DNA from: an uncultured Lachnospiraceae bacterium
GTDB lineage: Bacteria > Bacillota > Clostridia > Lachnospirales > Lachnospiraceae
Direction of reading: 5' to 3'
Assembly: GCA_910587095.1 (NCBI GenBank)
Contig: CAJUMJ010000041.1
Coordinates: 30,028 to 94,027 of the forward strand
DNA: 64,000 nucleotides
The position numbers were made by a program, and so were the translations under genes. Below, one piece after another: positions 1-64,000 of the stretch. How positions within the stretch are numbered: the stretch's first letter is position 1; each line of letters starts with the position of its first letter. Under the pieces are notes generated by a model, which saw only the letters and a list, made by a program, of their open reading frames with translations, ran no database searches and had not been told where the DNA came from.

Positions 1-1
1 T

Positions 2-157
2 GCGAGCATCAACACATTGAACAAACAACTTTCCGCCGACTATACCGTCAGCGATCTTTTGAATACTACGCTGGAATTGGATCGCCGCAACACTGCCGCT
101 CTTTTGGATTACTATGAGTTGCTGACACTCAGGAATTCCGTCAATCGCGTAACATAG
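2..157 (+). CDS. 3' end of an unidentified CDS entering from the left edge (...LLDYYELLTLRNSVNRVT*)
   Basis: Frame 2 is open from the window edge to TAG at 155-157. It is absent from the ORF track because it is truncated. No family assignment is possible. Confidence 0.3.
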   Translation, partial: ASINTLNKQLSADYTVSDLLNTTLELDRRNTAALLDYYELLTLRNSVNRVT

Positions 158-192
158 GTAAAATCAAAAACTCTGACCACCTTTACATCAAG

Positions 193-354
193 ATGTACTC
201 TCGGAGTCTCTTTGTGCCTGATTTTGTGAGATGATTTTTTGTCAGATGTGCATAAATTTATGAGGCGTACGCGGAACGTACGTTGATTAAATTTATGTGC
301 ATATGGCGGAAAATCTGCCACAAGGGCAGGTGCAAAAGAGATTCCGAGAGTACA
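193..354. repeat. Dispersed repeat R1, copy 1 (near-identical to 52565-52694 but with a 35-bp hairpin-forming insertion)
   Basis: Direct alignment by eye: cggagtctctttgtgcctgattttgtgagatgattttttgtcagat...tgcatatggc[a/g]gaaaatctgccacaa[a/g]ggcaggtgcaa is shared by both loci. Confidence 0.8.
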
Positions 355-412
355 TCAAGCGGCGGGATCGACAATTTACCAATATTCCGACCGCTCTTTT
401 AGTCTGCTCTTA

Positions 413-1708
413 TCAAGAGAATTTTTCAATATCCCCATGTGCGGCCTTCCCGCCGCATATGGTGTAACTGACCACTCCCGGCATCCTCTCCCCCACGAAA
501 GGCGAGTTCGCGGCCTTGGACACAAAATCCTTGACCACCCACTCCTTTTTCGGGTCAAACACCACCAGATCCGCAGGTCCCCCCTCTTTCAGATAGCCCG
601 CGTCGAGATGATACAGTTTTGCGGGGGCAAGACTCATCTTCTCAATCAGCTCCATCATGGAAAGATACCCCTTGTCCACCAATTCCCGGATGCCAAGGGA
701 AAGAGCCGTCTCCAGCCCGATAATGCCGCTGGGCGCCTCGGTGATCGGTTTTGCCTTTTCCTCCGCGCTGTGGGGCGCGTGATCCGTGGCAATCATGCCG
801 ATGGTTCCGTCCCGCAGCCCCTCTATAATCGCCATACGATCCGCCTCCTCCCGCAGGGGCGGATTCATCTTCGCAAGCGTCCCATGCTCTATCACCGCCT
901 CCTCCGTCAGAGTAAAATGATGAGGAGTCGCCTCCGCGAAGACGTGACCGCTCTCTTTTTTCGCCTGCCGCACCAGCTCCACGGCCTCCTTCGTGCTGAT
1001 ATGCTGGACACAAAGATCCGCCCCTTCCTCTGCCGCGATCCGCAGATCCCGCTCCACCAGGGAGATTTCCGCCTCTCTGGGCGATCCGCCTATCCCGTAA
1101 AATGCCGCGGCCTTCTTTGCATTCACGCCGTTGTTTTTTATAAAGGCCGGGTTTTCCTCATGTAAGCTGACCGGTTTTTTGCACTTCGCCGCCCTCCGAA
1201 GCGCCGTCCGAAGCAATGTTTCGTCCATCAGCGCAACGCCGTCGTCCGTAAAACCTGCAGCCCCCTGTTCGCTAAGCGCCTCCATGTCTGTTAATTCTTT
1301 TCCCTGCAGCCCTTTCGTCACATTGGCGCAGGTGTAAACACGGATCCCCGTCTCCCTCCCCTTATCCAGCACATAGGAAAGAGTCTCCTTATTATCTACC
1401 GGCGGTTTCGTATTTGCCATCAGCACCACGGAAGTAAAACCGCCTTTTGCCGCAGCCGCAGCCCCGGTATGGATATCCTCCTTGTGGGTAAATCCGGGAT
1501 CCCGGAAATGCACATGCACATCCACTAACCCCGGAGCAACAATCTGACCGTTTAAGTCAATTTCCTTGCAGGAAGCCGCACAAGCCGCCTGCTCTCCACA
1601 GAGCGCGATCCTGACAATTCTCCCGATCCTTGTGTCAATCAAAATATCCCTGTATCCTTCCTCTTTCGATAAAGGATCTATCATATATCCGTTTCTTAAA
1701 TACAACAT
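413..1708 (-). CDS. pyrC: Dihydroorotase
   Basis: 431 aa. Contains the DVHVHFRDPG metal-binding motif, a DHAPH motif and an amidohydrolase fold pattern. RBS AAGGA lies upstream of the ATG. Confidence 0.9.
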   Translation of the reverse strand: MLYLRNGYMIDPLSKEEGYRDILIDTRIGRIVRIALCGEQAACAASCKEIDLNGQIVAPGLVDVHVHFRDPGFTHKEDIHTGAAAAAKGGFTSVVLMANTKPPVDNKETLSYVLDKGRETGIRVYTCANVTKGLQGKELTDMEALSEQGAAGFTDDGVALMDETLLRTALRRAAKCKKPVSLHEENPAFIKNNGVNAKKAAAFYGIGGSPREAEISLVERDLRIAAEEGADLCVQHISTKEAVELVRQAKKESGHVFAEATPHHFTLTEEAVIEHGTLAKMNPPLREEADRMAIIEGLRDGTIGMIATDHAPHSAEEKAKPITEAPSGIIGLETALSLGIRELVDKGYLSMMELIEKMSLAPAKLYHLDAGYLKEGGPADLVVFDPKKEWVVKDFVSKAANSPFVGERMPGVVSYTICGGKAAHGDIEKFS

Positions 1709-1767
1709 ATTTTCATCCTTTCCGTAATCCTGCTCTATCCCCGCATTACTCCAAATGTAATTGCCGC

Positions 1768-2199
1768 CTACTCGAACACCACCGGCTTCTGCGAAAACTC
1801 CATCTTCACTACCACATAAGGATAGCTTTCCACCGGCTTGCTCTTCTCCTCAGGCGAGGGCCCGATCAAATTTGTGTCGATATAGACAGCGTTTGCCGTC
1901 TCGTAAAGATCATTCACCGCAATGCTGTACCCGCCTGTCTGCTGCGTCCCGTATCCCACGCAGATATAGAGAAAGCCCTGGTCTTCAAATGTCAGCTTGA
2001 AGGTATCCTCCTTGCGCTCCTCAATCTTCGCAAGCAGCTCCTCCGGTATGTTGTCCTCCGCTATCACCGTGTATTCCAAGTCCTTGATCTTCTCCATAGG
2101 ATCCTGTTGTTTACCGCAGGCATACACTCCCATGCACAGCAGACAGACCAGGCAAACGCCAAGGAATCTCCTCTCAAACTCTGCAAAAGCATTTCTCAT
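1768..2199 (-). CDS. Small lipoprotein, PrcB-C-terminal-like (GYGTQQTGGYSI motif)
   Basis: Start moved to the ATG at 2199, which is preceded by GGAGG. The signal peptide ends in a VYAC lipobox-like sequence. The family call rests on motif resemblance only. Confidence 0.5.
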   Translation of the reverse strand: MRNAFAEFERRFLGVCLVCLLCMGVYACGKQQDPMEKIKDLEYTVIAEDNIPEELLAKIEERKEDTFKLTFEDQGFLYICVGYGTQQTGGYSIAVNDLYETANAVYIDTNLIGPSPEEKSKPVESYPYVVVKMEFSQKPVVFE

Positions 2200-2322
2200 A
2201 TGAACCTCCACCTGAAGCATTTACGCTTATTATCTAATTTATTATGCGGAGGCATTGTCTATTCCTATAGAATAATGCTATACTTATAACAAAATTTAGA
2301 AAAACACAGAGAGGTTATCCCT

Positions 2323-3057
2323 ATGATACGTCTGATATTAGTTGCCGCTTTCGTGATTCTGTTCCTGATTTTCAGCATTCCGATTCTGATCTTCGAATAT
2401 TTCCTCGGAAAATATAATATGACAGCCAAAGATAAGAGTTCCCTTGCCATCGTCAACTGGGCTTTTCGCTGTGTTCTTTTTCTGTCAGGCGTTTCCGTCA
2501 CGGTTCTCGGGGAGGAAAATGTTCCCCGGGACGTTCCGGTGCTTTACATCGGCAATCACCGCAGCTACTTTGACATTGTCATGACTTATGTGCGCGTTCC
2601 CAGGTCCACGGGCTATATCGCGAAGATCGATATGCTGAAGGTGCCGCTCCTCTCAAGCTGGATGAAAAACCTGCACTGTCTCTTTCTTGACAGGAAAGAT
2701 ATCAAGCAGGGGATGAAAACAATTCTGGCCGCAGTGGAGAAAGTGAAATCGGGCGTCTCGATCTGTATTTTCCCGGAAGGAAGCCGCAGCACGGAGCCGG
2801 ATGTCTTTCTCCCGTTCCACGGCGGCAGCTTCAAGATCGCGGAAAAATCAGACTGCCCCATCATCCCCATAAGCATCAACAATGCCGATCAGGTGTGGGA
2901 GGCGCATCTTCCGGCTATCAGGAAGACACACGTCGTCATCGAATACGGCGAGCCCATTTACATGAAAGACCTTGACAAAGAACAGAGACGCCACATCGAC
3001 GACATGGTGCTGTCTGTTATCAAGGAAATGTATTTTAAAAATAAGAATCTCGTGTAA
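2323..3057 (+). CDS. plsC: 1-acyl-sn-glycerol-3-phosphate acyltransferase
   Basis: NHRSYFD (HX4D) and FPEGSRS acyltransferase motifs, with an N-terminal TM helix. Confidence 0.85.
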   Translation: MIRLILVAAFVILFLIFSIPILIFEYFLGKYNMTAKDKSSLAIVNWAFRCVLFLSGVSVTVLGEENVPRDVPVLYIGNHRSYFDIVMTYVRVPRSTGYIAKIDMLKVPLLSSWMKNLHCLFLDRKDIKQGMKTILAAVEKVKSGVSICIFPEGSRSTEPDVFLPFHGGSFKIAEKSDCPIIPISINNADQVWEAHLPAIRKTHVVIEYGEPIYMKDLDKEQRRHIDDMVLSVIKEMYFKNKNLV

Positions 3058-3072
3058 GCTTATCTTTTATGT

Positions 3073-3098
3073 GGAGAATACCGCCCTCGGTATTCTCC
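3073..3098. repeat. Perfect 10-bp-stem hairpin GGAGAATACC-N6-GGTATTCTCC between convergent genes
   Basis: Read directly from the sequence. It has the same stem as the hairpins at 15775-15802 and 28904-28931 except for one compensated base pair. There is no flanking T-tract on either strand. Confidence 0.7.
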
Positions 3099-3105
3099 AA
3101 CGCTC

Positions 3106-4701
3106 TTATTCTTCCCCAACCATTATCTCCTCATCCAGAATCGCCGTCAGAAGAAGCAAAAGCTCCGCGTTCAAATCCACCTGCGCCATAATCCCCATCC
3201 CGGCGTCGACTTCCTGATAGCTTCGTCCGCCGAAGCCGTCCAGATAGGAAATGGCCTGCAAGTTGCGGCCCAGCATATAATGAAGGTGGTTTTCCAGCAC
3301 TGTTGCATATTCATGGTTTGTGATGATGTGGTCCACCACCGCAAGTCTCATCATGTCACGCAAAAGGCCGGCGTTTCCTCCTTTCTTTTCATCCGTATTC
3401 ACCAAAAGTTTAGAATCCTTGGACGCGTAGGAAATGATCTCCCCCTGGCGCATCAAGTTTTGAGCCAGAGACGAGCACAGCGTCATGTCGACCTTCTGCT
3501 TCGTTGACAGATAGGTCACACTGCCCCAGAAAACAAAGTCATTTCCAAGATCCTGCTCCGTATTCTGTTCCAGGTAAGCCTTGACCACATTGTGATAACG
3601 ATACCCTCCCGTGGCGCGGTAAAGCTCCGCCGCCGCAAAAAAATACTGCTCCTGCGACACATCCGCCAGATAGTTTTCCACATAGCGGTACGCCCTGTCC
3701 GCAGCCTGCAGGCAGAGCGTGGCGAACTCCCTGTCGTAACTTTGGTAGAGATAGCTGAATTTGGCCATGGTTGCTGCAAAGCGGATCGTCGCGTCCATGG
3801 TAATTCCGTCTATATAGAGAAGATAGCCCGACGCCTTACTGTCCACGGAGCTGACGGAAGCGTACACCGCTCCGCTCTTGGCATCCTGCATCTTCAGCAG
3901 CCAGTCAATCTCGTATTTCACCTCGTCGAGCACGTCAGGCACATTGTTACCGCTCTCAGGTATCCCCATGTCGTCTCCGATTGCTTCCGGGTACAACTCG
4001 TAGGCAAGCAGCAAGGAGTTGACTGCCTGGCACCCCTTTGCCACATCCCGGCTTCCGATCTCATCCATATGCCAGCCTCCCGACACATCCTGTTTGATCA
4101 TAGCCTCCTCTTTCATCTGCGCTTCCCTTAAATGGCAGGCATTGTGCGCCGCCTCCCCCGCCAGTTCAGTGGAGAGCGTCAGCCCGCACCTGTTAAAATA
4201 ATACTGCCTGAACACCTTTGAAAAAAGCGCCTCGTATGGCTCCTGCCCGATTTCAAACACGTAGGAGCGTCCAATCGAAGCCGCCTGTATGTAGTATGTC
4301 CCTGCTTTATTAAAATCGGTGAAATCCGCATAGCTGATATATGCGTTTGCAGCTACGTCAAATCCCTTATTTTCAATCTTTCCGGTATAAACCTCCTGGC
4401 CGGTCTTCGCATCCACCAGAGCAAAAGTTTCCGGGGTCGTCTCGCTGTTTATCATGGCAATCTTATTGCTCCCGATGACGTACCCTACCTGATCTGCCAA
4501 AATGCTCGGCAGGCTCTCCGGCACCTCGTAGTCAAATTCCGGCGACAGCCCAAGACTGGTAAAATCCTCGCTCTCCTCCCTGTTTGGCAGCGCGTCCGCG
4601 GGAAAGTCCCGGAAATCTCCGCAGCCCGCAGCAGCCGGTAAAAGGAGAGTAAAAACCAGACCAAAGCAGATTATTTTTTTAATGATATAATTCTTTCGCA
4701 C
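3106..4701 (-). CDS. Glycoside hydrolase family 9-like lipoprotein (Ig-like N-domain plus (alpha/alpha)6-type domain)
   Basis: 531 aa with a GTG start. The signal peptide has an AAGC lipobox. A DVSGGWH... motif resembles the GH9 GGW(Y)DAGD region, but DAGD is not canonical. Confidence 0.65.
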   Translation of the reverse strand: MRKNYIIKKIICFGLVFTLLLPAAAGCGDFRDFPADALPNREESEDFTSLGLSPEFDYEVPESLPSILADQVGYVIGSNKIAMINSETTPETFALVDAKTGQEVYTGKIENKGFDVAANAYISYADFTDFNKAGTYYIQAASIGRSYVFEIGQEPYEALFSKVFRQYYFNRCGLTLSTELAGEAAHNACHLREAQMKEEAMIKQDVSGGWHMDEIGSRDVAKGCQAVNSLLLAYELYPEAIGDDMGIPESGNNVPDVLDEVKYEIDWLLKMQDAKSGAVYASVSSVDSKASGYLLYIDGITMDATIRFAATMAKFSYLYQSYDREFATLCLQAADRAYRYVENYLADVSQEQYFFAAAELYRATGGYRYHNVVKAYLEQNTEQDLGNDFVFWGSVTYLSTKQKVDMTLCSSLAQNLMRQGEIISYASKDSKLLVNTDEKKGGNAGLLRDMMRLAVVDHIITNHEYATVLENHLHYMLGRNLQAISYLDGFGGRSYQEVDAGMGIMAQVDLNAELLLLLTAILDEEIMVGEE

Positions 4702-4744
4702 CTTCGCTTCCCTTTCCTCTGCGGCGCGTCTATGCTACGCCTGT

Positions 4745-4909
4745 CTAGTACAGCAAATAATTAATTTCTGATATATTGACGCCGGATGATTGCTTCATAT
4801 GCAAGGCGGAAGAAGGAGGCGTAGCGGTGGCTACGTCGACTGATGACAACGCCGCAGATGAACAATCAGACAAGTCAGGATGTCAGTTATTTAATATTTG
4901 CTGTACTAG
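4745..4909. repeat. 165-bp element bounded by 15-19-bp terminal inverted repeats (ctagtacagcaaata...tatttgctgtactag)
   Basis: The inverted repeats were read directly. There is an internal 6-bp hairpin, cgtagc-ggtg-gctacg. No ORF lies inside. Confidence 0.6.
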
Positions 4910-4956
4910 TATACCATATTCTCTCATACCTTAACAGATGGCTTTTAGGGAAAGAA

Positions 4957-6108
4957 TCACTGATCCTCCTTCGACGAGTAGACGATTTCCCCGTCAATGA
5001 GGGTGTAGAGGGTTTCGGAAAATACTTCCATGGGATTTTTGTTAAAGACGGCGATGTCCGCATCCTTACCTGGAGAAAGGCTTCCCACCCTGTCATCCAC
5101 GCCGCAGATTTTCGCGGCGTTTATTGTGATGGAGCGGAGTCCTTCCTTTACGGGCATACCGGCTTTCGCCGCAAGACCCGCGCAGATAGGAAGAAATTGG
5201 ATTTTGGAAACCGGATGGTCAGTCGTGATGGCGCACAAAATCCCGTACCCCGACATAAGCCCCGCCGTCTTAAAAGCCATGTTCTGCACTTCAATCTTAT
5301 TGCGGCTTGCCATATCGGGGCCTACAATGGCCGGGAATCCCGCCTCTTTCAATTCCTCCATTATCAGATGTCCCTCGCTGCAATGATCCAGAGTCATCCG
5401 CAGGCCAAATTCCTTCGCGATACGCACAGCCGTCAGGATATCGTCGGCCCGGTGCACATGAGCCTTCAGGGGAATGTCCCCGCGAAGCACCGGCAGCCAG
5501 CATTCATAACGGAAATCGACCGGCGCGTTTTCCTTTTCTCTCCGCTCCTTGTATGCAAACGCTTTTGTAAGCTCTTCCCTGAGCATGGCGGCGATGGCCA
5601 TGCGGGTGGAAGGGGATGTGCCCTGACCTGAATAATTTACCTTCGGATTTTCCCCGAAAGCTACTTTCATGGCCGCCGGCGCTTTCACGACCATCCGGTC
5701 GATGCATCTGCCATGCGTCTTGACAAAGGCGAACTGCCCGCCCACCACATTGGCGCTCCCCGGCCCGATCATGGCCGAGGTGATGCCGGCCCGGAGGGCG
5801 TCCGTAAACGCGGCATCCATAGGATTGATCGCGTCGACGGCGCGAAGGTACGGCGTTATGGGGTCCACATTTTCGTTACAGTCGTCCCCCTCCATTCCCT
5901 TCTTTTCTTCCGTAATCCCCATATGACAATGCGCCTCAATGATTCCCGGCATCACCACATTCCCCTGTACGTCAAGCGACTCCTCCTCCGATGCCGGACA
6001 GTCTCTCATATCCCCCAAGGCGGCAATTTTTCCGTCCCTTATCTCCACGTAGCCGTCCTCGTAATCCTGCCCTTCCATTGTCCATATATTTCCGTGTGTG
6101 ATATACAT
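4957..6108 (-). CDS. Amidohydrolase-family metallo-hydrolase
   Basis: 383 aa. Contains an EAHCH (HxH) motif and a C-terminal DADI motif. AGGAGG RBS. Confidence 0.8.
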   Translation of the reverse strand: MYITHGNIWTMEGQDYEDGYVEIRDGKIAALGDMRDCPASEEESLDVQGNVVMPGIIEAHCHMGITEEKKGMEGDDCNENVDPITPYLRAVDAINPMDAAFTDALRAGITSAMIGPGSANVVGGQFAFVKTHGRCIDRMVVKAPAAMKVAFGENPKVNYSGQGTSPSTRMAIAAMLREELTKAFAYKERREKENAPVDFRYECWLPVLRGDIPLKAHVHRADDILTAVRIAKEFGLRMTLDHCSEGHLIMEELKEAGFPAIVGPDMASRNKIEVQNMAFKTAGLMSGYGILCAITTDHPVSKIQFLPICAGLAAKAGMPVKEGLRSITINAAKICGVDDRVGSLSPGKDADIAVFNKNPMEVFSETLYTLIDGEIVYSSKEDQ

Positions 6109-6158
6109 TTGCCGCCTCCTGCGCTCATTGGGGGAATCTCTGTTTGTGTCACTGTAAT

Positions 6159-7190
6159 TTACTGTAATTTGCTTAACGGATTGACAGGTTCCCCGTCCTT
6201 TGTCAGTTTAAAGTACACGTTTGTTCCCTCCGTGCTGTAATATTTGGTAGGTGCCGCAACCGTGCCGATCCCGTCTCCCACCTGCACGTAACTGCCTTCG
6301 GATACGGTAATGTTTTCAAGCTGCCCGTAGGTCAGCTCATACCCGTTTCCAAGCTCCATCACCACCGTATTTCCGGTTCCCGGATCATAGCTGACGGAAG
6401 TTACCCTACCATCCGCCGCGGCCGAAATATTCTCTCCCTGTGTAGCCGCAATGACGATGGCCGGATTGTATTTATATTGGTCAAGCGTAGGAAAATAAAT
6501 GGTTTTATCCATGCTGAAATTGATCAGCACATCTCCGACAATCGGCCACACCAGGCCGTCCTCCTCGCCAAAGTCCAGCTCCGGCTGCACCGTCGTGGAA
6601 ATTCCGTCCGCCTGCACCTCTTCGCTCATAACCGTGTCAACGTCTTCGTCAAACATGCCCGCTTCCGCTTCCTTGTCCTCCTGAGCCTGTCCCTCCTTCT
6701 TCTCTGCTGCGGATTTCTTTACCGGATCATCCTTCTTTTGCTCCTCGTCCTCAGGCTTCGTCTCTTCCTTTTTCGACTGATCCGCTTCCTTGTCCGACTC
6801 GGCTTCCTTCTCTTTCTTTTCCTTTTCTTCTTTCTCTTTTTTCTCCTTGATCTTTTCCTCTATGGTTTCCACTTCCCCGAATTTATCGGAATCATCCGTG
6901 TTTTCCACATGCAGGGAATTCGCCTCCTGAAAGTTCGGGTCATAATCCAGGTCATCGGTTCCCACTCCCGCGAAAAGGGTGTCCAGTTCTTCCCCGTCCA
7001 CCATATTTTCCGCAAGCTCTGCACTGCTTTGCTCCAGTGTCTCGAAATCCACTACATAGTCTTCCTTCTCGGACCGGTTATTGTTTCTCACATAAACGCC
7101 CGTCACCGTAAGCGCCGCCAGGACAAGCACTGAGGACGCCAGCATAATGATTCTCTCTTTTCTGATGTTGCTTCTGTTTCTTCTCGCCAT
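6159..7190 (-). CDS. Membrane-anchored LytM/M23-domain protein with a degenerate active site; SpoIIQ-like by position downstream of spoIID
   Basis: Start set at the ATG at 7190 (AGGAGG, 8-nt spacer). It has a TM anchor, a long E/K-rich linker and a C-terminal M23-like fold. The fold lacks the HxxxD and HxH residues. Confidence 0.6.
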   Translation of the reverse strand: MARRNRSNIRKERIIMLASSVLVLAALTVTGVYVRNNNRSEKEDYVVDFETLEQSSAELAENMVDGEELDTLFAGVGTDDLDYDPNFQEANSLHVENTDDSDKFGEVETIEEKIKEKKEKEEKEKKEKEAESDKEADQSKKEETKPEDEEQKKDDPVKKSAAEKKEGQAQEDKEAEAGMFDEDVDTVMSEEVQADGISTTVQPELDFGEEDGLVWPIVGDVLINFSMDKTIYFPTLDQYKYNPAIVIAATQGENISAAADGRVTSVSYDPGTGNTVVMELGNGYELTYGQLENITVSEGSYVQVGDGIGTVAAPTKYYSTEGTNVYFKLTKDGEPVNPLSKLQ

Positions 7191-7292
7191 GAAACTCGCC
7201 TCCTGTTTTCTTCCGGCGCCGGGCAGTGTATGTTTAGAATAAGGAGCCCGCCGCATCGGGTTTCTCTGATAGTTTTACCCATATTTTCCCGA

Positions 7293-8267
7293 TTATTCAA
7301 ATTTTTCTAATTCCGCCGGTAAAAAGAAATCAGAGAGTATTCTCTCATAGCCCTCACCGTCTTTCGCCATGCAATCCGCCGTATACTGACTCATGCCAAA
7401 GCCATGTCCCACCCCCGTCACATAAAATACGACCCGCTCCTCCTCCTGCTCCATCTCAAAAGAAGCGGACGCAAGGCCGAAAAGATGTCTGTACGTTTCC
7501 CCGTCTACTTTTTTCTCCTCTCCCTCCCGGTTGCAGTACGACACGCTCGTCATATATCCGCTCCCGTCAAAAACAAATTTCCCCCTCCCCCATAGCTCTT
7601 CCTCCTCATAGTCCCCGCCAAGAGCTCTGCGAAGCTTCTCCGTATAGACATTCCTGTCCACTTTTACCACGCTGCGATAGTCCGGCGCGTTTTTATCCTG
7701 CTCACAGGAAACCGCCGCGAGATAAGGGCTGTCCTCCCCTCCAGCCTTCCCGGCCGCCCTGGTTTGTCCGTTACTCACTTTAAAATAAGACGCCCGGATC
7801 GGTTTTCCCTGATAAGTCAAAATCTCCCCCGCAGTCTCTTCCACCACACGTCTGAAAGGCTGCAAAGTCTCTTCCCACGCCTCGTCCTTATCCCTGTAAA
7901 ATCCGGCCAACCCTTCCCCGTCCACATCGACCTTCCGGTCCGCAGATTCCTCATACATGGCAGCAAGCTCCGTCCTGAGAAGCACCGCCTGGGCTTTCCT
8001 GGCCTCCTGTTCGCATTCCCCCGGCATGGACAGATAAAGCTGATACGTCAGATATTCGCTGGCCGGAAGCTCCCATACGCCCCAGTCCACCATGGCAGCC
8101 ACCATATAGGCATCCTCTTGTTTATCCCTGTTTTCTCCTCTATGTATCTCCTCCCCCACATGCCCCCACAGGCTGGCGCAGACATAAGGCAATAAAAAAA
8201 CAAACAAAAGGAAGCTTCCTGCATCCCTTTTGTTTGTTCTGTTTGAGACGATTCCATTTTTCTTCAT
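7293..8267 (-). CDS. spoIID: Stage II sporulation protein D (SpoIID/LytB domain)
   Basis: GVGHGFGMSQYTA motif and an N-terminal TM helix. Start set at MKKNG. Confidence 0.85.
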   Translation of the reverse strand: MKKNGIVSNRTNKRDAGSFLLFVFLLPYVCASLWGHVGEEIHRGENRDKQEDAYMVAAMVDWGVWELPASEYLTYQLYLSMPGECEQEARKAQAVLLRTELAAMYEESADRKVDVDGEGLAGFYRDKDEAWEETLQPFRRVVEETAGEILTYQGKPIRASYFKVSNGQTRAAGKAGGEDSPYLAAVSCEQDKNAPDYRSVVKVDRNVYTEKLRRALGGDYEEEELWGRGKFVFDGSGYMTSVSYCNREGEEKKVDGETYRHLFGLASASFEMEQEEERVVFYVTGVGHGFGMSQYTADCMAKDGEGYERILSDFFLPAELEKFE

Positions 8268-8325
8268 ACGACACTCCACACACTAATCAATCTATTCCTA
8301 TGTGGATGTCCTAAAGTTTATACCT

Positions 8326-9387
8326 TCACCCCTTTTCGTTGTACACCGCGAGATCCAAATGCTGGAGCGTGGATACCGCCCCATTCTCATAAAGGAATAT
8401 GCCGGTCTTGCGAATCATGGCGTTGGTTTCATTTGTTTTCTCATCATTTAAGGCAAACTGCGTCCCCACCCGGGACAGGCCGATGGCGCCCACGCCCAGG
8501 TCGGAGAGATGGTACAGCTTATCCTTTCCTTCCTCATCCTTCGTCCAGATTAAAAGCTTCTCCCATATCGGGTCCGCCTCATCGATCCAGCCGTTGCCGT
8601 CCGAATCATAGCGGGCAAGATCCTTAAAGCCGTCGCCGCTCTTCGTTCCGAAAAGCTCGCTGCCGTCGTTAATCTGCCCGTCGCCGTTCAGGTCGAGAGC
8701 CAAAAAGCCGCTGCCCGCCTGTAAGCTTGAGATTTCCTCCTCCTCACCGTCACAATCCAGGTCAAAGAAAAACTTCTGATCGGAAACCTTCGCGATATTG
8801 GTATCGAGATTAATCACCAGAGGATCCTTAAAGGTCGAGATGGATGTGACGACATTTTCCTCAAAGTACTCTTCAAACCTGCGGCTCATGCCAAATTCAA
8901 GGTTGAAGGACAGCTCCCTCCCGTCCGCGGTTTTCACCGTACCCTGAGTGGAAAAAGTCGTGCTTTCCTCCTCCATGTGATAGTGCTGCATCTGATAGCC
9001 TTGTACCGAGAACATGGTGCTTCCGCCGGCTGCTGCCACAGGGTTCGTCTGCGCGCTCCCGTTCCTGCGAAAACCGGCCAAAAGCTCCAGCAGAAATTCT
9101 ACGCACTGCTGTTTGATGGTGCGCACTGCCTCCTGTGGATCGTTTCTCGAGGGAATATGCCACCCGCCGGCCATATTCCGCATATGTGTGGAGAGATCCT
9201 GAAGGTTCGCTTCGCCCTTCCCCTCCCCGGCAGTCATCTCCCCTGTGCCAGGCTGATTTCCGAAAAGAGAATTCAGTCCGTCTTTTCCGCTCGCAAAAGT
9301 ACCGCCTACAAATCTCGCGCTCGTTTTCGTTACAGATCGATAAGTTCTGGAGGACTGCATTCCGATCGTACCGGATTCAATAATCAA
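8326..9387 (-). CDS. Hypothetical protein with three DxDxDG-type calcium-binding loops
   Basis: The loops are DLDCDGEEE, DLNGDGQINDGSELFG and YDSDGNGWIDEAD. No N-terminal hydrophobic signal is visible. The start codon is uncertain (TTG). Confidence 0.5.
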   Translation of the reverse strand: MIIESGTIGMQSSRTYRSVTKTSARFVGGTFASGKDGLNSLFGNQPGTGEMTAGEGKGEANLQDLSTHMRNMAGGWHIPSRNDPQEAVRTIKQQCVEFLLELLAGFRRNGSAQTNPVAAAGGSTMFSVQGYQMQHYHMEEESTTFSTQGTVKTADGRELSFNLEFGMSRRFEEYFEENVVTSISTFKDPLVINLDTNIAKVSDQKFFFDLDCDGEEEEISSLQAGSGFLALDLNGDGQINDGSELFGTKSGDGFKDLARYDSDGNGWIDEADPIWEKLLIWTKDEEGKDKLYHLSDLGVGAIGLSRVGTQFALNDEKTNETNAMIRKTGIFLYENGAVSTLQHLDLAVYNEKG

Positions 9388-9608
9388 AGTTCCCTCCTTC
9401 TGTCTTTGACCGCCCTCTATGCCTGCCTGTGCACCAGACGACGCCTTCCCTGACGTCCGGCAATAGAAAAGACAGCACTTCTATGGAAATTCCTTTTCCC
9501 TAAAAATACCGTCCCTGGTCTAAACATCATTCAAATTCCAGCGGATGAAAAACCCCGGCCATGGGCTCTTTCCCCTGTATTTTATATATCGGAGCATTTT
9601 CAAAATAC

Positions 9609-10601
9609 TTAACCCTTCGCCTCATTCCTCTGGATATAAGCCGCGTACATGCTGCTGATCTGGCTTTCGTCAAGCACATGCGTCCAGATATGTACCTCGT
9701 CATAGCTGGCCCTGAACAACTTGTCATAGCAGCTAATCCCTAAATATGCCTTCACATTTTCCGCATCCATATTGAGCTTTGACACTTCTCCCGATCCGAT
9801 CAGCTCGCTGTTGAGATAAAGGTATCCCATGGCTCTCCCTTCCTCCAGATCAGAGGCAGAATCGTCCACGCAGATTGTGATATAGTTCCACTCATTCAGG
9901 TAGATACATTTTTTGTGATCCATGGAGGGGCGCACCTCACAGGAATTATTGAAAACCGCGTCGATGGTATTAAAAACCGGCACGACATCCTCCCCCTCCT
10001 CCGTCGTCTTTTTATTAAAGGAGAGATAGCTCTGACTGCCTCCCACATCCATCAGATAGGAGCCAATCATCAGAAACGGCGACCAGTCGACCATTTCATC
10101 CGCGCGAAACCAGAAAGAGATAGTGTAGGATCCGTTTAACGCCCCCACACCCGAAAGCTGCACGCCGTAGCTGCCGTCCAGATAAAGCGCGTCTCCCTCA
10201 ATCCCCTCCGTAAACAAAGGCAGAATATCCTCCGTTGTCTCCGGGTAGGTTCCATCGTTATGCTGTCCCTCGTCACCCGTTCTCGTCACCACAGCCGCAT
10301 CGCTCAGTTTGCCGTTGAAGGAAAAGCTGAAATCCGCCTTCGGCACATTGCTCAAAAGAACATCGTTGACAATCTCCTTGGAAGAATCCACTTCCGGCTT
10401 TTCGGGCGTAAGCTCCGGCAACGCCACCGTTGCCAGCGCCTCCCCCGGAGCGCCCCCGTCTCTCCCGCTCATATTGCTTTTTTGTTGTGTCCTGTTGTGA
10501 AAAGCCCCATAAATGAGGGCAGCCGCCACAAGCAGGATGATTATAATCGAGGCAAGGGGGCGCAGCAAGCCCCCCGTCTCCTTTTTCACTCCGTTATGCA
10601 T
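9609..10601 (-). CDS. Membrane-anchored LamG/concanavalin-A-like lectin-fold protein
   Basis: N-terminal TM helix. The C-terminal pattern (SFWF...WNYITI...YDEVHIW) is typical of LamG jelly-roll proteins. Confidence 0.55.
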   Translation of the reverse strand: MHNGVKKETGGLLRPLASIIIILLVAAALIYGAFHNRTQQKSNMSGRDGGAPGEALATVALPELTPEKPEVDSSKEIVNDVLLSNVPKADFSFSFNGKLSDAAVVTRTGDEGQHNDGTYPETTEDILPLFTEGIEGDALYLDGSYGVQLSGVGALNGSYTISFWFRADEMVDWSPFLMIGSYLMDVGGSQSYLSFNKKTTEEGEDVVPVFNTIDAVFNNSCEVRPSMDHKKCIYLNEWNYITICVDDSASDLEEGRAMGYLYLNSELIGSGEVSKLNMDAENVKAYLGISCYDKLFRASYDEVHIWTHVLDESQISSMYAAYIQRNEAKG

Positions 10602-10631
10602 AGTTCCTCAATATCAATTCGACTTAATTGG

Positions 10632-12929
10632 TCAATCCACCCTGTTATAATTAATGAGACACCCTTTCAAAATAATCTGTCTCTCCTCATCCGTCAATTC
10701 CCCTACCGTCATGGTGAAAGGCACGAGCGTTTCATCCTGCAAAGACACCTTGTACGCCTCTATCGTGTCGGCTTTCTCCTCCACCGCTTTGCGGATGCCC
10801 GGGAAAAACAGATAGTCCAGATTTCCGAAAGGCAACTCTCCCGCCTCGATCAGAAATGGCAGCATTCCCCAGTTAATCAGATTGGAGCGGTATCTCTTGG
10901 TCGCGTACTCATTGGCGATATTCGCCCAGCCGCCCAGCACCTTCTGGCAGCTTGCCGCCTGCTCTCTGGCGGAACCGTCGCCCGGTTTCACCGCAAAGAT
11001 CGTGGAGCCGAACCCGGTATTTTCATGTGACGCGTCCGCAAAAGTCTTCCTGACCACGTTCATCACCGGCTTCACGTCCTGATGCGCCTCACAGGGGTGT
11101 TCCCCCTGCATTCTGGCTTTCTCCGCCCTCTGGATATCCTTGGCCCGCCCCACATATTCCGGGTCCTTTCTGGAAAGCGTAAACTCCGCAAGCCCCAGCG
11201 GATTGGAACGATAAGAGGAAGTTTCCCCGGAAGGAATCAACTCGTCCGTCGTGGTGACGGGATCATGGATCTCCGATACCACCCGCAATACCAGATTTTC
11301 AGGCAGAGCGCCCATAGCAGGCCAATCCTTGATATTCGGCCCAAACTGAATCTCCACGCTCTCATCCGCCACTCCCTTGGAATCGAAGACACGATTCTTA
11401 TAAATGTTGGCGTCAAAGTGATATTTATATTTGACGATTTCCCCGTCATATTCTGTGGCAGGCGTAAGTATTCCCTTATTCGCCGCCGTAGCCGCGATAG
11501 ATCTGGCGTCCATGAGCGCCACGGAAGATATCTGACCGTTTTGCAGTTTCGATCCCTCCCTGTTGGGGAAGTTTCTGGTGGAGTGCCTGATGCTGAACGC
11601 ATTGTTGGCAGGCGTATCCCCCGCACCGAAGCATGGCCCGCAGAACGCCGTCTTAAGCACCGCACCCGTCTCCAAAATAGCCGCCGCGCATCCATTCTTA
11701 ATCAGCTCCATGTACACCGGCATGGAAGCCGGATACACGCTCAGGGTAAAGCCGTCTGAACCGATGTAGGAGCCCCGCAGAATATCGGCCGCCGCACAGA
11801 TATTCTCAAATCCGCCGCCCGCGCAGCCCGCGATAATGCCCTGATCCACCATAAATTTACCGTCCACCACCTTATCCTGTAAAGAATAAGGCACCGCGCC
11901 GTCCAGACTTACCTTGGCCCGTTCCTCCACGTCGTGAAGCACATCCGAGAGATTAGCGTTCACCTCGTCGATCGTGTAAGTGTTGCTCGGATGGAAAGGC
12001 ATGGCGATCATGGGACGGATCTTCGACAAATCCACCTGGATCATGCCGTCGTAATAGGTGATCTCCCCCGGATTTAACTCCTTATATTCCTCTTTCCTGC
12101 CATGGACAGCATAAAAATCTTTTATCTGCTCGTCCGTCCGCCAGATAGAGGACAGACAGGTTGTCTCCGTAGTCATCACATCGATGCCGATACGGAAATC
12201 CGCGCTCAAAGAGGCAACACCCGGCCCGACGAATTCCATCACCTTATTTTTCACATAACCGTTTCCGAATACCGCGCCAATGATGGCTAAAGCCACATCC
12301 TGCGGCCCGACGCCCTTCACCGGCTCGCCCGTCAGATACACGCCTACCACGCCGGGCATATTGATATCGTAGGTCTGTGACAAGAGCTGCTTTACAAGCT
12401 CCGGCCCGCCCTCGCCCATAGCCATTGTGCCAAGCGCGCCGTATCTCGTGTGAGAGTCCGAGCCTAGAATCATTTTTCCGCCGCCCGCAAGCATCTCCCT
12501 CGCGTACTGGTGTATCACCGCCTGATGCGGGGGCACATAGACGCCGCCGTATTTCTTGGCGCAGCTAAGGCCAAACATATGGTCGTCCTCATTGATCGTA
12601 CCGCCCACCGCGCACAGGGAATTGTGGCAGTTGGTGAGCACATAGGGAATGGGAAATCTGGTCAGCCCCGAAGCCCTCGCCGTCTGGATAATCCCCACAA
12701 ACGTAATGTCGTGGGACGTCAGTTTATCAAATTTAATCTTTAATTTCTCCATGCTGCCGGAGGTGTTATGCTCTGCCAGAATGCCGTAGGCAATCGTACT
12801 CTTTGCCGCTTCGTTTTGGGAAATCTCCCGTCCTGTCTTATTCTTAATCTGTGCTGCGGCATCCGCGCTGTCAGGGATGATTTCCGTCCCGTTTAGCAGA
12901 TACGCGCCGCCCTGTGTCAATTCAATCAT
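10632..12929 (-). CDS. Aconitase-family hydratase (aconitate hydratase-like)
   Basis: GSDSHT motif, a CGPCFG cysteine cluster and a C-terminal swivel-domain pattern. Start moved to the ATG at 12929, which is preceded by GGAGGAG. Confidence 0.8.
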
Positions 12930-13163
12930 ACTCTCCTCCATGTCTGTGTGATTCTTTCCGCGTTTCTCCATTTATAACTACCAAAATTATTATAAAGGAT
13001 AAGTGCCGCAGGTGCAACACACTTCCCAATAACCCTTTGAATATAGCCAAACAAAAAATGTCGATTTCCCGCCCCAAATGCCAATCTATACAAATAAATT
13101 TTATTGCGCCTCCTTCTATTTGCTGCTATGCTTTGTTCATGTATACAGAAAGAAGGTTCTGAA

Positions 13164-14138
13164 ATGAGTGTTCCACAGACAATAAACGGTTTAATGAGGC
13201 ATTTAAGGAATGATTGCAACATTCAAATTAGTGGCAGTTACCAAAAACAGCAATTGATCAGTTATGGTTACTATCATGGATATAAAGGATATCGTTTTGT
13301 AAAAAACAGACACAATCAAATCCCATATACAGATTTTAGTGAAGTAGTTGCTGTAATTGAATATGACAACAACTTAAAATCAGCATTGTATTCTGACTTG
13401 ATGTTTATCGAAACTGCTATAAAAAATATTGTCTGCAATGAGTCTGCAAATGGTTTAAAGCTCGGCACATTTGAACATATCTATAAAGAACGTATGTGCG
13501 ACAACACTACAAATACCAAATTACAATCCAAGCGGCTTAGGCTGCGAAACTCTGTTTATTCAAAGTTGTCCACTCGTTACCATGATGAAGAAGGCAGTGA
13601 TAACCAGATGATTCGTCATTTTTATAACCGTGGAGAAGATGCTCCTTTATGGGTTGTTTTCGAAATATTATATTTAAGTGACCTTGCAAGCTTTTTTGAA
13701 TGTTTAAACGAATCGGTGAGAGAACACATCATGACGCAATTAGGCATGTTTGATATTTCCATTGATACAAACAGAAATCTGCTCAGCAGCATGCTGTATA
13801 CCATAAAATCACTCCGCAATTCCGTTGCCCATAATAATATAATCTTTGATACCAGATTCAAAGACAGGAAGATCAGCCCCGTACTTAAAAAGTGGATTGA
13901 AAAAGAAACCAGCATACAAAATATCACCTTATATTCGCTGATTGACTACATAATCATCGTATGTTGTATGCTGAAACGTGTCGATTTTAGTTCCACAAGA
14001 GCAAAGCAACTGGTACATGCCTACAAAAGTCAAAACCAGCTTCTTCAAAACAGCGTTGCATCTGCAATTTACGCACAAATTATACCGCAAAATGTCAACC
14101 AAAAGATAAACGTTTTGGAAACCTACCTCAATACATAA
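13164..14138 (+). CDS. Abi_2 family abortive-infection protein (AbiD/AbiF-like)
   Basis: YGYYHGYKGYRF N-terminal signature and an LRNSVAHNN (R-x4-H, HEPN-type) motif at 13815-13832. The gene is strongly AT-rich compared with its neighbours. Confidence 0.8.
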   Translation: MSVPQTINGLMRHLRNDCNIQISGSYQKQQLISYGYYHGYKGYRFVKNRHNQIPYTDFSEVVAVIEYDNNLKSALYSDLMFIETAIKNIVCNESANGLKLGTFEHIYKERMCDNTTNTKLQSKRLRLRNSVYSKLSTRYHDEEGSDNQMIRHFYNRGEDAPLWVVFEILYLSDLASFFECLNESVREHIMTQLGMFDISIDTNRNLLSSMLYTIKSLRNSVAHNNIIFDTRFKDRKISPVLKKWIEKETSIQNITLYSLIDYIIIVCCMLKRVDFSSTRAKQLVHAYKSQNQLLQNSVASAIYAQIIPQNVNQKINVLETYLNT

Positions 14139-14231
14139 ACGTTGTGACAGCCAAGATTTGTCTTGCATTTTTTCGGTTTATACTGTATATTATAGATATT
14201 GAAAGAGGTGTATGTTTTAGGACTGCACTGG

Positions 14232-14258
14232 GGGAGTCACTCTGTGGCTCCCTTTTAT
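14232..14258 (+). terminator. Rho-independent terminator candidate downstream of the Abi gene
   Basis: GGGAGTCAC-TCT-GTGGCTCCC stem (one G-U pair) followed by TTTTAT. Confidence 0.5.
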
Positions 14259-14355
14259 GTTGCTCATCTCCAGAACAGCCTTTGCCTATATCGCTCATAT
14301 CCACACCTCCTTCCACCTGCTTTCTATGCAGAAGCATCCTTACCGCTGCTGAAAA

Positions 14356-15711
14356 TCACTCTTCCACATACTTCATATAATACCCGTAATCCTCCGTCTT
14401 ACAGTTCACCCGCATCCGCACGCCGTCCTGCGCGTACTCCGTCGAAAATACCACTGCGTTCTCATTCAGATAAGAAACCGCCCTGCCGTCCGTGTAGGGA
14501 ATGAGGAGCGTACACTCCTTATACCCGCCGGAAAGCTTCTCCTCGATCAGGCAGACCAGCTCCTCCATCCCTATCCGCTTTTTGGCGGACAGATAAATCG
14601 AGTCGCCAAGGCAGTCTTCCAAGGTTGATCCGCCTTCCCCATTCGCCTTTGGCACCACCGGCAAATGCGCCGCAAGCTGCGCCTCCTCCACACCGGAAAG
14701 TCCCGGCAGCGCGTCCGGGGAAACCAGATCCGACTTATTATAGATATAAAGCATGGGAACGCCGTCCGCATGGAGCTTTTTTAACGTCTCATTTGTAACC
14801 GCAATTTGTTCTTTATAATGCTCGTCGCTGTAATCTACCACCTGCAAGAGAAGATCCGCTTCCTTTGCCTCCTCCAGCGTGGATTGAAACGCCTCCACCA
14901 GATTGTGCGGCAGTTTATGGATAAAACCTACCGTATCCGACAGCAGAAACGCGTGGTGCTCCGGGGGCGCGATCTTGCGCACGGTCGTGTCGAGCGTGGC
15001 AAAGAGCATATCTTTCTCCATCACATGCTTTTCCGCTCCCTCCCCCTCGTCCGGGCCGAAAAGGTCAATCATGGCGTTTAAAAGCGTGGATTTTCCAGCG
15101 TTTGTATAGCCCACCAGCGCAACCCTCGGAAGTCCTGACTTCACGCGGCGTTTTCTCTGCGTCTCTCTCTCGTTTCCCACTTCCTTCAATTCCCGGCGAA
15201 GTTCCGAGAGCCTCTTTTCCAGCACGCGCCTGTCCAGTTCCAGTTTCGTCTCGCCGGCCCCCCTGTTACTCATGGAGCCGCTTGCGCCGCCCTGACGGGA
15301 GAGCGCCGCGTGAAGTCCGACAAGCCGGGGCAGCATATACTGTAATCTCGCCACCTCCACCTGCAGTTTCGCTTCACGGGATCTCGCCCTTTTTGCAAAG
15401 ATATCCAGGATCAGCGCGCTCCTGTCCAAAATCGGCTTCTCCAGTCTCTCCTGTAAATTCCGCATCTGCATCGGGGAGAGCGAGTTGTCGAAAATGATCA
15501 CATCCACGTCCAGCTCCCGCGAAAGGAGCCTCACCTCATCCACCTTCCCCGTACCGATATAGAAAGCTTTGTGCACTGTCTCAAGCGTCTGGGAAGTTAC
15601 GCCTGCCACCTCCATATCGCAAGCCCCGGCCAAAGCCCCAAGCTCTTCCAGAGAGGTCAGATAATCCTCCCCGTCATTCAAATTCGCACCAACCAAAAGC
15701 ACCCGTTCCAT
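14356..15711 (-). CDS. hflX: GTPase HflX
   Basis: [12 protein letters not shown] (G1) and DTVGFI motifs with the HflX N-domain pattern. Start set at the ATG 6 nt after GGAGGG. Confidence 0.9.
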
Positions 15712-15725
15712 GAACATCCCTCCAT

Positions 15726-15870
15726 GATTCCGCTGTGCGGAATCTTAAAATCCACGGATGAGCAAGCTCATCCTGGAGAATGCCGCTTTTCAGGCATTCT
15801 CCTGAGTGAGACTTAGTACTTCCTGGCGTCCCGTCCTATGGCGGGACGTCTTTGGAAGTACTTCTCACTC
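15726..15870. repeat. Array of four consecutive perfect hairpins (element A) between hsp70 and hflX
   Basis: Three simple hairpins lie at 15726-15744, 15756-15773 and 15775-15802. A compound hairpin at 15804-15870 overlaps the hsp70 stop codon with its right arm. None has a U-tract. Confidence 0.75.
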
Positions 15871-17559
15871 GATTCTTTCCAATTCTTTCAGAAACTCCCG
15901 AAACGCCTCCTTCGCCCGCTCGATCGCGCCCGGCTCATAGGAATCGAGAGCCTGCTCGTACTTATGCAGCTCCTGGGCGATCATATACCGTTTATCCCCC
16001 AGGCTCTCCTCATAGATCCGTTCGCCCAACAGAAGGAGATACTTGTTTTCCTCCCTGTCCCTTGGATGGATTTTCAGGTAGGACAAAGTCTCAAACCGCT
16101 CCGCAATCTCCTCCGGCGTCATATCCGCATTTTTGCCGCCAAAAACCTGCTTTTCATGCTTTCCGGTGGAAACCACCTTCACCTCCACCTCCAAGATGGA
16201 ATTGATGTCGTAGGTGTAGGTCACATCCACGGCCTCTTCACCTGCCGGGGCGGACGGCACCTCAATATTGAGCTCTCCCAACGAAAGATTATTGCGGGCG
16301 AAGCGGCTCTCCCCCTGCAGGACATTGACCCTTATTTTTGTCTGGTCATCCCGCACCGTATAAAGCCGCTCCGTGCGGCTGGCGGGAATAACCGTATTTC
16401 TCTCGATAATGGGACAGAACACGCCGTTCTCAAAAAAGCCTTTCTCCCACTCTCTGACCACCTCCGTGCCAAGCGTAAAAGGACAGACGTCCGTGAGTAT
16501 GACCTCCCTGATCGCTTCCTTTCTCTCCTTCATGGCTCCCTGAATGGCCGCGCCAAGCGCCACCGCCTCGTCGGGATTGATGTTGGTGTCCGGGATTACA
16601 CGGAACAGCTTACTCACAAACCGGCGGATCACCGGGCTCTTAGTCGCCCCTCCCACCAGTACCACCTTGTCTATATCCGCAAGCCGGATATGCGCGTCGG
16701 AGAGGCTGCGCCGCACGGGCTGTCTGATCTTGTCCAAAAGTTCCTCGCAGGCGTGTTCATAAGCCGGAAGCTCCACCTTCAATGAATACACTTCCTCGCC
16801 GATTTTACAGTCCATTGAAGAACTCTTCCCCTCCGAAAAGCCGATCTTGCACTTGTCCGCCTGCTTGTGGATGTGGCGCAGGGTTTTTGCGTCCAGCGTA
16901 AGTCTGTCAAACTGCGGATACTTTTCAAAAAACATTTCTTCCAAAACCGCCGTGAAATCCTCGCCGCCCAGGAAATTGTCTCCTGCCACGGCGCGCACCT
17001 CCAGGATGCTGTCGATCCGTTCCAGAACCGACACGTCGAAAGTACCGCCGCCCAGGTCAAACACCAGAAAACGCATATGCCCCTGGCTCTGATACAGACC
17101 GTAGGCGATGGCCGCCGCCGTAGGTTCGCTGATGATCCGTTCCACCTTAAGCCCTGCCAGTTCCCCGGCTCTTCTGGTGGCGCGCCGCCTCTCGTCATTA
17201 AAATAGGCCGGTACACTGATCACCGCTTCCGTCACGGGCTCCCCGAGAAAAGTCTCCGCATCCTCCTTAAGCGCCCGCAGCACGAAGGAAGATAGTTCCT
17301 CCGCCGTAAAACTCTTGTGAAGAAGATTAAACTTCCTGCCGCTTCCCATGTCCCGCTTGAATACGGAGGCCGCGCTGCCCGGATAGAGAAGTCCTCTCTC
17401 CACCGCCAGATCTCCCACGTAAATCTGCTCCTCCTCATCCATGCTTATCACGGAAGGAGTAAGCCGTTTCCCAAGCCGGTTCGGTATGATCCGCGGCCCC
17501 TCCTGCGTAAAATAAGCCGCCAGACTGTTCGTTGTTCCCAAATCAATTCCTATGATCAT
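15865..17559 (-). CDS. Hsp70-family chaperone, short HscC-like form
   Basis: IGIDLGTTNS and DLGGGTFD motifs. At 564 aa the C-terminal lid is shortened. Confidence 0.85.
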   Translation of the reverse strand: MIIGIDLGTTNSLAAYFTQEGPRIIPNRLGKRLTPSVISMDEEEQIYVGDLAVERGLLYPGSAASVFKRDMGSGRKFNLLHKSFTAEELSSFVLRALKEDAETFLGEPVTEAVISVPAYFNDERRRATRRAGELAGLKVERIISEPTAAAIAYGLYQSQGHMRFLVFDLGGGTFDVSVLERIDSILEVRAVAGDNFLGGEDFTAVLEEMFFEKYPQFDRLTLDAKTLRHIHKQADKCKIGFSEGKSSSMDCKIGEEVYSLKVELPAYEHACEELLDKIRQPVRRSLSDAHIRLADIDKVVLVGGATKSPVIRRFVSKLFRVIPDTNINPDEAVALGAAIQGAMKERKEAIREVILTDVCPFTLGTEVVREWEKGFFENGVFCPIIERNTVIPASRTERLYTVRDDQTKIRVNVLQGESRFARNNLSLGELNIEVPSAPAGEEAVDVTYTYDINSILEVEVKVVSTGKHEKQVFGGKNADMTPEEIAERFETLSYLKIHPRDREENKYLLLLGERIYEESLGDKRYMIAQELHKYEQALDSYEPGAIERAKEAFREFLKELERIE

Positions 17560-17560
17560 G

Positions 17561-20500
17561 CTATCTAAATAACCCTTTCCTTCCCTTTTTGGTTTCCTTC
17601 TTTATCTTGTCCAGAAGGAACTTCGCCTCCAGCGCGTCAAAGTTTCTTTTTAACGTCTCCTCCATCAGCGCCGCCGCTTTCTCATACTCCTTTTCGGTAT
17701 AATAATAATAACCGAGCCAGAGAGATGACTCAAAACACCTTGTATATCTGCACGCCGCGCATGGCCTGATCTTCTCCATCTTCCCCAAAAGCTCCTTGGC
17801 CTTCTCCTTGTCCCCAAGCGCCAGGTAAATCCACGCCATCTGGCCCATGCGGACGGGCACATACCCGTAGTAAGACATATAGTCTTCCGGCGTGGTGTTT
17901 CTCCGCTTCATGCAGTCCAGGACTTTCCTCGCGTGCTTTGCCGCCTCCTCGTAGTTCCCCATCATATAATAATTCTGTGCGAGATAACGTTCCCCGTCGA
18001 ACCGGTCCCAGCCTTCCTTTCGCAAAGCGACGGAAGCCTCATACTTTTTCACGGCCTCTTCGTACTGATGTATCTCGGCAAGGCGTCCGCCCCAGTCCTC
18101 ATACAGTTGCGCCAGCTCCTCCCTGTCTTCCTCACTTTTTTGAAGTCTCTTCTCCGATACCTTGAAAAGCAGCCAAAGCTCAGGCTTGATGCCTACTCCT
18201 CCCTCCTTCAGATATATAAAGGACAGATGATCGCGGTACGCCGTCGTGTTTCCCACCTGTCTGGCCCTCTGCTCCTCCACTTCCCTGGCCTCCTGCAAAC
18301 GGTCTGTCTCCTCGTAACAGTCGCTCAGAATATCCCACAGCTCTTCGTTGTCCGGGAAAACGGCAAGTCCTTCTCTGCAAAGCGCGATCGCTTTGGCATA
18401 GTCCTTTAGTTTCTGCTGGCATTCCGCCATGCCTTGATAGCCCTTCGGGGAAGCGTTTTTCGGCTCCATGCATTCGACGGCCTTTCTGTATGCCTCGTAA
18501 GCTTTCGCAAACTGCCTGTCACTCTTATAGGTATAACCGATATTCTGCAAAACAATGTATCGATCCGACTCGTCGATGGTTTTAAGCGCCTCCTCATAGT
18601 CCGCAATGGCAAGGGCAGTCTCCATCGCGTCATTATAGAGAAATCCCCTGTCCCACAGACGATAGCCGCGGGCCTCCGTCACTTCCATCTGTTTGTTGAT
18701 ATACATAAGCGCCGCGTCATAGTCGGATTGCTTATACTCGATACAGTAACGCTTCTCGTAACACCGGTACAGTCTTAGGTTTGTGTCCCGGTAAAACTCT
18801 TCTCTCTCCACCGCCTTTGTATAGTAGACAATGGCCTGGCTCCAATCCTCCGCCATCTGGAAGCAGACGCCCATACCAAAATAAAATTCCGTGTGGCTGT
18901 AAATCTTCTCCACCTTTTTATACTCCGAAAGCGCCTTGTCATACTGCTCCACATCCCTGAGCAGATTGCCGAGCACTAATGTATAATACGACTCTGTGGG
19001 ATCCATCTTGATGGCCTCCCTCACCAAGGCGATGGCTCCCTCCATCTTTTCGTCCGCTTCATACAAAAGACCTCTCTCGAATACAAGCTCCGCACGATCT
19101 ATGGCGTCCCTGTCCTCCGGGTCAGGAGGCACGGGGGAATCCTCCGTCTCCGTGATAAGCGCGTCGATAATTTCCAGCGCCCGCTTTCTCTCCTCCTCAT
19201 TCTCCGCCATCATGCGCAGAATCTTCGCCTCCTGGAACCGCATCTTCAGAGGAAACTCCACCTGATTGTCGTGGGCTCTCTCCATCACGCCAAGAGCGTC
19301 CTTATACTGCCTGTGGTCATAGAAAACGCTCGCCGCATAGAAATAAGGTTTATAAAAACCGTCGAAAATTTCTATAGCCCGGTAATAATCGTCCACCACC
19401 TGCTGTCCCTTGTCCAGATAGTAACACGCCTCCTGTCTGACCAGATAAGCCGGAAAGTATCCCTCGTCCTCAGACAGGATCACATCGCAAGCCTCTATTG
19501 CTCTCTCGTATTCCTTAAAGTAGAGATACCTGTCCGCCAGATAATACTTGCAGTCCAGGCGGATTCTCGCATCCGTTTCCATCTCAATCGCTATCCTCGT
19601 CTCCCTCTCGCCCTCCTCTCTCTCTCCGACAGCGAAAAGGCACACGCCGAGAAGCCTGTGGCTTTGGGAAGCTTTGGACGCTTTCTTTTCCGCATCGTAC
19701 CCGCCCGCTTCCACACTTTTCAGATGAGCCTCGTAGACAGGAATTGCCTCCTCATACCGCTCAAGCCGGTAAAGGCTCCACGCCTTTAGTTCAAGTCCCT
19801 CCTCCTGCAACTCCATCTCCTTGTCTTCCGCAAGAAGAGCAAGCACATCTTCGTAGCGGTTTATGTCAAACAAATTCCATCCGAGATGGGCGCGCAGCTC
19901 CTTTCCCGACAAGTCCCTGTAAGCCTCGCCCTTGTCGAGAGCCTCCCGCAATACGGGAACAAGTTCGCCATTGATTTGTTTCTGAAGCTCCGAAAGCTCT
20001 TCATCCCGTCTGTTGACCCGGATCAGGTCATGGACATACTCGCCCGCCTCAAACCATTTCTCCTCCTGCACCAGATAGAACAGGGCAAAATACTTGGCCA
20101 TGTAATAATCAGGTTCCTTCTCAAGTACAGCCTGCCACTGCTCAAACCCGCGCGCCGCCTCGTCCGTATCATAAAAGAGCTTTCCGGTCCAGACCTGCAC
20201 ATAGCTGTCGTCAGGATAGCTTTCAATCAGTCTTTCCGCGATACCGCGGCCTTTTCCCTGCTCTTTCGTCCGAATATAATACCGCAGTCTCTCCACGTCC
20301 TCGTAAGGGTGATAGAGGCCGTGGCGGCGCATATCCGATAGCTCCTGCCAGACGCCTTTTGTATCGTCCTCCTCCAGACGGCTCCTGATCTGAAAAAACT
20401 CCCGGAGATACTCATCCGTTTCCTCATCATTCTCCGGCTCATAGCCGCCATCCCCCTCCTCGAAGAGGTTATAGTCGAGGAAATCCTCCGTCTCGATATG

Positions 20501-20980
20501 GTACTCGATATGCTTTAAAAAATTGACGGGGAAGTCCTCTTTTAGCGCCTCAAAATCATCCATCACATGAAATGTCCGATCCAGAAGCCGCCATATCTTC
20601 TGTGGCAGAAAAGAATGCATGGAAAGGAAAGCCAAAACCTGTCCTCTCGCCTCCAAAAAAGTGTCGAAGCCGATACAGACCGGTTCCTCAAAGAGCTCTT
20701 TCCAGGCGTCTTCATCGTTGCGCAGGAATATGTTGCGGTAGGTTTCTCTCACGCGTCGCATCCATTGGCCCACCTCTCCTTGCGGCACTGTCTCCTTCTC
20801 CTCCTCGCGCTGCCCGGCAAACCGCAGCGCCTCCTCATAGCTTTCCCGCAGGCGCTTAAACCCCTCCGGGTCATCCTCCGGGTTTGTGACCTTTAATAAA
20901 GACAAATATGCCTGCCTGATTTTCTCCTCGTCCTTTGTCTCCGAAAGTCCCAATATTTGAAACGACAGCTTTTTATCCAT
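17561..20980 (-). CDS. J-like-domain protein with a very long TPR array
   Basis: N-terminal J-domain-like helices (ILGL...IRQAYLSLLKVTNPEDDPEGFKRLRESYEEAL) followed by about 1000 aa of TPR-like repeats. Start set at MDKK (GGGAGG, 5-nt spacer). Its stop codon lies 1 nt before the hsp70 start. Confidence 0.8.
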   Translation of the reverse strand: MDKKLSFQILGLSETKDEEKIRQAYLSLLKVTNPEDDPEGFKRLRESYEEALRFAGQREEEKETVPQGEVGQWMRRVRETYRNIFLRNDEDAWKELFEEPVCIGFDTFLEARGQVLAFLSMHSFLPQKIWRLLDRTFHVMDDFEALKEDFPVNFLKHIEYHIETEDFLDYNLFEEGDGGYEPENDEETDEYLREFFQIRSRLEEDDTKGVWQELSDMRRHGLYHPYEDVERLRYYIRTKEQGKGRGIAERLIESYPDDSYVQVWTGKLFYDTDEAARGFEQWQAVLEKEPDYYMAKYFALFYLVQEEKWFEAGEYVHDLIRVNRRDEELSELQKQINGELVPVLREALDKGEAYRDLSGKELRAHLGWNLFDINRYEDVLALLAEDKEMELQEEGLELKAWSLYRLERYEEAIPVYEAHLKSVEAGGYDAEKKASKASQSHRLLGVCLFAVGEREEGERETRIAIEMETDARIRLDCKYYLADRYLYFKEYERAIEACDVILSEDEGYFPAYLVRQEACYYLDKGQQVVDDYYRAIEIFDGFYKPYFYAASVFYDHRQYKDALGVMERAHDNQVEFPLKMRFQEAKILRMMAENEEERKRALEIIDALITETEDSPVPPDPEDRDAIDRAELVFERGLLYEADEKMEGAIALVREAIKMDPTESYYTLVLGNLLRDVEQYDKALSEYKKVEKIYSHTEFYFGMGVCFQMAEDWSQAIVYYTKAVEREEFYRDTNLRLYRCYEKRYCIEYKQSDYDAALMYINKQMEVTEARGYRLWDRGFLYNDAMETALAIADYEEALKTIDESDRYIVLQNIGYTYKSDRQFAKAYEAYRKAVECMEPKNASPKGYQGMAECQQKLKDYAKAIALCREGLAVFPDNEELWDILSDCYEETDRLQEAREVEEQRARQVGNTTAYRDHLSFIYLKEGGVGIKPELWLLFKVSEKRLQKSEEDREELAQLYEDWGGRLAEIHQYEEAVKKYEASVALRKEGWDRFDGERYLAQNYYMMGNYEEAAKHARKVLDCMKRRNTTPEDYMSYYGYVPVRMGQMAWIYLALGDKEKAKELLGKMEKIRPCAACRYTRCFESSLWLGYYYYTEKEYEKAAALMEETLKRNFDALEAKFLLDKIKKETKKGRKGLFR

Positions 20981-21053
20981 GAAACCTCCCATCTTCGACG
21001 AAAGCCTCCCCGCGCATGGCAAAGGAGGCTTTATTTTACACTTTCAATTTAAT

Positions 21054-23555
21054 TCACTTCAAGACAGGCGTGGTCGTCACAGGCTCCTTCGGCAACACCA
21101 CCTTGTCGAGCTTCCAGATCTCATCCACATACTCCTGAATGGTTCTGTCGGAGGTAAACTTGCCGGAGCAGGCAATGTTCAATATGGCGCTTCTCGCCCA
21201 TCCCTTCTCATCCCTGTAGGCAGCTTCCACCTTTCTCTGCGCCTCCGCATAAGCCTTGAAATCCTTCAAGATGAAATACGTGTCGGCCTTGGCCGTGCTC
21301 TGTGTATTTAACAGCGAATTATACAGAGAACGGAACAGATCCGGATCGCCAGGCGAGTAGGTGCCGTTGATAAGCTGCATAAGCACCTTCCGCACGTCGG
21401 GGTCATTGTTGAAGATATCTGTGGGATGATAGCCGCCGTAGTTCTCGTAACGGATGACTTCATCGGAGCTTAAGCCGAAGATAAAGGCATTCTCCTCACC
21501 TACCTCCTCCACAATCTCCACGTTCGCGCCGTCCATGGTTCCGATGGTGAGCGCGCCGTTTAACATAAACTTCATATTGCCCGTACCGGACGCTTCCTTG
21601 CTGGCCGTGGAGATCTGCTCGGACACGTCCGCCGCCGCGAAGATAATCTCTGCGTTGGAGACACGGTAATTCTCGATAAAGACAACCTTGATCTTGCCGT
21701 TAATCGCAGGATCGTTGTTCACCACATCCGCCACTGAATTGATCAGCTTGATCGTGAGCTTCGCGTTCTTATAGCCCGCAGCCGCCTTCGCGCCGAAAAT
21801 AAAAGTTCTCGGATAGAAATCCATATCCGGATGTTCCTTCAGCTCGTTGTACAGATACATCACATGGAGGATGTTTAAAAGCTGTCTCTTGTACTCATGC
21901 AGACGCTTTACCTGCACGTCAAAGATGGAACGGGGATTGACCTCAATGCCGTTGTGCTCCATGATGTACTCCGCAAGACGCACCTTATTCTGGTATTTGA
22001 TATTCATAAATTCCTGCTGCGCCTTCTCGTCGTCCGCGTAAATCTTGAGCCTGCCAATCTGCGGCAAGTCCGTGATCCACTCGTTTCCCACATGGTCGGT
22101 CACCCAATCCGCCAGAAGCGGGTTCGCGTGAAGCAGGAAGCGTCTCTGCGTGATGCCGTTCGTCTTGTTGTTGAACTTCTCAGGCATCATCTCGTAGAAA
22201 TCCTTAAGTTCCTGATTCTTTAATATTTCCGTGTGCAGTCTCGCCACACCGTTTACGGAGTAGCCGGCCGCGATCGCCAGATGCGCCATCTTCACCTGAC
22301 CGTCATAGATGATCGCCATCTTCCGAACCTTCTCATGATTGCCGGGATACATCTGCTCGATCCTCGCGATAAAGCGGCGGTTGATCTCCTCCACAATCTG
22401 ATATACTCTCGGAAGGAGTCTCGAGAAAAGCTCGATCGGCCACTTCTCAAGCGCCTCGGACATGATGGTGTGGTTTGTGTACGCGCATGTCTTCGTGGTC
22501 ACCTCCCACGCCTCGTCCCATGTCAGATAATGCTCGTCCATTAAAATGCGCATAAGCTCCGCCACTGCCACGGTGGGATGCGTATCGTTTAACTGGAAAG
22601 TCACCTTCTCATGGAACTTCCTGATGTCGTCATGGTTTCTCATATACTTCGCCACTGCCGTCTGCACCGACGCAGAGATGAAGAAATACTGCTGTTTTAA
22701 GCGGAGCTCCTTGCCCGCGTAGTGATTGTCGTTAGGGTAGAGTACCTCCACTATATTTCTCGCGAGGTTTTCCTGCTCCACCGCCTTCTGGTAATCGCCC
22801 TTGTCAAAGGAGTCGAGCTGGAAGCAGTTCACCGGCTCTGCATCCCAGATCCGAAGCGTATTGACGACACCGCTGCCGTAACCGACAACCGGCAGGTCAT
22901 AGGGAACCGCCGTCACCGCCTGATAGCCCTCCTGTTTAAAGTTGCTCCTGCCGTTCTCATCCACATATACATTCACATAGCCGCCGAAACGCACTTCTTT
23001 CGCATACTCCGGCCGGCGCAGCTCAAAGGGGTTGCCGTCTTTGAGCCAGTTATCCGGCACCTCTACCTGATAGCCGTCGCGGATTTCCTGCTTGAACATG
23101 CCGTAACGGTACCGGATGCCGCAACCGTAAGCTTCATAGCCGAGCGTTGCCAGAGAGTCCAGAAAGCAGGCTGCCAAACGTCCCAGACCGCCGTTACCCA
23201 GCGCTGCGTCAGGCTCCTGATCCTCCACCACATTGATATCGATGCCAAGCTCCGCGAGCGCCTGCGAGAACGCTTTATATGCCTGCAGATTGATCATATT
23301 GTTGCCAAGCGCCCGCCCCATCAGAAATTCCATGGACAGATAATAAACCATTTTCGGGTCCTGCCTCTCGAATTCCTTCTGTGACTTTAGCCACTGATCT
23401 ACTATGGCATCTTTGACCGCATAGGATACCGCCTGAAAAATCTGCTGGTCTGTCGCCTCCTCCAACGTCTTTCTGTAAAGTGTTTTTACATTGTAGAGAA
23501 CGCTCCTCTTAAAAAGCTCCGTGTCAAAAGTTGTCGGTGCCGCTTTCTTTATCAT
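21054..23555 (-). CDS. glgP: Glycogen/alpha-glucan phosphorylase
   Basis: 833 aa with the EASGTGNMKFMLNGA pyridoxal-phosphate site. Confidence 0.9.
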   Translation of the reverse strand: MIKKAAPTTFDTELFKRSVLYNVKTLYRKTLEEATDQQIFQAVSYAVKDAIVDQWLKSQKEFERQDPKMVYYLSMEFLMGRALGNNMINLQAYKAFSQALAELGIDINVVEDQEPDAALGNGGLGRLAACFLDSLATLGYEAYGCGIRYRYGMFKQEIRDGYQVEVPDNWLKDGNPFELRRPEYAKEVRFGGYVNVYVDENGRSNFKQEGYQAVTAVPYDLPVVGYGSGVVNTLRIWDAEPVNCFQLDSFDKGDYQKAVEQENLARNIVEVLYPNDNHYAGKELRLKQQYFFISASVQTAVAKYMRNHDDIRKFHEKVTFQLNDTHPTVAVAELMRILMDEHYLTWDEAWEVTTKTCAYTNHTIMSEALEKWPIELFSRLLPRVYQIVEEINRRFIARIEQMYPGNHEKVRKMAIIYDGQVKMAHLAIAAGYSVNGVARLHTEILKNQELKDFYEMMPEKFNNKTNGITQRRFLLHANPLLADWVTDHVGNEWITDLPQIGRLKIYADDEKAQQEFMNIKYQNKVRLAEYIMEHNGIEVNPRSIFDVQVKRLHEYKRQLLNILHVMYLYNELKEHPDMDFYPRTFIFGAKAAAGYKNAKLTIKLINSVADVVNNDPAINGKIKVVFIENYRVSNAEIIFAAADVSEQISTASKEASGTGNMKFMLNGALTIGTMDGANVEIVEEVGEENAFIFGLSSDEVIRYENYGGYHPTDIFNNDPDVRKVLMQLINGTYSPGDPDLFRSLYNSLLNTQSTAKADTYFILKDFKAYAEAQRKVEAAYRDEKGWARSAILNIACSGKFTSDRTIQEYVDEIWKLDKVVLPKEPVTTTPVLK

Positions 23556-23644
23556 TCCGCATATCCTCCTAAAATTAGTAAAATATCATAAGCCTTCCAA
23601 TCCGCAAATCCGCATTCCGTCTGCTTTTCCTTTGCGGCTATTAT

Positions 23645-23672
23645 ATTATAGCACAAAAAATCCCAACAACAA
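23645..23672 (-). promoter_or_regulatory. Sigma-A-type promoter candidate for glgP
   Basis: On the minus strand: TTGTTG, a 16-nt spacer, then TGcTATAAT (extended -10). Confidence 0.45.
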
Positions 23673-23681
23673 ACCTTAGTT

Positions 23682-26600
23682 TCACACTTTCTCAATCGAG
23701 ATGGTCACTTTCTCCCCGTTCACATCCCATTCACGGGAAATCGAGAGCTCTCCACCGGCCGCGATGGACTCGGCAAGCACTTTTCCGGCAATCGTCCGTT
23801 CATTCTTCGCGGCGATATCCGCCACCTTGTCATTGCCCGCAAAGGACACCTTAATGTGATCCATCACCTCAAAATCCGCGTCCTTGCGCATATTCTGGAT
23901 TTTGCTGATGATCTCGTACACAAAGCCCTCCTCGATCAGCTCTTCCGACAGATTCGTGTCGAGCACCACCGTTACATAATTGTCGGCCTCCGCCACAAAA
24001 CCGTCCTTCTGCGCCATGTCGATCAACAGATCCTCCTCGGCAAGGGAAACTTCTGTGCCGTCCACGACAAAGACGAGCTTGCCTTCTGCCTTTAAAGTCT
24101 CCATTGCCGCGTTGCCGTCCAATGCGGACAGATACGCCTTGATGCCGCCGAGCTGTTTGCCGTACTTCGGACCGACGGTCTTAAGCTGGGGCTTGAAGCT
24201 GTAAGTTGTAAACGCCGACACGTCGTCGGAGAATACGATCTGTTTTACATTCAGCTCGTCCTTGATGATATCCTGATAGAAATCATCAAGAACGTTTTCC
24301 GCTTTCACGTACATGGTGCCGATGGGCTGGCGGTTCTTGATATTCGCCGTATTGCGGGCCGCACGCCCCATGACAACGATCTTTAATACCTCCTGCATGG
24401 ATATTTCCAGTTTCTGGTCGATCATGCCCTCGTCCGCCGTCGGGAAATCACACAGGTGAATGCTTTCCGGCGCATCTTTTTCGATGCTGCACACCAGATT
24501 GCGGTAAATTTCCTCCGTCATGAAAGGAATCATCGGCGCGGCGCACTTGCAGATGTCCACAAGGGCCGTGTAGAGGGTCATATACGCATTGATCTTGTCC
24601 TGCTCCATGCCCTTCGCCCAGAACCGCTCACGGCTTCTTCTCACATACCAGTTGCTCATCTCATCCACAAAGTTGTCCAACACCCTCGCCGCCTCGGGTA
24701 TCCTGTAATGGTTCAGATGATCGTCCACTTCCTTGATGGCCGTGTTGAGCTTGGAGAGCAGCCACTTATCCATAACGGGAAGTTTGTCATATTCCAGGCT
24801 GTGCTTTGTCGCGTCAAAGTTGTCGATATTCGCATACAGCACAAAGAAAGCATAAGTATTCCACAAAGTGCCGAGGAATTTGCGCTGTCCCTCCTGCACC
24901 GCCTTGCCGTGGAAACGGTTGGGCAGCCAGGGAGCCGAATTTATATAGAAATACCAGCGGATCGCATCCGCGCCGTAAGTTTCCAGCGCCTCGAAAGGAT
25001 CTACCGCGTTGCCCTTGGACTTACTCATTTTCTGTCCGTTCTCATCCTGCACATGCCCGAGCACGATCACGTTCTCAAAGGGGGCTTTGTTAAACAGGAG
25101 CGTGGACTCCGCCATCAGGGAGTAAAACCACCCGCGAGTCTGATCCACCGCCTCGGAGATAAACTGCGCCGGGAACTGGCTGTCGAAAAGCTCCTTATTC
25201 TCAAACGGATAATGGTGCTGCGCAAAGGGCATCGCGCCTGAGTCAAACCAGCAGTCGATCACCTCCGGCACGCGCCTCATGATTCCTCCACACTCGGGGC
25301 ATGTACAGGTGATTTCGTCGATATAAGGCCTGTGCAGCTCCACGGTCTTCGCCGCAGCGTTGCCGCTCATTTTTTCAAGTTCCTCTCTGGAACCGATGGC
25401 ATCCATATGGCCGCAGCCTTCGCACTCCCACACATTTAAGGGCGTACCCCAGTAACGGTTACGGGAGATACCCCAGTCCTGAATGTTCTCCAGCCAGTTG
25501 CCGAAACGCCCCTCGCCGATGGATTCGGGGATCCAGTTCACCGTCTTATTGTTCCGCACCAGATCGTCGCGCACCGCCGTCATTTTGATGAACCATGACT
25601 CGCGCGCATAGTAGATCAGGGGCGTGTCGCAGCGCCAGCAGAACGGATAGTCATGCTCGAACTTTGGCGCGTCAAAGAGCTTCCCTTCCTTATCCAGATC
25701 TTTAATCACTTCCGGGTCGGCCTTCTTCACAAACAGACCGGCGTAGGGCGTCTCCTCCGTCATGCTGCCCTTGCCGTCCACGAACTGTACAAAGGGCAGA
25801 TCGTATTTGCGGCCCACCTGCGCGTCGTCCTCACCGAAAGCCGGGGCAATATGCACGATACCGGTACCGTCCGTCATTGTGACATAGTTGTCACAAGTTA
25901 CATAGTGCGCTTTCTTTTTCTGTCTGGCCGCCTCCTCGCCCGAGCAGGCAAAGAGGGGTTCATACTCCTTGTATTCCAAATCCGTGCCCACATAGGTTTC
26001 CAGCACTTCATAAGCCGGCGTGTCGTCCGCAGCCAGCTTGCCGAGTACCGTATCCAAAAGCGCCTGTGCCATATAGTAGGTATAGCCGTCCGCCGCCTTC
26101 ACCTTCACATAGGTTTCCACGGGATTCACGCAGAGCGCCACGTTAGAGGGCAGAGTCCACGGCGTTGTCGTCCATGCCAGAAAGTAAGCGTCCTCGCCCA
26201 CCACCTTAAACCGGGCGATGGCAGAGCGTTCCTTCACCGCCTTGTAGCCCTGGGCCACCTCGTGGGATGACAGGGGCGTGCCGCAGCGGGGGCAGTAAGG
26301 AACGATCTTAAAGCCCTTGTACAAAAGTTTCTTATCCCAAATCTGCTTGAGCGCCCACCACTCCGACTCGATAAAATCATCGTGATAAGTCACGTACGGG
26401 TCGTCCATATCCGCCCAAAAACCGACCGTACCGGAGAAATCTTCCCACATACCCTTGTATTTCCAGACCGATTCCTTACACTTGCTGATGAAAGGGTCAA
26501 GGCCGTACTCCTCGATCTGTTCCTTGCCGTCCAAGCCGAGCAGTTTCTCCACTTCCAGTTCCACAGGCAGCCCATGGGTATCCCATCCTGCCTTGCGCGG

Positions 26601-26837
26601 CACCATATACCCCTTCATGGTGCGGTATCTGGGAATCATATCTTTAATGACGCGCGTCAGCACGTGTCCGATATGAGGCTTGCCGTTCGCCGTCGGCGGC
26701 CCGTCATAAAACGTGTAAGTGGGGCCTTCCTTGCGGGAGTCCATGCTCTTTGTAAAGATATCGTTCTCCTTCCAGAACCGGCATACCTCTTTTTCCCTGT
26801 CCACAAAATTCAGATTTGTGTCAACTTTCTGATACAT
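23682..26837 (-). CDS. ileS: Isoleucine--tRNA ligase
   Basis: 1051 aa with HIGH (PHIGH) and KMSKS motifs. Confidence 0.95.
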   Translation of the reverse strand: MYQKVDTNLNFVDREKEVCRFWKENDIFTKSMDSRKEGPTYTFYDGPPTANGKPHIGHVLTRVIKDMIPRYRTMKGYMVPRKAGWDTHGLPVELEVEKLLGLDGKEQIEEYGLDPFISKCKESVWKYKGMWEDFSGTVGFWADMDDPYVTYHDDFIESEWWALKQIWDKKLLYKGFKIVPYCPRCGTPLSSHEVAQGYKAVKERSAIARFKVVGEDAYFLAWTTTPWTLPSNVALCVNPVETYVKVKAADGYTYYMAQALLDTVLGKLAADDTPAYEVLETYVGTDLEYKEYEPLFACSGEEAARQKKKAHYVTCDNYVTMTDGTGIVHIAPAFGEDDAQVGRKYDLPFVQFVDGKGSMTEETPYAGLFVKKADPEVIKDLDKEGKLFDAPKFEHDYPFCWRCDTPLIYYARESWFIKMTAVRDDLVRNNKTVNWIPESIGEGRFGNWLENIQDWGISRNRYWGTPLNVWECEGCGHMDAIGSREELEKMSGNAAAKTVELHRPYIDEITCTCPECGGIMRRVPEVIDCWFDSGAMPFAQHHYPFENKELFDSQFPAQFISEAVDQTRGWFYSLMAESTLLFNKAPFENVIVLGHVQDENGQKMSKSKGNAVDPFEALETYGADAIRWYFYINSAPWLPNRFHGKAVQEGQRKFLGTLWNTYAFFVLYANIDNFDATKHSLEYDKLPVMDKWLLSKLNTAIKEVDDHLNHYRIPEAARVLDNFVDEMSNWYVRRSRERFWAKGMEQDKINAYMTLYTALVDICKCAAPMIPFMTEEIYRNLVCSIEKDAPESIHLCDFPTADEGMIDQKLEISMQEVLKIVVMGRAARNTANIKNRQPIGTMYVKAENVLDDFYQDIIKDELNVKQIVFSDDVSAFTTYSFKPQLKTVGPKYGKQLGGIKAYLSALDGNAAMETLKAEGKLVFVVDGTEVSLAEEDLLIDMAQKDGFVAEADNYVTVVLDTNLSEELIEEGFVYEIISKIQNMRKDADFEVMDHIKVSFAGNDKVADIAAKNERTIAGKVLAESIAAGGELSISREWDVNGEKVTISIEKV

Positions 26838-26871
26838 AGTGTCCTTCCTTTCTCAATCCTAAATTCCCACG

Positions 26872-27048
26872 TATAAGCAGATTCGGGATGCTCCGTGGGC
26901 CTTACGGCTCCGTTTCCTCTTGCGCGATAAGCAGTTCGGGATGCTTCGCATCTCTCACTCGCGTTGCTCCCCGTAAGCCCCTCAAAGCATCCCCTCGTGC
27001 AGGCACGGTGTCTGCTTTGCGGGTCTTCCTGCTCTGCTTATCGCGCAA
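26872..27048. repeat. Structured repeat-containing segment between the T-box terminator and the ileS start codon
   Basis: A perfect 15-bp inverted repeat spans 26920-26934 / 27034-27048. A 20-bp direct repeat, ATAAGCAG(A)TTCGGGATGCT, occurs at 26873 and 26927. A 9-bp stem spans 26938-46 / 26985-93. Confidence 0.7.
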
Positions 27049-27300
27049 AAAACCCCCGTCCCGTAAAAGGACGAGGGTAAAATTCTCGTGATACCACCTG
27101 TTACGACGTACCGCCATCATAGATGGCTATACGGTTCCCGGTAACGGCAGGACGCCGTCAGAGCCTACTGTTTCGCCACGCAAAAGTTCGGTCTGAAACT
27201 CAGAAGTGATTTTCACTGATTCTCTACTCGTACCGGTCTTGCACCATCACCGGCTCGCTGTGACTTTTAAAAATCAACTACTGTCTTCCTCAACGTCTCT
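27047..27300 (-). promoter_or_regulatory. T-box leader (tRNA-sensing riboswitch) of ileS with its terminator
   Basis: On the minus strand: AGAGA near the 5' end, a CCGGU...ACCGG distal hairpin with a GGUG loop, and the T-box sequence CAGGUGGUAUCACGAG. The terminator CCCTCGTCC-TTTTAC-GGGACGGGGG plus T6 lies at 27047-27078. The candidate specifier AUC followed by A is at 27218-27220; it was assigned by context and a UCA reading cannot be excluded by eye. Confidence 0.8.
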
Positions 27301-27320
27301 TTCTATCATAACTGCTTATC

Positions 27321-27349
27321 ATTTTGGCATCGAAAGGCGGGATTGTCAA
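27321..27349 (-). promoter_or_regulatory. Promoter candidate for the ileS leader
   Basis: On the minus strand: TTGACA, a 17-nt spacer, then TGcCAAAAT. Confidence 0.4.
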
Positions 27350-27382
27350 GACAATTTATTGTTTATTTTTAGTTTATCCCTG

Positions 27383-28864
27383 TCAAAAGCAAATAGGCTC
27401 CACATCCTCACCGAGCGGTTTCATTTCATATTCCGGCAGACTGTCCAACAATTCTTCCAGACAAAGGGTTGTGCTCCCGACCACGTCATGGGCGAGAAGA
27501 ACGACTTTATCCCGTCCGAGTGTCGTCGATACGCCGTTTTCTATCAAACGCTTCGGATCCGGGTTTTTGACCGCGTCCTCCAGACTGGCGTTCCAGTCGT
27601 AATATATGTAGCCTCTTTCGGTCATCTCCCGGATGATGGCCTTGCCCGTTTTCCTGTTAAAATCGTTTACACTGCCGCCCGGGAAGCGAAACAGGTTTGT
27701 CTCCACCCCGGTCACTTCGTACACGGTCTGTCTCGCCTTTTCAAAATCCGCCACATAACTGTCCACACTCGCATACAAGGCGTCGTAATCATGGTTATCA
27801 CAGTGAATACCGATTGTATGTCCCTCCGCCACGATCTGGCGCGCCACCTCAGGATGCTGTCTCACATTCTCTCCCACCAGAAAAAATGTCGCCTTGATAT
27901 CCCGCTCCCGCAATATTTCAAGCACCTTCCTGGTGTTTTCCACGGAAGGCCCGTCGTCAAAAGTCAGGTACATGGTCTTTGGATGGAAATAATAGGAAAT
28001 ACCCTGTACAATACCGTCTGCGATCCGCTGCTGGTAATTTGCGAGGCTGAGTTTCCTTCGCTCCGCCTTGTTGGAGAGAAATCCTGTCTCAATCAGACAG
28101 GCGGGCATGGATGTGTTTTTCGTCACATAAAAATCCGCGTCGCTCCGCAGCTCACGCTCTGCGGCTTCCGTACTTTTTAAAGTCTGCTGCCTGATCAACT
28201 GTGCAAGTCTCCTGCTGCCTGTCCGATCATCATCCGCCGTATACCACACTTCCATCCCGTTCACCCCGGCGCCTTCTTCCGTGGCGTTCTGATGAATGCT
28301 GATATAGATATCCACCCCTGACCGGTTCGCTTCCTCCACGCGCGCTTCCTTCGCCACGTAGGTATCCGCCTCTCTGGACATGATCACCTGGTATCCCTTT
28401 TCTTTTAGCTGATCCCTCACAAGCAGAGCGATGGCCAGATTCAGATCCTTTTCCCGGACGCCTCCTCTGGCGCAGCCCTCGTCCGTGCCGCCATGACCCG
28501 GATCCAGATAGACTGTCGGAATATGCGCTGCCGTCTCCCGCGCGCTCTCATTCCCGTCGGAAACCGCCGCCTGCGCCATCGCAAGAACAAGAGGCAGCGC
28601 GGTTTGTTCTTGCCGTATCAGCTCTGTTCCTTCCCCCTCCATAGGCAGATCCGCCGTCTTCTCCTCTCCCGCACTCCACAGCTTCCCCGTCAAAGCCAGG
28701 ACGCCGCCCGCCGCGGCAAGCTTTACCGACAGCATTACGGTCAGACTGACGATACACACTGCAGCGCCCAGCGCGTATATCCTTCTGTGCTGCCGCCTCT
28801 TCCTCTGCTCCCTCGTCTCATAACCACAGACATATTCCCAGGTAAATGATGTTCCTCCGTACAT
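27383..28864 (-). CDS. Membrane-anchored fusion: N-acetylmuramoyl-L-alanine amidase (Amidase_3) plus polysaccharide deacetylase (NodB)
   Basis: The amidase part shows LDPGHGGTDEG and ISIHQNA motifs. The deacetylase part shows TFDDGP, GHTIGIH and LFRFPGG motifs. There is one TM helix near the N-terminus. Start set at the ATG at 28864 (GAGAGGAG RBS). Confidence 0.8.
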   Translation of the reverse strand: MYGGTSFTWEYVCGYETREQRKRRQHRRIYALGAAVCIVSLTVMLSVKLAAAGGVLALTGKLWSAGEEKTADLPMEGEGTELIRQEQTALPLVLAMAQAAVSDGNESARETAAHIPTVYLDPGHGGTDEGCARGGVREKDLNLAIALLVRDQLKEKGYQVIMSREADTYVAKEARVEEANRSGVDIYISIHQNATEEGAGVNGMEVWYTADDDRTGSRRLAQLIRQQTLKSTEAAERELRSDADFYVTKNTSMPACLIETGFLSNKAERRKLSLANYQQRIADGIVQGISYYFHPKTMYLTFDDGPSVENTRKVLEILRERDIKATFFLVGENVRQHPEVARQIVAEGHTIGIHCDNHDYDALYASVDSYVADFEKARQTVYEVTGVETNLFRFPGGSVNDFNRKTGKAIIREMTERGYIYYDWNASLEDAVKNPDPKRLIENGVSTTLGRDKVVLLAHDVVGSTTLCLEELLDSLPEYEMKPLGEDVEPICF

Positions 28865-28903
28865 ATCCGATGCTCCTCTCTCGTATACTGTGCAAACTCG
28901 CAC

Positions 28904-28985
28904 GGAGAATGCCTGCTATCAGGCATTCTCCTATGTGAGAAAAGTCCGCTTTGCAGACTTGGTACTTCCTGTACCTCTCACATTT
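28904..28985. repeat. Element B: homologue of element A (GGAGAATGCC hairpin plus GTGAGA...TCTCAC compound hairpin) in the 5' leader of the amidase-deacetylase gene
   Basis: Hand alignment to 15775-15870. The two share GGAGAATGCC-N8-GGCATTCTCC, GTGAGA, GGAAGTAC and AAGTCT blocks in the same orientation. Confidence 0.7.
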
Positions 28986-29001
28986 AGCATATAAAAGAGG
29001 A

Positions 29002-29062
29002 GCATCATAGTTTCATCTAAGTTGCATCAAATACCCATAATATTTGCATCAAATTTGCATCA
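29002..29062. promoter_or_regulatory. Six 11-bp-phased boxes (GCATCA, TCATCT, GCATCA, CCATAA, GCATCA, GCATCA); putative response-regulator binding array
   Basis: Box starts are 29002, 29013, 29024, 29035, 29046 and 29057, an exact 11-bp period. Three boxes extend to TTGCATCA. The proximal box sits where a -35 would be relative to a TATATG/TATGCT -10-like sequence (~28985-28995, minus strand). Confidence 0.55.
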
Positions 29063-29890
29063 TCGGGACACTTTCAGGAACAGTTCATTGATCCCCTCGT
29101 AGAATCCCACTGTCACCACCGTCTGCCCGCTGCCCATCCCCGGGAAGACATATTTGCGAAAATACGGCGTCGTCTCCAGAAGCGGATTGTCCGACTCAAA
29201 AGACGAAGGTTCGCCAAGTCCCATGTATGCCGCCCAGTCCGCCGCCAACGCGTCCGCATCAATATCCTCCCAAAGAAGCGGCGTCCTCACATAAAATTCA
29301 TATATTTTTCCGTCGTCCGCGTCGATATAGGCGTCCATCAGACGGTTTGCCTTATCCGCGTTTTTCTGTGAATTGGACAGGCTCATCTTCCAGACCGCCA
29401 CATTGTTGCGCGGCTCCAGCACATCGATCGCCGAGTAGAGCATCACGTCGTAGGAGGACGCATCCACATCCCTCACCTGCAAGGGCAATATTCCCTTTTC
29501 CTTAAGCAGTTTAAGCTCCTCATTGCATGTGGCATAAATCTGCTCGTCCGTGATCTCCCTGCCGGACGGCCCCCTGCGGTTTACCACAAAAGCGTAGGAA
29601 CCTTCCGGTTCCTGATAGTCCACCTCCGCATCCGCTTCATGCGTCATTGCGCTCGTCTCGCTCTCCGGGAACGCCTGGCTGCTCAGACAGCAGGACAGAA
29701 TATAGAGTTTCTCGTTGCTGTTCATCTGATAGCGGTAGCCCTCCCCGGCGTTTTCCACGCTTTCCGTATGCGGGTTGTCCAGAATCCCCTGGTCCTTATA
29801 CTCCGCAAGCGCCTCCGGCCCCCATATGGAAATAAACATGGCGATCGCCGCCAGTAACGGGGCCGCCAGATAATATACTTTATTCTTCAT
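29060..29890 (-). CDS. Secreted or membrane-anchored hypothetical protein downstream of the histidine kinase
   Basis: 276 aa with an N-terminal signal-like helix and no recognisable motif. Confidence 0.5.
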   Translation of the reverse strand: MKNKVYYLAAPLLAAIAMFISIWGPEALAEYKDQGILDNPHTESVENAGEGYRYQMNSNEKLYILSCCLSSQAFPESETSAMTHEADAEVDYQEPEGSYAFVVNRRGPSGREITDEQIYATCNEELKLLKEKGILPLQVRDVDASSYDVMLYSAIDVLEPRNNVAVWKMSLSNSQKNADKANRLMDAYIDADDGKIYEFYVRTPLLWEDIDADALAADWAAYMGLGEPSSFESDNPLLETTPYFRKYVFPGMGSGQTVVTVGFYEGINELFLKVSR

Positions 29891-29923
29891 TTCTTGTATT
29901 CTCCACGGATATCTAAAAAAAGA

Positions 29924-31462
29924 CTATGGCAGAAGGAAGCTGAAACAGGAGCCTTCCCCTTCTTTACTCTCGATCCGTAATTCGCTGTGATGTATCTTTA
30001 AAAACTCCGCGCAAAGCGCCAGTCCGAGCCCCGACCCGTTCTTGCTTCTCGCCCTGGACTTGTCCACCATGTAAAACGCCTTGACGATCTTATTCTGTTC
30101 CGCCTCGGGTATGCCGATGCCGTAGTCTTTCACCGCGATCCTGTAGCCGCCGTCGACCACCTGCCCTGTCACCTCGACCACGCCCGTCCTGCCGCCGGAT
30201 ACCGACGCCTCGGACACACCGACCATATCAGCCCTCTTCTGGTCTGCCGCCTTGCCGCCTATTCCGTCCACACCCGCCATGCCAGAACCTGCGCTATCCA
30301 TCGCAACCTTACTGTCCGCCTTCGGTGCTGCGTTACTCTCCGAAGCCTTGCAGGCATTATCGATCAGATTGACCAGCACCGTCTTGATCAGATTCGCTTC
30401 CATCCACACCACGGCTTCCTCGCACACAAAGCGGATATCCGTGTCCTTTTTCTCCGCAAACATTTCCCGCAAGTATGCAAACAATTCGCCCACCGAAGTC
30501 TCCTGCAGATTCGCCTCATCCTGCTTTGCCACGATGATATCCAGAAGGCGAAATGACATTGCCTCTAAACGTTTTCCTTCCGTATAGATATAATTTGCAG
30601 ACATGATGCTCTTTTCCTCATCCAGCTTGTGGGAGCGCAGCATGTCCGCATATCCGATAATAGCCGTCAGAGGCGTCTTCAATTCATGGGCAAACGCGCC
30701 CATGAACTCCTCTCTCGCTTCGATCTCCTCCTCCAGCTTGCATATATTTTCTTCCAGCGCATTTGCCATCCTGTTAAAATCCCCGGTGAGCTGCCCCAGC
30801 TCATCCCGACTGATCTGTCTGGCGCGGTACGTGTAATCCCCCGCCGCCATTTCTCTGGTCGCCCTGGTCAGCAGGCGGATCGGCTTCGTCAGCAAGGATG
30901 CGATAAACAGCATGATGACCGTAGCGGTCAACAGTATGACCACCGTCACTTTCCGATACAGGGAAAAACCAAGGGCGCGTTCTGTGAACACCCCCGTCAC
31001 ATCTTTCATCGTCTCCAGGTACAGGATCCGGTTCAGCGCGTTGACAGATACGCAGGTGTGCACATAGAAACTGTCCTGCGCCCGAATCACGCGATAAGAT
31101 TTGGTATGCTGATCCGTCTGCAAAAGCAGTCCCTCATCCGCGCTAAACCCGCCGCTCGTATACAGTACGTTCTTCTCCTCGTCCGCGATCCGAAGGAGTC
31201 GCCCGCCGCCCTGTCCGCCCATTTCCAGCTTGGAGGCGATCTCCTCCACCACGCTGTCGGGCAGGACGCTGTACTTTAAGGGCACGTTCAAAGCCGCCGT
31301 CTCAAAGGCAAAGCTCAGGATGCTGCTCTCGTCGAGCGCCTGTCCCACCTCTCTGTCCAACGAAGTCTCGAACACATAGTTTACAAAATAAAAGCCGCTG
31401 AATCCAAGCGCCAGCGCCAGCACGATCATGGTAGACAGCACTAACTTGATTGAAAATTTCAT
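29924..31462 (-). CDS. Sensor histidine kinase (two TM helices, HAMP, HisKA, HATPase_c)
   Basis: H-box FAHELKTPLT, N-box LIDNACKAS and G-boxes DYGIGI / GSGLGL. It overlaps the RR gene by 4 nt. Confidence 0.85.
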   Translation of the reverse strand: MKFSIKLVLSTMIVLALALGFSGFYFVNYVFETSLDREVGQALDESSILSFAFETAALNVPLKYSVLPDSVVEEIASKLEMGGQGGGRLLRIADEEKNVLYTSGGFSADEGLLLQTDQHTKSYRVIRAQDSFYVHTCVSVNALNRILYLETMKDVTGVFTERALGFSLYRKVTVVILLTATVIMLFIASLLTKPIRLLTRATREMAAGDYTYRARQISRDELGQLTGDFNRMANALEENICKLEEEIEAREEFMGAFAHELKTPLTAIIGYADMLRSHKLDEEKSIMSANYIYTEGKRLEAMSFRLLDIIVAKQDEANLQETSVGELFAYLREMFAEKKDTDIRFVCEEAVVWMEANLIKTVLVNLIDNACKASESNAAPKADSKVAMDSAGSGMAGVDGIGGKAADQKRADMVGVSEASVSGGRTGVVEVTGQVVDGGYRIAVKDYGIGIPEAEQNKIVKAFYMVDKSRARSKNGSGLGLALCAEFLKIHHSELRIESKEGEGSCFSFLLP

Positions 31463-32118
31463 TCCTGCACCTCTAAGCGGTATCCCACCTTGTACACCGC
31501 TACCAGATTATGCTCCCACCCCAGTTTTTTTCTAAGGCGCTGTACATGCAGATCCAATGTGCGGCTGTCCGCCAGGTATTCCCCTTCCCACACCTTCTCA
31601 TACAAGGTTTCCCGAAACAGGGCGACGTTCTTATTTTTCATAAAAAGAAGCAGAAGACCGAACTCTTTATTCGTCAGTTCCACGGGACGTCCCGCTTTCG
31701 TCACCCTGCGCGCGTCCACATCTACCGTCACGTCTCCCGCCACAAGATGCTGTTCCGCCTTGTTGTAACGTCTAAGCACCGCCTCCACCCTCGCCACCAG
31801 TTCCACCACTTCGAAAGGCTTCACCAGATAGTCGTCGGCGCCCAGTTTCAGTCCCTTCACCCTGTGCTTTACCTCATGCTTGGCAGTGATAAAAATCACC
31901 GGAATCCCCAAAGGCCGTATGTACTCCATCACGTCATATCCGTCCGCCCCCGGCAGCATAATATCCAGAAGAACCAGTTCAAACTCTTCCTTCTCTATCA
32001 GGTCAATCGCCTGCAGACCATCCTGCACCGCCGTACAGTGATACCCAGCGGAAGAAAGATTTAAGTCGATCAAATCACAGATCGGTTTCTCATCGTCTAC
32101 AATCAGTATCTTAATCAT
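31459..32118 (-). CDS. OmpR/PhoB-family response regulator
   Basis: The receiver domain has DD...D...K residues and the C-terminus is a winged helix (VYKVGYRL). Confidence 0.9.
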   Translation of the reverse strand: MIKILIVDDEKPICDLIDLNLSSAGYHCTAVQDGLQAIDLIEKEEFELVLLDIMLPGADGYDVMEYIRPLGIPVIFITAKHEVKHRVKGLKLGADDYLVKPFEVVELVARVEAVLRRYNKAEQHLVAGDVTVDVDARRVTKAGRPVELTNKEFGLLLLFMKNKNVALFRETLYEKVWEGEYLADSRTLDLHVQRLRKKLGWEHNLVAVYKVGYRLEVQE

Positions 32119-33220
32119 CTGTGGACTGCCACCCCCAATAAGCCCGCGCTTTCTCTACCAGTATCTCCATCGTGTCCTCGTCGCTGCACCGATAGGTATC
32201 CCTGATTTCCGTATCCGGCTCAAATCCTCCGGTTCTCTGATAGTAGATCCGGTAATCGCTCTCAATGAGAAGCGCCCCGTCCGCCCCCTCATAGCTGTAC
32301 CTCGCAAGAACCACGATATCCTTGAGTCCGTCCCCGTCGATGTCCCGGCAAGTGACACCCTTGAGCGCATAGAGGTTGTCATACGCTCCCATCGGCTGCA
32401 AAACCGATATAATATCTCCCTGCTCGTTCACGAGATAAATCATAAAAATGTCATAATCCGCGATCCGGTATATTCCCGGCGTCACCTGCAGTTTGCCGAG
32501 CTTCCCGAATGTCCGCAGATAACACTGCTCGGGAATGACCCGGAAACGGTTTCGCAAAAGCTCCTGCAAGGTGGTCGCCGTGTACAGAAATTCCGTGGAA
32601 TCCCCGTCCCTTACAAACGCTGCGATGGCTTCCGCGCTCTTATTCATGCCAAAGCGGTTGATCTTTTCCGAAATGCGATAATCCCTGTAAAAGCCGCTCC
32701 CCTCCCGATCCCGGAAAAGCACGTCCCCGACCTTGTAAGTCCCGCCGGCATAATCGTCGCTCTCATTGGCACAGGAAGTAATGAGAACGATATCCGTCCT
32801 GCCATCCCGGTTCAGATCCTGAAAGGAAACCGCCGCAATGGACTGTACCGGCTGCCTCATCTGCCCCCTGGCACAGTAATTAGTCTCCAACTGTTCCGTC
32901 CGGTAGAGTATACGCCCGTCCGCATCCACTATAAAAAGCGCCAGCCGGTTATACAGCTCGTCAAAAGCCGGCACCATCAAATCGCCGTCCACCGCATCCG
33001 GCTCCAAAGAAAAAACCTGGTCTTCCACCACCCTGAAGCCGCCGTCCGCTATCCCGTCACGACTCTCGATGGACATGAAACGGTTAACGTATGTCTCGTA
33101 CTCCTCCAGCACGGTATTCCCGGCCGCCCCCGCCGGAGATGCCTGTACAGTCTCAATACAAAGCAGACACCAGACAAACGCCGCCAGGACAGACACGCTC
33201 ATGTATCCACATCTTTTCAT
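32111..33220 (-). CDS. Secreted protein with FG-GAP/VCBS-like DxDxDG loops
   Basis: Loops DLNRDGRTDIVL and DIDGDGLKDIVV, with a signal peptide. Start set at MKRCGYM (AGGAG RBS). It overlaps the RR start by 8 nt. Confidence 0.5.
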   Translation of the reverse strand: MKRCGYMSVSVLAAFVWCLLCIETVQASPAGAAGNTVLEEYETYVNRFMSIESRDGIADGGFRVVEDQVFSLEPDAVDGDLMVPAFDELYNRLALFIVDADGRILYRTEQLETNYCARGQMRQPVQSIAAVSFQDLNRDGRTDIVLITSCANESDDYAGGTYKVGDVLFRDREGSGFYRDYRISEKINRFGMNKSAEAIAAFVRDGDSTEFLYTATTLQELLRNRFRVIPEQCYLRTFGKLGKLQVTPGIYRIADYDIFMIYLVNEQGDIISVLQPMGAYDNLYALKGVTCRDIDGDGLKDIVVLARYSYEGADGALLIESDYRIYYQRTGGFEPDTEIRDTYRCSDEDTMEILVEKARAYWGWQSTDD

Positions 33221-33268
33221 CTGTCGTACTCCTACACTGCATGCTCCCGTGTCAACGCCTTTCACGGA

Positions 33269-35164
33269 CTACTCTTTTTCAAACACCGCTTTAATGTAAA
33301 GCCCGTCCTCCGGGATTTCCAGTTCCAGCCATGTCTCATCGGTTTTCTCGATTCCCGCTCCCCGGTCTACTTCCCATCCCGCAAAGCGATACCCATCCTT
33401 GGCTAAAACCGACACCGTAATCGGATAATCCGTGAAATATTCACCGCTCCATTTTCCGTCTTCTCCGAAAGGAACCGCCCCGCTGTTTAAAACCACGCTT
33501 CCCGCCTCGTTCCCAGTCGTCTCGATCTCCACGGTCGAAAGCGTTCCCGACAGACCGAAGTGCTCCTTCACATACGGCGCGATACATGATTTGCGCCGTT
33601 TTAAAAATTCCCGGATGTTTGTCACTTCCTTGTACAGACGCTGTCCGTCCTCCCCGTAAAATCTGGCAAGATTTTTGTTCAGCGGTTCGCCCATCAGCTC
33701 GAGATAGGAGTCGATAAGCGGCTCCGTGTTTTCCTCCGAAAAAGTGATGTTGGCAAGATCCATCAGCGTGAGTGTAAAGTCCTTTTTAAACTCCTCGCTG
33801 CGGCACAGATTCGTAAAGCCTTCGCTGTGTTCCATCACCCATTTTATCGTGTCGGATTCCACCCTGTCATAAGAAAGGGAACTGGTATTGACGTCAAACA
33901 GCATCCATCTCCACCTGCCGTCCTCAAATCCGCCATCCTCAGACGGCTTCCTTGCCCGCCAAAACGCCTCGTTCGTCCCGGGCCAGTCGACGCAGCTCCC
34001 GATATATATTCCCGTGGCATAATAATCGAGATAACTTCGCACATCGATCAGATAATCAAGCTCTCTGTAATTGGCCGGATCCGTAAAGTCTGTGTCCTTC
34101 AGATGATTCGTTAAAAGAACATACAACGACCAGTCGTCTTCCCTTTCTTTTGTCAACCTGCTGTGCTTGATTGTGATAATATTGTCGTCATCCACACCAT
34201 AACGGTGTTCAATGTACGCATCCGTGTATCTCTCCGTGAGCCAGTAAACGCCCCAGTATTCCCCGTCCAGGAACATGACGCACGGTTTGTAATTCATAGT
34301 GGCAAACGCCTTGTCCTTCGTCAGTGTGGACACGAACATATCGCGGAATTTGGCCACCGCATCCTGCCCGCCCGCCGTCAAAGTAATCGTATCCGGCAAA
34401 TATCCCGTCCCGAACAAATCCACATAAAACCGGCTGGCCGGACCATATTCCTCCCTCGCGTAAAAATTCATACTTTTTGGAAGTCCGCTGCGGCTTGCGC
34501 CTCCCTGAACGCGGATTCCGCAGGATTGTTCCAGAACAGACTTCCGATCCGCGTCAAATAGCTGAATATCCGCGGGCCGCTCCCACGCAAAGCCATGCCG
34601 GCTGAAATTTGCGTTCTCTTCAAGTTCTTCATCATAGCCGTTGCCTAAAACGTAGATCCCCGTGTCCGGGGCAAACAGGTTTTCCGGGGAAGTGACGACG
34701 GACATGATCTGCATATTCCCGTAACCGGTCTTTTTGTCATATCCCACGAAATAGCTCGCTGTTTTTGCCTCGCCGACCTTTCCGTCCGCGTCCAGGTATG
34801 CCGCTCTAACAATGGTGCACTTGTCGACCGGATGATCGGGCAACCGGTAACCCATCATATCCCACATAGAGTTGACAGCAGTGTCAGTTCTCATGGAATG
34901 GACATTCGGATGCGAAGTGGCGTCCTCTATCAAGATGGGTTCCGTGTACAAAAGCGCATTTTCGTCCGGCCGGGAACCGTCCAGCGTATAATAGATTTTT
35001 GCCCCGAACGGCGCGTGCAGTTCCAGCAAAAAAGGCTCCTCGTAGAATCCCGATTCCCTGGAAAAAGTCAGCTCCCTGTAATCGTACCCGTCAAGCCACA
35101 AAAGGAGGACAAGCAAACCGCATATGGACAACAGGCAGGCTAAAGCGCTCCTTCGGCTCATCAT
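33269..35164 (-). CDS. CotH kinase-family protein, paralogue 2, secreted, with flanking Ig-like or carbohydrate-associated domains
   Basis: The core pattern MNYKPCVMFLDGEYWGVYWLTERY is typical of the CotH family. It has an N-terminal signal anchor. Its start overlaps the stop of the upstream DUF4956 gene (ATGA). Confidence 0.75.
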   Translation of the reverse strand: MMSRRSALACLLSICGLLVLLLWLDGYDYRELTFSRESGFYEEPFLLELHAPFGAKIYYTLDGSRPDENALLYTEPILIEDATSHPNVHSMRTDTAVNSMWDMMGYRLPDHPVDKCTIVRAAYLDADGKVGEAKTASYFVGYDKKTGYGNMQIMSVVTSPENLFAPDTGIYVLGNGYDEELEENANFSRHGFAWERPADIQLFDADRKSVLEQSCGIRVQGGASRSGLPKSMNFYAREEYGPASRFYVDLFGTGYLPDTITLTAGGQDAVAKFRDMFVSTLTKDKAFATMNYKPCVMFLDGEYWGVYWLTERYTDAYIEHRYGVDDDNIITIKHSRLTKEREDDWSLYVLLTNHLKDTDFTDPANYRELDYLIDVRSYLDYYATGIYIGSCVDWPGTNEAFWRARKPSEDGGFEDGRWRWMLFDVNTSSLSYDRVESDTIKWVMEHSEGFTNLCRSEEFKKDFTLTLMDLANITFSEENTEPLIDSYLELMGEPLNKNLARFYGEDGQRLYKEVTNIREFLKRRKSCIAPYVKEHFGLSGTLSTVEIETTGNEAGSVVLNSGAVPFGEDGKWSGEYFTDYPITVSVLAKDGYRFAGWEVDRGAGIEKTDETWLELEIPEDGLYIKAVFEKE

Positions 35165-35835
35165 CCTACCGTTTCTCCCGACTCGGCCACCCAGTTTACA
35201 GACTGTATGCCGGGCACGTTCATCAACTCATCTATCATGTCCGGGTTCAGCTCTCCCTTCGTCCTGATCTCATAAATCATCTCTTCATGGGCGGCGTCCC
35301 TGTTTCCCGTCCGTATCCGGCAGCTCACGACAAAAGGTTTCAAAACCTCCTCAAACCGTTTCCTGTCGACAGACGTCCCTTCGCCCGTCACAATCAGGAG
35401 ATATTTATTCCAAATGCCGGGTATCCTGCTGGACAGAATCAACACAGCCGCAATAAACAGCACAGTGGTAACACTCAGCCGGTAGTTGCGCGAGCTCACA
35501 CACAGCCCCTCCGCCATAGCCCAAAATATAAACATGGTGTCGCGGCTGTCCTTGACGGCAGTTCTGAAACGGACGATGGAAAGCGCGCCGACCATCCCGA
35601 GAGAGACTGCGATATTGCTGCTGATCATCATCATGACAATCACGGTAACCAAAAGCATGACCACCAGCGACCAGTTAAATTTTCTGTTGTACGCGATCTT
35701 TTCCGATGTGAGCCAGTAGGTCAGGTAAATGACCATCCCGACCGCCAGACCGCACGACATGATGACAAGCGTTTCCCTGATCCCATACTGTGTGCCGCTT
35801 GTGTAAAAATAATTCAGTACATCTTCTTTTGACAT
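35161..35835 (-). CDS. DUF4956-family integral membrane protein, paralogue 2
   Basis: Four TM helices, the signature LGMVGALSIVRFRTAVKDSRD and a ~85-aa soluble tail. Confidence 0.75.
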   Translation of the reverse strand: MSKEDVLNYFYTSGTQYGIRETLVIMSCGLAVGMVIYLTYWLTSEKIAYNRKFNWSLVVMLLVTVIVMMMISSNIAVSLGMVGALSIVRFRTAVKDSRDTMFIFWAMAEGLCVSSRNYRLSVTTVLFIAAVLILSSRIPGIWNKYLLIVTGEGTSVDRKRFEEVLKPFVVSCRIRTGNRDAAHEEMIYEIRTKGELNPDMIDELMNVPGIQSVNWVAESGETVG

Positions 35836-35840
35836 AACTA

Positions 35841-35983
35841 CTCCGTTCCTGAGCGTTTACGAGACGAGGCGACGTAAATCTCAAATTTACGTCTGCCATC
35901 AAACAAATTTGTGACGCCCGGCACAAATTTGAGTACGAAAAAACAGCGCATCAGCGTGATTTTTCGTACATTTCTCCGTTCCT
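35841..35983. mobile_element. MITE-like insertion: three perfect 9-10-bp hairpins flanked by the 10-bp direct repeat CTCCGTTCCT
   Basis: The direct repeats lie at 35841-35850 and 35974-35983. The hairpins lie at 35871-35893, 35904-35931 and 35933-35969. The paralogous intergenic gap in triad 1 is only 42 bp. Confidence 0.55.
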
Positions 35984-35990
35984 CAATACT

Positions 35991-36698
35991 TCAATAATTG
36001 AAATCGTAATATACAAAACGTCCGGCGCAATATTTACTGTAGGTTCCCTGAGTCAGGTGAAACCGCGCAAACAGGGCGGACAAAAAGCCCACCAGCTTTC
36101 CGCTGTATTTGACCTCCAAAACCACACTCTCCGGCATGACCGGCGTATAGTGCACGGCGGACGAAAACAGATCCATATTGGATTCCGTCGATCTGACATT
36201 CATATCCAAAGTGACACGCGTGTCATACATGGGATACCTGTACGCCAGCCGGTCATACGCAACCTGCACGGCGGGCCGATACTGCCCCTGTACCATAATG
36301 CCGTAGGCTTTGAGGCTCGTCGCGGACGTGTCAAAATAGTTTTTGAGCACACGGTACTCTCCGCGTGAAAGCGCTGCAGCGTCAGGCTGCGAGATGAGAA
36401 ACCCCTGCTTTTTCTGCCGGTCGTCGGTTTTCTGTTTGATTTCAAGCTTGCATAAGGAGGCGTTTCCGTTGTAAATCCGGAGACGTACCTTTTTCCTGTC
36501 CATCACGCCTGAAAGCTTCTGCGCAAAATCAATATTGTTTGGCGAATCAAAATAGAGACTGCTCACCAGGTAGGCTCCCCCGGCGCAATAGCCGTCCTTC
36601 TCAAGAAGCCTGTCCAGCTCTTCTCTGATCAGGAGCGCTTTCCCGAGCGGTATGACATATTTGATTTCTTTTCTGTATGAATAAAGCTCTTTGTCCAT
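35991..36698 (-). CDS. VTC-domain (triphosphate-tunnel, polyphosphate-polymerase-like) protein, paralogue 2
   Basis: 235 aa and soluble. It has an N-terminal RKEIKY strand (ExK) and alternating basic/acidic beta-strand motifs (KVRLRIY, KLEIKQK, VLEVKY) as in CYTH/TTM tunnels. Confidence 0.7.
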   Translation of the reverse strand: MDKELYSYRKEIKYVIPLGKALLIREELDRLLEKDGYCAGGAYLVSSLYFDSPNNIDFAQKLSGVMDRKKVRLRIYNGNASLCKLEIKQKTDDRQKKQGFLISQPDAAALSRGEYRVLKNYFDTSATSLKAYGIMVQGQYRPAVQVAYDRLAYRYPMYDTRVTLDMNVRSTESNMDLFSSAVHYTPVMPESVVLEVKYSGKLVGFLSALFARFHLTQGTYSKYCAGRFVYYDFNY

Positions 36699-36746
36699 CG
36701 CGCGTCCCCGGCTGTCCTCTAAGCATTCCCTTTATAAATCCCAACA

Positions 36747-36775
36747 ATTATAACATCGGCCTTTCCATTTTTCAA
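36747..36775 (-). promoter_or_regulatory. Strong sigma-A-type promoter in front of triad 2
   Basis: On the minus strand: TTGAAA, a 17-nt spacer, then TATAAT, about 50 nt upstream of the VTC-2 start. Confidence 0.6.
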
Positions 36776-36781
36776 CCGGCT

Positions 36782-37894
36782 TCACTCCCGCTCCTCCGGC
36801 CAAGCCCCCTCTGTAAGCGCCTCTGCCATTTTCTCCTCTTTCCATTCCAGGCTCTCTCTGTCAATCAGCTTTCGCTCCGCTCCCTCGTCCCACCAAAAAC
36901 ACGGGACGCCGATCCCGTTTGCCCGCTCCAGATAGTATTGCAGCCATTCCAGCCGTTCTTCCCCATTTTCCTTGTCCTCGCTGCCAAACTCCGTAATGAC
37001 CACCGGAATACGCCGTTTCACGTAGTTTTCCTGAAGCCATGCAAACAGCGTATCTATTTTCTCCGTGTCGCCTTTGTTGTCCGCGTCAAAAGTGCGGCTC
37101 CCGCCATCCCCCTCGCAAAAGGAATAGGGAATATACGCGTGAACCGACACGATAACATGTCCGTCTATATATTTGAGACTTTCCAGCGCCGCTGTCTCAT
37201 ACCGGTTCGCATACGGACAGATCAAAAGATATCTCTCCTCATTGGCTCCGCCCGTCCCGCGCACGCTGTCCACAAACACCTGGTTCAGACGATTCGTCAT
37301 ATCCCGCAGCTCCTTTGTCCCCTCCGTCCACTCGTATTCCGAATCCCGCAGTCTCGGCTCGTTCATCCCCTCGAACAAAAGACGCTCGTCGTATTCGGAA
37401 AACCGTTTCGCAATCTGCGTCCACACCTTGTCTAGCTTCCCGCCGATCTCCGCCTCCTTGTCCGTCTCCAGGTTCAGCCACATCTCATGGTGCGTATCCA
37501 GAATCACATACAGCTCCTCATGCAGAGCCATATCGACAACCTCCTGCACCCGATCCATCCATTCCGGCTCTATATTTCCCTCCGCATCCATATGCTCGTC
37601 CCACGTCACCGGTATCCGCACGCTCCGAAACCCGGCCTTTCTGATTTCGGAAAAGAGCTCTCCCGTGATCGGCGGATTGTTCCAGTAAGTTTCGTAATAC
37701 TCCGCCTGGGCGTTATCCCTGTGTTCCCGCACACCGGTGGCATCCAGACTGTTGCCGATATTTATGCCGTTCCCAAGATCCGCCGCAAACTGCATTCCCT
37801 CTTTCCCCCGATAATCCGCAAAGCAGAGCGTGCCGGCCAGTACGGCAAGTATAAGCCCGGCGGCCGCTCCCCCTATCCATATCCCTTTTTTCAC
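36782..37894 (-). CDS. Glycoside hydrolase family 5 endoglucanase (cellulase-like), membrane-anchored
   Basis: Both catalytic motifs are intact (GMNEP and VITEFG). It has an N-terminal TM helix. Its start overlaps the upstream stop by 4 nt. Confidence 0.85.
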   Translation of the reverse strand: MKKGIWIGGAAAGLILAVLAGTLCFADYRGKEGMQFAADLGNGINIGNSLDATGVREHRDNAQAEYYETYWNNPPITGELFSEIRKAGFRSVRIPVTWDEHMDAEGNIEPEWMDRVQEVVDMALHEELYVILDTHHEMWLNLETDKEAEIGGKLDKVWTQIAKRFSEYDERLLFEGMNEPRLRDSEYEWTEGTKELRDMTNRLNQVFVDSVRGTGGANEERYLLICPYANRYETAALESLKYIDGHVIVSVHAYIPYSFCEGDGGSRTFDADNKGDTEKIDTLFAWLQENYVKRRIPVVITEFGSEDKENGEERLEWLQYYLERANGIGVPCFWWDEGAERKLIDRESLEWKEEKMAEALTEGAWPEERE

Positions 37895-38796
37895 AAAAGC
37901 CCTCCGTCGCCACGCCCGGCTAAAAGCTCTGGCCGCCCTTGCCTTTTGGAAGCGCCTTCCTCATGCTCCTTCAGCAAGTTAAGCCGTTTTCCGTCGCTCT
38001 CAAACACCACATCTCCCTCACAGGAAAAAAGAAGTCTGCTCCCGCACCTTGCGCTGCTCTCCACAATCTCCTCATCCGCCGAGTCGGATGTCACAACCGC
38101 ATAGGCGGGGCGAAGCGTCTCAAACAGCTCCTCGGAGGCTTTGTTTGCCCTCCCGTGATGGGCGACCTTGTATAGTGCCACCTCCGGCAGGTTCATTGTC
38201 AAAAGCTCCTCGCTGCGTTTGCGCATCGCGTCCGCGCCAAAAAACATTTTCACTTTCCCATGCTCCGCCAGCACTGCCAGAGAATAGTTGTTCCCCTCTT
38301 TATAATGCTTTTCCTGCGGCGGATATACAAGCAGATTCACATATCCCGTATGGATTTTCCACACATGGTTCGGATAGTATATCTGGATTTTTTTGTCCCT
38401 GCAACAGGTTTCAACAGCCTTCCATTCTTCATTTTCCCCCGCATAACAGGAATAAATCACTTTCTTTACCGGAAATTCCCTCAGAACAGGAAGCGCCCCT
38501 CCTATATGGTCTTTGTCAGGATGCGTCAGAATAAGCGCGTCCAGCTCCTCAATCCCGGCTTCATTGAGCTCCCGCATCACATGTTCGATGTCCTGCGCCT
38601 CTCCCGTATCAATCATCACCGCGTTTTTGTCCTGGCTTAAAATAATACAGTCCGCGTCTTCCTTTGTCTGCAAAATGCGGACTTGCAAATCCGCGCTGTC
38701 TCCCCCGGGATCAAATGTGCCGCCTGCTGCCAGATAAGCAAGCCCCAATATGCCAATCAACGCGATCCACGCACAAACCACCGCTGCTTTTCTCAT
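37891..38796 (-). CDS. MBL-fold metallo-hydrolase (ComEC C-terminal-domain-like), membrane-anchored
   Basis: ILTHPDKDHIGG motif (HxHxDH) and an N-terminal TM helix. Confidence 0.75.
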   Translation of the reverse strand: MRKAAVVCAWIALIGILGLAYLAAGGTFDPGGDSADLQVRILQTKEDADCIILSQDKNAVMIDTGEAQDIEHVMRELNEAGIEELDALILTHPDKDHIGGALPVLREFPVKKVIYSCYAGENEEWKAVETCCRDKKIQIYYPNHVWKIHTGYVNLLVYPPQEKHYKEGNNYSLAVLAEHGKVKMFFGADAMRKRSEELLTMNLPEVALYKVAHHGRANKASEELFETLRPAYAVVTSDSADEEIVESSARCGSRLLFSCEGDVVFESDGKRLNLLKEHEEGASKRQGRPELLAGRGDGGLL

Positions 38797-40023
38797 TCAA
38801 TCCCCCTGATTTTCAAAATACGCAAACGCCCTGTCTGCGACATTATAAGGATACACTTCTATAAAGAGATAATCATACTCCCCCTCCCTTATCATCTCCT
38901 CATAGTCAAGCCCGTTACGGTCGGACCTCGCCCACACCATATCAATCTGACTGCACATCGGCGCCAAAAAGCAGGCGACCGGAGACATATAGGAATCTCT
39001 CAGACACAGCACCCTTGGCCCCTCGGGATTGTCCTCGTTCACGATGCGATCCTGATTCACGACGCCCTCCAGATAAATAGAACTTCCCGGATTCGAATAC
39101 GCGTCCGCCCTGCTGCTCTCCAGATCGACAAAGACGTCATAAAAGCTGCCCGCTTTTCTCTCGCCGCTCTCCAGGTCATACCATTTCATGTGCGTCTCAA
39201 ATTTGGGGTACAGCACCGTATAATCCTCTTTTCCGGCATACGCCAGCCCCGTCTCTCTGCCGATCGCCCCAATCGTCCCCTGCCTGTACGTATCCGCCGT
39301 ATAATTTGCCCTGTCAAGGTAGTAGTCTTCCGGATCCCAGTCATCGCCGAAATCCTTCCGTATCTTATCCGCTAACGCCCCGGCGGCGATAAACGCAGCC
39401 TCGGACGTCCAGGAATGATCCGTGCGGTAAAACATCTCCTCATGCGTCATGCCGGATTCCGTCAAGGCCGTCCGCAAGTCAAGCGTAGCGACCTGATTCT
39501 GCTGCATGTACAAAAGAAGTTCATCCTGCATGGCGTTTGGATCGTTCACGGGAAGTTCCCTGTCTTCTCCCATAACGCCGTACAGCACTTTGGAAGGCGG
39601 CATGATAAATATGGTTTTTGCCCCCTGCCTGCCGGCACACCGCGCCGCCCTGCCGGTCCTTACGGCGTATTCCATCAGACTGTCGTTTTCGTTCGCCATA
39701 ACGGCGCCGTAATAGAGCATATCGTTTCCGCCTCTCACAAACGAAAAATTGCGATATTCCCGCTTGTCCATAAGCCTCTGCGCTACGCCGTACACTTCCA
39801 CGGACAAATCGCCCGCCGCACTCTCTTCCAGTTCCTCCAAAAGCTCCTTTCGCAATTCGCCCCATAGCTCTTTTGCCTGTTCATAGCCGGAAGCCTCCGT
39901 AAGTCCCTTCCCGAAATCCGCAAAGGCTTTCTGTCCGTGATAAATGCCATATCCGAAAAAGGCAAAAAGCCCTGCCAGAAAACAGAACAGAAATACATAT
40001 TTTTTCCCGAAAAACGCTTTCAT
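38797..40023 (-). CDS. DHHW-family (AlgX/AlgJ-like) extracytoplasmic protein, probable O-acyl transfer partner of the MBOAT
   Basis: RTDHSW motif (a DHHW variant) and an N-terminal TM helix. Start set at MKAFFGK (GGGAGG RBS). Confidence 0.7.
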   Translation of the reverse strand: MKAFFGKKYVFLFCFLAGLFAFFGYGIYHGQKAFADFGKGLTEASGYEQAKELWGELRKELLEELEESAAGDLSVEVYGVAQRLMDKREYRNFSFVRGGNDMLYYGAVMANENDSLMEYAVRTGRAARCAGRQGAKTIFIMPPSKVLYGVMGEDRELPVNDPNAMQDELLLYMQQNQVATLDLRTALTESGMTHEEMFYRTDHSWTSEAAFIAAGALADKIRKDFGDDWDPEDYYLDRANYTADTYRQGTIGAIGRETGLAYAGKEDYTVLYPKFETHMKWYDLESGERKAGSFYDVFVDLESSRADAYSNPGSSIYLEGVVNQDRIVNEDNPEGPRVLCLRDSYMSPVACFLAPMCSQIDMVWARSDRNGLDYEEMIREGEYDYLFIEVYPYNVADRAFAYFENQGD

Positions 40024-40051
40024 CGTATCCTCCCGGCCAAAGCTCACATCT

Positions 40052-41443
40052 TTAATACAGCGAATACAGGAACGGTTTCCCGACTCCCTGCATCAGATAG
40101 CCAAGCGACAACAGTAACACGGCCGCCATCACAACCGGATAGCAAAGTGTAACGGCCACCCTGCCCACACGCCCGTTTTTTCCGTTCACAAGCCAGTTGT
40201 TCGCTTTCTTCGCAACAGGCGTGCACAAAAGGCATCCTATAGCCAGGTACGGCCAATATTCTAAAAGCAGTATTCCTGTCATGCCGTTCCAAATACTGTT
40301 ATAGTTCGCGCCGAACATATTCATATAGAACTGGCCGGCCTGGTACAAATCCTGTGCCCTGAAAACAACCCACCCCACAACGACAACCGACAAAGTATAT
40401 ATTCTCATAAGCGCAGTGTGCGGATTATTCTCCCCGTATCCGAGAAAAAGCTCCGCAAGAATAAACAGAAACTGCCACAGACACCAGAGAAAAAACTTAC
40501 CTCCCACACCGTACCACATGCCTATGACAAGCCACATCAAAAACAAGTTCCGCACGGTCTTGTCCATGTTGTCCTTCTTGCCGCCGAGCGGTTCAAACAC
40601 GTACCGCTGAAACCAGTTCATCAGCGAGATATAAAACCTTTCCCAAAAATCGCTGACCGAAACAGCCCTATAAGGATAGTTTACATTTTCCTCCATGATA
40701 ATGCCGAACATAAGACTCAGCCCGATCGCCATATCCGCGTACCCCGAAATGTCAAAATATATTTGCAGCGTAAACGCGAACAGGCCAAGCCACGCCATGA
40801 CCACAGGGACCGTCACGTTCTCCCTCCCCATGGCGGAATAATTGAAAACGATGTCCGCAAGCTGCGCGAGCGTATCCGCCAGAATTACCTTCTTTGAAAG
40901 CCCCGTCACAAACCGGCAGCACCCGACCGCACTGCGGCGCAAAGTCAGCTTCTGTCCTCCCATCTGCGCCGTAAATTCCTCAAACCCCACCGCAGGGCCG
41001 GCAAGAAGCTTTGGAAAATAGAAGAGATACAAACCGAGCGTAAAAGGATTTTTCGCCGTCGTTGTCCGCCCGGCGTACACATCCGACAAGTAGGAAATAC
41101 CCGAAAGCATCACAAAGGAAAGCCCCACGGGTAAAAATTCCCCCTGCTCATACATATACTTAAAAAACAGCACGGGAAGCAGGTTACCGACGACTCCGAT
41201 AATCAGAATAACATTTACCCTCCCCCCTGTTTTCCGGCTTTTAAACAACATTCCGAATATCCAGTCCCATAGCAGCAACACCAAAACGACAACAAAACCT
41301 GTCGGCGCGCCAAGCGCGTAGAAAAAAAGGCTGGTCAGAAAAAGCCATATTCTCTGCATGGTTTTGCTGAAAAAGAACAGATAATATCCCAGAAGCGCAG
41401 CAGGGAAAAAGAATACCAAAAAGTCCATACTTATAAACGACAT
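40052..41443 (-). CDS. MBOAT-family membrane O-acyltransferase (AlgI/DltB-like)
   Basis: About 10 TM helices and a typical MBOAT layout. Start set at MSFISM. Confidence 0.85.
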   Translation of the reverse strand: MSFISMDFLVFFFPAALLGYYLFFFSKTMQRIWLFLTSLFFYALGAPTGFVVVLVLLLWDWIFGMLFKSRKTGGRVNVILIIGVVGNLLPVLFFKYMYEQGEFLPVGLSFVMLSGISYLSDVYAGRTTTAKNPFTLGLYLFYFPKLLAGPAVGFEEFTAQMGGQKLTLRRSAVGCCRFVTGLSKKVILADTLAQLADIVFNYSAMGRENVTVPVVMAWLGLFAFTLQIYFDISGYADMAIGLSLMFGIIMEENVNYPYRAVSVSDFWERFYISLMNWFQRYVFEPLGGKKDNMDKTVRNLFLMWLVIGMWYGVGGKFFLWCLWQFLFILAELFLGYGENNPHTALMRIYTLSVVVVGWVVFRAQDLYQAGQFYMNMFGANYNSIWNGMTGILLLEYWPYLAIGCLLCTPVAKKANNWLVNGKNGRVGRVAVTLCYPVVMAAVLLLSLGYLMQGVGKPFLYSLY

Positions 41444-41453
41444 ACCTTCCCCC

Positions 41454-43043
41454 CTACCTTCTGGCAATATAGTACAGCGGAATCAAAAACACACAGGCGA
41501 CCAGAAACAGCCAAACCTCATGTCTGTTCATAATCCCGGTTGTAAATTCCGCGCTCTTGTGCAAAACGGAAAGCTGACCCGGAATTTCATCTCCATGCTT
41601 TCTGAGCGCCGTTTTCATGCGGTAAAGCTCGTCCTCGTAGGTTTTCGCCTCCCTCACGAGCACCGTCCCGTCTTTGAGCTTATAGTTTTCCAGATTATAT
41701 TCCGTATCCTGTGTATAAATATGTCCCCAGCGATACCATTCCCGCTCCCTTGCTCCTCCCAAATGCGCCGTGATTTCCTCGATCTTACCGATGATATGTT
41801 CCTCGGAAAAGGTACTTCTCCTCAGCTCGAAATAACGCTTTTCCAGCTTTGTGATAAACGTATTGTCTCTGCAAAGCTGCTCAAACCACGGCTTTGTCTG
41901 GAATCCCAGCGCATCCGTATCAAGCGGCTCATGCTTATAATTGTCAATCGTGCCGTCATAATCCCATGCCGGCCCCATGGTGAGCTTTCCGCCCCGCTCC
42001 TTAAAAAAATAAGTGGAAAAATTTCCGCTGTCATAGCTTCCGAAAAACTCGTTGAGCAGAAAATAATTTACGAAGGAATCCACATCTATGAGATTCTCAT
42101 AAGTCGAAAATTCCAGCAGATCGTTCGAATACAGCACCTTCTCCAGCCGGCTTAAGTCATCCTCGACGTAGGCCACCGCATCCTCGCTCACTTCGTCGTC
42201 AGACGGATAAAGCAGACCAAACCACTCCGCCGCAAGCCCATGCTCCCGCGCGTAAGTGTTTAACATCAGCCCCTCCTCGTCGTATCTGTCGCGCCTTACG
42301 AGATAGCTGTTAAACACATCCCCCGTTTTGTACTTGCTGATATTAACCCGATCCTCCCCCTGCCTGATACTTTCCCCGAGCAGGAAAACGCCCTGGTAGG
42401 TGTATCGCCCGTCCACACCAAGAATCACCTCGCAGTACTTGTTGTCTGGTGTGTAAGGCATGATCTCGGACGCGATACTGTAGACAAGATAATTGCGCAG
42501 CATACTTTTATCCGCCATACTGCCGTTCAAAATCCACTCGTGCTCCTCCCCCATTCCAAGAATATCCAGATCCCTGTACTGTCCCGATTCGGATACGAGT
42601 TTCACCATATACTGCGCCTTTTCATAGAGCATCGAGGAGTTTCCTCTTCTCTTGATCCGCATACGGCTCACCACGCAAGGATCGTCGCCCAAGCTGTTGT
42701 CCCCTTCCCCGGATGCATACAGATAGACGGTTCCGTCCACATAAGGTTCAACGCCCTCTATCGGAATAAACCTCCCGTCCTCCGGATTCTGACGGGTGGA
42801 AATGGGCGGCTCCTCCTCCATCTCAAGCACTACCACCGGCAGGTGCGACTTGAAATTCTCATTCACCGTAAAATCCTCATTAATGCCCGCAAGCGGATCC
42901 TTCTCCCGGATGGCGGCCTCAAGCTTTGTGGCGTAGCTGTCTCTTACGGTGTTCTTATGCAGTTCACGATAGCCTGCCGCAGCCGCCAGGCAAAATGCCA
43001 GGCCGAGCAGACAGGCCAGCAGTCCCTTCCATCGGTATCCCAT
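41454..43043 (-). CDS. CotH kinase-family protein, paralogue 1, extracytoplasmic between an N-terminal anchor and a C-terminal TM helix
   Basis: CotH core pattern (CEVILGVDGRYTYQGVFLLGE...). N-terminal LLACLLGLAFCLAAAAG and C-terminal VWLFLVACVFLIPLYYIA helices. Confidence 0.75.
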   Translation of the reverse strand: MGYRWKGLLACLLGLAFCLAAAAGYRELHKNTVRDSYATKLEAAIREKDPLAGINEDFTVNENFKSHLPVVVLEMEEEPPISTRQNPEDGRFIPIEGVEPYVDGTVYLYASGEGDNSLGDDPCVVSRMRIKRRGNSSMLYEKAQYMVKLVSESGQYRDLDILGMGEEHEWILNGSMADKSMLRNYLVYSIASEIMPYTPDNKYCEVILGVDGRYTYQGVFLLGESIRQGEDRVNISKYKTGDVFNSYLVRRDRYDEEGLMLNTYAREHGLAAEWFGLLYPSDDEVSEDAVAYVEDDLSRLEKVLYSNDLLEFSTYENLIDVDSFVNYFLLNEFFGSYDSGNFSTYFFKERGGKLTMGPAWDYDGTIDNYKHEPLDTDALGFQTKPWFEQLCRDNTFITKLEKRYFELRRSTFSEEHIIGKIEEITAHLGGAREREWYRWGHIYTQDTEYNLENYKLKDGTVLVREAKTYEDELYRMKTALRKHGDEIPGQLSVLHKSAEFTTGIMNRHEVWLFLVACVFLIPLYYIARR

Positions 43044-43058
43044 CACAGCCGCCCCTTT

Positions 43059-43736
43059 TTATCTGTTAATCTCATCGTTTTGACACACCAGATTGACCGC
43101 GGTTACCAGCTTGGATTTATAGAAGTAATCGGGAATATTCCCCTGCTTTTTTGCCTTGGTTATCATTTTTTCGGAAAGTTCATAAATATACTCCGCGTTT
43201 TCCTGCGTGGAATTGTCTACACGCAGTCTCGCCTTACCGGCAAACTTGCTCTCCACAAGCCTTTCCACCTCCGCGGCATTTTCCTGGCCGCATCGGATAA
43301 TCAGCAAATACCTCTCGTTACTCTTCACAGCGCCGAACAGCACGAGCACAAGAAATATGACAGCCGTCCCGACGCCCGCCATCACATACTCCGTGACGCC
43401 GCAGCAGATTCCAACCGCGATTCCCCAAAAAATATAAGCCGTGTCCCTCGGATCCTTGATCGCGGTTCTGAAACGCACAATGGAAAGCGCCCCGACCATA
43501 CCAAGAGAGAGCGCGATATTATTTCCGATCACATTCATAACAAGAGTAGTCACAAGCGTGAGCATTAATAGCGAAACATTGAAGCGCGCGCTGTAAGCGG
43601 CCCCCGAATGTGAAATCCGGTACGACAGATAGATCACTGCCCCCAGCACCACCGCCACCAGGAAATTCAGTACCATATCCTCCAGTGTGAGCGCCCCTGT
43701 ATTTGCCGCAAAGTAATTCATCAACTGTTCTTTCAT
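43059..43736 (-). CDS. DUF4956-family integral membrane protein, paralogue 1
   Basis: LGMVGALSIVRFRTAIKDPRD signature, four TM helices and a soluble C-terminal tail. Confidence 0.75.
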   Translation of the reverse strand: MKEQLMNYFAANTGALTLEDMVLNFLVAVVLGAVIYLSYRISHSGAAYSARFNVSLLMLTLVTTLVMNVIGNNIALSLGMVGALSIVRFRTAIKDPRDTAYIFWGIAVGICCGVTEYVMAGVGTAVIFLVLVLFGAVKSNERYLLIIRCGQENAAEVERLVESKFAGKARLRVDNSTQENAEYIYELSEKMITKAKKQGNIPDYFYKSKLVTAVNLVCQNDEINR

Positions 43737-43778
43737 GATCTTATCCCCTCTCTTCTCCGAGCCGTTATCTGCCGTCCT

Positions 43779-44483
43779 TTATTCGTTTCCTCTCATGCCG
43801 ACGCCCCGCGCCATACAGTATTTGCTCGCCGAAACCTGCGGCTGTCCGTGAAGCGACAGGAGGTCACGCACGTAGCTCAACAAAAAATGATTGAATTTCA
43901 CTTCCAGCGTAGTGACGCCACGTTGCGCAACCGGATATGTCATAAGCTTTTCCGAAAACAGATCCATATTGCTCTCCGTGGCCCTGATGTCCGCGTCAAG
44001 CGTAATGCGGATATCGTTTTCAGGCACAACCCACGCCGCCCTGTCGTACTCCACGATACAGCGGGGACGGTAGGCGTTCTCCTGCATCCTGATATACATT
44101 TCCAGGGCAAACTCCTCCTCCCGCTGCAAGAGGCACATGTAATCCCCTTCCATCAGTTTCCTGGCCTCGTCCCTCGACACGGACAGCGACCGCTTTCTCT
44201 GGAAATCACCCGTCTTTTCTTTCAACTCAAGCTTAGCGCTCTCCGCCTTTGGATCATATACCCTGAGCCGGATTTTTCTTCTTTCCCCGATTCCGTCCGA
44301 CTTTTCACGAAAGTCAGCGTCGTCCGGCGTGTCGTAATACAGCGAGCGCACCAGATACCCTCCGCCGTCCCTGCCATGTATATCCTCACGCAAAGCCATC
44401 CCCAGTCTGCCTCGCATCCTTTCCGTCTGTTCCGTATACAGCAAATATTTCTTTTCCTGTCTGAGTACGTCTAAAATTTCCAA
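43779..44483 (-). CDS. VTC-domain (polyphosphate-polymerase-like TTM) protein, paralogue 1
   Basis: TTG start after GGGAGG. It has an RQEKKY N-terminal strand and KIRLRVY, KLELKEK and TLEVKF tunnel-strand motifs. No signal peptide. Confidence 0.7.
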   Translation of the reverse strand: MEILDVLRQEKKYLLYTEQTERMRGRLGMALREDIHGRDGGGYLVRSLYYDTPDDADFREKSDGIGERRKIRLRVYDPKAESAKLELKEKTGDFQRKRSLSVSRDEARKLMEGDYMCLLQREEEFALEMYIRMQENAYRPRCIVEYDRAAWVVPENDIRITLDADIRATESNMDLFSEKLMTYPVAQRGVTTLEVKFNHFLLSYVRDLLSLHGQPQVSASKYCMARGVGMRGNE

Positions 44484-44514
44484 TTCCGCCTCCCTGCCCG
44501 GGCAAGCCGCTTCG

Positions 44515-46872
44515 CTAAGTCAGCCATTCCATCTCGTTAAACTCGCCCTTTACCTGCCTTGCCGGCGCGCTCTTCCGCGGCCGCGCCAACCGCTCACGCT
44601 CCTCAAATCCGGCCGACATGTAAACAAGCCATGCAAGCAGTTCTTCTCTCTTTTGGCGGTCGCTCAATATTTCTTTATAGTTCGCCACGTTATACAAACG
44701 CATTCCCTTCCTGACCTCAGTCTCATATTCGCATTGTAAGACAATGTCGTCGCTGATATTTACCTGCAACTGCTCCGGGACATCCTCATCCAGCAATGTG
44801 ATGCAGACATAATTGAAATCAAACACCTTTACCTTTTCTTCCTGACAGCCCGTACATGGCACCTCCGCGTCGATCATCACACGAGGATAGTTCCTTTTCT
44901 GGTAAAAAGGCGGCGTCACTCTCTTTTTCAAATTCAGCTTTAAGTCCTCAAAACTTCCGCTGTCACGCTTGATTTCCATGGGAAGCGTAGGGATCCTGTC
45001 ATACAAAATCCCGAGAAGGTCATCATAGCTGCCGTTCAAATCCAGAATTTTAAGGGAGTAATTCCACTGATCACCCCTCTGGCTCACATGGACAACCGTC
45101 CCGAACATATCCACATGATAGTCTTCGTTTTCCAGAATTACTTCCACTTCGGTATCCTTATCAAAGAAATAAGGTTTGGGAAGAACGAGTGCAATTCCCT
45201 CCTCGGAGGCGTCCTTTGTATAGCCCTCATACTCCTCCCCCATATATCTGACCTTGCAGGGCATCTGCACCATAATTCGTTCAGACTTGCGGTAAGGCAC
45301 CCGCCCGTCCACAAAAAATAAGGACATCACCAGAAGGAACAGATTATAAACCAGCCAGAACAGCACCACAACCGGGCCGAAGGATCCGCTGCGCAGCATG
45401 ATCATAACACAGCGCGCAATGCCGATCACGGACAGGACAATCAAAAGCAGAAACGGAATCGTATAGATAAAGTTCCTCCCCTTCTCGTTTTTCTGCTCAC
45501 CCTTGCTGGTCACCTTGAATTTCTTCATGGTAATTCCCACCGTCTCAAGCATCACCGGAATAAGCATATACGGGAAGATCACCGTCTCATAGATGCTGGT
45601 CCATTTCGTGGACCTTATATTTTTACTCAGCATCCGCAAGCTGATATCGCTGCTCACATACATCGGCAGCCAGAATACAAGCACCTGCAATAGCGTACAT
45701 TTAAACACCATAAAGTCAAAGGTCGCGTACAAAATAGGAGACATGATATAAATCAGACGCTTAAGCGGCGCGTACCAGTACCAGACAGACGCCCAATAGT
45801 TCATTTTCTGGGCAAAGGTCAGCTTCGAGCCGAGAAGAATGTGCATTTTTCTTCCGGTCGCGATAACCCCTCTCGCCCATCTGACTCTCTGTTGTATCAA
45901 ATCCTTCAAATCCTGCGGCGAAAGACCGGAGGCCAGCGGCTCCGCCGTTCCAAGGCTCACATACTGCTCCTTCTCAAGAAGAAGACCCGTCGCAAAATCC
46001 TCCGTGATCGCCTCGGTGTAAAATCCTCCGATACTCTCAAGCGCCTCTCTGCGCAGAACCGTATTTGATCCGCCGTAGATCACACTGTTGGTTTTGGTGC
46101 GCGCCACCTGAATATCCTTGTAAAAATAGTCCTGCTCGTTCGGTATCCTCTGTTCGGAATACAGATTAAACTGAAACAGGTCCAAATTGTAAAAGCTCTG
46201 CGGAGACTGTAAAAATCCCAGCTTAACCTTATCTTCCTCTTTCTTGCCGCGGTTCTTTAAGTCGCACTCAACAAAATAAGGTATCGTGCGCATCAGAAAA
46301 TTACTTCTCGGTATCATATCCGCGTCAAATGTGACGACATAAGGCGAATCGGAATGCGCCAGCGCATTGTTCAGATTTCCCGCTTTCGCCCCCTTATGAT
46401 CCTCGCGGTCAAGATAATTAACTCCCAGCCGGTGCGCCAGCTCCTTCATCTCGGCCCTGTGCCCGTCGTCGCAGAGATAGATATGCACCTTATTCTTGTC
46501 CGGGTACTTCATGCGCGTACAACCGTGAACCGTCTTGTAAAGCAAGTCCACCGGTTCACTGTAAGTCGCGATAAAAATATCCACATCCGGGAATTGATCC
46601 GGCGGTAAATTTTTTGGAAAAGGATAGTTTTCCACCGAATACATATTGACAAAATGAATAAACGCCTCCACCATACCAAGGATCTCCACCACAAGCAGAG
46701 AGACGCCCGCCACAACAGACACGGTTCCGTACTCAAAAGGAATCGTAAAGAAAATTCTCCACACCAAATACAAAATGGTAAAATACATGTTTAAGGCAAA
46801 CCATATTTTACCCTTCCAGTCACGAAAGAAAGCTTTGACGAGTCCGCCTAATGTTTCCCCCTCACTCTCCAT
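44515..46872 (-). CDS. Processive GT2 beta-glycan synthase, BcsA-like, with C-terminal PilZ
   Basis: FDADMIP, TEDFATG and QQRVRWARG (QxxRW) motifs with multiple TM helices. The PilZ motifs are RKSER (45277-45291) and DASEEG (45196-45213). Confidence 0.85.
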   Translation of the reverse strand: MESEGETLGGLVKAFFRDWKGKIWFALNMYFTILYLVWRIFFTIPFEYGTVSVVAGVSLLVVEILGMVEAFIHFVNMYSVENYPFPKNLPPDQFPDVDIFIATYSEPVDLLYKTVHGCTRMKYPDKNKVHIYLCDDGHRAEMKELAHRLGVNYLDREDHKGAKAGNLNNALAHSDSPYVVTFDADMIPRSNFLMRTIPYFVECDLKNRGKKEEDKVKLGFLQSPQSFYNLDLFQFNLYSEQRIPNEQDYFYKDIQVARTKTNSVIYGGSNTVLRREALESIGGFYTEAITEDFATGLLLEKEQYVSLGTAEPLASGLSPQDLKDLIQQRVRWARGVIATGRKMHILLGSKLTFAQKMNYWASVWYWYAPLKRLIYIMSPILYATFDFMVFKCTLLQVLVFWLPMYVSSDISLRMLSKNIRSTKWTSIYETVIFPYMLIPVMLETVGITMKKFKVTSKGEQKNEKGRNFIYTIPFLLLIVLSVIGIARCVMIMLRSGSFGPVVVLFWLVYNLFLLVMSLFFVDGRVPYRKSERIMVQMPCKVRYMGEEYEGYTKDASEEGIALVLPKPYFFDKDTEVEVILENEDYHVDMFGTVVHVSQRGDQWNYSLKILDLNGSYDDLLGILYDRIPTLPMEIKRDSGSFEDLKLNLKKRVTPPFYQKRNYPRVMIDAEVPCTGCQEEKVKVFDFNYVCITLLDEDVPEQLQVNISDDIVLQCEYETEVRKGMRLYNVANYKEILSDRQKREELLAWLVYMSAGFEERERLARPRKSAPARQVKGEFNEMEWLT

Positions 46873-46895
46873 AACCGCTCCTCCTCCCGGCTTTC

Positions 46896-48251
46896 TCAGT
46901 CCTTCCTCTTAGATGCCCTGCCCGCAAGAAAGATACCAATCCCGGCAATCGCCACCGTCACGCCGTGGACGAACCTTCTCTCCCGCCTCGCATACTCTTT
47001 CCCGGAAATCCTTTTTCCGGCTTCCGGCTTTTTCTTTGCTCTCCGCCGCTTCGTATCCGTCCCCTGAGCGGCTACGGCTACCGTATTTTCCGGTTTTTTA
47101 TACTTCTCGACCGCCTCACCGGCTACCTGGGTATATCTCGCGGCCGCCAAAGCAGCCAGACCTGTATCCAACTGTCCCGACTGCTTCTCTGCCATAACGT
47201 CCTCTTTCATTTTCCTCACAAAAAGAGCGTCCTCTATAAGCTCGTCCTCCTGCTCCAGTTTCCTGAAAATCAAATACCTGATTCCGCCGCTCTCCTTCTC
47301 AGGCACCTTATCCATCATCGCCACGGGTTTCAGATGCATTTCTGCCACCGGCACGATTGTGGGTTCAGGTTCCGGCACCGGCGTCTCCTCCTCCATCACC
47401 GCCGCAGGGCTCAGATCCATTTCGGCCACCGCCACGATTGCGGGTTCAGGTTCCGGTAAAATCTCAAGCCCTGCTTCCGGTTCAAGTTCGGACATGGGCG
47501 CAACTGCCTCCGCCGCTTCTTCAGCTTCAGGCAACGTCTCAGGTTCCGGTTCAGGTTCCGGCAAAATCTCAAGCCCCGCTTCCGGTTCAAGTTCGGACAT
47601 GAGCGCAACTGGCTCTGCCGCTTCCTCCGCTTCAGGCAACGTCTCAGATTCCGCTTCCGGTTCAGGTTCCGGCAAAATCTCAAGCCCTGCTTCCGGTTCA
47701 AGTTCGGACATGGGCGCAACTGCCTCCACTGCAGCCCCCGTTTCCCCTGTCTCAAATTTGGGAAGCGGCATTTTGAGCAGATCATTGTAGCATTTGAACC
47801 GCACCACCTTTTTCCTGTTAAAATACTGAAAAACAAGACCCCCTGTCAGACATACCGCCGAGAGCACAACCGCCGTAACCGCGTCCCGCCATATAAAATG
47901 ATAGACCGTAAGCCCCAAAATCACCGCACCAAGCGGAGCAGCCAAAAGATAAACGTGTTTTCCGAGTGCATTTCTAATCCGCAGCTTATCGAGAAAATAT
48001 ACGAAAATAATATCCAGAAAGTACAAAAGAACCAAGCCGAACAAAGTGAGCGAGACTGTCAGAAACATTCTGGCCGCCAAATTCGCCGTCATCGGCTCCA
48101 CCAGCAGATAACTCAAATAACAGACTACCGTCCCGATTCCGAGAAACAGTATCGTCCTGAAATATTTATAACCCCAGAAGCAAAAGAGGGTCCCCACAAT
48201 CGTCAAAAGGATGACCCCCAAAAACACCAGTATTTCCTTGGAAAATATCAT
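46896..48251 (-). CDS. Polytopic membrane protein with an acidic P/E-rich tandem-repeat tail
   Basis: About 5 N-terminal TM helices, then three repeats of MSELEPEAGLEILPEPEPE...TLPEAEEAAE, then a C-terminal TM helix. Start set at MIFSKE (alternative GTG at 48320). Confidence 0.6.
   Translation of the reverse strand: MIFSKEILVFLGVILLTIVGTLFCFWGYKYFRTILFLGIGTVVCYLSYLLVEPMTANLAARMFLTVSLTLFGLVLLYFLDIIFVYFLDKLRIRNALGKHVYLLAAPLGAVILGLTVYHFIWRDAVTAVVLSAVCLTGGLVFQYFNRKKVVRFKCYNDLLKMPLPKFETGETGAAVEAVAPMSELEPEAGLEILPEPEPEAESETLPEAEEAAEPVALMSELEPEAGLEILPEPEPEPETLPEAEEAAEAVAPMSELEPEAGLEILPEPEPAIVAVAEMDLSPAAVMEEETPVPEPEPTIVPVAEMHLKPVAMMDKVPEKESGGIRYLIFRKLEQEDELIEDALFVRKMKEDVMAEKQSGQLDTGLAALAAARYTQVAGEAVEKYKKPENTVAVAAQGTDTKRRRAKKKPEAGKRISGKEYARRERRFVHGVTVAIAGIGIFLAGRASKRKD
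47337..47730. repeat. In-frame tandem DNA repeats (period 111-117 bp, about 2.6 copies, preceded by a 78-82-bp-period pair)
   Basis: The near-identical unit ggttccggcaaaatctcaagccc.gcttccggttcaagttcggacatg.gcgcaactg was read three times. Confidence 0.8.
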
Positions 48252-48350
48252 TTGCCCCTGCCATTTGGGCACATGCAACACAAACTTGTCCAATGGAGTC
48301 CCCCTTTGCCAGACCCGCACCTGTGCGATGTAGATATCTATTTTGTTAAA

Positions 48351-48378
48351 ACTATAGACATCTTATCAATTTTGACAA
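48351..48378 (-). promoter_or_regulatory. Sigma-A-type promoter candidate heading the EPS operon
   Basis: On the minus strand: TTGTCA, a 16-nt spacer, then TATAGT, within an AT-rich upstream region. Confidence 0.5.
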
Positions 48379-48464
48379 AACCTGGCAATGCTTTACCGTT
48401 TATCAGTCGTCTATTTATCTATTTTGTACATTTTATCTGCTAATTATTTAGTAAAAATTCATAA

Positions 48465-49916
48465 TTACTGACCCATTTGGTCAAGAAGCGCAATTTTTAC
48501 ATCATAAAGCTTGCTCGAAAGGTCGACATGTACCTTGTGCGGATTCACAAGGCGCCTCGTCTCATCCCATAAAGTATTCTGCTCTTTCTGGCAGTACGCC
48601 CGGATATCCATCACTTTCGGGGACGTGTAACAGCACTCGCCGTTTTTAAATATCGGCATCATCAGTTCCCGCAGCCTATAGCTCCCGGCAGAGAGCTTTG
48701 TCTTTTTCCACGGCTCCACCGGGTCAAAAAGCAAAAGAGGTTCATTCTCGTCGTATGTCTCGTCCGCCAGGCAGATCAAATCGGCCTTTATTTTTCCGCT
48801 CTCCCTGTCATATACGCGGTAAATCGTCTTGTTTCCGGGATTGGTCACCTTCTCCGTATTCTCGGAGAGCTTGATTTTCGGAATAAACTTCCCATCCTCA
48901 CCCATAATCGCCGCCAGCTTATATACGCCTCCGAAAGAAGGGCAGTCCTTCGAGGTGATCAGATGTGTGCCCACACCCCATGAAGTAATTTTTGCCCCCT
49001 GGTCTTTCAAGCTCTGAATCAGAAATTCATCCAGATCGTTGGACGCAGAGATCACCGCGTCCGGGAATCCTGCTTCATCCAACATTTTCCTCGCCTCTTT
49101 GGAAAGATAGGCAAGGTCGCCGCTGTCCAGGCGAATACCGTAAAAGCGCAAGGAGACGCCGGCCTCCCTCAGCTCCTTAAAGACACGTATCGCATTCGGC
49201 ACGCCCGATTTTAAAGTGTCGTAAGTGTCCACCAGCAGAATGCAGGCGGAAGGATACATTTCCGCGTATGTTTTGAATGCCGTGTATTCGTCGGGGAAGC
49301 TCATAATCCAACTGTGAGCGTGCGTGCCCTTAACCGGCACATCAAAAAGCTGCCCGCACAGTACGTTGGAAGTGCCCACACAGCCGCCGATCACCGCCGC
49401 CCTGGCTCCGTATGTGCCTGCGTCAGGCCCCTGGGCCCGTCGAAGCCCGAACTCCATAACGCCGTCCCCCTGGGCTGCGTAACAAACCCTGGCCGCTTTC
49501 GTGGCAATCAAACTCTGGTGATTTATAATATTCAGGATTGCAGTCTCCACAAGCTGCGCCTGCATGATCGGCGCAATCACTTTCACCAGCGGCTCCCTCG
49601 GAAATACCACAGTCCCCTCGGGGATCGCGTAGACATCTCCCGTAAACCTGAAATCCGCCAGATAATCCAGAAAGTCACTGTCAAAAATACCAAGCCCTGC
49701 CAGATAGGCAATATCCTCCTTGTCGAAATGCAGCTCCTTGATATACTGTATTAGCTGCTCCACTCCCGCCATGACGGCAAAGCCGCCATCGCACGGATTG
49801 TTCCTGTAAAAAGCGTCAAAGATCACCGTCTCGTTCTGGTCCTTGTTCTTAAAATAGCCTTGCATCATAGTCAGCTCATACAGGTCGGTCAGCAGCGTCA
49901 AATTTTGTCTGTCCAT
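48465..49916 (-). CDS. pncB: Nicotinate phosphoribosyltransferase
   Basis: LLTDLYELTMMQGYF N-terminal signature. Start set at MDRQ (GGAGG RBS). Confidence 0.9.
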   Translation of the reverse strand: MDRQNLTLLTDLYELTMMQGYFKNKDQNETVIFDAFYRNNPCDGGFAVMAGVEQLIQYIKELHFDKEDIAYLAGLGIFDSDFLDYLADFRFTGDVYAIPEGTVVFPREPLVKVIAPIMQAQLVETAILNIINHQSLIATKAARVCYAAQGDGVMEFGLRRAQGPDAGTYGARAAVIGGCVGTSNVLCGQLFDVPVKGTHAHSWIMSFPDEYTAFKTYAEMYPSACILLVDTYDTLKSGVPNAIRVFKELREAGVSLRFYGIRLDSGDLAYLSKEARKMLDEAGFPDAVISASNDLDEFLIQSLKDQGAKITSWGVGTHLITSKDCPSFGGVYKLAAIMGEDGKFIPKIKLSENTEKVTNPGNKTIYRVYDRESGKIKADLICLADETYDENEPLLLFDPVEPWKKTKLSAGSYRLRELMMPIFKNGECCYTSPKVMDIRAYCQKEQNTLWDETRRLVNPHKVHVDLSSKLYDVKIALLDQMGQ

Positions 49917-50085
49917 AATTTCCTCCATGCCGGAGCCTCTTGCCTCCGTCCGTTTCAATCAATCGGATACCGTGTCATAGAAAAATTTGTTAAAGCTATC
50001 ATACCTCTTTTCAGTCAAATAAGAAAGCAAATATTTTTCCGATGTACGGTTTGCGAAGAAAAATATATCCGCCACAACCGGAACG

Positions 50086-50125
50086 CAAAAACCCGGAGAG
50101 CTCCCAAAACTTTTGCCCTCCGGGT
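50086..50125 (-). terminator. Rho-independent terminator after spoVT
   Basis: On the minus strand: a CCCGGAG...CTCCGGG stem followed by TTTTTG. Confidence 0.6.
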
Positions 50126-50134
50126 ATTCCCTTA

Positions 50135-50677
50135 TCACTGTTCCATCTGTCTTCCCAAAAATCCTGCCGCCGACTGAATCAACTTCTGCTCCACTTCACC
50201 CATTTTGGATTTGTGATCCGTCTCCACCAGAATCACGGAACCGATCACGTCCCCCTCGCAGATAATAGGACTGATGGCTTCATGATGAAAATCGTCGACG
50301 TCAAGGCTGACTGGAATAAAATTTCTGTCTCCCTTTGCCGCCACGACGCTTTCACGATGATCGATTTTCTCCTCCAGTTCCCTGCTGATAGACTTACCCA
50401 ACAAGTTTTTCATGCCGCCCGAAACCGCGATAAACTGATCCCTGTCCGAAATCAGGGCAATGTGCCCCGACACCTGCGCCATACTCTCCGCATACTGCTT
50501 CGCGAAAGTTCCCATCTCGCCTATAGGGGAATATTTCTTTAAAATAATTTCTCCCTCTCTGTCCGTATATATTTCCAGCGGATCCGCCTCCCTGATCCGC
50601 AAAGTTCTGCGAATCTCCTTCGGAATCACGATACGCCCCAAATCATCTATTCTTCTCACAATACCAGTTGCTTTCAT
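50135..50677 (-). CDS. spoVT: Stage V sporulation protein T (AbrB-type N-domain plus GAF-like domain)
   Basis: The N-terminus MKATGIVRRIDDLGRIVIPKEIRRTLRIRE and the C-terminus AAGFLGRQMEQ closely match the SpoVT pattern. Confidence 0.85.
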   Translation of the reverse strand: MKATGIVRRIDDLGRIVIPKEIRRTLRIREADPLEIYTDREGEIILKKYSPIGEMGTFAKQYAESMAQVSGHIALISDRDQFIAVSGGMKNLLGKSISRELEEKIDHRESVVAAKGDRNFIPVSLDVDDFHHEAISPIICEGDVIGSVILVETDHKSKMGEVEQKLIQSAAGFLGRQMEQ

Positions 50678-51219
50678 ATCATATAACCTCCGTCTATAAT
50701 CTATAACTTATTTTCATTTTTCTCTGTTTTTTTACTATTATTTGTAAGGCAGGAAATTATATGCATGGAAATTCCCGATTTCCTTCGATGATTTATTTTC
50801 TGTTTCAAACAGCTTTTAGGAAGTCTGTTCCGGTTTTCTATAATCTTCTCATATACCTCCTCAAATTCTGTTGTGTCGTATGGCAGACCTTGTTCTTTTT
50901 TGGCCTGCGCTTCCCTCAATGCTTCAGTTCTCTTTCCGGTAACCGGAGGAACATGACCAGACCAGACCTGACAGCATCAATAGAGCCTTTACTGTTCCGT
51001 CTTCTTTTGTGCATTTCTCAATTCCCTTCAATCAATAAGCGCCTTGTTTTTACGCTTTGTATATCTTTACTAAATTGTTCAATTGCCTTTTGTATAGAAT
51101 GTTGGAAACTTGAAAAGAATGCCCGGGTATGGTAAAATATATCTTGTTCAACAAGTTAAACAGGGAGGCGTGATAAGCATGGGAAAGCTATTAGTCGGCA
51201 GCTTGGCAAAAGTGAAATC

Positions 51220-51561
51220 GTGCTTGCCAGTACAAACATTTATAAATCGGCTCATGTTGCCGTCGGCTATTCCTTTACGCAGATTCCGACTTCGACGTTC
51301 GAAGCCCTGGACGTGGACATTTCCAACGACGCCGCCTTGGAGGATCTGATTGAGAGAAAAATATTTGACGTTTCCTCCAAAGGTGATCTGACCGTCCAGC
51401 TCATATCCTCCAACGAAGAAGAATCCCGGATACTGGAAATCCCGGAAGAGTCGCCCTTGCTGCTGTCGGAGCTGATCTTATTCAACCACGCCCACCAGGC
51501 GTTCTCCCGCTGCAAGTTCTATATGCTTCCCAAATTTTATAAAATGAAATTTCAGATCTGA
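51220..51561 (+). pseudogene. UTRA-domain fragment of a GntR/HutC-type regulator (no wHTH domain; possible frameshift near 51215)
   Basis: The C-terminal pattern ILEIPEESPLLLSELILFNHAHQAFSRCKFYMLPKFYKM resembles the UTRA C-terminus. An ATG at 51179 with a GGGAGG RBS lies in a different frame. Confidence 0.4.
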
Positions 51562-51752
51562 GAGAAGCCCGGCGTTATTAATTTTTATTGGCAAAGGACA
51601 CCTCCAGGTTTAGCGGCTTGCTTATGTTGAAATCATTTTTCTTGCCGCCAACCCGGAATGTAAAGTAATAGGCGTTGGTACAGCCCTTTTTTCGACTGTT
51701 GAAAAGGAAGAAAAAGGTAAACTGATTGTGTCTGCAGGAAAAGGAGGCATTC

Positions 51753-52481
51753 ATGATGAACGAGATATTAAAATCCCTGCACGAAAGAAAATCCGTCTGC
51801 GTATTTACCGATGAAGAAATAGCGGGCGAGGACAAAAACAGTATTTTACAGGCTGCATTGCAGGCGCCTTCGGCGGGCTGCCAGTTGTTGTATACCATTC
51901 TCGACATCACGGATAAAGATAAAAAAGAAAAGCTCGCCGTGCTTTGCGATAACCAGCTTTTTATGGCAAAAGCGAAAATGATGCTTGTATTTTGTGCGGA
52001 CTGCCGGAAATGGCTTTCTTTTTACCAGGAAGCGGGACTAAAACCGCGCAATCCCGGTGTCGGCGATTTGCTTCTTGCTGTGGAGGACGCCCTGATTGCT
52101 GCGCAAAATGCGGTGACTGCCGCGGAAAGTCTCGGAATCGGCTCCTGCTATATCGGTGACGTCATGGAAAACGCGGAAGAGATGAAAACGCTTTTACAGC
52201 TTCCCAAATATGTGTACCCCGCATGTCTGCTCGTTTTCGGCCATCCGACAAAGCAGCAGAAGGAACGGAAAAAGCCGGAGCGGTTCCGGTTATCAGACAT
52301 CATCTGCGAAAACAGTTATCAGGAAAAAACCGGTGCGCAGATCCGGGAAATGTTCTCAGGAAAAACAGACCAAAAAAGCTATGACGAATGGATGGAAGCA
52401 TTTTGGAAAAGGAAGTACGAGTCGGATTTTTCCAGAGAGATGAACCGCTCGATGGAAATATATCTGCGGGATTTCCAGTAA
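51753..52481 (+). CDS. Nitroreductase-family protein
   Basis: The pattern SLHERKSVCVF...APSAGCQ...GIGSCYIG is typical of the family. AAGGAGG RBS. Confidence 0.8.
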   Translation: MMNEILKSLHERKSVCVFTDEEIAGEDKNSILQAALQAPSAGCQLLYTILDITDKDKKEKLAVLCDNQLFMAKAKMMLVFCADCRKWLSFYQEAGLKPRNPGVGDLLLAVEDALIAAQNAVTAAESLGIGSCYIGDVMENAEEMKTLLQLPKYVYPACLLVFGHPTKQQKERKKPERFRLSDIICENSYQEKTGAQIREMFSGKTDQKSYDEWMEAFWKRKYESDFSREMNRSMEIYLRDFQ

Positions 52482-52564
52482 CGAAAAAGCAAATATTGAT
52501 GCAAAACAAGAGCAATCATGTTATACTTTTGTTAGTAAATCAGATGCGCAGATAGCGAATAAAA

Positions 52565-52694
52565 AATGTGCGCCCGGAGTCTCTTTGTGCCTGATTTTGT
52601 GAGATGATTTTTTGTCAGATATGCATAAATTTATGTGCATATGGCAGAAAATCTGCCACAAAGGCAGGTGCAAGGGAGCTTCCGGGAAGTACAT
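52565..52694. repeat. Dispersed repeat R1, copy 2, immediately upstream of the carbonic anhydrase RBS
   Basis: See copy 1. It contains the near-palindrome ATATGCATAAATTTATGTGCATAT and a GGCAG-CTGCC-GGCAG triple. Confidence 0.8.
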
Positions 52695-52712
52695 AAAAAA
52701 AGAAACGGAGGC

Positions 52713-53285
52713 ATGAAAACTATGGCACATCAAAATTTATCCGCTGCAGAGGCAATTGCAAAACTGAAGGAGGGAAACGAGCGTTACCTGACCGTTTCCA
52801 GTAATCCGGGCGATGTATCTCCCGAGATCAGAAAGAAAACCTGCGACGAGGGACAAACTCCCTACGCGACCATTATCACGTGTTCCGATTCCCGCGTGAT
52901 TCCGGAAGCAGTATTTTCCGCAGGCATCAGCGAACTGTTCACCATCCGCGTGGCGGGCAACGTGATGGATAATCACCAGCTCGGAAGCGTGGAATACGCT
53001 GCAGACCACCTCGGCACCAATCTGGTTGTCGTTTTGGGACACACAAACTGCGGCGCCGTTGGAGCAGCTTTGAGCAGCAGCCCCGATGGATTTGTAAAAT
53101 ACATAACCGACGAAATCAAAAAAGCGATCGGCGACGAGAAGGATGCGCTGAAAGCAAGCTGCCTGAATGTGGAGAGAAGCGTTTCCATCATCAAAGAGAA
53201 ACTGAATCTCACAGACGAATCACCTCTCAAGGTGTGCGGCGCCATTTATCATATTGACAGCGGCAAAGTAGAATTTATGGATTAA
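52713..53285 (+). CDS. Beta-class carbonic anhydrase
   Basis: CSDSRV and GHTNCGAV zinc-ligand motifs. Start set at the ATG at 52713 after AACGGAGG. Confidence 0.85.
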   Translation: MKTMAHQNLSAAEAIAKLKEGNERYLTVSSNPGDVSPEIRKKTCDEGQTPYATIITCSDSRVIPEAVFSAGISELFTIRVAGNVMDNHQLGSVEYAADHLGTNLVVVLGHTNCGAVGAALSSSPDGFVKYITDEIKKAIGDEKDALKASCLNVERSVSIIKEKLNLTDESPLKVCGAIYHIDSGKVEFMD

Positions 53286-53315
53286 AAAAGGAAATACGGG
53301 ATTTTGTGATATCTG

Positions 53316-53341
53316 AAAAACCGCCCTGCGAGGCGGTTTTT
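53316..53341. terminator. Bidirectional rho-independent terminator between convergent genes
   Basis: AAAAACCGCC-CTGCGA-GGCGGTTTTT. Confidence 0.75.
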
Positions 53342-53364
53342 CATACCATAAAAAGACAGAACTT

Positions 53365-54546
53365 CTATTTTTTGATTCCCTTTGCACCGGAAAGATTCGC
53401 ATTGCGCAAAATGTTACTTTCAAAAGAGGTGAGCATGCCCTGTTCCTCCCTCTGTCTCTTGAGCGCCAACTTAACCATATCATCAAGCAGCACGGCGTAA
53501 GGTTTTCCAAGCGCCTCCCACAGATAAAAGGCAAGCGAACCGGGAATGGGATTGATCTCGTTCACATACACCTGATCCGTGTCCTTGTCAATCATGAAAT
53601 CAATTCTTGACACACCGCTGCAACCAAGAGTCTGGAACGTTTTGACCGCCATCTGGCGAATCTCATCCCGCTTTTCATCCGGCAGCTTCGCCGGCAGTTC
53701 TCTCCTCGCGGTTCTCATTCCCTCAGAACCGCCTTTACCGCCCGCCACATATTTATCCTCATAGCTCAAAATCTCATCGCTGGAAATCGGCTCCTCACAC
53801 TCGGAAGGAAACGCCTCCTCATAATCTCCGAGAACCGCGCAATTGATCTCCCGAAGATTCACGATCGCGCGCTCCACAAGCACTTTTGGCCCAAAGGTGA
53901 AAGCATACTCCAGAGCCTCACGAAGCTCTTCCCTGTTTTTGGCTACTTTGATCCCTACACTGGAGCCTAAATTGACAGGCTTTACAATAACCGGATAGGA
54001 GATTTTCTCCTCCACCTTCGCAAACGCGCACTCCTCGCCGCCCTGATATTCCTTCCCGTACAGCGTCACGCAATCGAGCACGGGAATCCCGTTATCCTTA
54101 AGCACCGTTTTCATCACATACTTATCCATCGTCACCGCGGACGCCGTCACATCACAACCTGCAATGGGAATATTGTAGTGTCGGAGAAATCCCTGCAGCG
54201 AACCGTCCTCCACGTTGGCGCCATGCACCACGGGAAAGGCCACGTCAATCTGCGCCGCCTCGGAGTTCCCAAACTTCTTTTCAGGATACTGGATCAGCTT
54301 TACGCCGTTTTGTTCACACATCATAAAAACCCGTGTACTCTTTTTCAGCAATTCCGGAATATTTTTATAATTGGCAATGTCCGCAATAAGCTCCCCTGTA
54401 TAGAGTTCGTTCTCTTTGGTGATATAAATTGGAACCGGCTCATATTTCTCCCTGTCAAACGCATTGTACGCCTGCAGGCCGGAGATAACGGATACCTCAT
54501 GTTCCACGCTCCTGCCGCCGAAAAAAACACCTACTCGAATTTTCAT
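53365..54546 (-). CDS. ddl: D-alanine--D-alanine ligase
   Basis: Pattern VFFGGRSVEHEVSVISG with an ATP-grasp layout, adjacent to the murF-like gene. Confidence 0.85.
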   Translation of the reverse strand: MKIRVGVFFGGRSVEHEVSVISGLQAYNAFDREKYEPVPIYITKENELYTGELIADIANYKNIPELLKKSTRVFMMCEQNGVKLIQYPEKKFGNSEAAQIDVAFPVVHGANVEDGSLQGFLRHYNIPIAGCDVTASAVTMDKYVMKTVLKDNGIPVLDCVTLYGKEYQGGEECAFAKVEEKISYPVIVKPVNLGSSVGIKVAKNREELREALEYAFTFGPKVLVERAIVNLREINCAVLGDYEEAFPSECEEPISSDEILSYEDKYVAGGKGGSEGMRTARRELPAKLPDEKRDEIRQMAVKTFQTLGCSGVSRIDFMIDKDTDQVYVNEINPIPGSLAFYLWEALGKPYAVLLDDMVKLALKRQREEQGMLTSFESNILRNANLSGAKGIKK

Positions 54547-54745
54547 GATACCCTCTTTTCCGAAGCGTTTATCTCAAGATGCGGGCAAAGTGCCAATTCC
54601 GCTCCGCATCTTGGCAGCCCTGCGACGCCTCCGCGCAAAGCCGCGCTTAAATATCGGTTTATCGGTTTCATTTTTTCATCCGCGCTCCCGCGCATAATCC
54701 GCAAAGGCTCGGATGCCGCCGCAAAATACGTCTCGTGCTCTGTGC

Positions 54746-56377
54746 TCACGCATAATTGTCAGGCAGATCGTTCTCTATCAAAATCACTTTTTGTTTCTCT
54801 CCCGGAATCGCATTCACCATCCGAAACGCCTCCTGAAGATCGTCCACAAGAATCATTTTGTTCCGTGCAAACCCCGCCTCCAAAAGACCGTCCTGAATCG
54901 GTTTCGTCTGCTCCTTCCCAACAAGCACAGCGTAATCGCACTTATCGGCTGCATAGACGCCAACCTCTTTATTTTCATCGTACTGCTTCTCTCCCAATTC
55001 CACCATTCCCGGCGTCATCAGAATTCGGAGTTCCCTGAACATGGACAACGTGTCGAGCGCGGCCTCAAAACCGCTTTTGTTGGAGTTATACGCATCATCC
55101 AGTATAATCCTGTCTCCCTGCCTGATCAACTGCAACCTGTGAGGCACGCTCTCCAACTGCCGCACAGGATAGAGCAGCTTCTCCATTGGAATCCCCAACG
55201 TGTGAGCCACCGCGATAGCACCCGCAATATCCTGTACATTGTGGCTGCCCACCAGCTTCGTGTGGAAATCGTGCACCTTTCCGTTTTCATCCTTCATCCT
55301 AAAGGAGGAACCCTGCGCGGAAACCTCGATATCATAAGCCAGAAAATCTACGTTCTCCCCTGTCGTTCCATAGCTTACCACCGGCTTGTTTATCTTATGT
55401 TCCCTGATGTACGGATTGTCATAGTCCAAAAATACTTTTCCCGTCCCTGGCAGCGCATCCGCCAGCTCAAACTTTGTTGCTATAATATTCTCTATCGTGT
55501 GAAAACTCTGTAAATGCTGCGGCCCGATCGAGGTGATAATGCCGTAATCAGGGTGCACCAGATCACAAATTTCCTTGATATCCCCCACCTGTCTTGCTCC
55601 CATCTCACAGATAAAAATCTCATGAAAGGGTTTCATATGCTCCCGGATCGTCCGTACCACTCCAAGCGTCGTATTAAAGTTTCCCGGCGTACACAGCACA
55701 TTATACTGCGCTGACAACAACGTGTGCAGAAAATATTTCACACTGGTTTTGCCGTAGCTGCCCGTCACTCCAATAACTTTTAATTCAGGCATTTCCCGCA
55801 AGATACGCGCCGCATCGTCGATATAGCGACGGTTAATCCCCTGCTCTATCGGATGGTTGATCCGATTCGCAAGCAGAACCAGAAACGGCTGCAGAATAAA
55901 CATAAGGAGCAAAATAAACTCCACATTCCGGAAAACCGGATACGCCGGCTCCGCCATCACACCCGGCAACGTCAAAACCGTCCCCCCCGCTGCCATCATC
56001 CATATTCCCGGCAATAAAACGAAGGCCAGAATAAGCAGATACAAAATTCCGGTAGTGATCAGCATCCTCCTGACGCGGGGCGTATACACCAGCGGTTTTT
56101 TGGCTTTGCGAGGTTTGTTGACCCAAATAGTCATCCCGTTCATGACGCAGGCCGCCACAAAGCATCCCATATTTCCCACAATCACAAGAGGAAGGGAAAC
56201 CACCGCATACAGACTCTTTCCGAGAAGACGCCCCACATTGACATGTAAGCCCATCCACTCCCTGTATTCCCGCGGTTTATAAGAGTTTTGCTGAAACATA
56301 TGAATCAAATATAAAATATACCAGACTGCGCCTGCCAGATAAGTGACAAGCCATACGGCAAAGATTAAAATTTCCAT
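54746..56377 (-). CDS. murF: MurF-like Mur ligase with a polytopic membrane N-terminal region
   Basis: GVTGSYGKTS P-loop plus central and C-terminal Mur-ligase domains. The first ~170 aa are 4-5 hydrophobic helices. Confidence 0.7.
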   Translation of the reverse strand: MEILIFAVWLVTYLAGAVWYILYLIHMFQQNSYKPREYREWMGLHVNVGRLLGKSLYAVVSLPLVIVGNMGCFVAACVMNGMTIWVNKPRKAKKPLVYTPRVRRMLITTGILYLLILAFVLLPGIWMMAAGGTVLTLPGVMAEPAYPVFRNVEFILLLMFILQPFLVLLANRINHPIEQGINRRYIDDAARILREMPELKVIGVTGSYGKTSVKYFLHTLLSAQYNVLCTPGNFNTTLGVVRTIREHMKPFHEIFICEMGARQVGDIKEICDLVHPDYGIITSIGPQHLQSFHTIENIIATKFELADALPGTGKVFLDYDNPYIREHKINKPVVSYGTTGENVDFLAYDIEVSAQGSSFRMKDENGKVHDFHTKLVGSHNVQDIAGAIAVAHTLGIPMEKLLYPVRQLESVPHRLQLIRQGDRIILDDAYNSNKSGFEAALDTLSMFRELRILMTPGMVELGEKQYDENKEVGVYAADKCDYAVLVGKEQTKPIQDGLLEAGFARNKMILVDDLQEAFRMVNAIPGEKQKVILIENDLPDNYA

Positions 56378-56473
56378 CCCTGTCTGCGATTCCTCTCCCT
56401 CTCTAAGCTCAAATGCTCCTCTTCGTACACGGCGAGGACATATTCATTCCTCCCGCCTTAAAGGAAAACCCTG

Positions 56474-57238
56474 TCAGCCGAAAAAAGCTTCCAGTGCGCC
56501 GTTTACTTTCGCCGGCTGTTGTGCAAAGGAGAAATGACCCGCTCCCTCGCACACCACCAGACCTGCATCCGCAATCAGCTCCTCCATCCTTCTCGCATCC
56601 TCGATAGGCGTAGCCGTATCCAGATCGCCCCAAATCAGAAGGGTCGGACATTTTACCAGATGGATCAGCGGCTCCAAATCCTCGTTGACCACTTTCACCA
56701 GAGTCGTCCTCATCAGAGGCGTCGCATTGTTGTAATCGGAGGAACCGCGCCTTCTCCGCATATCCTCCACCGCGTCGGGGTAGAGAAAGTGCATGACCTT
56801 CGTGCTCATAAATGCCCGGCCAAACTTGTAACATCTAAGACTCACCTTCTGGCGGAGGGTTTTCTTCGGCAAAATCCCCGCGCTGTCTATCAGCACGGCG
56901 CGGTCTATGGCAAAAGGCAGATTTTCTCTCGCATTGATTTTAAAGAACACTCTGCCGCCGAAGGAATGCACCACTACACTCAGCCTCTCTATCCGAAAGG
57001 AGGCGATAAACTCCAGGACAAAATCCGCGTAATCATCCACACACCAGGGCGCAGGCGGTTCCGGCGTCTTTCCAAAGCCGGGCATATCCAGAGCAATCAC
57101 CCTCCTGCTCTTCTTCAAAGAGTCGATAACGCTTCGGTAGAGGGTAATATTGGCTCCCCAACCGTGCAGCAGAAGTACAATCTCTCCTTCGCCCTCGTCT
57201 ATATAATTCACAGAAATTCCGTTTATTTTTCTGACCAT
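56474..57238 (-). CDS. Alpha/beta-fold hydrolase
   Basis: LLHGWG oxyanion region, HSFGG nucleophile elbow and a C-terminal GAGH motif. Confidence 0.8.
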   Translation of the reverse strand: MVRKINGISVNYIDEGEGEIVLLLHGWGANITLYRSVIDSLKKSRRVIALDMPGFGKTPEPPAPWCVDDYADFVLEFIASFRIERLSVVVHSFGGRVFFKINARENLPFAIDRAVLIDSAGILPKKTLRQKVSLRCYKFGRAFMSTKVMHFLYPDAVEDMRRRRGSSDYNNATPLMRTTLVKVVNEDLEPLIHLVKCPTLLIWGDLDTATPIEDARRMEELIADAGLVVCEGAGHFSFAQQPAKVNGALEAFFG

Positions 57239-57428
57239 AAATTATTCCGATCTTTCATAATAAAAGCAGTCTATACCCTATTTATACGTATGTTTACGTT
57301 CTTATAAATATGTTTTCGCGCCGCCTCTAACAATACGTACTATTGTATTGTACTTTATTCCCTCCGTTCTATCAACTGAAAAATAACCGGCGGCGGCGCG
57401 GCCGTCCCTTATCCTAAACTATACCCAA

Positions 57429-57530
57429 TTAATCCGCCATATAATCCGCATAATCCGTTTCACTGGCAAATAACATGTACTCTCCGTTTACATATCCCAT
57501 ATAACCGCTTTCCACTGCATATCCCTTCAT
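57429..57530 (-). CDS. Small ORF, 33 aa (MKGYAVESGYMGYVNGEYMLFASETDYADYMAD)
   Basis: It is below the ORF-track cutoff. A strong RBS (GGAGTAGGAGAA) sits 2-3 nt before the ATG. A plausible TTCAAA-N18-TATAAA promoter lies upstream, and the terminator of the preceding gene lies just upstream of that. Confidence 0.45.
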   Translation of the reverse strand: MKGYAVESGYMGYVNGEYMLFASETDYADYMAD

Positions 57531-57631
57531 ATTCTCCTACTCCTTTCCCGTCCTTTTCTTTCCGAACCTGTGTTCTAGTAAGAGAATATCATTTATAGAG
57601 TCCATTATTTGGGACTTTGAAAATTATTCCG

Positions 57632-57666
57632 AAAAAAACCGGATGGAGAAAATTTTCTCCTCCGGC
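57632..57666 (-). terminator. Rho-independent terminator after the 171-aa gene
   Basis: On the minus strand: CCGGAGGAGAA-AATT-TTCTCCATCCGG followed by T7. Confidence 0.65.
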
Positions 57667-57672
57667 TCATTT

Positions 57673-58188
57673 TCACACCGAAACCGAAACACTCGCCTCC
57701 GGTTTCTCCTCTTCCACCTTTCCGGCGCTGGAATAAAACACAGGTTCCAGATCCGCTTTCGGTTTTAGGGGCGCTGCGGCATCCGTCTCCGTCTCCATGC
57801 TTTCCGCTTCCGCATTCTCTTTTAAGAGAACCTTTCCGTCCTCGCTGATCTCAACGGTATCCACAATCTTATCGCCCTTATTTTCTTTTCTCTCCTCCTC
57901 CAGCTTCTTCTCCTGCTCCTCGCGTTCTTCCCTGCGATTCCGGATCGTCTCTTCAAGCTGCTCCCGGGTGATCTCACGGGTTTCCTCCGCGTCCTCTTTC
58001 ATTCCCTCGTCGGCTTCCTTTTTGTACTCGTACGCATCTTCATGGAAATCTCCCATGTAACCCATCGCCCGCTCCATCATCGCGGTGTCGCCCTTTCTCC
58101 TCGCTTCCTTAAAAACCCGGAACGGGGTATTGAGCATTTCCATGTTTGTTCTCGCCCCAATCAATCCTTCCATTGTCTTTGTATGCAT
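57673..58188 (-). CDS. Hypothetical acidic, E/K-rich protein
   Basis: 171 aa. Good RBS (AAGGAGGAG). No recognisable domain. Confidence 0.5.
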   Translation of the reverse strand: MHTKTMEGLIGARTNMEMLNTPFRVFKEARRKGDTAMMERAMGYMGDFHEDAYEYKKEADEGMKEDAEETREITREQLEETIRNRREEREEQEKKLEEERKENKGDKIVDTVEISEDGKVLLKENAEAESMETETDAAAPLKPKADLEPVFYSSAGKVEEEKPEASVSVSV

Positions 58189-58339
58189 AAACCGCTCCTC
58201 CTTTTCCGAAACATTCCGCAGGACAAGCGCTGTTTTGCCTGCAATCGGGCAGAGACGATTCTCGCCCTGCCCGGCGTGCGCCTACTGCCATGTCCGCCCT
58301 TTCGTCTGCTTTTTGTTTCGTCAACAAGTATCCTTCTGC

Positions 58340-59515
58340 TTAGCATCTTGTATCAAACAGCCCGGCTGCTGTCATGTATGGCATCTCCATCGGAATCAAA
58401 ACCGAAATCGTATAGACTCCGCTCTGTATTTCCGTATGCATGGCGCCATTATATCTGCGTACCACGTCGCCCACATTTAGAAGGCCGATTCCGTGGCTCT
58501 TCCTGTCCGCCGTCTGCAAAGAACCGCGCCGCCGCTCCGTTGTTCCCGTACTGTTTTTTACCTCCAAATAAAAGCATTTTTTGACCGCTCCTGCCTGAAT
58601 GCGGACAAACGGCCGCACATGTTCCCCCTTCTCTCCATCTTCTAACCTCCCGCAGGCCTCCACCGCGTTATCCAGAATATTTCCGAAAAGGACACACAGG
58701 TCAAATTCATGGATGCCACACTGTTTTGGCACTTTCACGTCGCAGTCCCACACAAAGCCTTTTTCCTCCGTCATCCTCCGCTTCCGATATAAGAGCACAT
58801 CCACCACACGACTTCCCGTCGCTTCCTCAAACGCGCCCAGCTCAGCGCCGTTCCCCATCTTCCGCAGATAATTTCCCAGCTTTTCCCACTCCTTATCCTC
58901 CCACAGTCCCGTCATGGCAATCACATGATTTTTCAGGTCATGCCGCAGTCTCTCAGCCTGCCGGTACTGCTCCTCCTGCATTTTATAGACCGCAACCTGC
59001 GCGTGATACTGACTGTTCTTTTCCTGCTCCAGATAAATGCGGTTCATGCCAGACAGATACGCCCATAACGCAAACATGGATAAGGCCGTCAGGATGCAAA
59101 ATCCCACATGGCTGAAAATCTGGTCGTAATACAAGCCCATATTTCCGCCGCTCCTCACCATTACACCATGACTCGCTCCCCAATTCGCCACAAACATGAC
59201 AACCGCAATCACAATCTGAGGAATCGTAAGGACAATATACCATTTTGCGCTCTTCCCTTGAAATACGGACGTAAGTCTTTTTCCCATCACCCATACAAGA
59301 GTTGCCGCACAGGCATAGCTCAGCAGGACAATCCAGTCGCACTCTCTTTCTCCCACAACCGGAGCCTCAATATGCCCTGCCGTATACATCCAGGCTAACA
59401 GCAGGCAGGAATAGAGAGAGTCGAAAAATATTTCCACCAGCAGCAAACCCGTCAACGCCGTAATAAATATGGATACAGCCCGTATCCCATTCCCCGTTTC
59501 ATCTCCAAGCCGCAT
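58340..59515 (-). CDS. Polytopic GHKL sensor kinase of the AgrC/LytTR-partner type
   Basis: About 6 N-terminal TM helices. The C-terminal ATPase has NILDNA and GHGIGLLNV motifs. It overlaps the RR gene by 17 nt. Confidence 0.75.
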   Translation of the reverse strand: MRLGDETGNGIRAVSIFITALTGLLLVEIFFDSLYSCLLLAWMYTAGHIEAPVVGERECDWIVLLSYACAATLVWVMGKRLTSVFQGKSAKWYIVLTIPQIVIAVVMFVANWGASHGVMVRSGGNMGLYYDQIFSHVGFCILTALSMFALWAYLSGMNRIYLEQEKNSQYHAQVAVYKMQEEQYRQAERLRHDLKNHVIAMTGLWEDKEWEKLGNYLRKMGNGAELGAFEEATGSRVVDVLLYRKRRMTEEKGFVWDCDVKVPKQCGIHEFDLCVLFGNILDNAVEACGRLEDGEKGEHVRPFVRIQAGAVKKCFYLEVKNSTGTTERRRGSLQTADRKSHGIGLLNVGDVVRRYNGAMHTEIQSGVYTISVLIPMEMPYMTAAGLFDTRC

Positions 59516-60230
59516 CCCATAATCCCCCGTTTCCCCTCATAAAAGCAAGCATTTCCTGACAGAACTCATTGTACCTTCTTTTTGCAATCACAATCCGCTC
59601 CCCGTTTTCCATAACCGCCTCCTGCCTGTTGTATCCGTCCACATATTTCAGATTAATGAGATAGCTTTTGTGGCACCTGAAAAATCCTTTTCCCTCCAGC
59701 TCCCTTTCCAGCGAGCCAATCTGCCCATAATAACTGAAAACACCGCTAATTCCATGAACGTCTATCATTCTGCCCCTGATCTCAAAATAGAAAATATCAT
59801 CCAGAAACAGTTTCCGCTTTTCTCTCTCCTTGCTGACAATGATAAACTCCTGTGAACGACTCTCTATCTTATACACCGCTTTTTCCAAAACCCGCCTCAA
59901 TTTCCTTTCGTCGACCGGCTTCAGAAGATACTGAAACGCCTCCACCTCGTAGGCATCAAACACATATTCGCGGCTTGCGGATATAAAGACAAGCAGTTTG
60001 TCATAAGCCTTTTCCCTGACAATCTGCGCTGTCCTCATCCCATCTATGTCACGCATGATGATATCCAGAAAAATAATATCAAACGTTTCCTCCGACTCAA
60101 GCAACTCCCTGCCGCTGTAGAACTGCCGGATGGCGGAAGGTACTTTCATTTCCGTCAAAATACTCCTGATTTTCCCTGCTATCCGGCTGCATTCCATAGC
60201 CTCGTCATCGCATACCGCAATCCACAACAT
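59499..60230 (-). CDS. LytR/AlgR-family response regulator (receiver plus LytTR DNA-binding domain)
   Basis: Receiver motifs (CDDE, LDI) and a C-terminal LytTR pattern (FFRCHKSYLINLKYV). Confidence 0.9.
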   Translation of the reverse strand: MLWIAVCDDEAMECSRIAGKIRSILTEMKVPSAIRQFYSGRELLESEETFDIIFLDIIMRDIDGMRTAQIVREKAYDKLLVFISASREYVFDAYEVEAFQYLLKPVDERKLRRVLEKAVYKIESRSQEFIIVSKEREKRKLFLDDIFYFEIRGRMIDVHGISGVFSYYGQIGSLERELEGKGFFRCHKSYLINLKYVDGYNRQEAVMENGERIVIAKRRYNEFCQEMLAFMRGNGGLWDAAWR

Positions 60231-60481
60231 TTTGTTTTCTCTCCATTCGCGCTTGTGTTCCTGCTTCTTTCACTCAAAAATCCAGCCGCTTCGCGTCTGC
60301 CGCGCTTCGCGCTTCCTGATTTTTTCGTTATCATATCAGGTGAACACAAATGCTCTCTTCGTTCGCGCTTGTGTTCCTGCTGATATGATATATATCGACA
60401 GGAATGTTTTTTGTATTTTTTTCATGTCATAAGCGGTTTTTTTTGTGTAACGACCGCATTTCAAAGCGATTCCTCAAAGGA

Positions 60482-60541
60482 CAAAAAATCCGCTTCCGAC
60501 ATAACAAGTCTTTTCCTCTAGTTATGTCAAAACCGGATTTC
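60482..60541 (-). terminator. Compound-hairpin terminator candidate after the kinase gene
   Basis: On the minus strand: AATCCGG...GACATAAC-N16-GTTATGTC...CGGATT followed by TTTTTG. Confidence 0.5.
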
Positions 60542-60579
60542 CTTTCTCTTTCATTAACTGAGCGCTGTAACCGCTTTGT

Positions 60580-61527
60580 CTATACCAGTTTCCCGCCGGT
60601 GCCCTCTTTTTCAATCTTCCGATAAAGTGCCCTGATCTCCTCCCCCGAAGCCAATCCCTCCGTGAAAGCCGTCGCGCTCCCGGCAGCCATGCCCATGCAA
60701 AAGGCGTAGCGGTAGTCCTGTCTTTCCAACCATCCGGCCATAAATCCGGCAGCCATGGAATCCCCCGCACCGACGCCGTTTACAAGCTTTCCCTCCGGCG
60801 CGGGCGCCTCGTAGACGCTGCCGTCCTCTGCAAGAAGCGCCGCCCCCTCGCCTGCCATGGACACCAACACATTGCGCGCCCCCATCTCCTGCAATTTTCG
60901 CGCATAAGGAATCACGGACGCTCTGTCGGCTAGTGTCACATGGAAAATTTCACTCAGTTCATGATGATTGGGTTTAATCAGAAACGGACGCAAGGGCAGA
61001 GCTTTCACAAGACCTTCTCCCGATACATCCACCACAGTCATTACTCCCTCCGCAAGCCTTTCCATCATACGCAGATACGTATCCTCCGGCAAGGCTGACG
61101 GGATGCTGCCGGACAAAAACAGGACATCGCCCGCCGCAAGCTCCGAAAGCCTTCCCATCAACTGCTCCAGTTTTTCTTCCGGAATATCCGGTCCCAGGCC
61201 GTTCACCTCCGTGCCCTCCACCGACTGCAGTTTGAAGTTGATCCGGGTAAGCCCTTTTTCAAGTCGGATCAGGCCATTTCCTATTCCCCGCTCCGTAAGC
61301 TGCCTGACAGCCTCCTGTCCGGTAAAGCCGGCCACAAAGCCGAGAGCCGTACTGTCATATCCCATATTTCTGAACACCGTGGAGACATTGATTCCCTTGC
61401 CGCCCACGCACATATATTCCGAGACGGTACGGTTGGTATATCCCAACCTGAAGTGATCCACCGTCACGCTGTAATCCAGAGACGGGTTTAAGGTTACGGT
61501 AAAAATTTTCCCTTTTTCTCTTATCAT
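60580..61527 (-). CDS. 1-phosphofructokinase-family (PfkB) sugar kinase
   Basis: TLNPSLDY, GKGINVS and GAGDSMAAGF motifs. Start set at MIREKG so that the gene does not overlap mfd. Confidence 0.8.
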   Translation of the reverse strand: MIREKGKIFTVTLNPSLDYSVTVDHFRLGYTNRTVSEYMCVGGKGINVSTVFRNMGYDSTALGFVAGFTGQEAVRQLTERGIGNGLIRLEKGLTRINFKLQSVEGTEVNGLGPDIPEEKLEQLMGRLSELAAGDVLFLSGSIPSALPEDTYLRMMERLAEGVMTVVDVSGEGLVKALPLRPFLIKPNHHELSEIFHVTLADRASVIPYARKLQEMGARNVLVSMAGEGAALLAEDGSVYEAPAPEGKLVNGVGAGDSMAAGFMAGWLERQDYRYAFCMGMAAGSATAFTEGLASGEEIRALYRKIEKEGTGGKLV

Positions 61528-61576
61528 ATCCAATATCCTTTCAGAACAGAGCCGCGCATACAGGTTCGCATTGTCA

Positions 61577-64000
61577 TTACACCAGCAGCTCTTCCATCCT
61601 CCCGAGCGCATCCTGCGTCAAGGCAAGCAATGTCTCCTCATCCTTCTCTATCACCCCGCACTTCCTGTAATGCAGATAAAAAGTGGGATCGCCCTTCGGA
61701 TCAAACCGCAGTCTCCCACAGTAATCGCTGATAAGAACAGGAATATTTTCCACCCGTATGGGCGCATCGGGCCGCAGGGTAAAACTGATCCTCTCGTTTT
61801 TCCCCTTCACTTCCGGCATATATAGTCTGTGCGCATGAGAGCGGATCAGCGCAATACGCAAAAGATTCTCCGCCGATTTCGGTATTTGACCAAACCGGTC
61901 AAGCAGTTCTTCCCGCATGTCGTCGCACTCCCTCTCGTTCTCGATGCCCGCGATACGCTTGTAGATATCCAGCTTCTGCACCTCGTTTACAATGTAAGAA
62001 GGAGGGATATAGGCGTCCACGTCCAAATCCACAAGGGTATTAAAGTCCTCGATAACCGAGATTCCCTTTTTCGTCTTGACCGCCTCGTTTAGCATCTTGC
62101 AATAGAGGTCGTAGCCCACCGCCTGCATGTGTCCGTGCTGGCTTTTTCCAAGAAGATTTCCCGCTCCCCGGATCTCCAAATCCCGCATGGCGATCTTAAA
62201 TCCGCTCCCCAGCTCCGTAAATTCCCGGATGGCCTCGAGACGTTTCTCAGCCACCTCCTTCAATACCTTGTCCCGTTTATACATAAGAAAGGCATAGGCG
62301 GTCCGGTTGGAACGTCCCACCCGGCCCCTGAGCTGATAGAGCTGGGAAAGCCCCATCTGATCGGAATCGTGGATAATCATCGTATTTACATTGGAGATAT
62401 CAAGCCCCGTCTCTATGATAGTGGTGGACACCAGCACATCGATATCCCCATTCACAAAGTCGTACATGATCCTCTCAAGCTCCGCCTCCTTCATCTGTCC
62501 GTGGGCAAAGGCCACGTTTGCCTCCGGCGCCAGATCGCTGATGAAAGCCGCTATGTCCGCTATGTTATTGACACGATTATAGACATAGTATACCTGTCCG
62601 TCCCTGGAAAGCTCTCTAACAATAGCCTCTCTGACCAGCTCTTCATTGTACTCACAGACAAAAGTCTGGATCGGCAGCCTGTCCTCGGGCGCCTCCTCCA
62701 ACACGCTCATATCCCTGATCCCCACGAGGCTCATATGCAAAGTCCTGGGAATGGGTGTCGCCGTCAGCGTCAGCACATCCACATTTTCTTTCAGCTTTTT
62801 AATTTTTTCCTTGTGCGTCACACCGAAACGCTGTTCCTCATCTATAATAAGAAGTCCCAAATCTTTAAATTCCACATCCGCCGACAGCACCCGGTGGGTT
62901 CCGATCACGATATCCACCATGCCCTTCTTTAGATCCGCGATCGTCTTTCTCTGTTCCGCAGCCGTTCGGAAACGGGACATCAAGTCAATCCGCACGGGAA
63001 AATCCTTCATTCTCTGTACAAAAGTGTTGTAGTGCTGCTGGGCAAGGATGGTAGTCGGGACGAGATATACAACCTGTTTGTCCTCCTGCACAGCCTTAAA
63101 AGCCGCGCGGATGGCAATCTCCGTCTTGCCGTATCCCACATCTCCGCAGATCAGGCGATCCATAATCTTATCGCTCTCCATATCCGCTTTCGTGGCTGAA
63201 ATAGCCGTCGCCTGATCTTCCGTTTCCTCGAAAGGAAACATCTCCTCAAATTCCCTCTGCCAAACGCTATCCGGCCCGTAGCAATAGCCCTTGCCGTTCT
63301 GTCTGGCCGCATAGAGCTTCACCAGATCGCCGGCCACCGCTTCCACCGCCGTGCGCACCTTGGACTTTGTCCTTGTCCATTCCTGGGTGCCCAGCTTGTT
63401 GAGCTTCGGCTTCGTCCCGCCGTCCGCCGAGGCGTACTTCTGGATCACGTCAAACCCCGTCGCCAAAACGTAAAGCACACCGCCGTCCCGGTAAGAAATT
63501 TTCATGTAGTCCTTTACCACATGGTCCACTTCCACCTTCTCTATCCCCTGATAGACGCCAAGGCCATGACTCTCATGCACCACATAGTCTCCTACCCGCA
63601 GGTCGTTAAAATCATTGATCTTCTGCCCTTCGTACTTCCTCTTCTTTCTCTTTTTCTTCTTCTGCGAACCGAAAATATCGCTCTCCGCAATCACCATAAA
63701 CTTCAAAAGCGGATACTCAAAACCTTTGCGCACACGTCCATAGCCGGTCATCACCTCTCCCGGCTGCACTTCCCGCATGGGATCCTCCGTGTAAAAGGCA
63801 CTTATTTCCTCCTCCCTAAGCTCCTCCGCCAGACGTTTCGCCCGGGTTCTGGAACCGGAAAGCAGTAAAATCCGGTAACCTTTTTTCCTGTAATTTTTCA
63901 AGTCTTTGACAAGCGACTCAAAGCTGTTGTTATAGGAGGGAAGGCTGCGCGCCTGGACGGCGTACTTTTTGTCCGTTTTGAGAAGAGGGTTTCTCCCATC
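61577..64000 (-). CDS. mfd: Transcription-repair coupling factor, N-terminus beyond the right edge
   Basis: CarD/TRCF RNAP-interacting motif, DEAD-box helicase motifs (GDVGYGKTE, DEEQRFG) and a TRG region. The reading frame stays open to position 64000. Confidence 0.9.
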   Translation of the reverse strand, partial: DGRNPLLKTDKKYAVQARSLPSYNNSFESLVKDLKNYRKKGYRILLLSGSRTRAKRLAEELREEEISAFYTEDPMREVQPGEVMTGYGRVRKGFEYPLLKFMVIAESDIFGSQKKKKRKKRKYEGQKINDFNDLRVGDYVVHESHGLGVYQGIEKVEVDHVVKDYMKISYRDGGVLYVLATGFDVIQKYASADGGTKPKLNKLGTQEWTRTKSKVRTAVEAVAGDLVKLYAARQNGKGYCYGPDSVWQREFEEMFPFEETEDQATAISATKADMESDKIMDRLICGDVGYGKTEIAIRAAFKAVQEDKQVVYLVPTTILAQQHYNTFVQRMKDFPVRIDLMSRFRTAAEQRKTIADLKKGMVDIVIGTHRVLSADVEFKDLGLLIIDEEQRFGVTHKEKIKKLKENVDVLTLTATPIPRTLHMSLVGIRDMSVLEEAPEDRLPIQTFVCEYNEELVREAIVRELSRDGQVYYVYNRVNNIADIAAFISDLAPEANVAFAHGQMKEAELERIMYDFVNGDIDVLVSTTIIETGLDISNVNTMIIHDSDQMGLSQLYQLRGRVGRSNRTAYAFLMYKRDKVLKEVAEKRLEAIREFTELGSGFKIAMRDLEIRGAGNLLGKSQHGHMQAVGYDLYCKMLNEAVKTKKGISVIEDFNTLVDLDVDAYIPPSYIVNEVQKLDIYKRIAGIENERECDDMREELLDRFGQIPKSAENLLRIALIRSHAHRLYMPEVKGKNERISFTLRPDAPIRVENIPVLISDYCGRLRFDPKGDPTFYLHYRKCGVIEKDEETLLALTQDALGRMEELLV

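Follow-up and report, generated by a model that had tools for sequence, protein, structure and literature searches.

The window analysed here, a 64 000 nt stretch from an uncultured Lachnospiraceae bacterium, contains two copies of a VTC/DUF4956/CotH gene trio, the second followed by an FG-GAP-like protein gene and a two-component system (TCS). This raises the question of whether the second trio (triad 2) and the TCS form one dedicated system, as an earlier sequence-only reading proposed. The sequence observations of that reading (promoter, overlaps, domains, divergence of the paralogues, and, for CotH-2, additional modules and an absent C-terminal helix) all proved correct; its interpretation fared less uniformly. 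The minus strand is used throughout 27.4–48.3 kb, in three juxtaposed modules: an acetyl-cellulose-type operon including triad 1 (36782–48320), assigned from Pfam/NCBIfam domain content and operons in other species; module A, the triad 2 cassette of VTC-2, DUF4956-2 and CotH-2 with its promoter (33269–36775); and module B, a five-gene cell-wall module (27383–33220) encoding a VCBS/FG-GAP protein, an OmpR-type regulator, a kinase, a 276-aa protein and an amidase/deacetylase. Our preferred reading, to which we give a probability of about 0.6, is that modules A and B are independent and meet here, rather than forming a single dedicated system, with read-through between them and with the mechanism for the trio that is proposed below.

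The acetyl-cellulose-type operon encodes a 474-aa membrane/acidic-repeat protein (46896–48320), a GT2+PilZ synthase (44515–46872), VTC-1 (43779–44483), DUF4956-1 (43059–43736), CotH-1 (41454–43046), and MBOAT (40052–41467), AlgX-like (38797–40047), metallo-beta-lactamase-fold (MBL; 37891–38796) and GH5 (36782–37894) proteins. In Blautia schinkii and Desulfitobacterium dehalogenans, the same eight genes (VTC, DUF4956, CotH, MBOAT, ALGX, MBL, GT2/PilZ and GH5) form one operon. The GT2+PilZ synthase, GH5 hydrolase and adjoining MBOAT and AlgX/DHHW-like acetyltransferase pair resemble clostridial ccsZABHI (Scott et al., 2020; PMC7710045). The published description of that locus names no kinase or polyphosphate enzyme, whereas the operons of the window, Blautia and Desulfitobacterium add VTC, DUF4956, CotH and the metallo-beta-lactamase-fold protein. 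No CBM11-like CcsB was identified in the window operon; CotH-1 has the two-terminal-helix topology that is described for CcsB.

Triad 2 represents a subfamily of old paralogues of the trio inside this adjacent operon. VTC-1 is 49–52 % identical to the VTCs of the Desulfitobacterium and Blautia operons versus 39 % to VTC-2, and the two fall in separate clades in a tree, which bears out an old duplication rather than a recent copy. DUF4956-1 and DUF4956-2 are 36 % identical overall, with a nearly identical core (SLGMVGALSIVRFRTA-KD). To this extent the divergence previously estimated by eye holds, but the CotH pair is far more diverged than was implied (24 % across 195 residues, E = 6e-4).

Transcription of triad 2 can be assigned to a sigma-A-type promoter (36747–36775) that begins 6 nt beyond the stop codon of GH5. 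Read directly, it comprises TTGAAA (36775–36770), a 17-nt spacer and TATAAT (36752–36747), with TG at -15/-14; with 11 of 12 positions matched plus the TG-extended -10, it outranks every other promoter-like site in a 20-kb scan. The match by itself is weak proof, because the number of promoter-like sites in the scan was near chance (23 found versus 17.7 expected); conservation supplies the proof. In 15 of 18 orthologous loci, and behind unrelated genes, VTC is preceded by the same -35 hexamer, 17-nt spacing and TG-n-TAYAAT element, and the -35, spacing and extended -10 are kept in nine of nine genus-level sequences. The promoter is deeply conserved and travels with the cassette.

Linkage of the three genes was counted in 54 species-level loci that were flanked on either side by 6 kb or more of sequence, and VTC and DUF4956 were sought up to 6 kb away from CotH. 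Both were present in 38 of the 54 loci and in all eight strict orthologues, which supports the earlier suggestion that the trio acts as one unit. CotH-2-like genes with neither partner nearby make up 13 of the 54, so the kinase can function without them. The triad 2 cassette stands alone in two loci (L004 and L005), lies in a glycosyltransferase/flippase (Wzx/Wzy-type glycan) cluster in L006, and occurs in cellulose clusters in L002, L009 and L012. It is a free-standing three-gene cassette, moving as a unit among surface-glycan loci.

The first gene of module B encodes a VCBS/FG-GAP-like extracytoplasmic protein of 369 aa (32111–33220), with FG-GAP_3/FG-GAP matches barely above the Pfam cutoffs. 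Its start is likely the ATG at 33220, as called in an identical public contig, which leaves a 48-nt gap 3' of CotH-2. It contains Ca-loop-like sequences (DLNRDGRTD and DIDGDGLKD) whose Asp residues do not vary across 25 homologues, and its homologues in Lachnospiraceae are 60–84 % identical; the structure model is of moderate confidence, with weak propeller-blade matches only. The second gene encodes an OmpR/PhoB-family response regulator of 219 aa (31459–32118; REC and Trans_reg_C), which falls under every cutoff of the NCBIfam equivalogs, and the third a sensor histidine kinase of 512 aa (29924–31462), in which two transmembrane helices flank an outside loop of ~150 aa and are followed by HAMP, HisKA and HATPase_c domains. 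Coordinates and domains confirm the reported succession of DxDxDG-loop protein, regulator and kinase, with overlaps of 8 nt (ORF end at 32111, regulator start at 32118) and 4 nt (regulator end at 31459, kinase start at 31462). Translational coupling joins the FG-GAP-like gene to the regulator rather than to CotH-2. The fourth gene, for a 276-aa secreted or anchored protein (29060–29890) with no Pfam or NCBIfam match, is conserved in position, following the kinase gene in L002, L007, L008, L010, L012 and L048. The fifth encodes a membrane-anchored fusion of Amidase_3 (CwlD-like) and polysaccharide deacetylase (PdaA/PdaB-like) domains (27383–28864), and its position is kept in L007 and L008.

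The dedicated system of the sequence-only reading would unite triad 2, the FG-GAP-like protein and the TCS under common regulation, the TCS sensing the envelope and controlling the trio or being co-regulated with it. The genes do share a strand across the short gap, and a scan found no convincing terminator between 36775 and 27383, where terminator-like sites have short stems, lie inside coding regions in all cases but one, and are at chance in total number. At least six species of one clade also share the adjacency (the window, L002/L003, L009, L012, L048 and L010, which lacks the upstream cellulose genes). However, in L007 and L008 all five genes of module B are accompanied by neither a triad nor cellulose genes and are preceded by an upstream region of their own (~250 nt). 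Conversely, triad 2 orthologues of 44–71 % identity lack module B (L004–L006 and L013–L022, with L019 at 61 % CotH-2 identity, and L089 at 71 %); in L089, triad 2 is followed almost directly by ileS. In three species a GH5 gene lies between triad 2 and module B. Evolutionary rates are unequal as well, the regulator being 98–99 % identical in the genus-level clade versus 61–63 % for CotH-2, and the cassette promoter is near-consensus, with no upstream activator site common to the window and L002. Because module B occurs without the triad and triad 2 without module B, the TCS is not dedicated to the triad, and a single co-regulated system appears distinctly improbable. Module B is a separate Lachnospiraceae cell-wall module, found downstream of module A in one genus-level clade only, where a lineage-specific functional link between the two is possible. 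As only 48 nt and no terminator separate them, the strong promoter of the cassette probably reads through into module B, and co-transcription of triad 2 with the TCS is plausible here.

Within the cassette, VTC-2 (35991–36698; 235 aa; Pfam VTC, 113 bits) is a predicted cytoplasmic triphosphate-tunnel (VTC/TTM) enzyme and a candidate polyphosphate polymerase. The VTC proteins lack a transmembrane helix, no hydrophobic segment being found in VTC-2 by hydropathy. The family profile matches the yeast Vtc4 catalytic domain (3G3Q, E = 8.5e-12), and K13, R72, R74, K88, K97, R150, R161, E195, S221 and K222, invariant in 42 sequences, correspond to Vtc4 tunnel residues K200, R264, R266, K281, K294, R361, R373, E426, S457 and K458. 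DUF4956-2 (35161–35835; 224 aa; Pfam DUF4956, 42 bits) is a membrane protein, with 3–4 transmembrane helices by hydropathy and its C-terminal domain in the cytoplasm; the motif S78-LG-VGALSIVR89-R91-K95-D99 does not vary among 36 sequences. The streptococcal homologue is described as having four transmembrane helices and an ACT domain (PMC12345266). The ATGA overlap with CotH-2 lies at 35164–35161.

CotH-2 (33269–35164; 631 aa; Pfam CotH, 117 bits) is a putative N-terminally anchored, extracytoplasmic CotH-family kinase. By Pfam, its CotH domain lies between two beta modules, an N-terminal one that is chitobiase-C/Fn3-associated (Fn3_assoc/CHB_HEX_C_1; residues 38–121) and a C-terminal one that is InlB-B-repeat-like (residues 574–630; 22.4 bits, just below the Pfam cutoff of 23.6). 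The best Foldseek matches of its model (pLDDT 80.5, pTM 0.79) are to the Bacillus cereus CotH kinase (PDB 5JDA/5JD9; E = 2e-11, target TM 0.73–0.75). D393, N398 and D424 are invariant among homologues, and D393/N398 align with D228/N233 of Bacillus subtilis CotH, in which D228 and D251 mutants are reported to be inactive (PMC7821199). For the metal-binding D251, the profile alignment leaves two candidate equivalents, D415 and D424, each invariant. CotH of both triads keeps the D228/N233 equivalents and, probably, that of D251, VTC of both keeps the Vtc4 tunnel residues, and both triad enzymes, VTC and CotH, look active. The fold and the catalytic Asp/Asn motif are shared with the spore-coat kinase, but identity is only 13 %, and Bacillus CotH was not found in searches with CotH-1, CotH-2 or the CotH-2 family profile. 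The Bacillus enzyme acts in the mother-cell cytoplasm, whereas the window proteins are predicted to be membrane-anchored and outward-facing, with glycan-associated modules in addition and no evident substrates of the CotB/CotG type.

Hydrophobic helices lie at both termini of CotH-1 and at the N terminus only of CotH-2. The latter helix is 18–19 residues long and very hydrophobic (Kyte–Doolittle 2.56), residues 4–24 being helical in the model; basic residues precede it and acidic ones follow, and no Ala-x-Ala-type cleavage motif was found after it. The proposal of one tethered and one released copy is unsupported, because CotH-2 carries a strong N-terminal membrane anchor; it is more likely that CotH-2 is tethered at one end and CotH-1 at both.

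Whitfield et al. (2020; PMC7112168) have already described the trio as contiguous with pel operons of Gram-positive bacteria; this, with the place of triad 1 in a conserved cellulose-type operon, links it to exopolysaccharides. In Streptococcus intermedius (SIR_1594/1593/1592; PMC12345266), as here, the three families are contiguous at a synthase-dependent exopolysaccharide locus, with a secreted or anchored kinase bearing an extra beta-sandwich module, a cytoplasmic VTC and a DUF4956 protein of about four transmembrane helices. The window loci differ in lacking pel genes and DUF4832, in their VTC–DUF4956–CotH gene order, in the position of triad 1 within a cellulose-synthase (GT2+PilZ) operon, and in the free-standing state of triad 2, with its own conserved promoter. 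The streptococcal authors report having found no such three-gene synteny outside the Pel locus, the scope of the search being unstated (PMC12345266).

We propose that VTC-2 would use ATP to make polyphosphate on the inner side of the membrane and that DUF4956-2, whose invariant Arg/Lys-rich motif suits a polyanion, would pass or couple it across. The catalytic domain and two beta-sandwich modules of CotH-2 would face outward from the N-terminal anchor and phosphorylate an extracytoplasmic target, which would be a polysaccharide of the matrix or wall or else a matrix protein, thereby tuning exopolysaccharide amount or adhesiveness. Deletion of the streptococcal CotH or DUF4956 gene alters Pel amount and aggregation; a VTC deletion had no aggregation phenotype in the conditions used (PMC12345266). 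The latter result counts against the mechanism. The eukaryotic VTC complex (Vtc4 tunnel domain and Vtc1/3/4 membrane channel) likewise pairs a cytoplasmic polymerase with a membrane component, and its catalytic domain is homologous, with conserved polymerase tunnel residues. VTC-2, in contrast, lacks an SPX domain and a fused VTC-type membrane domain, its partner DUF4956 is separate from and unrelated to that domain, and any polyphosphate would be destined for the cell surface, not the vacuole.

Triphosphate-tunnel enzymes of the CYTH/TTM superfamily show several activities, and the trio could instead be a signalling device, with VTC as a triphosphatase/nucleotide enzyme or sensor, DUF4956 binding a metabolite through its cytoplasmic domain, and CotH phosphorylating proteins so as to regulate polysaccharide synthesis. 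For pel loci, regulation of Pel synthesis by protein phosphorylation was proposed by Whitfield et al. (PMC7112168). B. subtilis CotH phosphorylates proteins on Ser (PMC7821199), and streptococcal DUF4956 has an ACT-type ligand-binding domain, its deletion raising Pel and that of CotH lowering it (PMC12345266). Such a role seems unlikely, as all the Vtc4 polymerase tunnel residues are kept without variation, CotH-2 bears glycan-enzyme-associated beta modules, and the predicted location of the CotH domain is extracellular, where ATP is normally lacking and cytoplasmic domains of the synthase are out of reach.

Returning to the polyphosphate–kinase cassette that we favour, one feature might hint at a redundant, decaying duplicate of triad 1. 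In this strain only, VTC-2 is split from DUF4956-2 by a 124-nt insert (35850–35973), which with its 9-bp direct repeats (GGAACGGAG, at 35974–35982 and 35841–35849) occupies 35841–35982; the spacer in relatives is 15–31 nt, without the insert. In one relative (L006), the DUF4956 gene is apparently broken. Nevertheless, all three triad 2 ORFs are intact, as are those of triad 1, and the check for inactivating substitutions suggested with the sequence-only reading found the Vtc4 tunnel residues, the catalytic Asp/Asn of CotH and its candidate metal-binding Asp all invariant. Orthologues of the same architecture are present in many species, the promoter is conserved, and DUF4956-2 retains a ribosome-binding site because the insertion duplicated it, the second repeat restoring the site. 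The sequence thus contradicts decay, which is very improbable for either copy. The insert contains three hairpins that are AT-rich and perfect (fold -55.6 kcal/mol, z = -3.35), and its other copies are found only at the same locus in public contigs.

Every gene between positions 48320 and 27383 lies on the minus strand. By Pfam, the upstream part encodes a 474-aa membrane protein (46896–48320), a GT2 plus PilZ synthase (44515–46872), VTC-1 (43779–44483), DUF4956-1 (43059–43736), CotH-1 (41454–43046), an MBOAT protein (40052–41467), an AlgX-like protein (38797–40047), a protein of metallo-beta-lactamase fold (MBL; 37891–38796) and a GH5 protein (36782–37894). The second triad follows, with VTC-2 (35991–36698), DUF4956-2 (35161–35835) and CotH-2 (33269–35164). 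Downstream of this are genes for an FG-GAP/VCBS-like protein (32111–33220), an OmpR-type regulator (31459–32118), a histidine kinase (29924–31462), a 276-aa protein without a family (29060–29890) and an Amidase_3 plus polysaccharide deacetylase fusion (27383–28864). The ATGA overlap between DUF4956-2 and CotH-2 and the 8-nt and 4-nt overlaps further downstream, described in an earlier sequence-only reading, proved exact. After the amidase/deacetylase gene come a T-box leader (27064–27302; Rfam, 97.9 bits) and ileS. In the 20 kb scanned, no intrinsic terminator other than that of this leader is convincing, and Rfam at gathering thresholds identified the ileS T-box but no other known RNA, riboswitches included, in the cluster. 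PADLOC gave no anti-phage defence match for either triad, the FG-GAP-like protein or the 276-aa protein.

Homologues of CotH-1 with 45–55% identity are present in Blautia schinkii, Clostridium vincentii, Anaerophilus and Desulfitobacterium dehalogenans. In B. schinkii and D. dehalogenans an eight-gene operon is found, in the order VTC–DUF4956–CotH–MBOAT–AlgX-like–MBL–GT2/PilZ–GH5 (homologous loci L114, 8566–18830, and L115, 8557–18639); its counterpart in the window occupies 36782–46872, and the encoded proteins are 29–67% identical to those of the window. The window locus shares its GT2 plus PilZ synthase, GH5, MBOAT and DHHW/AlgX-like genes with ccsZABHI, and the paper on the ccs locus contains no mention of a kinase or of polyphosphate (PMC7710045). 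From gene content, the trio seems to belong to the core of a cellulose-type operon of Firmicutes, whose description in the ccs literature does not include these three genes. The synthase scores 398 bits against NCBIfam CelA, for which the equivalog cutoff is 699, and the polymer is therefore cellulose-like, not proven cellulose. In Blautia, GGDEF/EAL genes precede the eight-gene operon.

The 474-aa protein encoded upstream of the synthase matched no family. It has five transmembrane (TM) helices in its N-terminal part and one at its C terminus, with three tandem acidic Pro/Glu-rich repeats of ~33 residues (PMSELEPEAGLEILPEPEPE...) in between, and it may be a partner of the synthase. Its topology differs from that of CcsB of the ccsZABHI system, in which a CBM11-like ectodomain is situated between two terminal TM helices. 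CotH-1, with one TM helix at each end of an outward-facing domain, resembles in topology the uncharacterized CcsB as described in the ccs paper.

Both triads are also present within one cellulose cluster in locus L002, in which the CotH-2 relative is 63% identical. Here the order is rearranged, with triad 1, MBOAT, AlgX, synthase, triad 2 and GH5 followed by the FG-GAP-like gene, regulator, kinase, 276-aa protein, amidase/deacetylase and ileS. Identity between the window and this locus, which is from a related species, falls steeply from 99% (regulator), 92% (276-aa protein), 84% (kinase) and 76% (synthase), through 71% (VTC-2), 63% (CotH-2) and 49% (VTC-1), to 41% (MBOAT), 39% (CotH-1) and 33% (AlgX-like). 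To judge from these values, the part with triad 1 and the acetylation genes resembles a surface-polysaccharide segment that is hypervariable or has been exchanged.

Triad 2 is found in a wider range of settings. CotH-2 has >2000 homologues, the top 120 of which have the architecture of CotH-2. The triad-2 region is arranged identically in GCA_948929745.1, while in loci of 47–51% identity the cassette occurs alone, adjoining a divergent XRE regulator, and in one further locus it is located within a glycosyltransferase/flippase/pyruvyl-transferase cluster. A census was made of 79 species-representative loci, with counts limited to the 54 whose flanks measure 6 kb or more on each side. Both VTC and DUF4956 lay no more than 6 kb from the CotH gene in 38 of the 54, just one of them in 3, and neither in 13. 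Amongst strict orthologues, the trio was present in 8 of 8, the FG-GAP/TCS (two-component system) genes in 2 of 8 and the synthase in 1 of 8. In more distant relatives the order is often CotH–VTC–DUF4956, with several CotH genes. The proposal that the three genes form one unit is thus upheld by their linkage in 38/54 related loci and by their contiguity in both triads of the window. Judged by its gene neighbourhoods, triad 2 is a portable three-gene unit. A Lachnospiraceae metagenome-assembled genome (MAG; L029) carries three VTC/DUF4956/CotH sets side by side in 20 kb, so the presence of a second trio is nothing out of the ordinary in this family. In a Gastranaerophilales MAG (L064, 10001–17942), four CotH genes surround one VTC–DUF4956 pair; the trio therefore extends beyond the Firmicutes.

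The promoter that had been proposed for triad 2, TTGAAA–17 nt–TATAAT (36775–36747) with TG ahead of the −10 hexamer, was the top-scoring site in the scan. A consensus match by itself is weak evidence, since promoter-like sites occurred in the scan at near chance frequency. The −35 hexamer, the 17-nt spacing and TG-n-TAYAAT are, in addition, invariant upstream of VTC in five loci in which CotH is 47–63% identical to CotH-2, and the genes upstream of the promoter in these loci are unrelated (GH5, synthase, XRE-type regulator or glycosyltransferases). Of 18 orthologous loci, 15 have the motif, as do all nine genus-level sequences (9/9); it is absent from the triad-1-type operons of Blautia and Desulfitobacterium. 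This conservation is decisive for regarding the predicted promoter as real and as belonging to the triad-2 cassette. A short hairpin followed by a U-run (AACAGCAGCGCTGTTTTTT) lies between the promoter and VTC in the leaders of four VTC-2 orthologues (L002, 8560–8580; L009; L012; L048) and is a possible attenuator; it is absent from the window and from the window's 90% relative.

VTC-2 and DUF4956-2 are separated by a 124-nt insert (35841–35982, minus strand) containing three perfect AT-rich hairpins and bounded by 9-bp direct repeats, GGAACGGAG, through which the ribosome-binding site is present twice. The 90%-identical relative and every other relative compared lack the insert. As regards a multicopy mobile element, no further copies were found inside the window, and a metagenome scan with the central palindrome returned 23 matches, only one of which (L099, the same locus) contained the element itself; the insert is therefore not regarded as a demonstrated repeat family. 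It could affect processing or stability of the RNA, or it could be what a small insertion event left behind.

The sequence-only reading had estimated by eye that the paralogues were about one-third (VTC) to one-half (DUF4956 core) identical and had attributed this to an old duplication. Alignment gave 39% for VTC and 36% for DUF4956, the latter with a near-identical core; for CotH, identity was merely 24% over 195 residues. VTC-1 is 49% identical to the Desulfitobacterium VTC versus 39% to VTC-2, and in a neighbour-joining tree the VTC-1 and VTC-2 groups form separate clades. The paralogues are therefore old, as suggested, but two long-standing subfamilies fit the data better than a local duplication.

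Both VTC proteins match PF09359 well above the cutoff of 23 (VTC-2, 113 bits; VTC-1, 132 bits). A PDB search with the single VTC-2 sequence gave nothing useful; a match to the catalytic domain of yeast Vtc4 (3G3Q, E = 8.5e-12) came through the family profile. An alignment of 42 bacterial sequences, including both window copies, contained 28 invariant columns. Residues K13, R72, R74, K88 and K97 of VTC-2 align with K200, R264, R266, K281 and K294 of Vtc4, and R150, R161, E195, S221 and K222 with R361, R373, E426, S457 and K458. All ten of these tunnel positions, whose roles in Vtc4 were reportedly described by Hothorn and co-workers in 2009, are invariant in 42/42 bacterial VTC sequences. VTC-1 and VTC-2 are single-domain proteins of 234–235 aa with no hydrophobic segment. 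They lack both the fused or associated TM channel and the SPX domain of eukaryotic VTC, and the adjoining membrane protein of the trio is from a different family (DUF4956, with a weak match to MgtC). The DUF4956 proteins have three to four hydrophobic segments, and the family shares an invariant membrane motif, SLG-VGALSIVR-R---K---D.

The CotH proteins likewise score far above the PF08757 cutoff of 23.8 (CotH-2, 117.4 bits; CotH-1, 174.2 bits). PDB sequence searches with the CotH-2 and CotH-1 single sequences and with a CotH-2 profile gave nothing useful, and it was structure comparison that succeeded: a CotH-2 model (pLDDT 80.5) matches the atypical kinase fold of Bacillus cereus CotH, 5JDA/5JD9 (E = 2e-11, probability 1.00, target TM 0.73–0.75). 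Residues were aligned with a sequence taken to be Bacillus subtilis CotH, the checks on it being its length of 362 and the Asp residues at 228 and 251. D393 and N398 of CotH-2 align with D228 and N233 of this reference, and CotH-1 has SYDSGN in the D228/N233 region and WDYD at the D251 equivalent. D228 and D251 are catalytically essential in the B. subtilis enzyme (PMC7821199). In CotH-2 the equivalent of D251, the metal-binding Asp, is either D424, which follows strand 418–422 in the model, or D415, and both are invariant. A search for inactivating substitutions thus found the VTC tunnel residues and the D228/N233 equivalents kept, and from the sequences neither triad looks to be undergoing gene decay.

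The additional CotH-2 modules noted earlier comprise an N-terminal Fn3_assoc/CHB_HEX_C region and a C-terminal InlB-B-repeat-like region (Pfam 22.4 versus a cutoff of 23.6). Hydropathy agrees with the reported difference in terminal helices, which are found at both ends of CotH-1 and only at the N terminus of CotH-2; the C-terminal helix of CotH-1 ends in Arg-Arg and is also kept in a CotH-1 orthologue. The N terminus of CotH-2 consists of basic residues, a hydrophobic helix of 18–19 residues and then acidic residues, a charge pattern from which the bulk of the protein is predicted to be outside. The suggestion that CotH-2 is released is unsupported, as no Ala-x-Ala-type site follows the N-terminal hydrophobic helix. 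Lipoprotein anchoring of CotH-2 is likewise unsupported, since, judged by eye, the invariant Cys15 has Ile at −1, unlike the usual lipobox.

The trio has already been recorded as a set of accessory genes directly adjoining pel operons in Gram-positive bacteria (PMC7112168). In Streptococcus intermedius, deletion of CotH or DUF4956 alters the amount of Pel and lowers aggregation, while deletion of VTC gave no phenotype under the conditions tested; the same paper did not find synteny of the trio outside the Pel locus (PMC12345266). Contiguous CotH/PPP/DUF4956 genes are common to this accessory module and both window triads. The trio here differs in adjoining a GT2 plus PilZ cellulose-type synthase and a GH5 gene, and no Pel or DUF4832 domain (pelDEADAFG/DUF4832) was present among the window proteins scanned (15.9–57.2 kb). 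It is a known yet uncharacterized gene neighbourhood, found repeatedly in Firmicutes of the gut and mouth next to genes for biofilm polysaccharides. Neither its occurrence within a cellulose-type operon nor that as a self-promoted cassette is described in the pel and ccs papers cited here: the trio is not Pel-specific but part of an operon conserved from Lachnospiraceae to Desulfitobacterium, and a second subfamily moves into differing glycan loci as a cassette of three genes with its own promoter.

By alignment, both copies retain the tunnel residues of a polyphosphate polymerase and key residues of a predicted outward-facing kinase. The most economical fit to the streptococcal data, the topology and the conserved residues is a three-step model, in which the cytoplasmic VTC enzyme would form polyphosphate, the small DUF4956 membrane partner would pass or couple this product across the membrane, and the outward-facing CotH kinase would modify a surface polysaccharide or matrix protein. 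In its fullest form, to which we would give about one chance in five, the trio would be a bacterial counterpart of eukaryotic VTC, with polyphosphate made in the cytoplasm, threaded through a DUF4956 oligomer and used as phosphoryl donor by outward CotH kinases, to which no ATP is available outside the cell, for phosphorylation of cellulose-type or other surface glycans, and the two trios would serve two different targets or polymers. The main rival explanation is that the role of the trio is purely regulatory and exerted through protein phosphorylation. If the polyphosphate-donor reading is true, it would mean that exopolysaccharides undergo modification of a new class and that energy-rich phosphate has a new way out of the cell. 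The phosphate donor of an extracellular kinase becomes a question directly testable with three small proteins, and the main value of the locus lies in the biochemistry of the trio and not in the TCS wiring that had been proposed, an attractive regulatory story that is corrected here.

That story held that the TCS is dedicated to triad 2. However, the five-gene block of FG-GAP-like protein, regulator, kinase, ~275-aa protein and amidase/deacetylase is present in a Ruminococcus-labelled MAG and another Lachnospiraceae contig (L007 and L008) with its own upstream region, and neither a trio nor cellulose genes lie within 10 kb of it. Conversely, in the relative with 71% CotH-2 identity (L089) a small ORF and ileS come after triad 2 and the TCS module is absent, as it is from a 61% relative. 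The claim of dedication is therefore unsupported. A lineage-specific link suggested by gene order may still exist, because the two are adjacent in six species of the window's clade, sometimes with GH5 between them, including one locus (L010) that keeps the adjacency with no cellulose genes upstream. Read-through from triad 2 into the module is plausible here, given a 48-nt gap and no terminator; alignment of the regions upstream of the FG-GAP-like gene across five loci yielded no convincing conserved promoter. In all loci seen, the FG-GAP-like gene and the regulator gene overlap, which ties the former to the TCS and not to CotH-2. The FG-GAP-like protein is also much more strongly conserved than the triad, with 80–84% identity where CotH-2 shows 63%.

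A multi-blade FG-GAP propeller is not supported: there are two repeat-like loops only, with marginal Pfam scores (28.7 versus 26.9 and 23.3 versus 22.1), and a model of moderate confidence (pLDDT 71.9) shows two small beta domains with a Foldseek TM of ~0.2 to integrin propellers; 'FG-GAP-like loops' is a fitting description. The regulator has REC and winged-helix domains and the kinase is of HAMP–HisKA–HATPase type; both have their phospho-acceptor residues, in the receiver motif LLDIMLPG and the H-box FAHELKTPL. Both fall below every NCBIfam equivalog cutoff, and are therefore not WalRK, PhoPR or similar; by domain content they are an ordinary OmpR-type pair. The conserved last gene of the module (27383–28864) encodes one membrane-anchored protein combining a CwlD-like N-acetylmuramoyl-L-alanine amidase with a PdaA/PdaB-like deacetylase. 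In Bacillus, CwlD and PdaA-type activities jointly make the muramic delta-lactam of the spore cortex. On gene-order grounds, the TCS belongs with this predicted peptidoglycan amidase/deacetylase module.

Within its ATPase domain, at residues ~385–440, the kinase (29924–31462) contains a low-complexity Ala/Gly/Ser-rich insertion of ~50 residues. Variation in this region may account for the length range of kinase orthologues, 464–512 aa. In one relative (L009), the TCS module is interrupted at 13379–20781 by a type I restriction-modification system, inserted after the gene for the histidine kinase and before that for the 276-aa protein.

Follow-up and report, generated by a model that had tools for sequence, protein, structure and literature searches.

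Results

Gene Content of the Locus

The window analyzed here is a 64,000-nt stretch from an uncultured Lachnospiraceae bacterium (GCA_910587095.1, contig CAJUMJ010000041.1, positions 30,028-94,027 of the forward strand). It contains a minus-strand polysaccharide locus with two copies of a three-gene set encoding VTC-domain, DUF4956, and CotH-family proteins. The host is a gut Lachnospiraceae. The features, from upstream to downstream in window coordinates, are:

46896..48320, minus strand: 474-aa membrane protein (orf474), first gene of the putative operon (ORF, TM scan)
44515..46872, minus strand: CcsA/BcsA-like processive GT2 synthase with C-terminal PilZ domain, a c-di-GMP receptor (Pfam GT2 families; PilZ E = 4.6e-14)
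43779..44483, minus strand: VTC1, soluble TTM/VTC-domain protein, 234 aa (Pfam VTC PF09359, E = 3e-38)
43059..43736, minus strand: DUF4956_1, MgtC-like membrane protein, 225 aa (Pfam DUF4956 PF16316, E = 4e-13)
41454..43046, minus strand: CotH1, CotH-family kinase domain, 530 aa (Pfam CotH PF08757, E = 6.5e-51)
40052..41467, minus strand: MBOAT acyltransferase, CcsH/WssH/AlgI-like (Pfam MBOAT E = 2e-25; NCBIfam DltB-like match below cutoff)
38797..40047, minus strand: AlgX/SGNH-type O-acetyltransferase, CcsI/WssI-like, with N-terminal signal anchor (Pfam ALGX E = 3.4e-13; TM 12-30)
37891..38796, minus strand: extracytoplasmic metallo-beta-lactamase (MBL)-fold protein with N-terminal TM (Pfam Lactamase_B E = 2e-11)
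36782..37894, minus strand: GH5 endoglucanase, CcsZ-like, membrane-tethered (Pfam Cellulase E = 8.8e-53)
36747..36775, minus strand: sigma-70-like promoter match in the GH5-VTC2 gap (consensus match only, 11/12 positions plus extended TG; total count of such matches in the region not above shuffled expectation)
35991..36698, minus strand: VTC2 (Pfam VTC E = 1.7e-32)
35161..35835, minus strand: DUF4956_2, MgtC-like membrane protein (Pfam DUF4956 E = 1e-10)
33269..35164, minus strand: CotH2, secreted/anchored kinase, 631 aa (Pfam CotH E = 1.3e-33)
32111..33265, minus strand: weakly FG-GAP-like-repeat protein, secreted/anchored, 384 aa (Pfam FG-GAP_3 E = 2e-6; TM 19-37)

The first triad lies between the synthase gene upstream and the MBOAT and then AlgX/SGNH genes downstream. 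Its members are separated by gaps of 42 nt and 12 nt (15 nt if CotH1 is read as a 529-aa protein from the ATG one codon downstream, the start used in public gene calls), and, when the longest ORFs are taken, the MBOAT gene runs 14 nt into the end of CotH1, over its stop codon. A first-pass annotation made from the letters alone had described three tightly spaced minus-strand genes of these families, and both the ORFs and the Pfam matches bear it out. It had also named the flanking genes: the BcsA-like synthase and MBOAT stand, but its "DHHW" gene is ALGX by Pfam, though a DHSW motif is present.

The annotation had not included a second, divergent triad (33269-36698), found 5 kb downstream of the first. 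VTC2 is 38% identical to VTC1, with the tunnel residues described below common to both; DUF4956_2 aligns with DUF4956_1 at 35% identity and shares its core motif; and CotH2, at 21% identity to CotH1, keeps both catalytic Asp columns. CotH2 also carries Fn3-associated, CHB_HEX_C-like, and InlB B-repeat-like domains (Pfam) and has an N-terminal hydrophobic segment (residues 6-24) and no C-terminal TM helix. The gene for the 384-aa FG-GAP-like protein begins 3 nt further downstream.

The host operon is a Ccs-type acetyl-cellulose (biofilm) system under c-di-GMP control. Equivalents of CcsA (GT2 plus PilZ), CcsZ (GH5), CcsH (MBOAT), and CcsI (AlgX/SGNH) of the ccsABZHI system, in which CcsZ has been described (Scott 2020), were all found at this locus by Pfam; the synthase matches NCBIfam CelA TIGR03030 at E = 5e-119, below the equivalog cutoff. 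The locus differs from the published ccs model in the additional presence of the triad, the MBL-fold protein, and an orf474-type membrane protein, and in that no separate CcsB-like gene was recognized in the window (nor in loci L001 and L003). The MBL-fold protein, which recurs in triad-bearing Ccs loci L001, L008, L010, and L016, could be a hydrolase or phosphodiesterase. The orf474 protein, with no Pfam or NCBIfam match, consists of an N-terminal ~185-aa domain with 4-5 TM segments, ~280 aa of acidic PEPE/ELEPEAGLEILPEPEPE repeats, and a C-terminal TM; its gene contains a tandem repeat of 105 nt in 2.6 copies, and homologues of the N-terminal domain lie directly upstream of VTC in six other loci (L009, L012, L014, L022, L027, L028).

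Predicted Properties of the Three Proteins

VTC1 was expected to be soluble and cytosolic, and the TM scan indeed detects no TM or hydrophobic segment in it; such a segment is likewise absent from 63 of 64 triad VTC proteins. All of the strand motifs quoted in support could be located (RQEKKY 8-13, KIRLRVY 70-76, KLELKEK 84-90, TLEVKF 192-197). The VTC family profile matches yeast Vtc4 (3g3q) with E = 3e-6, and, within the alignable residues from R196 to R373 to which the comparison is confined, Vtc4 R196, K200, R264, R266, K281, K294, Y359, R361, and R373 correspond to VTC1 R8, K12, R72, R74, K88, K97, Y146, R148, and R159. These mapped Vtc4-type tunnel residues are invariant in VTC from 64 species, and Vtc4 R264A/R266A/E426N is a published inactive mutant (Guan 2023, PMC9911596). 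Judged by sequence, VTC is thus predicted to be an enzyme like the Vtc4 polyphosphate polymerase, with its tunnel residues intact. It shares the TTM/VTC catalytic domain with the eukaryotic Vtc4/Vtc3/Vtc1 complex (Hothorn 2009), but it lacks SPX and a covalently attached DUF202 TM domain, and the membrane protein proposed as its partner is MgtC-like and unrelated to DUF202.

That partner, DUF4956_1, had been annotated as a 225-aa, four-TM protein: the length, the signature ALSIVRFRTAIKDPRD (residues 83-98), and four segments by hydropathy are as described, but the AF2 model (pLDDT 71) has five helices (18-42, 50-70, 72-92, 96-113, and 117-135), followed by a C-terminal beta-alpha, ACT-like domain (143-218). 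The best Foldseek matches are MgtC C-terminal domains (7qa5, 2lqj), and the Pfam MgtC score is 20.7 bits, below the 31.4-bit cutoff. As modeled, DUF4956 is an MgtC-like protein in which 4-5 TM helices precede an ACT-like domain. With the MgtC/SapB family it shares a hydrophobic N-terminal domain, a glycine-rich conserved helix, and the ACT-like C-terminal domain, but it is a distinct, VTC-linked family with its own motif, SLGMVGALSI-R-R-K-D, whose residues S77-I86, R88, R90, K94, and D98 do not vary among 76 species. It is not related to the eukaryotic VTC channel domain (DUF202). The best 150 representatives, all 104-282 aa long, include no fusion to VTC or CotH, and in Hymenobacter DUF4956 stands alone, with neither VTC nor CotH.

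CotH1 has TM helices at residues 8-26 and 510-528 and basic residues at both extreme termini, and the 483-aa kinase domain between them is therefore predicted to lie outside the cell, as first proposed. Every one of the 63 triad CotH proteins has a hydrophobic segment at the N terminus; 19 of them, nearly all from Ccs-type loci, also carry a TM helix at the C terminus. The top Foldseek match to the AF2 model (pLDDT 86) is B. cereus CotH (5jd9; E = 5e-14, TM-score 0.73), and in the alignment D339 pairs with D224 of the B. cereus protein and W361-D362 with its W246-D247. Family-wide, the catalytic Asp positions are conserved, as is the RGNS motif of the N-lobe. In B. subtilis CotH, D228Q and D251A are inactive (Nguyen 2016). 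The Bacillus Ser/Thr kinase (PDB 5JD9/5JDA) thus shares its Pfam family, fold, N-lobe motifs, and two catalytic aspartates 23 residues apart with the present protein; on the other hand, identity is ~16%, Bacillus CotH acts in the mother cell rather than as an extracytoplasmic, membrane-anchored protein, and the EPS operon here encodes no CotB/CotG-type substrates nearby. Fold, aspartates, and predicted topology support an outward-facing, membrane-anchored, predicted kinase.

Linkage of the Trio across Species

The linkage is conserved in other genomes: of 76 analyzable loci, each from a different species, 61 have the strict collinear order VTC>DUF4956>CotH, and the spacers between the genes have medians of 16 and 14 nt. 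A gene order shared by so many species loci is not due to chance. At two of the 76 loci (L066, L078), no CotH was found near VTC-DUF4956 inside the fetched flanks. In the sampled loci, the cassettes always adjoin polysaccharide genes, in Ccs-type loci, in GT2/HEAT loci of the NELoc-2 type, or in GT8/UDP-glucose dehydrogenase/GT2 clusters; the NELoc-2 type is the commonest context (36/76 loci, 32 of them with the strict triad). GGDEF/EAL genes cluster near the cassettes.

Discussion

The trio is not unrecognized, because it has been described beside pel operons, among the accessory genes that accompany pelDEADAFG in Gram-positive bacteria (Whitfield et al. 2020, PMC7112168); the set comprises cotH, a poly-phosphate polymerase gene, and DUF4956 (with or without DUF4832), which in Streptococcus intermedius are SIR_1594/1593/1592 (mBio 2025, PMC12345266). 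The first-pass view that no member had been functionally characterized is outdated by the deletions in the latter study, where loss of CotH lowers Pel, loss of DUF4956 raises it, either loss halves aggregation, and loss of VTC gives no aggregation phenotype. In both settings the three families lie next to one another as an appendage of a synthase-dependent EPS operon, secretion of CotH is predicted, and DUF4956 combines an MgtC-TM region with an ACT domain. The present operon differs in being of the BcsA/PilZ cellulose type (Ccs) instead of pel, in the order VTC-DUF4956-CotH, in the added C-terminal TM helix of CotH1, in having GH5 in place of the DUF4832 hydrolase, and in its two divergent triads.

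Synteny of the trio was said to be absent outside pel loci (PMC12345266), a statement contradicted by the Ccs-type and NELoc-2-type loci that carry it. In C. perfringens NELoc-2, VTC-domain genes adjoin ~225-aa membrane proteins annotated as "tubulin/FtsZ," followed by CotH, a ~685-aa hypothetical protein, a HEAT-repeat protein, and a chitin-synthase-like GT2, a linkage listed without interpretation (Lepp et al. 2010, PMC2879425). By size and position, the ~225-aa proteins are probably DUF4956. NELoc-2 differs from the present locus in that its synthase is a short GT2 with no PilZ, and in having no MBOAT/AlgX acetylation pair. What is new here is the cellulose-synthase context, the presence of two copies within one locus, and the finding that the cassette serves three or more types of polysaccharide locus (Ccs, NELoc-2, and sugar-nucleotide/glycosyltransferase) beyond the published Pel.

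What might the cassette do? We tentatively favor, at somewhat short of an even chance, a phosphoryl-transfer cassette that carries cytoplasmic phosphoryl groups to the cell surface, where CotH modifies the matrix; exported polyphosphate as the donor is a plausible form of this idea. Soluble VTC/TTM would use its basic tunnel to turn cytoplasmic ATP into a phosphoanhydride chain, either polyphosphate or an oligophosphate of short length, and would dock on DUF4956, whose glycine-rich helix and cytoplasmic-end R88/R90/K94 ring would, in the weakest link of the scheme, take the anion across the membrane. Outward-facing CotH could then move phosphate from the exported donor onto nascent cellulose or a surface protein, giving an anionic, phosphorylated matrix with altered aggregation and polymer retention; the second triad may play the same role on another target. 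The conserved tunnel residues, the CotH fold and aspartates, the topology, the tight linkage, the polysaccharide context, and the effects of CotH and DUF4956 deletion in S. intermedius are consistent with such a scheme. Wss acetylation and BcsG phosphoethanolamine cellulose are precedents for modification of cellulose outside the membrane, and eukaryotic VTC couples polyphosphate synthesis to translocation along a basic path (Guan 2023, PMC9911596), though into the vacuole and not, as proposed here, to the cell exterior. Against the scheme are the nature of DUF4956 (unrelated to DUF202, MgtC-like, unfused, and sometimes alone) and the two CotH-less loci. Extracellular ATP is present around growing Gram-positive cells, and an alternative donor for CotH is therefore not strictly required.

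The missing VTC phenotype and the opposite shifts in Pel are unlike a simple linear pathway, and they also fit a regulatory module, which we consider possible but rather doubtful. CotH would act on matrix or synthase-associated proteins, either as an ecto-kinase that uses ATP or as an autokinase already loaded when it is exported, and VTC plus DUF4956 would form a cytoplasmic-side phosphate/energy-status unit gating polysaccharide output, through local polyphosphate or through MgtC-style action on other membrane proteins. MgtC, the nearest known relative of DUF4956, has a regulatory role rather than that of a channel, and the ACT-like domain is a typical ligand-sensing fold. MgtC is reported to act on the F1Fo ATPase and PhoR, and the neighboring GGDEF/EAL genes likewise suggest regulation. 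Nevertheless, gaps of 14-16 nt and collinearity in 61 of 76 species point to a single functional unit of which the external kinase is part; the glycine-rich helix and basic ring of DUF4956, both invariant, resemble a conduit or binding site more than they do a sensor, and no cytoplasmic partner is encoded.

Polyphosphate could instead be the product, secreted by VTC and DUF4956 as an anionic matrix polymer that CotH anchors, caps, binds, or transfers onto glycan or cell wall without using it as a donor. We think this unlikely: the residues shared with Vtc4 are those of a polymerase tunnel that makes long chains, every triad context is a matrix polysaccharide locus, and the co-encoded MBL-fold hydrolase could trim the polymer, but the two catalytic aspartates that mark an active phosphotransferase are retained in CotH, and the translocation step is supported no better than in the phosphoryl-transfer model. 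We know of no polyphosphate-binding or transfer activity for the CotH fold. Least probable of all is that bitopic CotH1 replaces the unrecognized CcsB as a BcsB/CcsB-like extracytoplasmic subunit guiding or retaining glucan, its kinase chemistry secondary or lost, since, although CcsB likewise has an outside domain between two terminal TM helices and the C-terminal TM is found nearly exclusively in Ccs-type CotH, the aspartates and RGNS are conserved family-wide, that helix is missing from CotH2 and from the majority of triad CotH proteins, and the linkage to VTC and DUF4956 is left unexplained.

The triad is a widespread accessory cassette, portable between exopolysaccharide machines of the synthase-dependent kind. 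If the phosphoryl-transfer reading is true, it would allow surface material to be phosphorylated without ATP outside the cell.

Results

The window carries two VTC-DUF4956-CotH triads

Two triads of VTC, DUF4956 and CotH genes lie on the minus strand of the window:

43779-44483, minus strand: VTC1, 234 aa (Pfam VTC, E = 3e-38)
43059-43736, minus strand: DUF4956_1, 225 aa (Pfam DUF4956, E = 4e-13, with a sub-threshold MgtC match)
41454-43046, minus strand: CotH1, 530 aa (Pfam CotH, E = 6.5e-51)
35991-36698, minus strand: VTC2 of the second triad, 235 aa
35161-35835, minus strand: DUF4956_2 of the second triad
33269-35164, minus strand: CotH2, 631 aa, with additional Fn3-associated and B-repeat-like domains

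Longest-ORF calls leave gaps of 42 nt and 12 nt in the first triad; public gene calls put the CotH1 start one codon later, which shortens the product to 529 aa and widens the second gap to 15 nt. The three consecutive minus-strand genes, separated by 42 and ∼15 nt, that the first-pass annotation had read from the sequence are thus confirmed, every motif that it quoted is found in the ORFs, and its assignments to the VTC, DUF4956 and CotH families hold when checked against Pfam. Scores are 132 bits for VTC1 and 113 bits for VTC2 against PF09359 (cutoff 23), and 174 bits for CotH1 and 117 bits for CotH2 against PF08757; NCBIfam holds no model matching VTC1, DUF4956_1 or CotH1.

As also annotated, the first triad is located between a BcsA-like synthase and an MBOAT gene, within a tightly packed minus-strand array that encodes a 474-aa membrane protein, the BcsA-like GT2+PilZ protein, the triad, MBOAT, an AlgX/SGNH acetyltransferase, a metallo-beta-lactamase (MBL)-fold protein and a GH5 endoglucanase. 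By Pfam, equivalents of CcsA (GT2+PilZ), CcsZ (GH5), CcsH (MBOAT) and CcsI (SGNH/AlgX) of the clostridial cellulose synthase (Ccs) locus are all present, and the array matches the published CcsA/H/I/Z layout (Scott 2020) while carrying extra genes. The MBL-fold protein (37891-38796, minus strand; membrane-anchored and extracytoplasmic, between the acetyltransferase and GH5) is absent from the published ccsABZHI model but recurs in four triad-bearing Ccs loci sampled from other species (L001, L008, L010 and L016); possible roles are those of an "eraser", as a phosphodiesterase or phosphatase, or of an enzyme that trims polyphosphate. The 474-aa protein (46896-48320, minus strand) has an N-terminal domain of ∼185 aa with 4-5 TM segments, stand-alone homologues of which (176-187 aa) are encoded immediately upstream of VTC in six other Ccs-type loci (L009, L012, L014, L022, L027 and L028), and it may be a fourth cassette partner. 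In the window it bears an acidic, PEPE-rich tandem-repeat extension of ∼280 aa (105-nt unit); given its predicted outward orientation, this extension is a conceivable CotH substrate or binder of cations or cellulose.

The second triad, absent from the first-pass annotation, lies directly downstream of this array. Identities between the two triads are 38% for VTC, 35% for DUF4956 and 21% for CotH, indicating old paralogues or separate acquisitions and no recent duplication. Chance adjacency and a duplication artefact are ruled out by this divergence (21-38% identity) together with the recurrence of the double-triad locus in independent metagenome assemblies. At 90% identity, the window's isoleucyl-tRNA synthetase clusters with proteins whose named sources are all Lachnospiraceae MAGs. 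A response-regulator and histidine-kinase pair (29924-32118, minus strand) comes next on the same strand after the second triad and the gene for an FG-GAP-like protein, and may regulate the locus. The gap between GH5 and VTC2 contains a strong promoter-like site, by consensus match only, and promoter and terminator scans gave counts no higher than the shuffled expectation.

The triad is a conserved cassette of polysaccharide loci

A scan for the DUF4956 motif in one genome per species matched at least 600 stretches, of which 80 loci were fetched, their ORFs called and then searched with HMMs built from homologue alignments, yielding 76 analysable loci. The strict collinear order VTC>DUF4956>CotH is found in 61 of the 76, and the three-gene linkage is therefore conserved, as the proposal made from the window had presupposed. 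The other loci mostly reflect contig ends, gene-calling interruptions or a CotH gene upstream of VTC; L083, an apparent pair, is a true triad by Pfam, and VTC-DUF4956 without CotH in the fetched flanks is seen only in L066 and L078. Median gaps are 16 nt from VTC to DUF4956 (n = 70) and 14 nt from DUF4956 to CotH (n = 62), and 4-nt overlaps between cassette genes are common.

Every triad sampled has a polysaccharide locus as its context. The Ccs-type context accounts for 15 loci (strict triad in 14). Blautia schinkii and Clostridium lacusfryxellense share the order VTC-DUF4956-CotH-small ORF-MBOAT-AlgX-MBL-CcsA-GH5, with adjoining GGDEF genes. Their small ORF (58-66 aa; L001:12330-12530 and L003:12335-12511, respectively) could encode a DltX/AlgF-like protein that assists the two acetylation proteins; the window lacks it, CotH1 and MBOAT abutting there. 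The commonest context (36 loci, strict triad in 32) has the same arrangement as NELoc-2 of C. perfringens (Lepp 2010, PMC2879425): CotH is followed by a protein of ∼690-725 aa, a HEAT-repeat protein, a chitin-synthase-like GT2 and often a GGDEF-EAL protein. The ∼690-725-aa protein is conserved, N-terminally anchored and without a Pfam match (L011, L018-L062, e.g., L026:12204-14381, and L088:8270-10339), and together with the HEAT and GT2 proteins it looks like an undescribed synthase-dependent exopolysaccharide (EPS) system. In the remaining loci the cassette adjoins GT8, UDP-glucose dehydrogenase, GT2, YdjC or DHHW genes. This group includes the relatives of the window's second triad (33269-36698), which belongs to a different subfamily. 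These relatives (L067, L070-L072, L079 and L080) have GT8, UDP-glucose dehydrogenase, GT2 and YdjC genes as neighbours, and in many of them DUF4956 is immediately followed by an extra CotH-like gene that is highly divergent.

One plasmid locus (L088, positions 5389-12824 of Planococcus maritimus plasmid NZ_CP059541) holds the whole cassette with the hypothetical, HEAT and GT2 genes; that a Bacillales species carries it on a plasmid indicates that the module is horizontally mobile. Another (L089, positions 7929-8597 of a plasmid of Hymenobacter volaticus, Bacteroidota) holds a DUF4956 gene with a TolC-family gene downstream. No VTC or CotH neighbour was detectable in this record, so the tie of DUF4956 to the triad is not obligatory.

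Tunnel and catalytic residues are retained in VTC and CotH

The VTC family profile matches yeast Vtc4 in the PDB (E = 3e-6); a single-sequence search of the PDB with VTC1 gave no match. When the Vtc4 fragment is aligned to the family HMM with hmmalign, nine Vtc4 residues fall on identical residues in VTC1 and VTC2: R196, K200, R264, R266, K281, K294, Y359, R361 and R373 correspond to R8, K12, R72, R74, K88, K97, Y146, R148 and R159 of VTC1. The nine mapped positions are invariant in 64 species. Vtc4 K200, R196, K281, K294, Y359, R361 and R373 are tunnel or catalytic positions. Vtc4 R264 and R266 are catalytic, and R264A/R266A/E426N is the standard inactive mutant (Guan 2023, PMC9911596). The PDB alignment ended before Vtc4 E426 and S457/K458, for which the invariant VTC1 residues E194/K196 and (S220)/K221 in the corresponding C-terminal strands are candidates. 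A TM segment is lacking in 63 of the 64 species and in VTC1, which, with the Pfam match, upholds the annotated soluble VTC protein. Unlike eukaryotic VTC, with its DUF202-type TM channel and SPX sensor domain, VTC1 (234 aa) and VTC2 (235 aa) have neither a TM segment nor another Pfam domain.

Sequence searches of the PDB with CotH1 alone or with a CotH1-centred profile did not reach the B. cereus CotH structure (5jd9), and kinship with Bacillus CotH was therefore established by structure prediction with Foldseek and through more Bacillus-like homologues. The AF2 model of CotH1 (pLDDT 86, pTM 0.84) has 5jd9 as its best PDB match (E = 5e-14, TM-score 0.73), HipA and PI3K kinases matching far more weakly. 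In the N-lobe, CotH1 and Bacillus CotH align at RGNSS, LNGS..D.S.LRN and QGV.L..ES. A profile alignment, of weak score and over a short fragment, equates B. cereus D224 and W246-D247 with CotH1 D339 and W361-D362; it was preferred to pairwise Smith-Waterman alignments, in which the short catalytic fragment from B. cereus fell out of register against CotH1 and CotH2 and could not be relied on. Both aspartates, D339 and D362, are also kept in CotH2; alignment A2 shows no variation at either position, and across 63 species their conservation is at least 90%. Their spacing of 23 residues equals that of D228 (catalytic) and D251 (metal-binding) in B. subtilis CotH, mutation of which inactivates the kinase (Nguyen 2016).

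An N-terminal hydrophobic segment is present in 63 of 63 triad CotH proteins, and 19, nearly all from Ccs-type loci, also have a C-terminal TM helix. With this N-terminal anchor throughout and a C-terminal TM helix in CotH1 too, CotH is predicted to face outward, in keeping with the first-pass annotation. Bacillus CotH, in contrast, is a spore-coat protein acting on CotB and CotG in the mother cell, whereas CotH1 combines an N-terminal signal anchor with a C-terminal TM helix and belongs to an EPS operon.

DUF4956 is an MgtC-like membrane protein

DUF4956 proteins are 65-75% identical across Clostridia. The AF2 model of DUF4956_1, of moderate confidence (pLDDT 71), places a beta-alpha-beta-beta-alpha-alpha-beta domain after five helices; by Foldseek, this domain best matches the C-terminal, ACT-like domains of MgtC (7qa5 and 2lqj; probability 1.0, E 1e-3 to 1e-2). 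The MgtC Pfam score (20.7 bits) is below the cutoff of 31.4, and the family is DUF4956. Kinship with the eukaryotic VTC channel found no support, Pfam and Foldseek pointing to MgtC instead. No variation is seen in 76 species at S77-I86 (SLGMVGALSI), R88, R90, K94 or D98. Five membrane helices and the positive-inside rule suggest an N-out, C-in topology, which would put a ring of R/R/K at the cytoplasmic end of helix 3. Among the best 150 of the 6,420 family representatives (50% identity clustering), all of 104-282 aa, no fusion to VTC or CotH was found.

Discussion

The cassette is of a known but biochemically uncharacterised kind. In 2020, cotH, a poly-phosphate polymerase, DUF4956 and DUF4832 were described as accessory genes contiguous with Gram-positive pel operons (Whitfield 2020, PMC7112168). 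In S. intermedius, ΔCotH produces less Pel and ΔDUF4956 more, both lose >50% of aggregation in sputum medium, and ΔVTC behaves as wild type; the authors suggested a role of the trio in phosphate metabolism and did not find the synteny outside pel loci (mBio 2025, PMC12345266). The loci described here contradict this last statement. The ccs paper (Scott 2020) does not mention the trio, and our searches of the literature turned up no biochemical work on bacterial VTC proteins, on DUF4956 or on CotH proteins other than those of spores; the earlier remark that no member of the trio has been functionally characterised is outdated, given the S. intermedius deletions. The pel-associated cassette has the same three families, contiguous and in one orientation, but adjoins pelDEADAFG and a DUF4832 hydrolase, whereas that of the window adjoins GT2/PilZ, MBOAT, AlgX, MBL-fold and GH5 genes. 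What is new in the window is the cellulose-type operon, the two divergent copies, the bitopic CotH and the extra conserved partners.

Given the anatomy of the three proteins and their inheritance as a unit beside different synthases, the best explanation, offered tentatively and at somewhat less than even chances, is a surface phosphorylation module: VTC and DUF4956 would supply the far side of the membrane with a phosphoryl donor, which CotH would pass to a polymer or matrix protein. VTC would be a cytoplasmic phosphoanhydride-forming enzyme, putatively making polyphosphate; the membrane protein DUF4956, small, conserved and with a basic mouth on its cytoplasmic side, would move the donor outward; and CotH, catalytically intact by its residues, would act as a kinase outside the cell on a putative acceptor. 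The polyphosphate-linked surface phosphorylation first proposed for the window is in this respect partly supported: the data show family membership, residue conservation, topology signals and synteny, and from these we infer polyphosphate synthesis, its translocation, its use as donor and the identity of the acceptor. The module reading is weakened by the lack of a ΔVTC phenotype in S. intermedius, by the opposite shifts in Pel amount in ΔDUF4956 and ΔCotH, by the resemblance of DUF4956 to MgtC, a regulator, by DUF4956 without partners in Hymenobacter, and by the absence of fusions among the best 150 DUF4956 representatives.

A regulatory VTC/DUF4956 unit beside a CotH ecto-kinase that uses ATP is the strongest rival, and we consider it rather unlikely. 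A little less probable still is the farthest-reaching reading, a bacterial counterpart of the eukaryotic VTC machine in which a soluble TTM polymerase and an MgtC-like conduit would extrude polyphosphate, used instead of ATP by CotH ecto-kinases on nascent cellulose, other exopolysaccharides or matrix proteins. That polyphosphate is itself a secreted matrix product seems improbable. CotH1 is very unlikely to be mainly a structural, CcsB-like partner. It keeps both kinase aspartates; it alone in the locus has the topology described for CcsB, a protein of ∼358 aa with an outside domain between two terminal TM helices (Scott 2020).

We regard the observation as both genuine and significant; the surface phosphorylation mechanism is an attractive, directly testable hypothesis, for which culturable organisms such as Blautia schinkii DSM 10518 are indicated. 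Mechanism aside, the cassette is not specific to pel but a general accessory of several synthase systems, which corrects the current literature. It is widespread, with at least 600 matching stretches in the one-genome-per-species collection; its carriers include Firmicutes of the gut and rumen as well as pathogens, and it has been found on a plasmid too. The loci that harbour it build biofilm polysaccharides, and some are virulence-linked (NELoc-2 of C. perfringens and pel of the Streptococcus milleri group). If the mechanism is true, it would explain the source of the phosphoryl donor for bacterial kinases outside the membrane, reveal a bacterial route of polyphosphate export, give the MgtC superfamily a transport-type function (an ancestral one, should the VTC-counterpart reading apply) and make phosphorylation one more of the chemical modifications known for bacterial cellulose and Pel; under the VTC-counterpart reading, CotH action would give rise to a hitherto unrecognised class of phospho-modified biofilm polymers.
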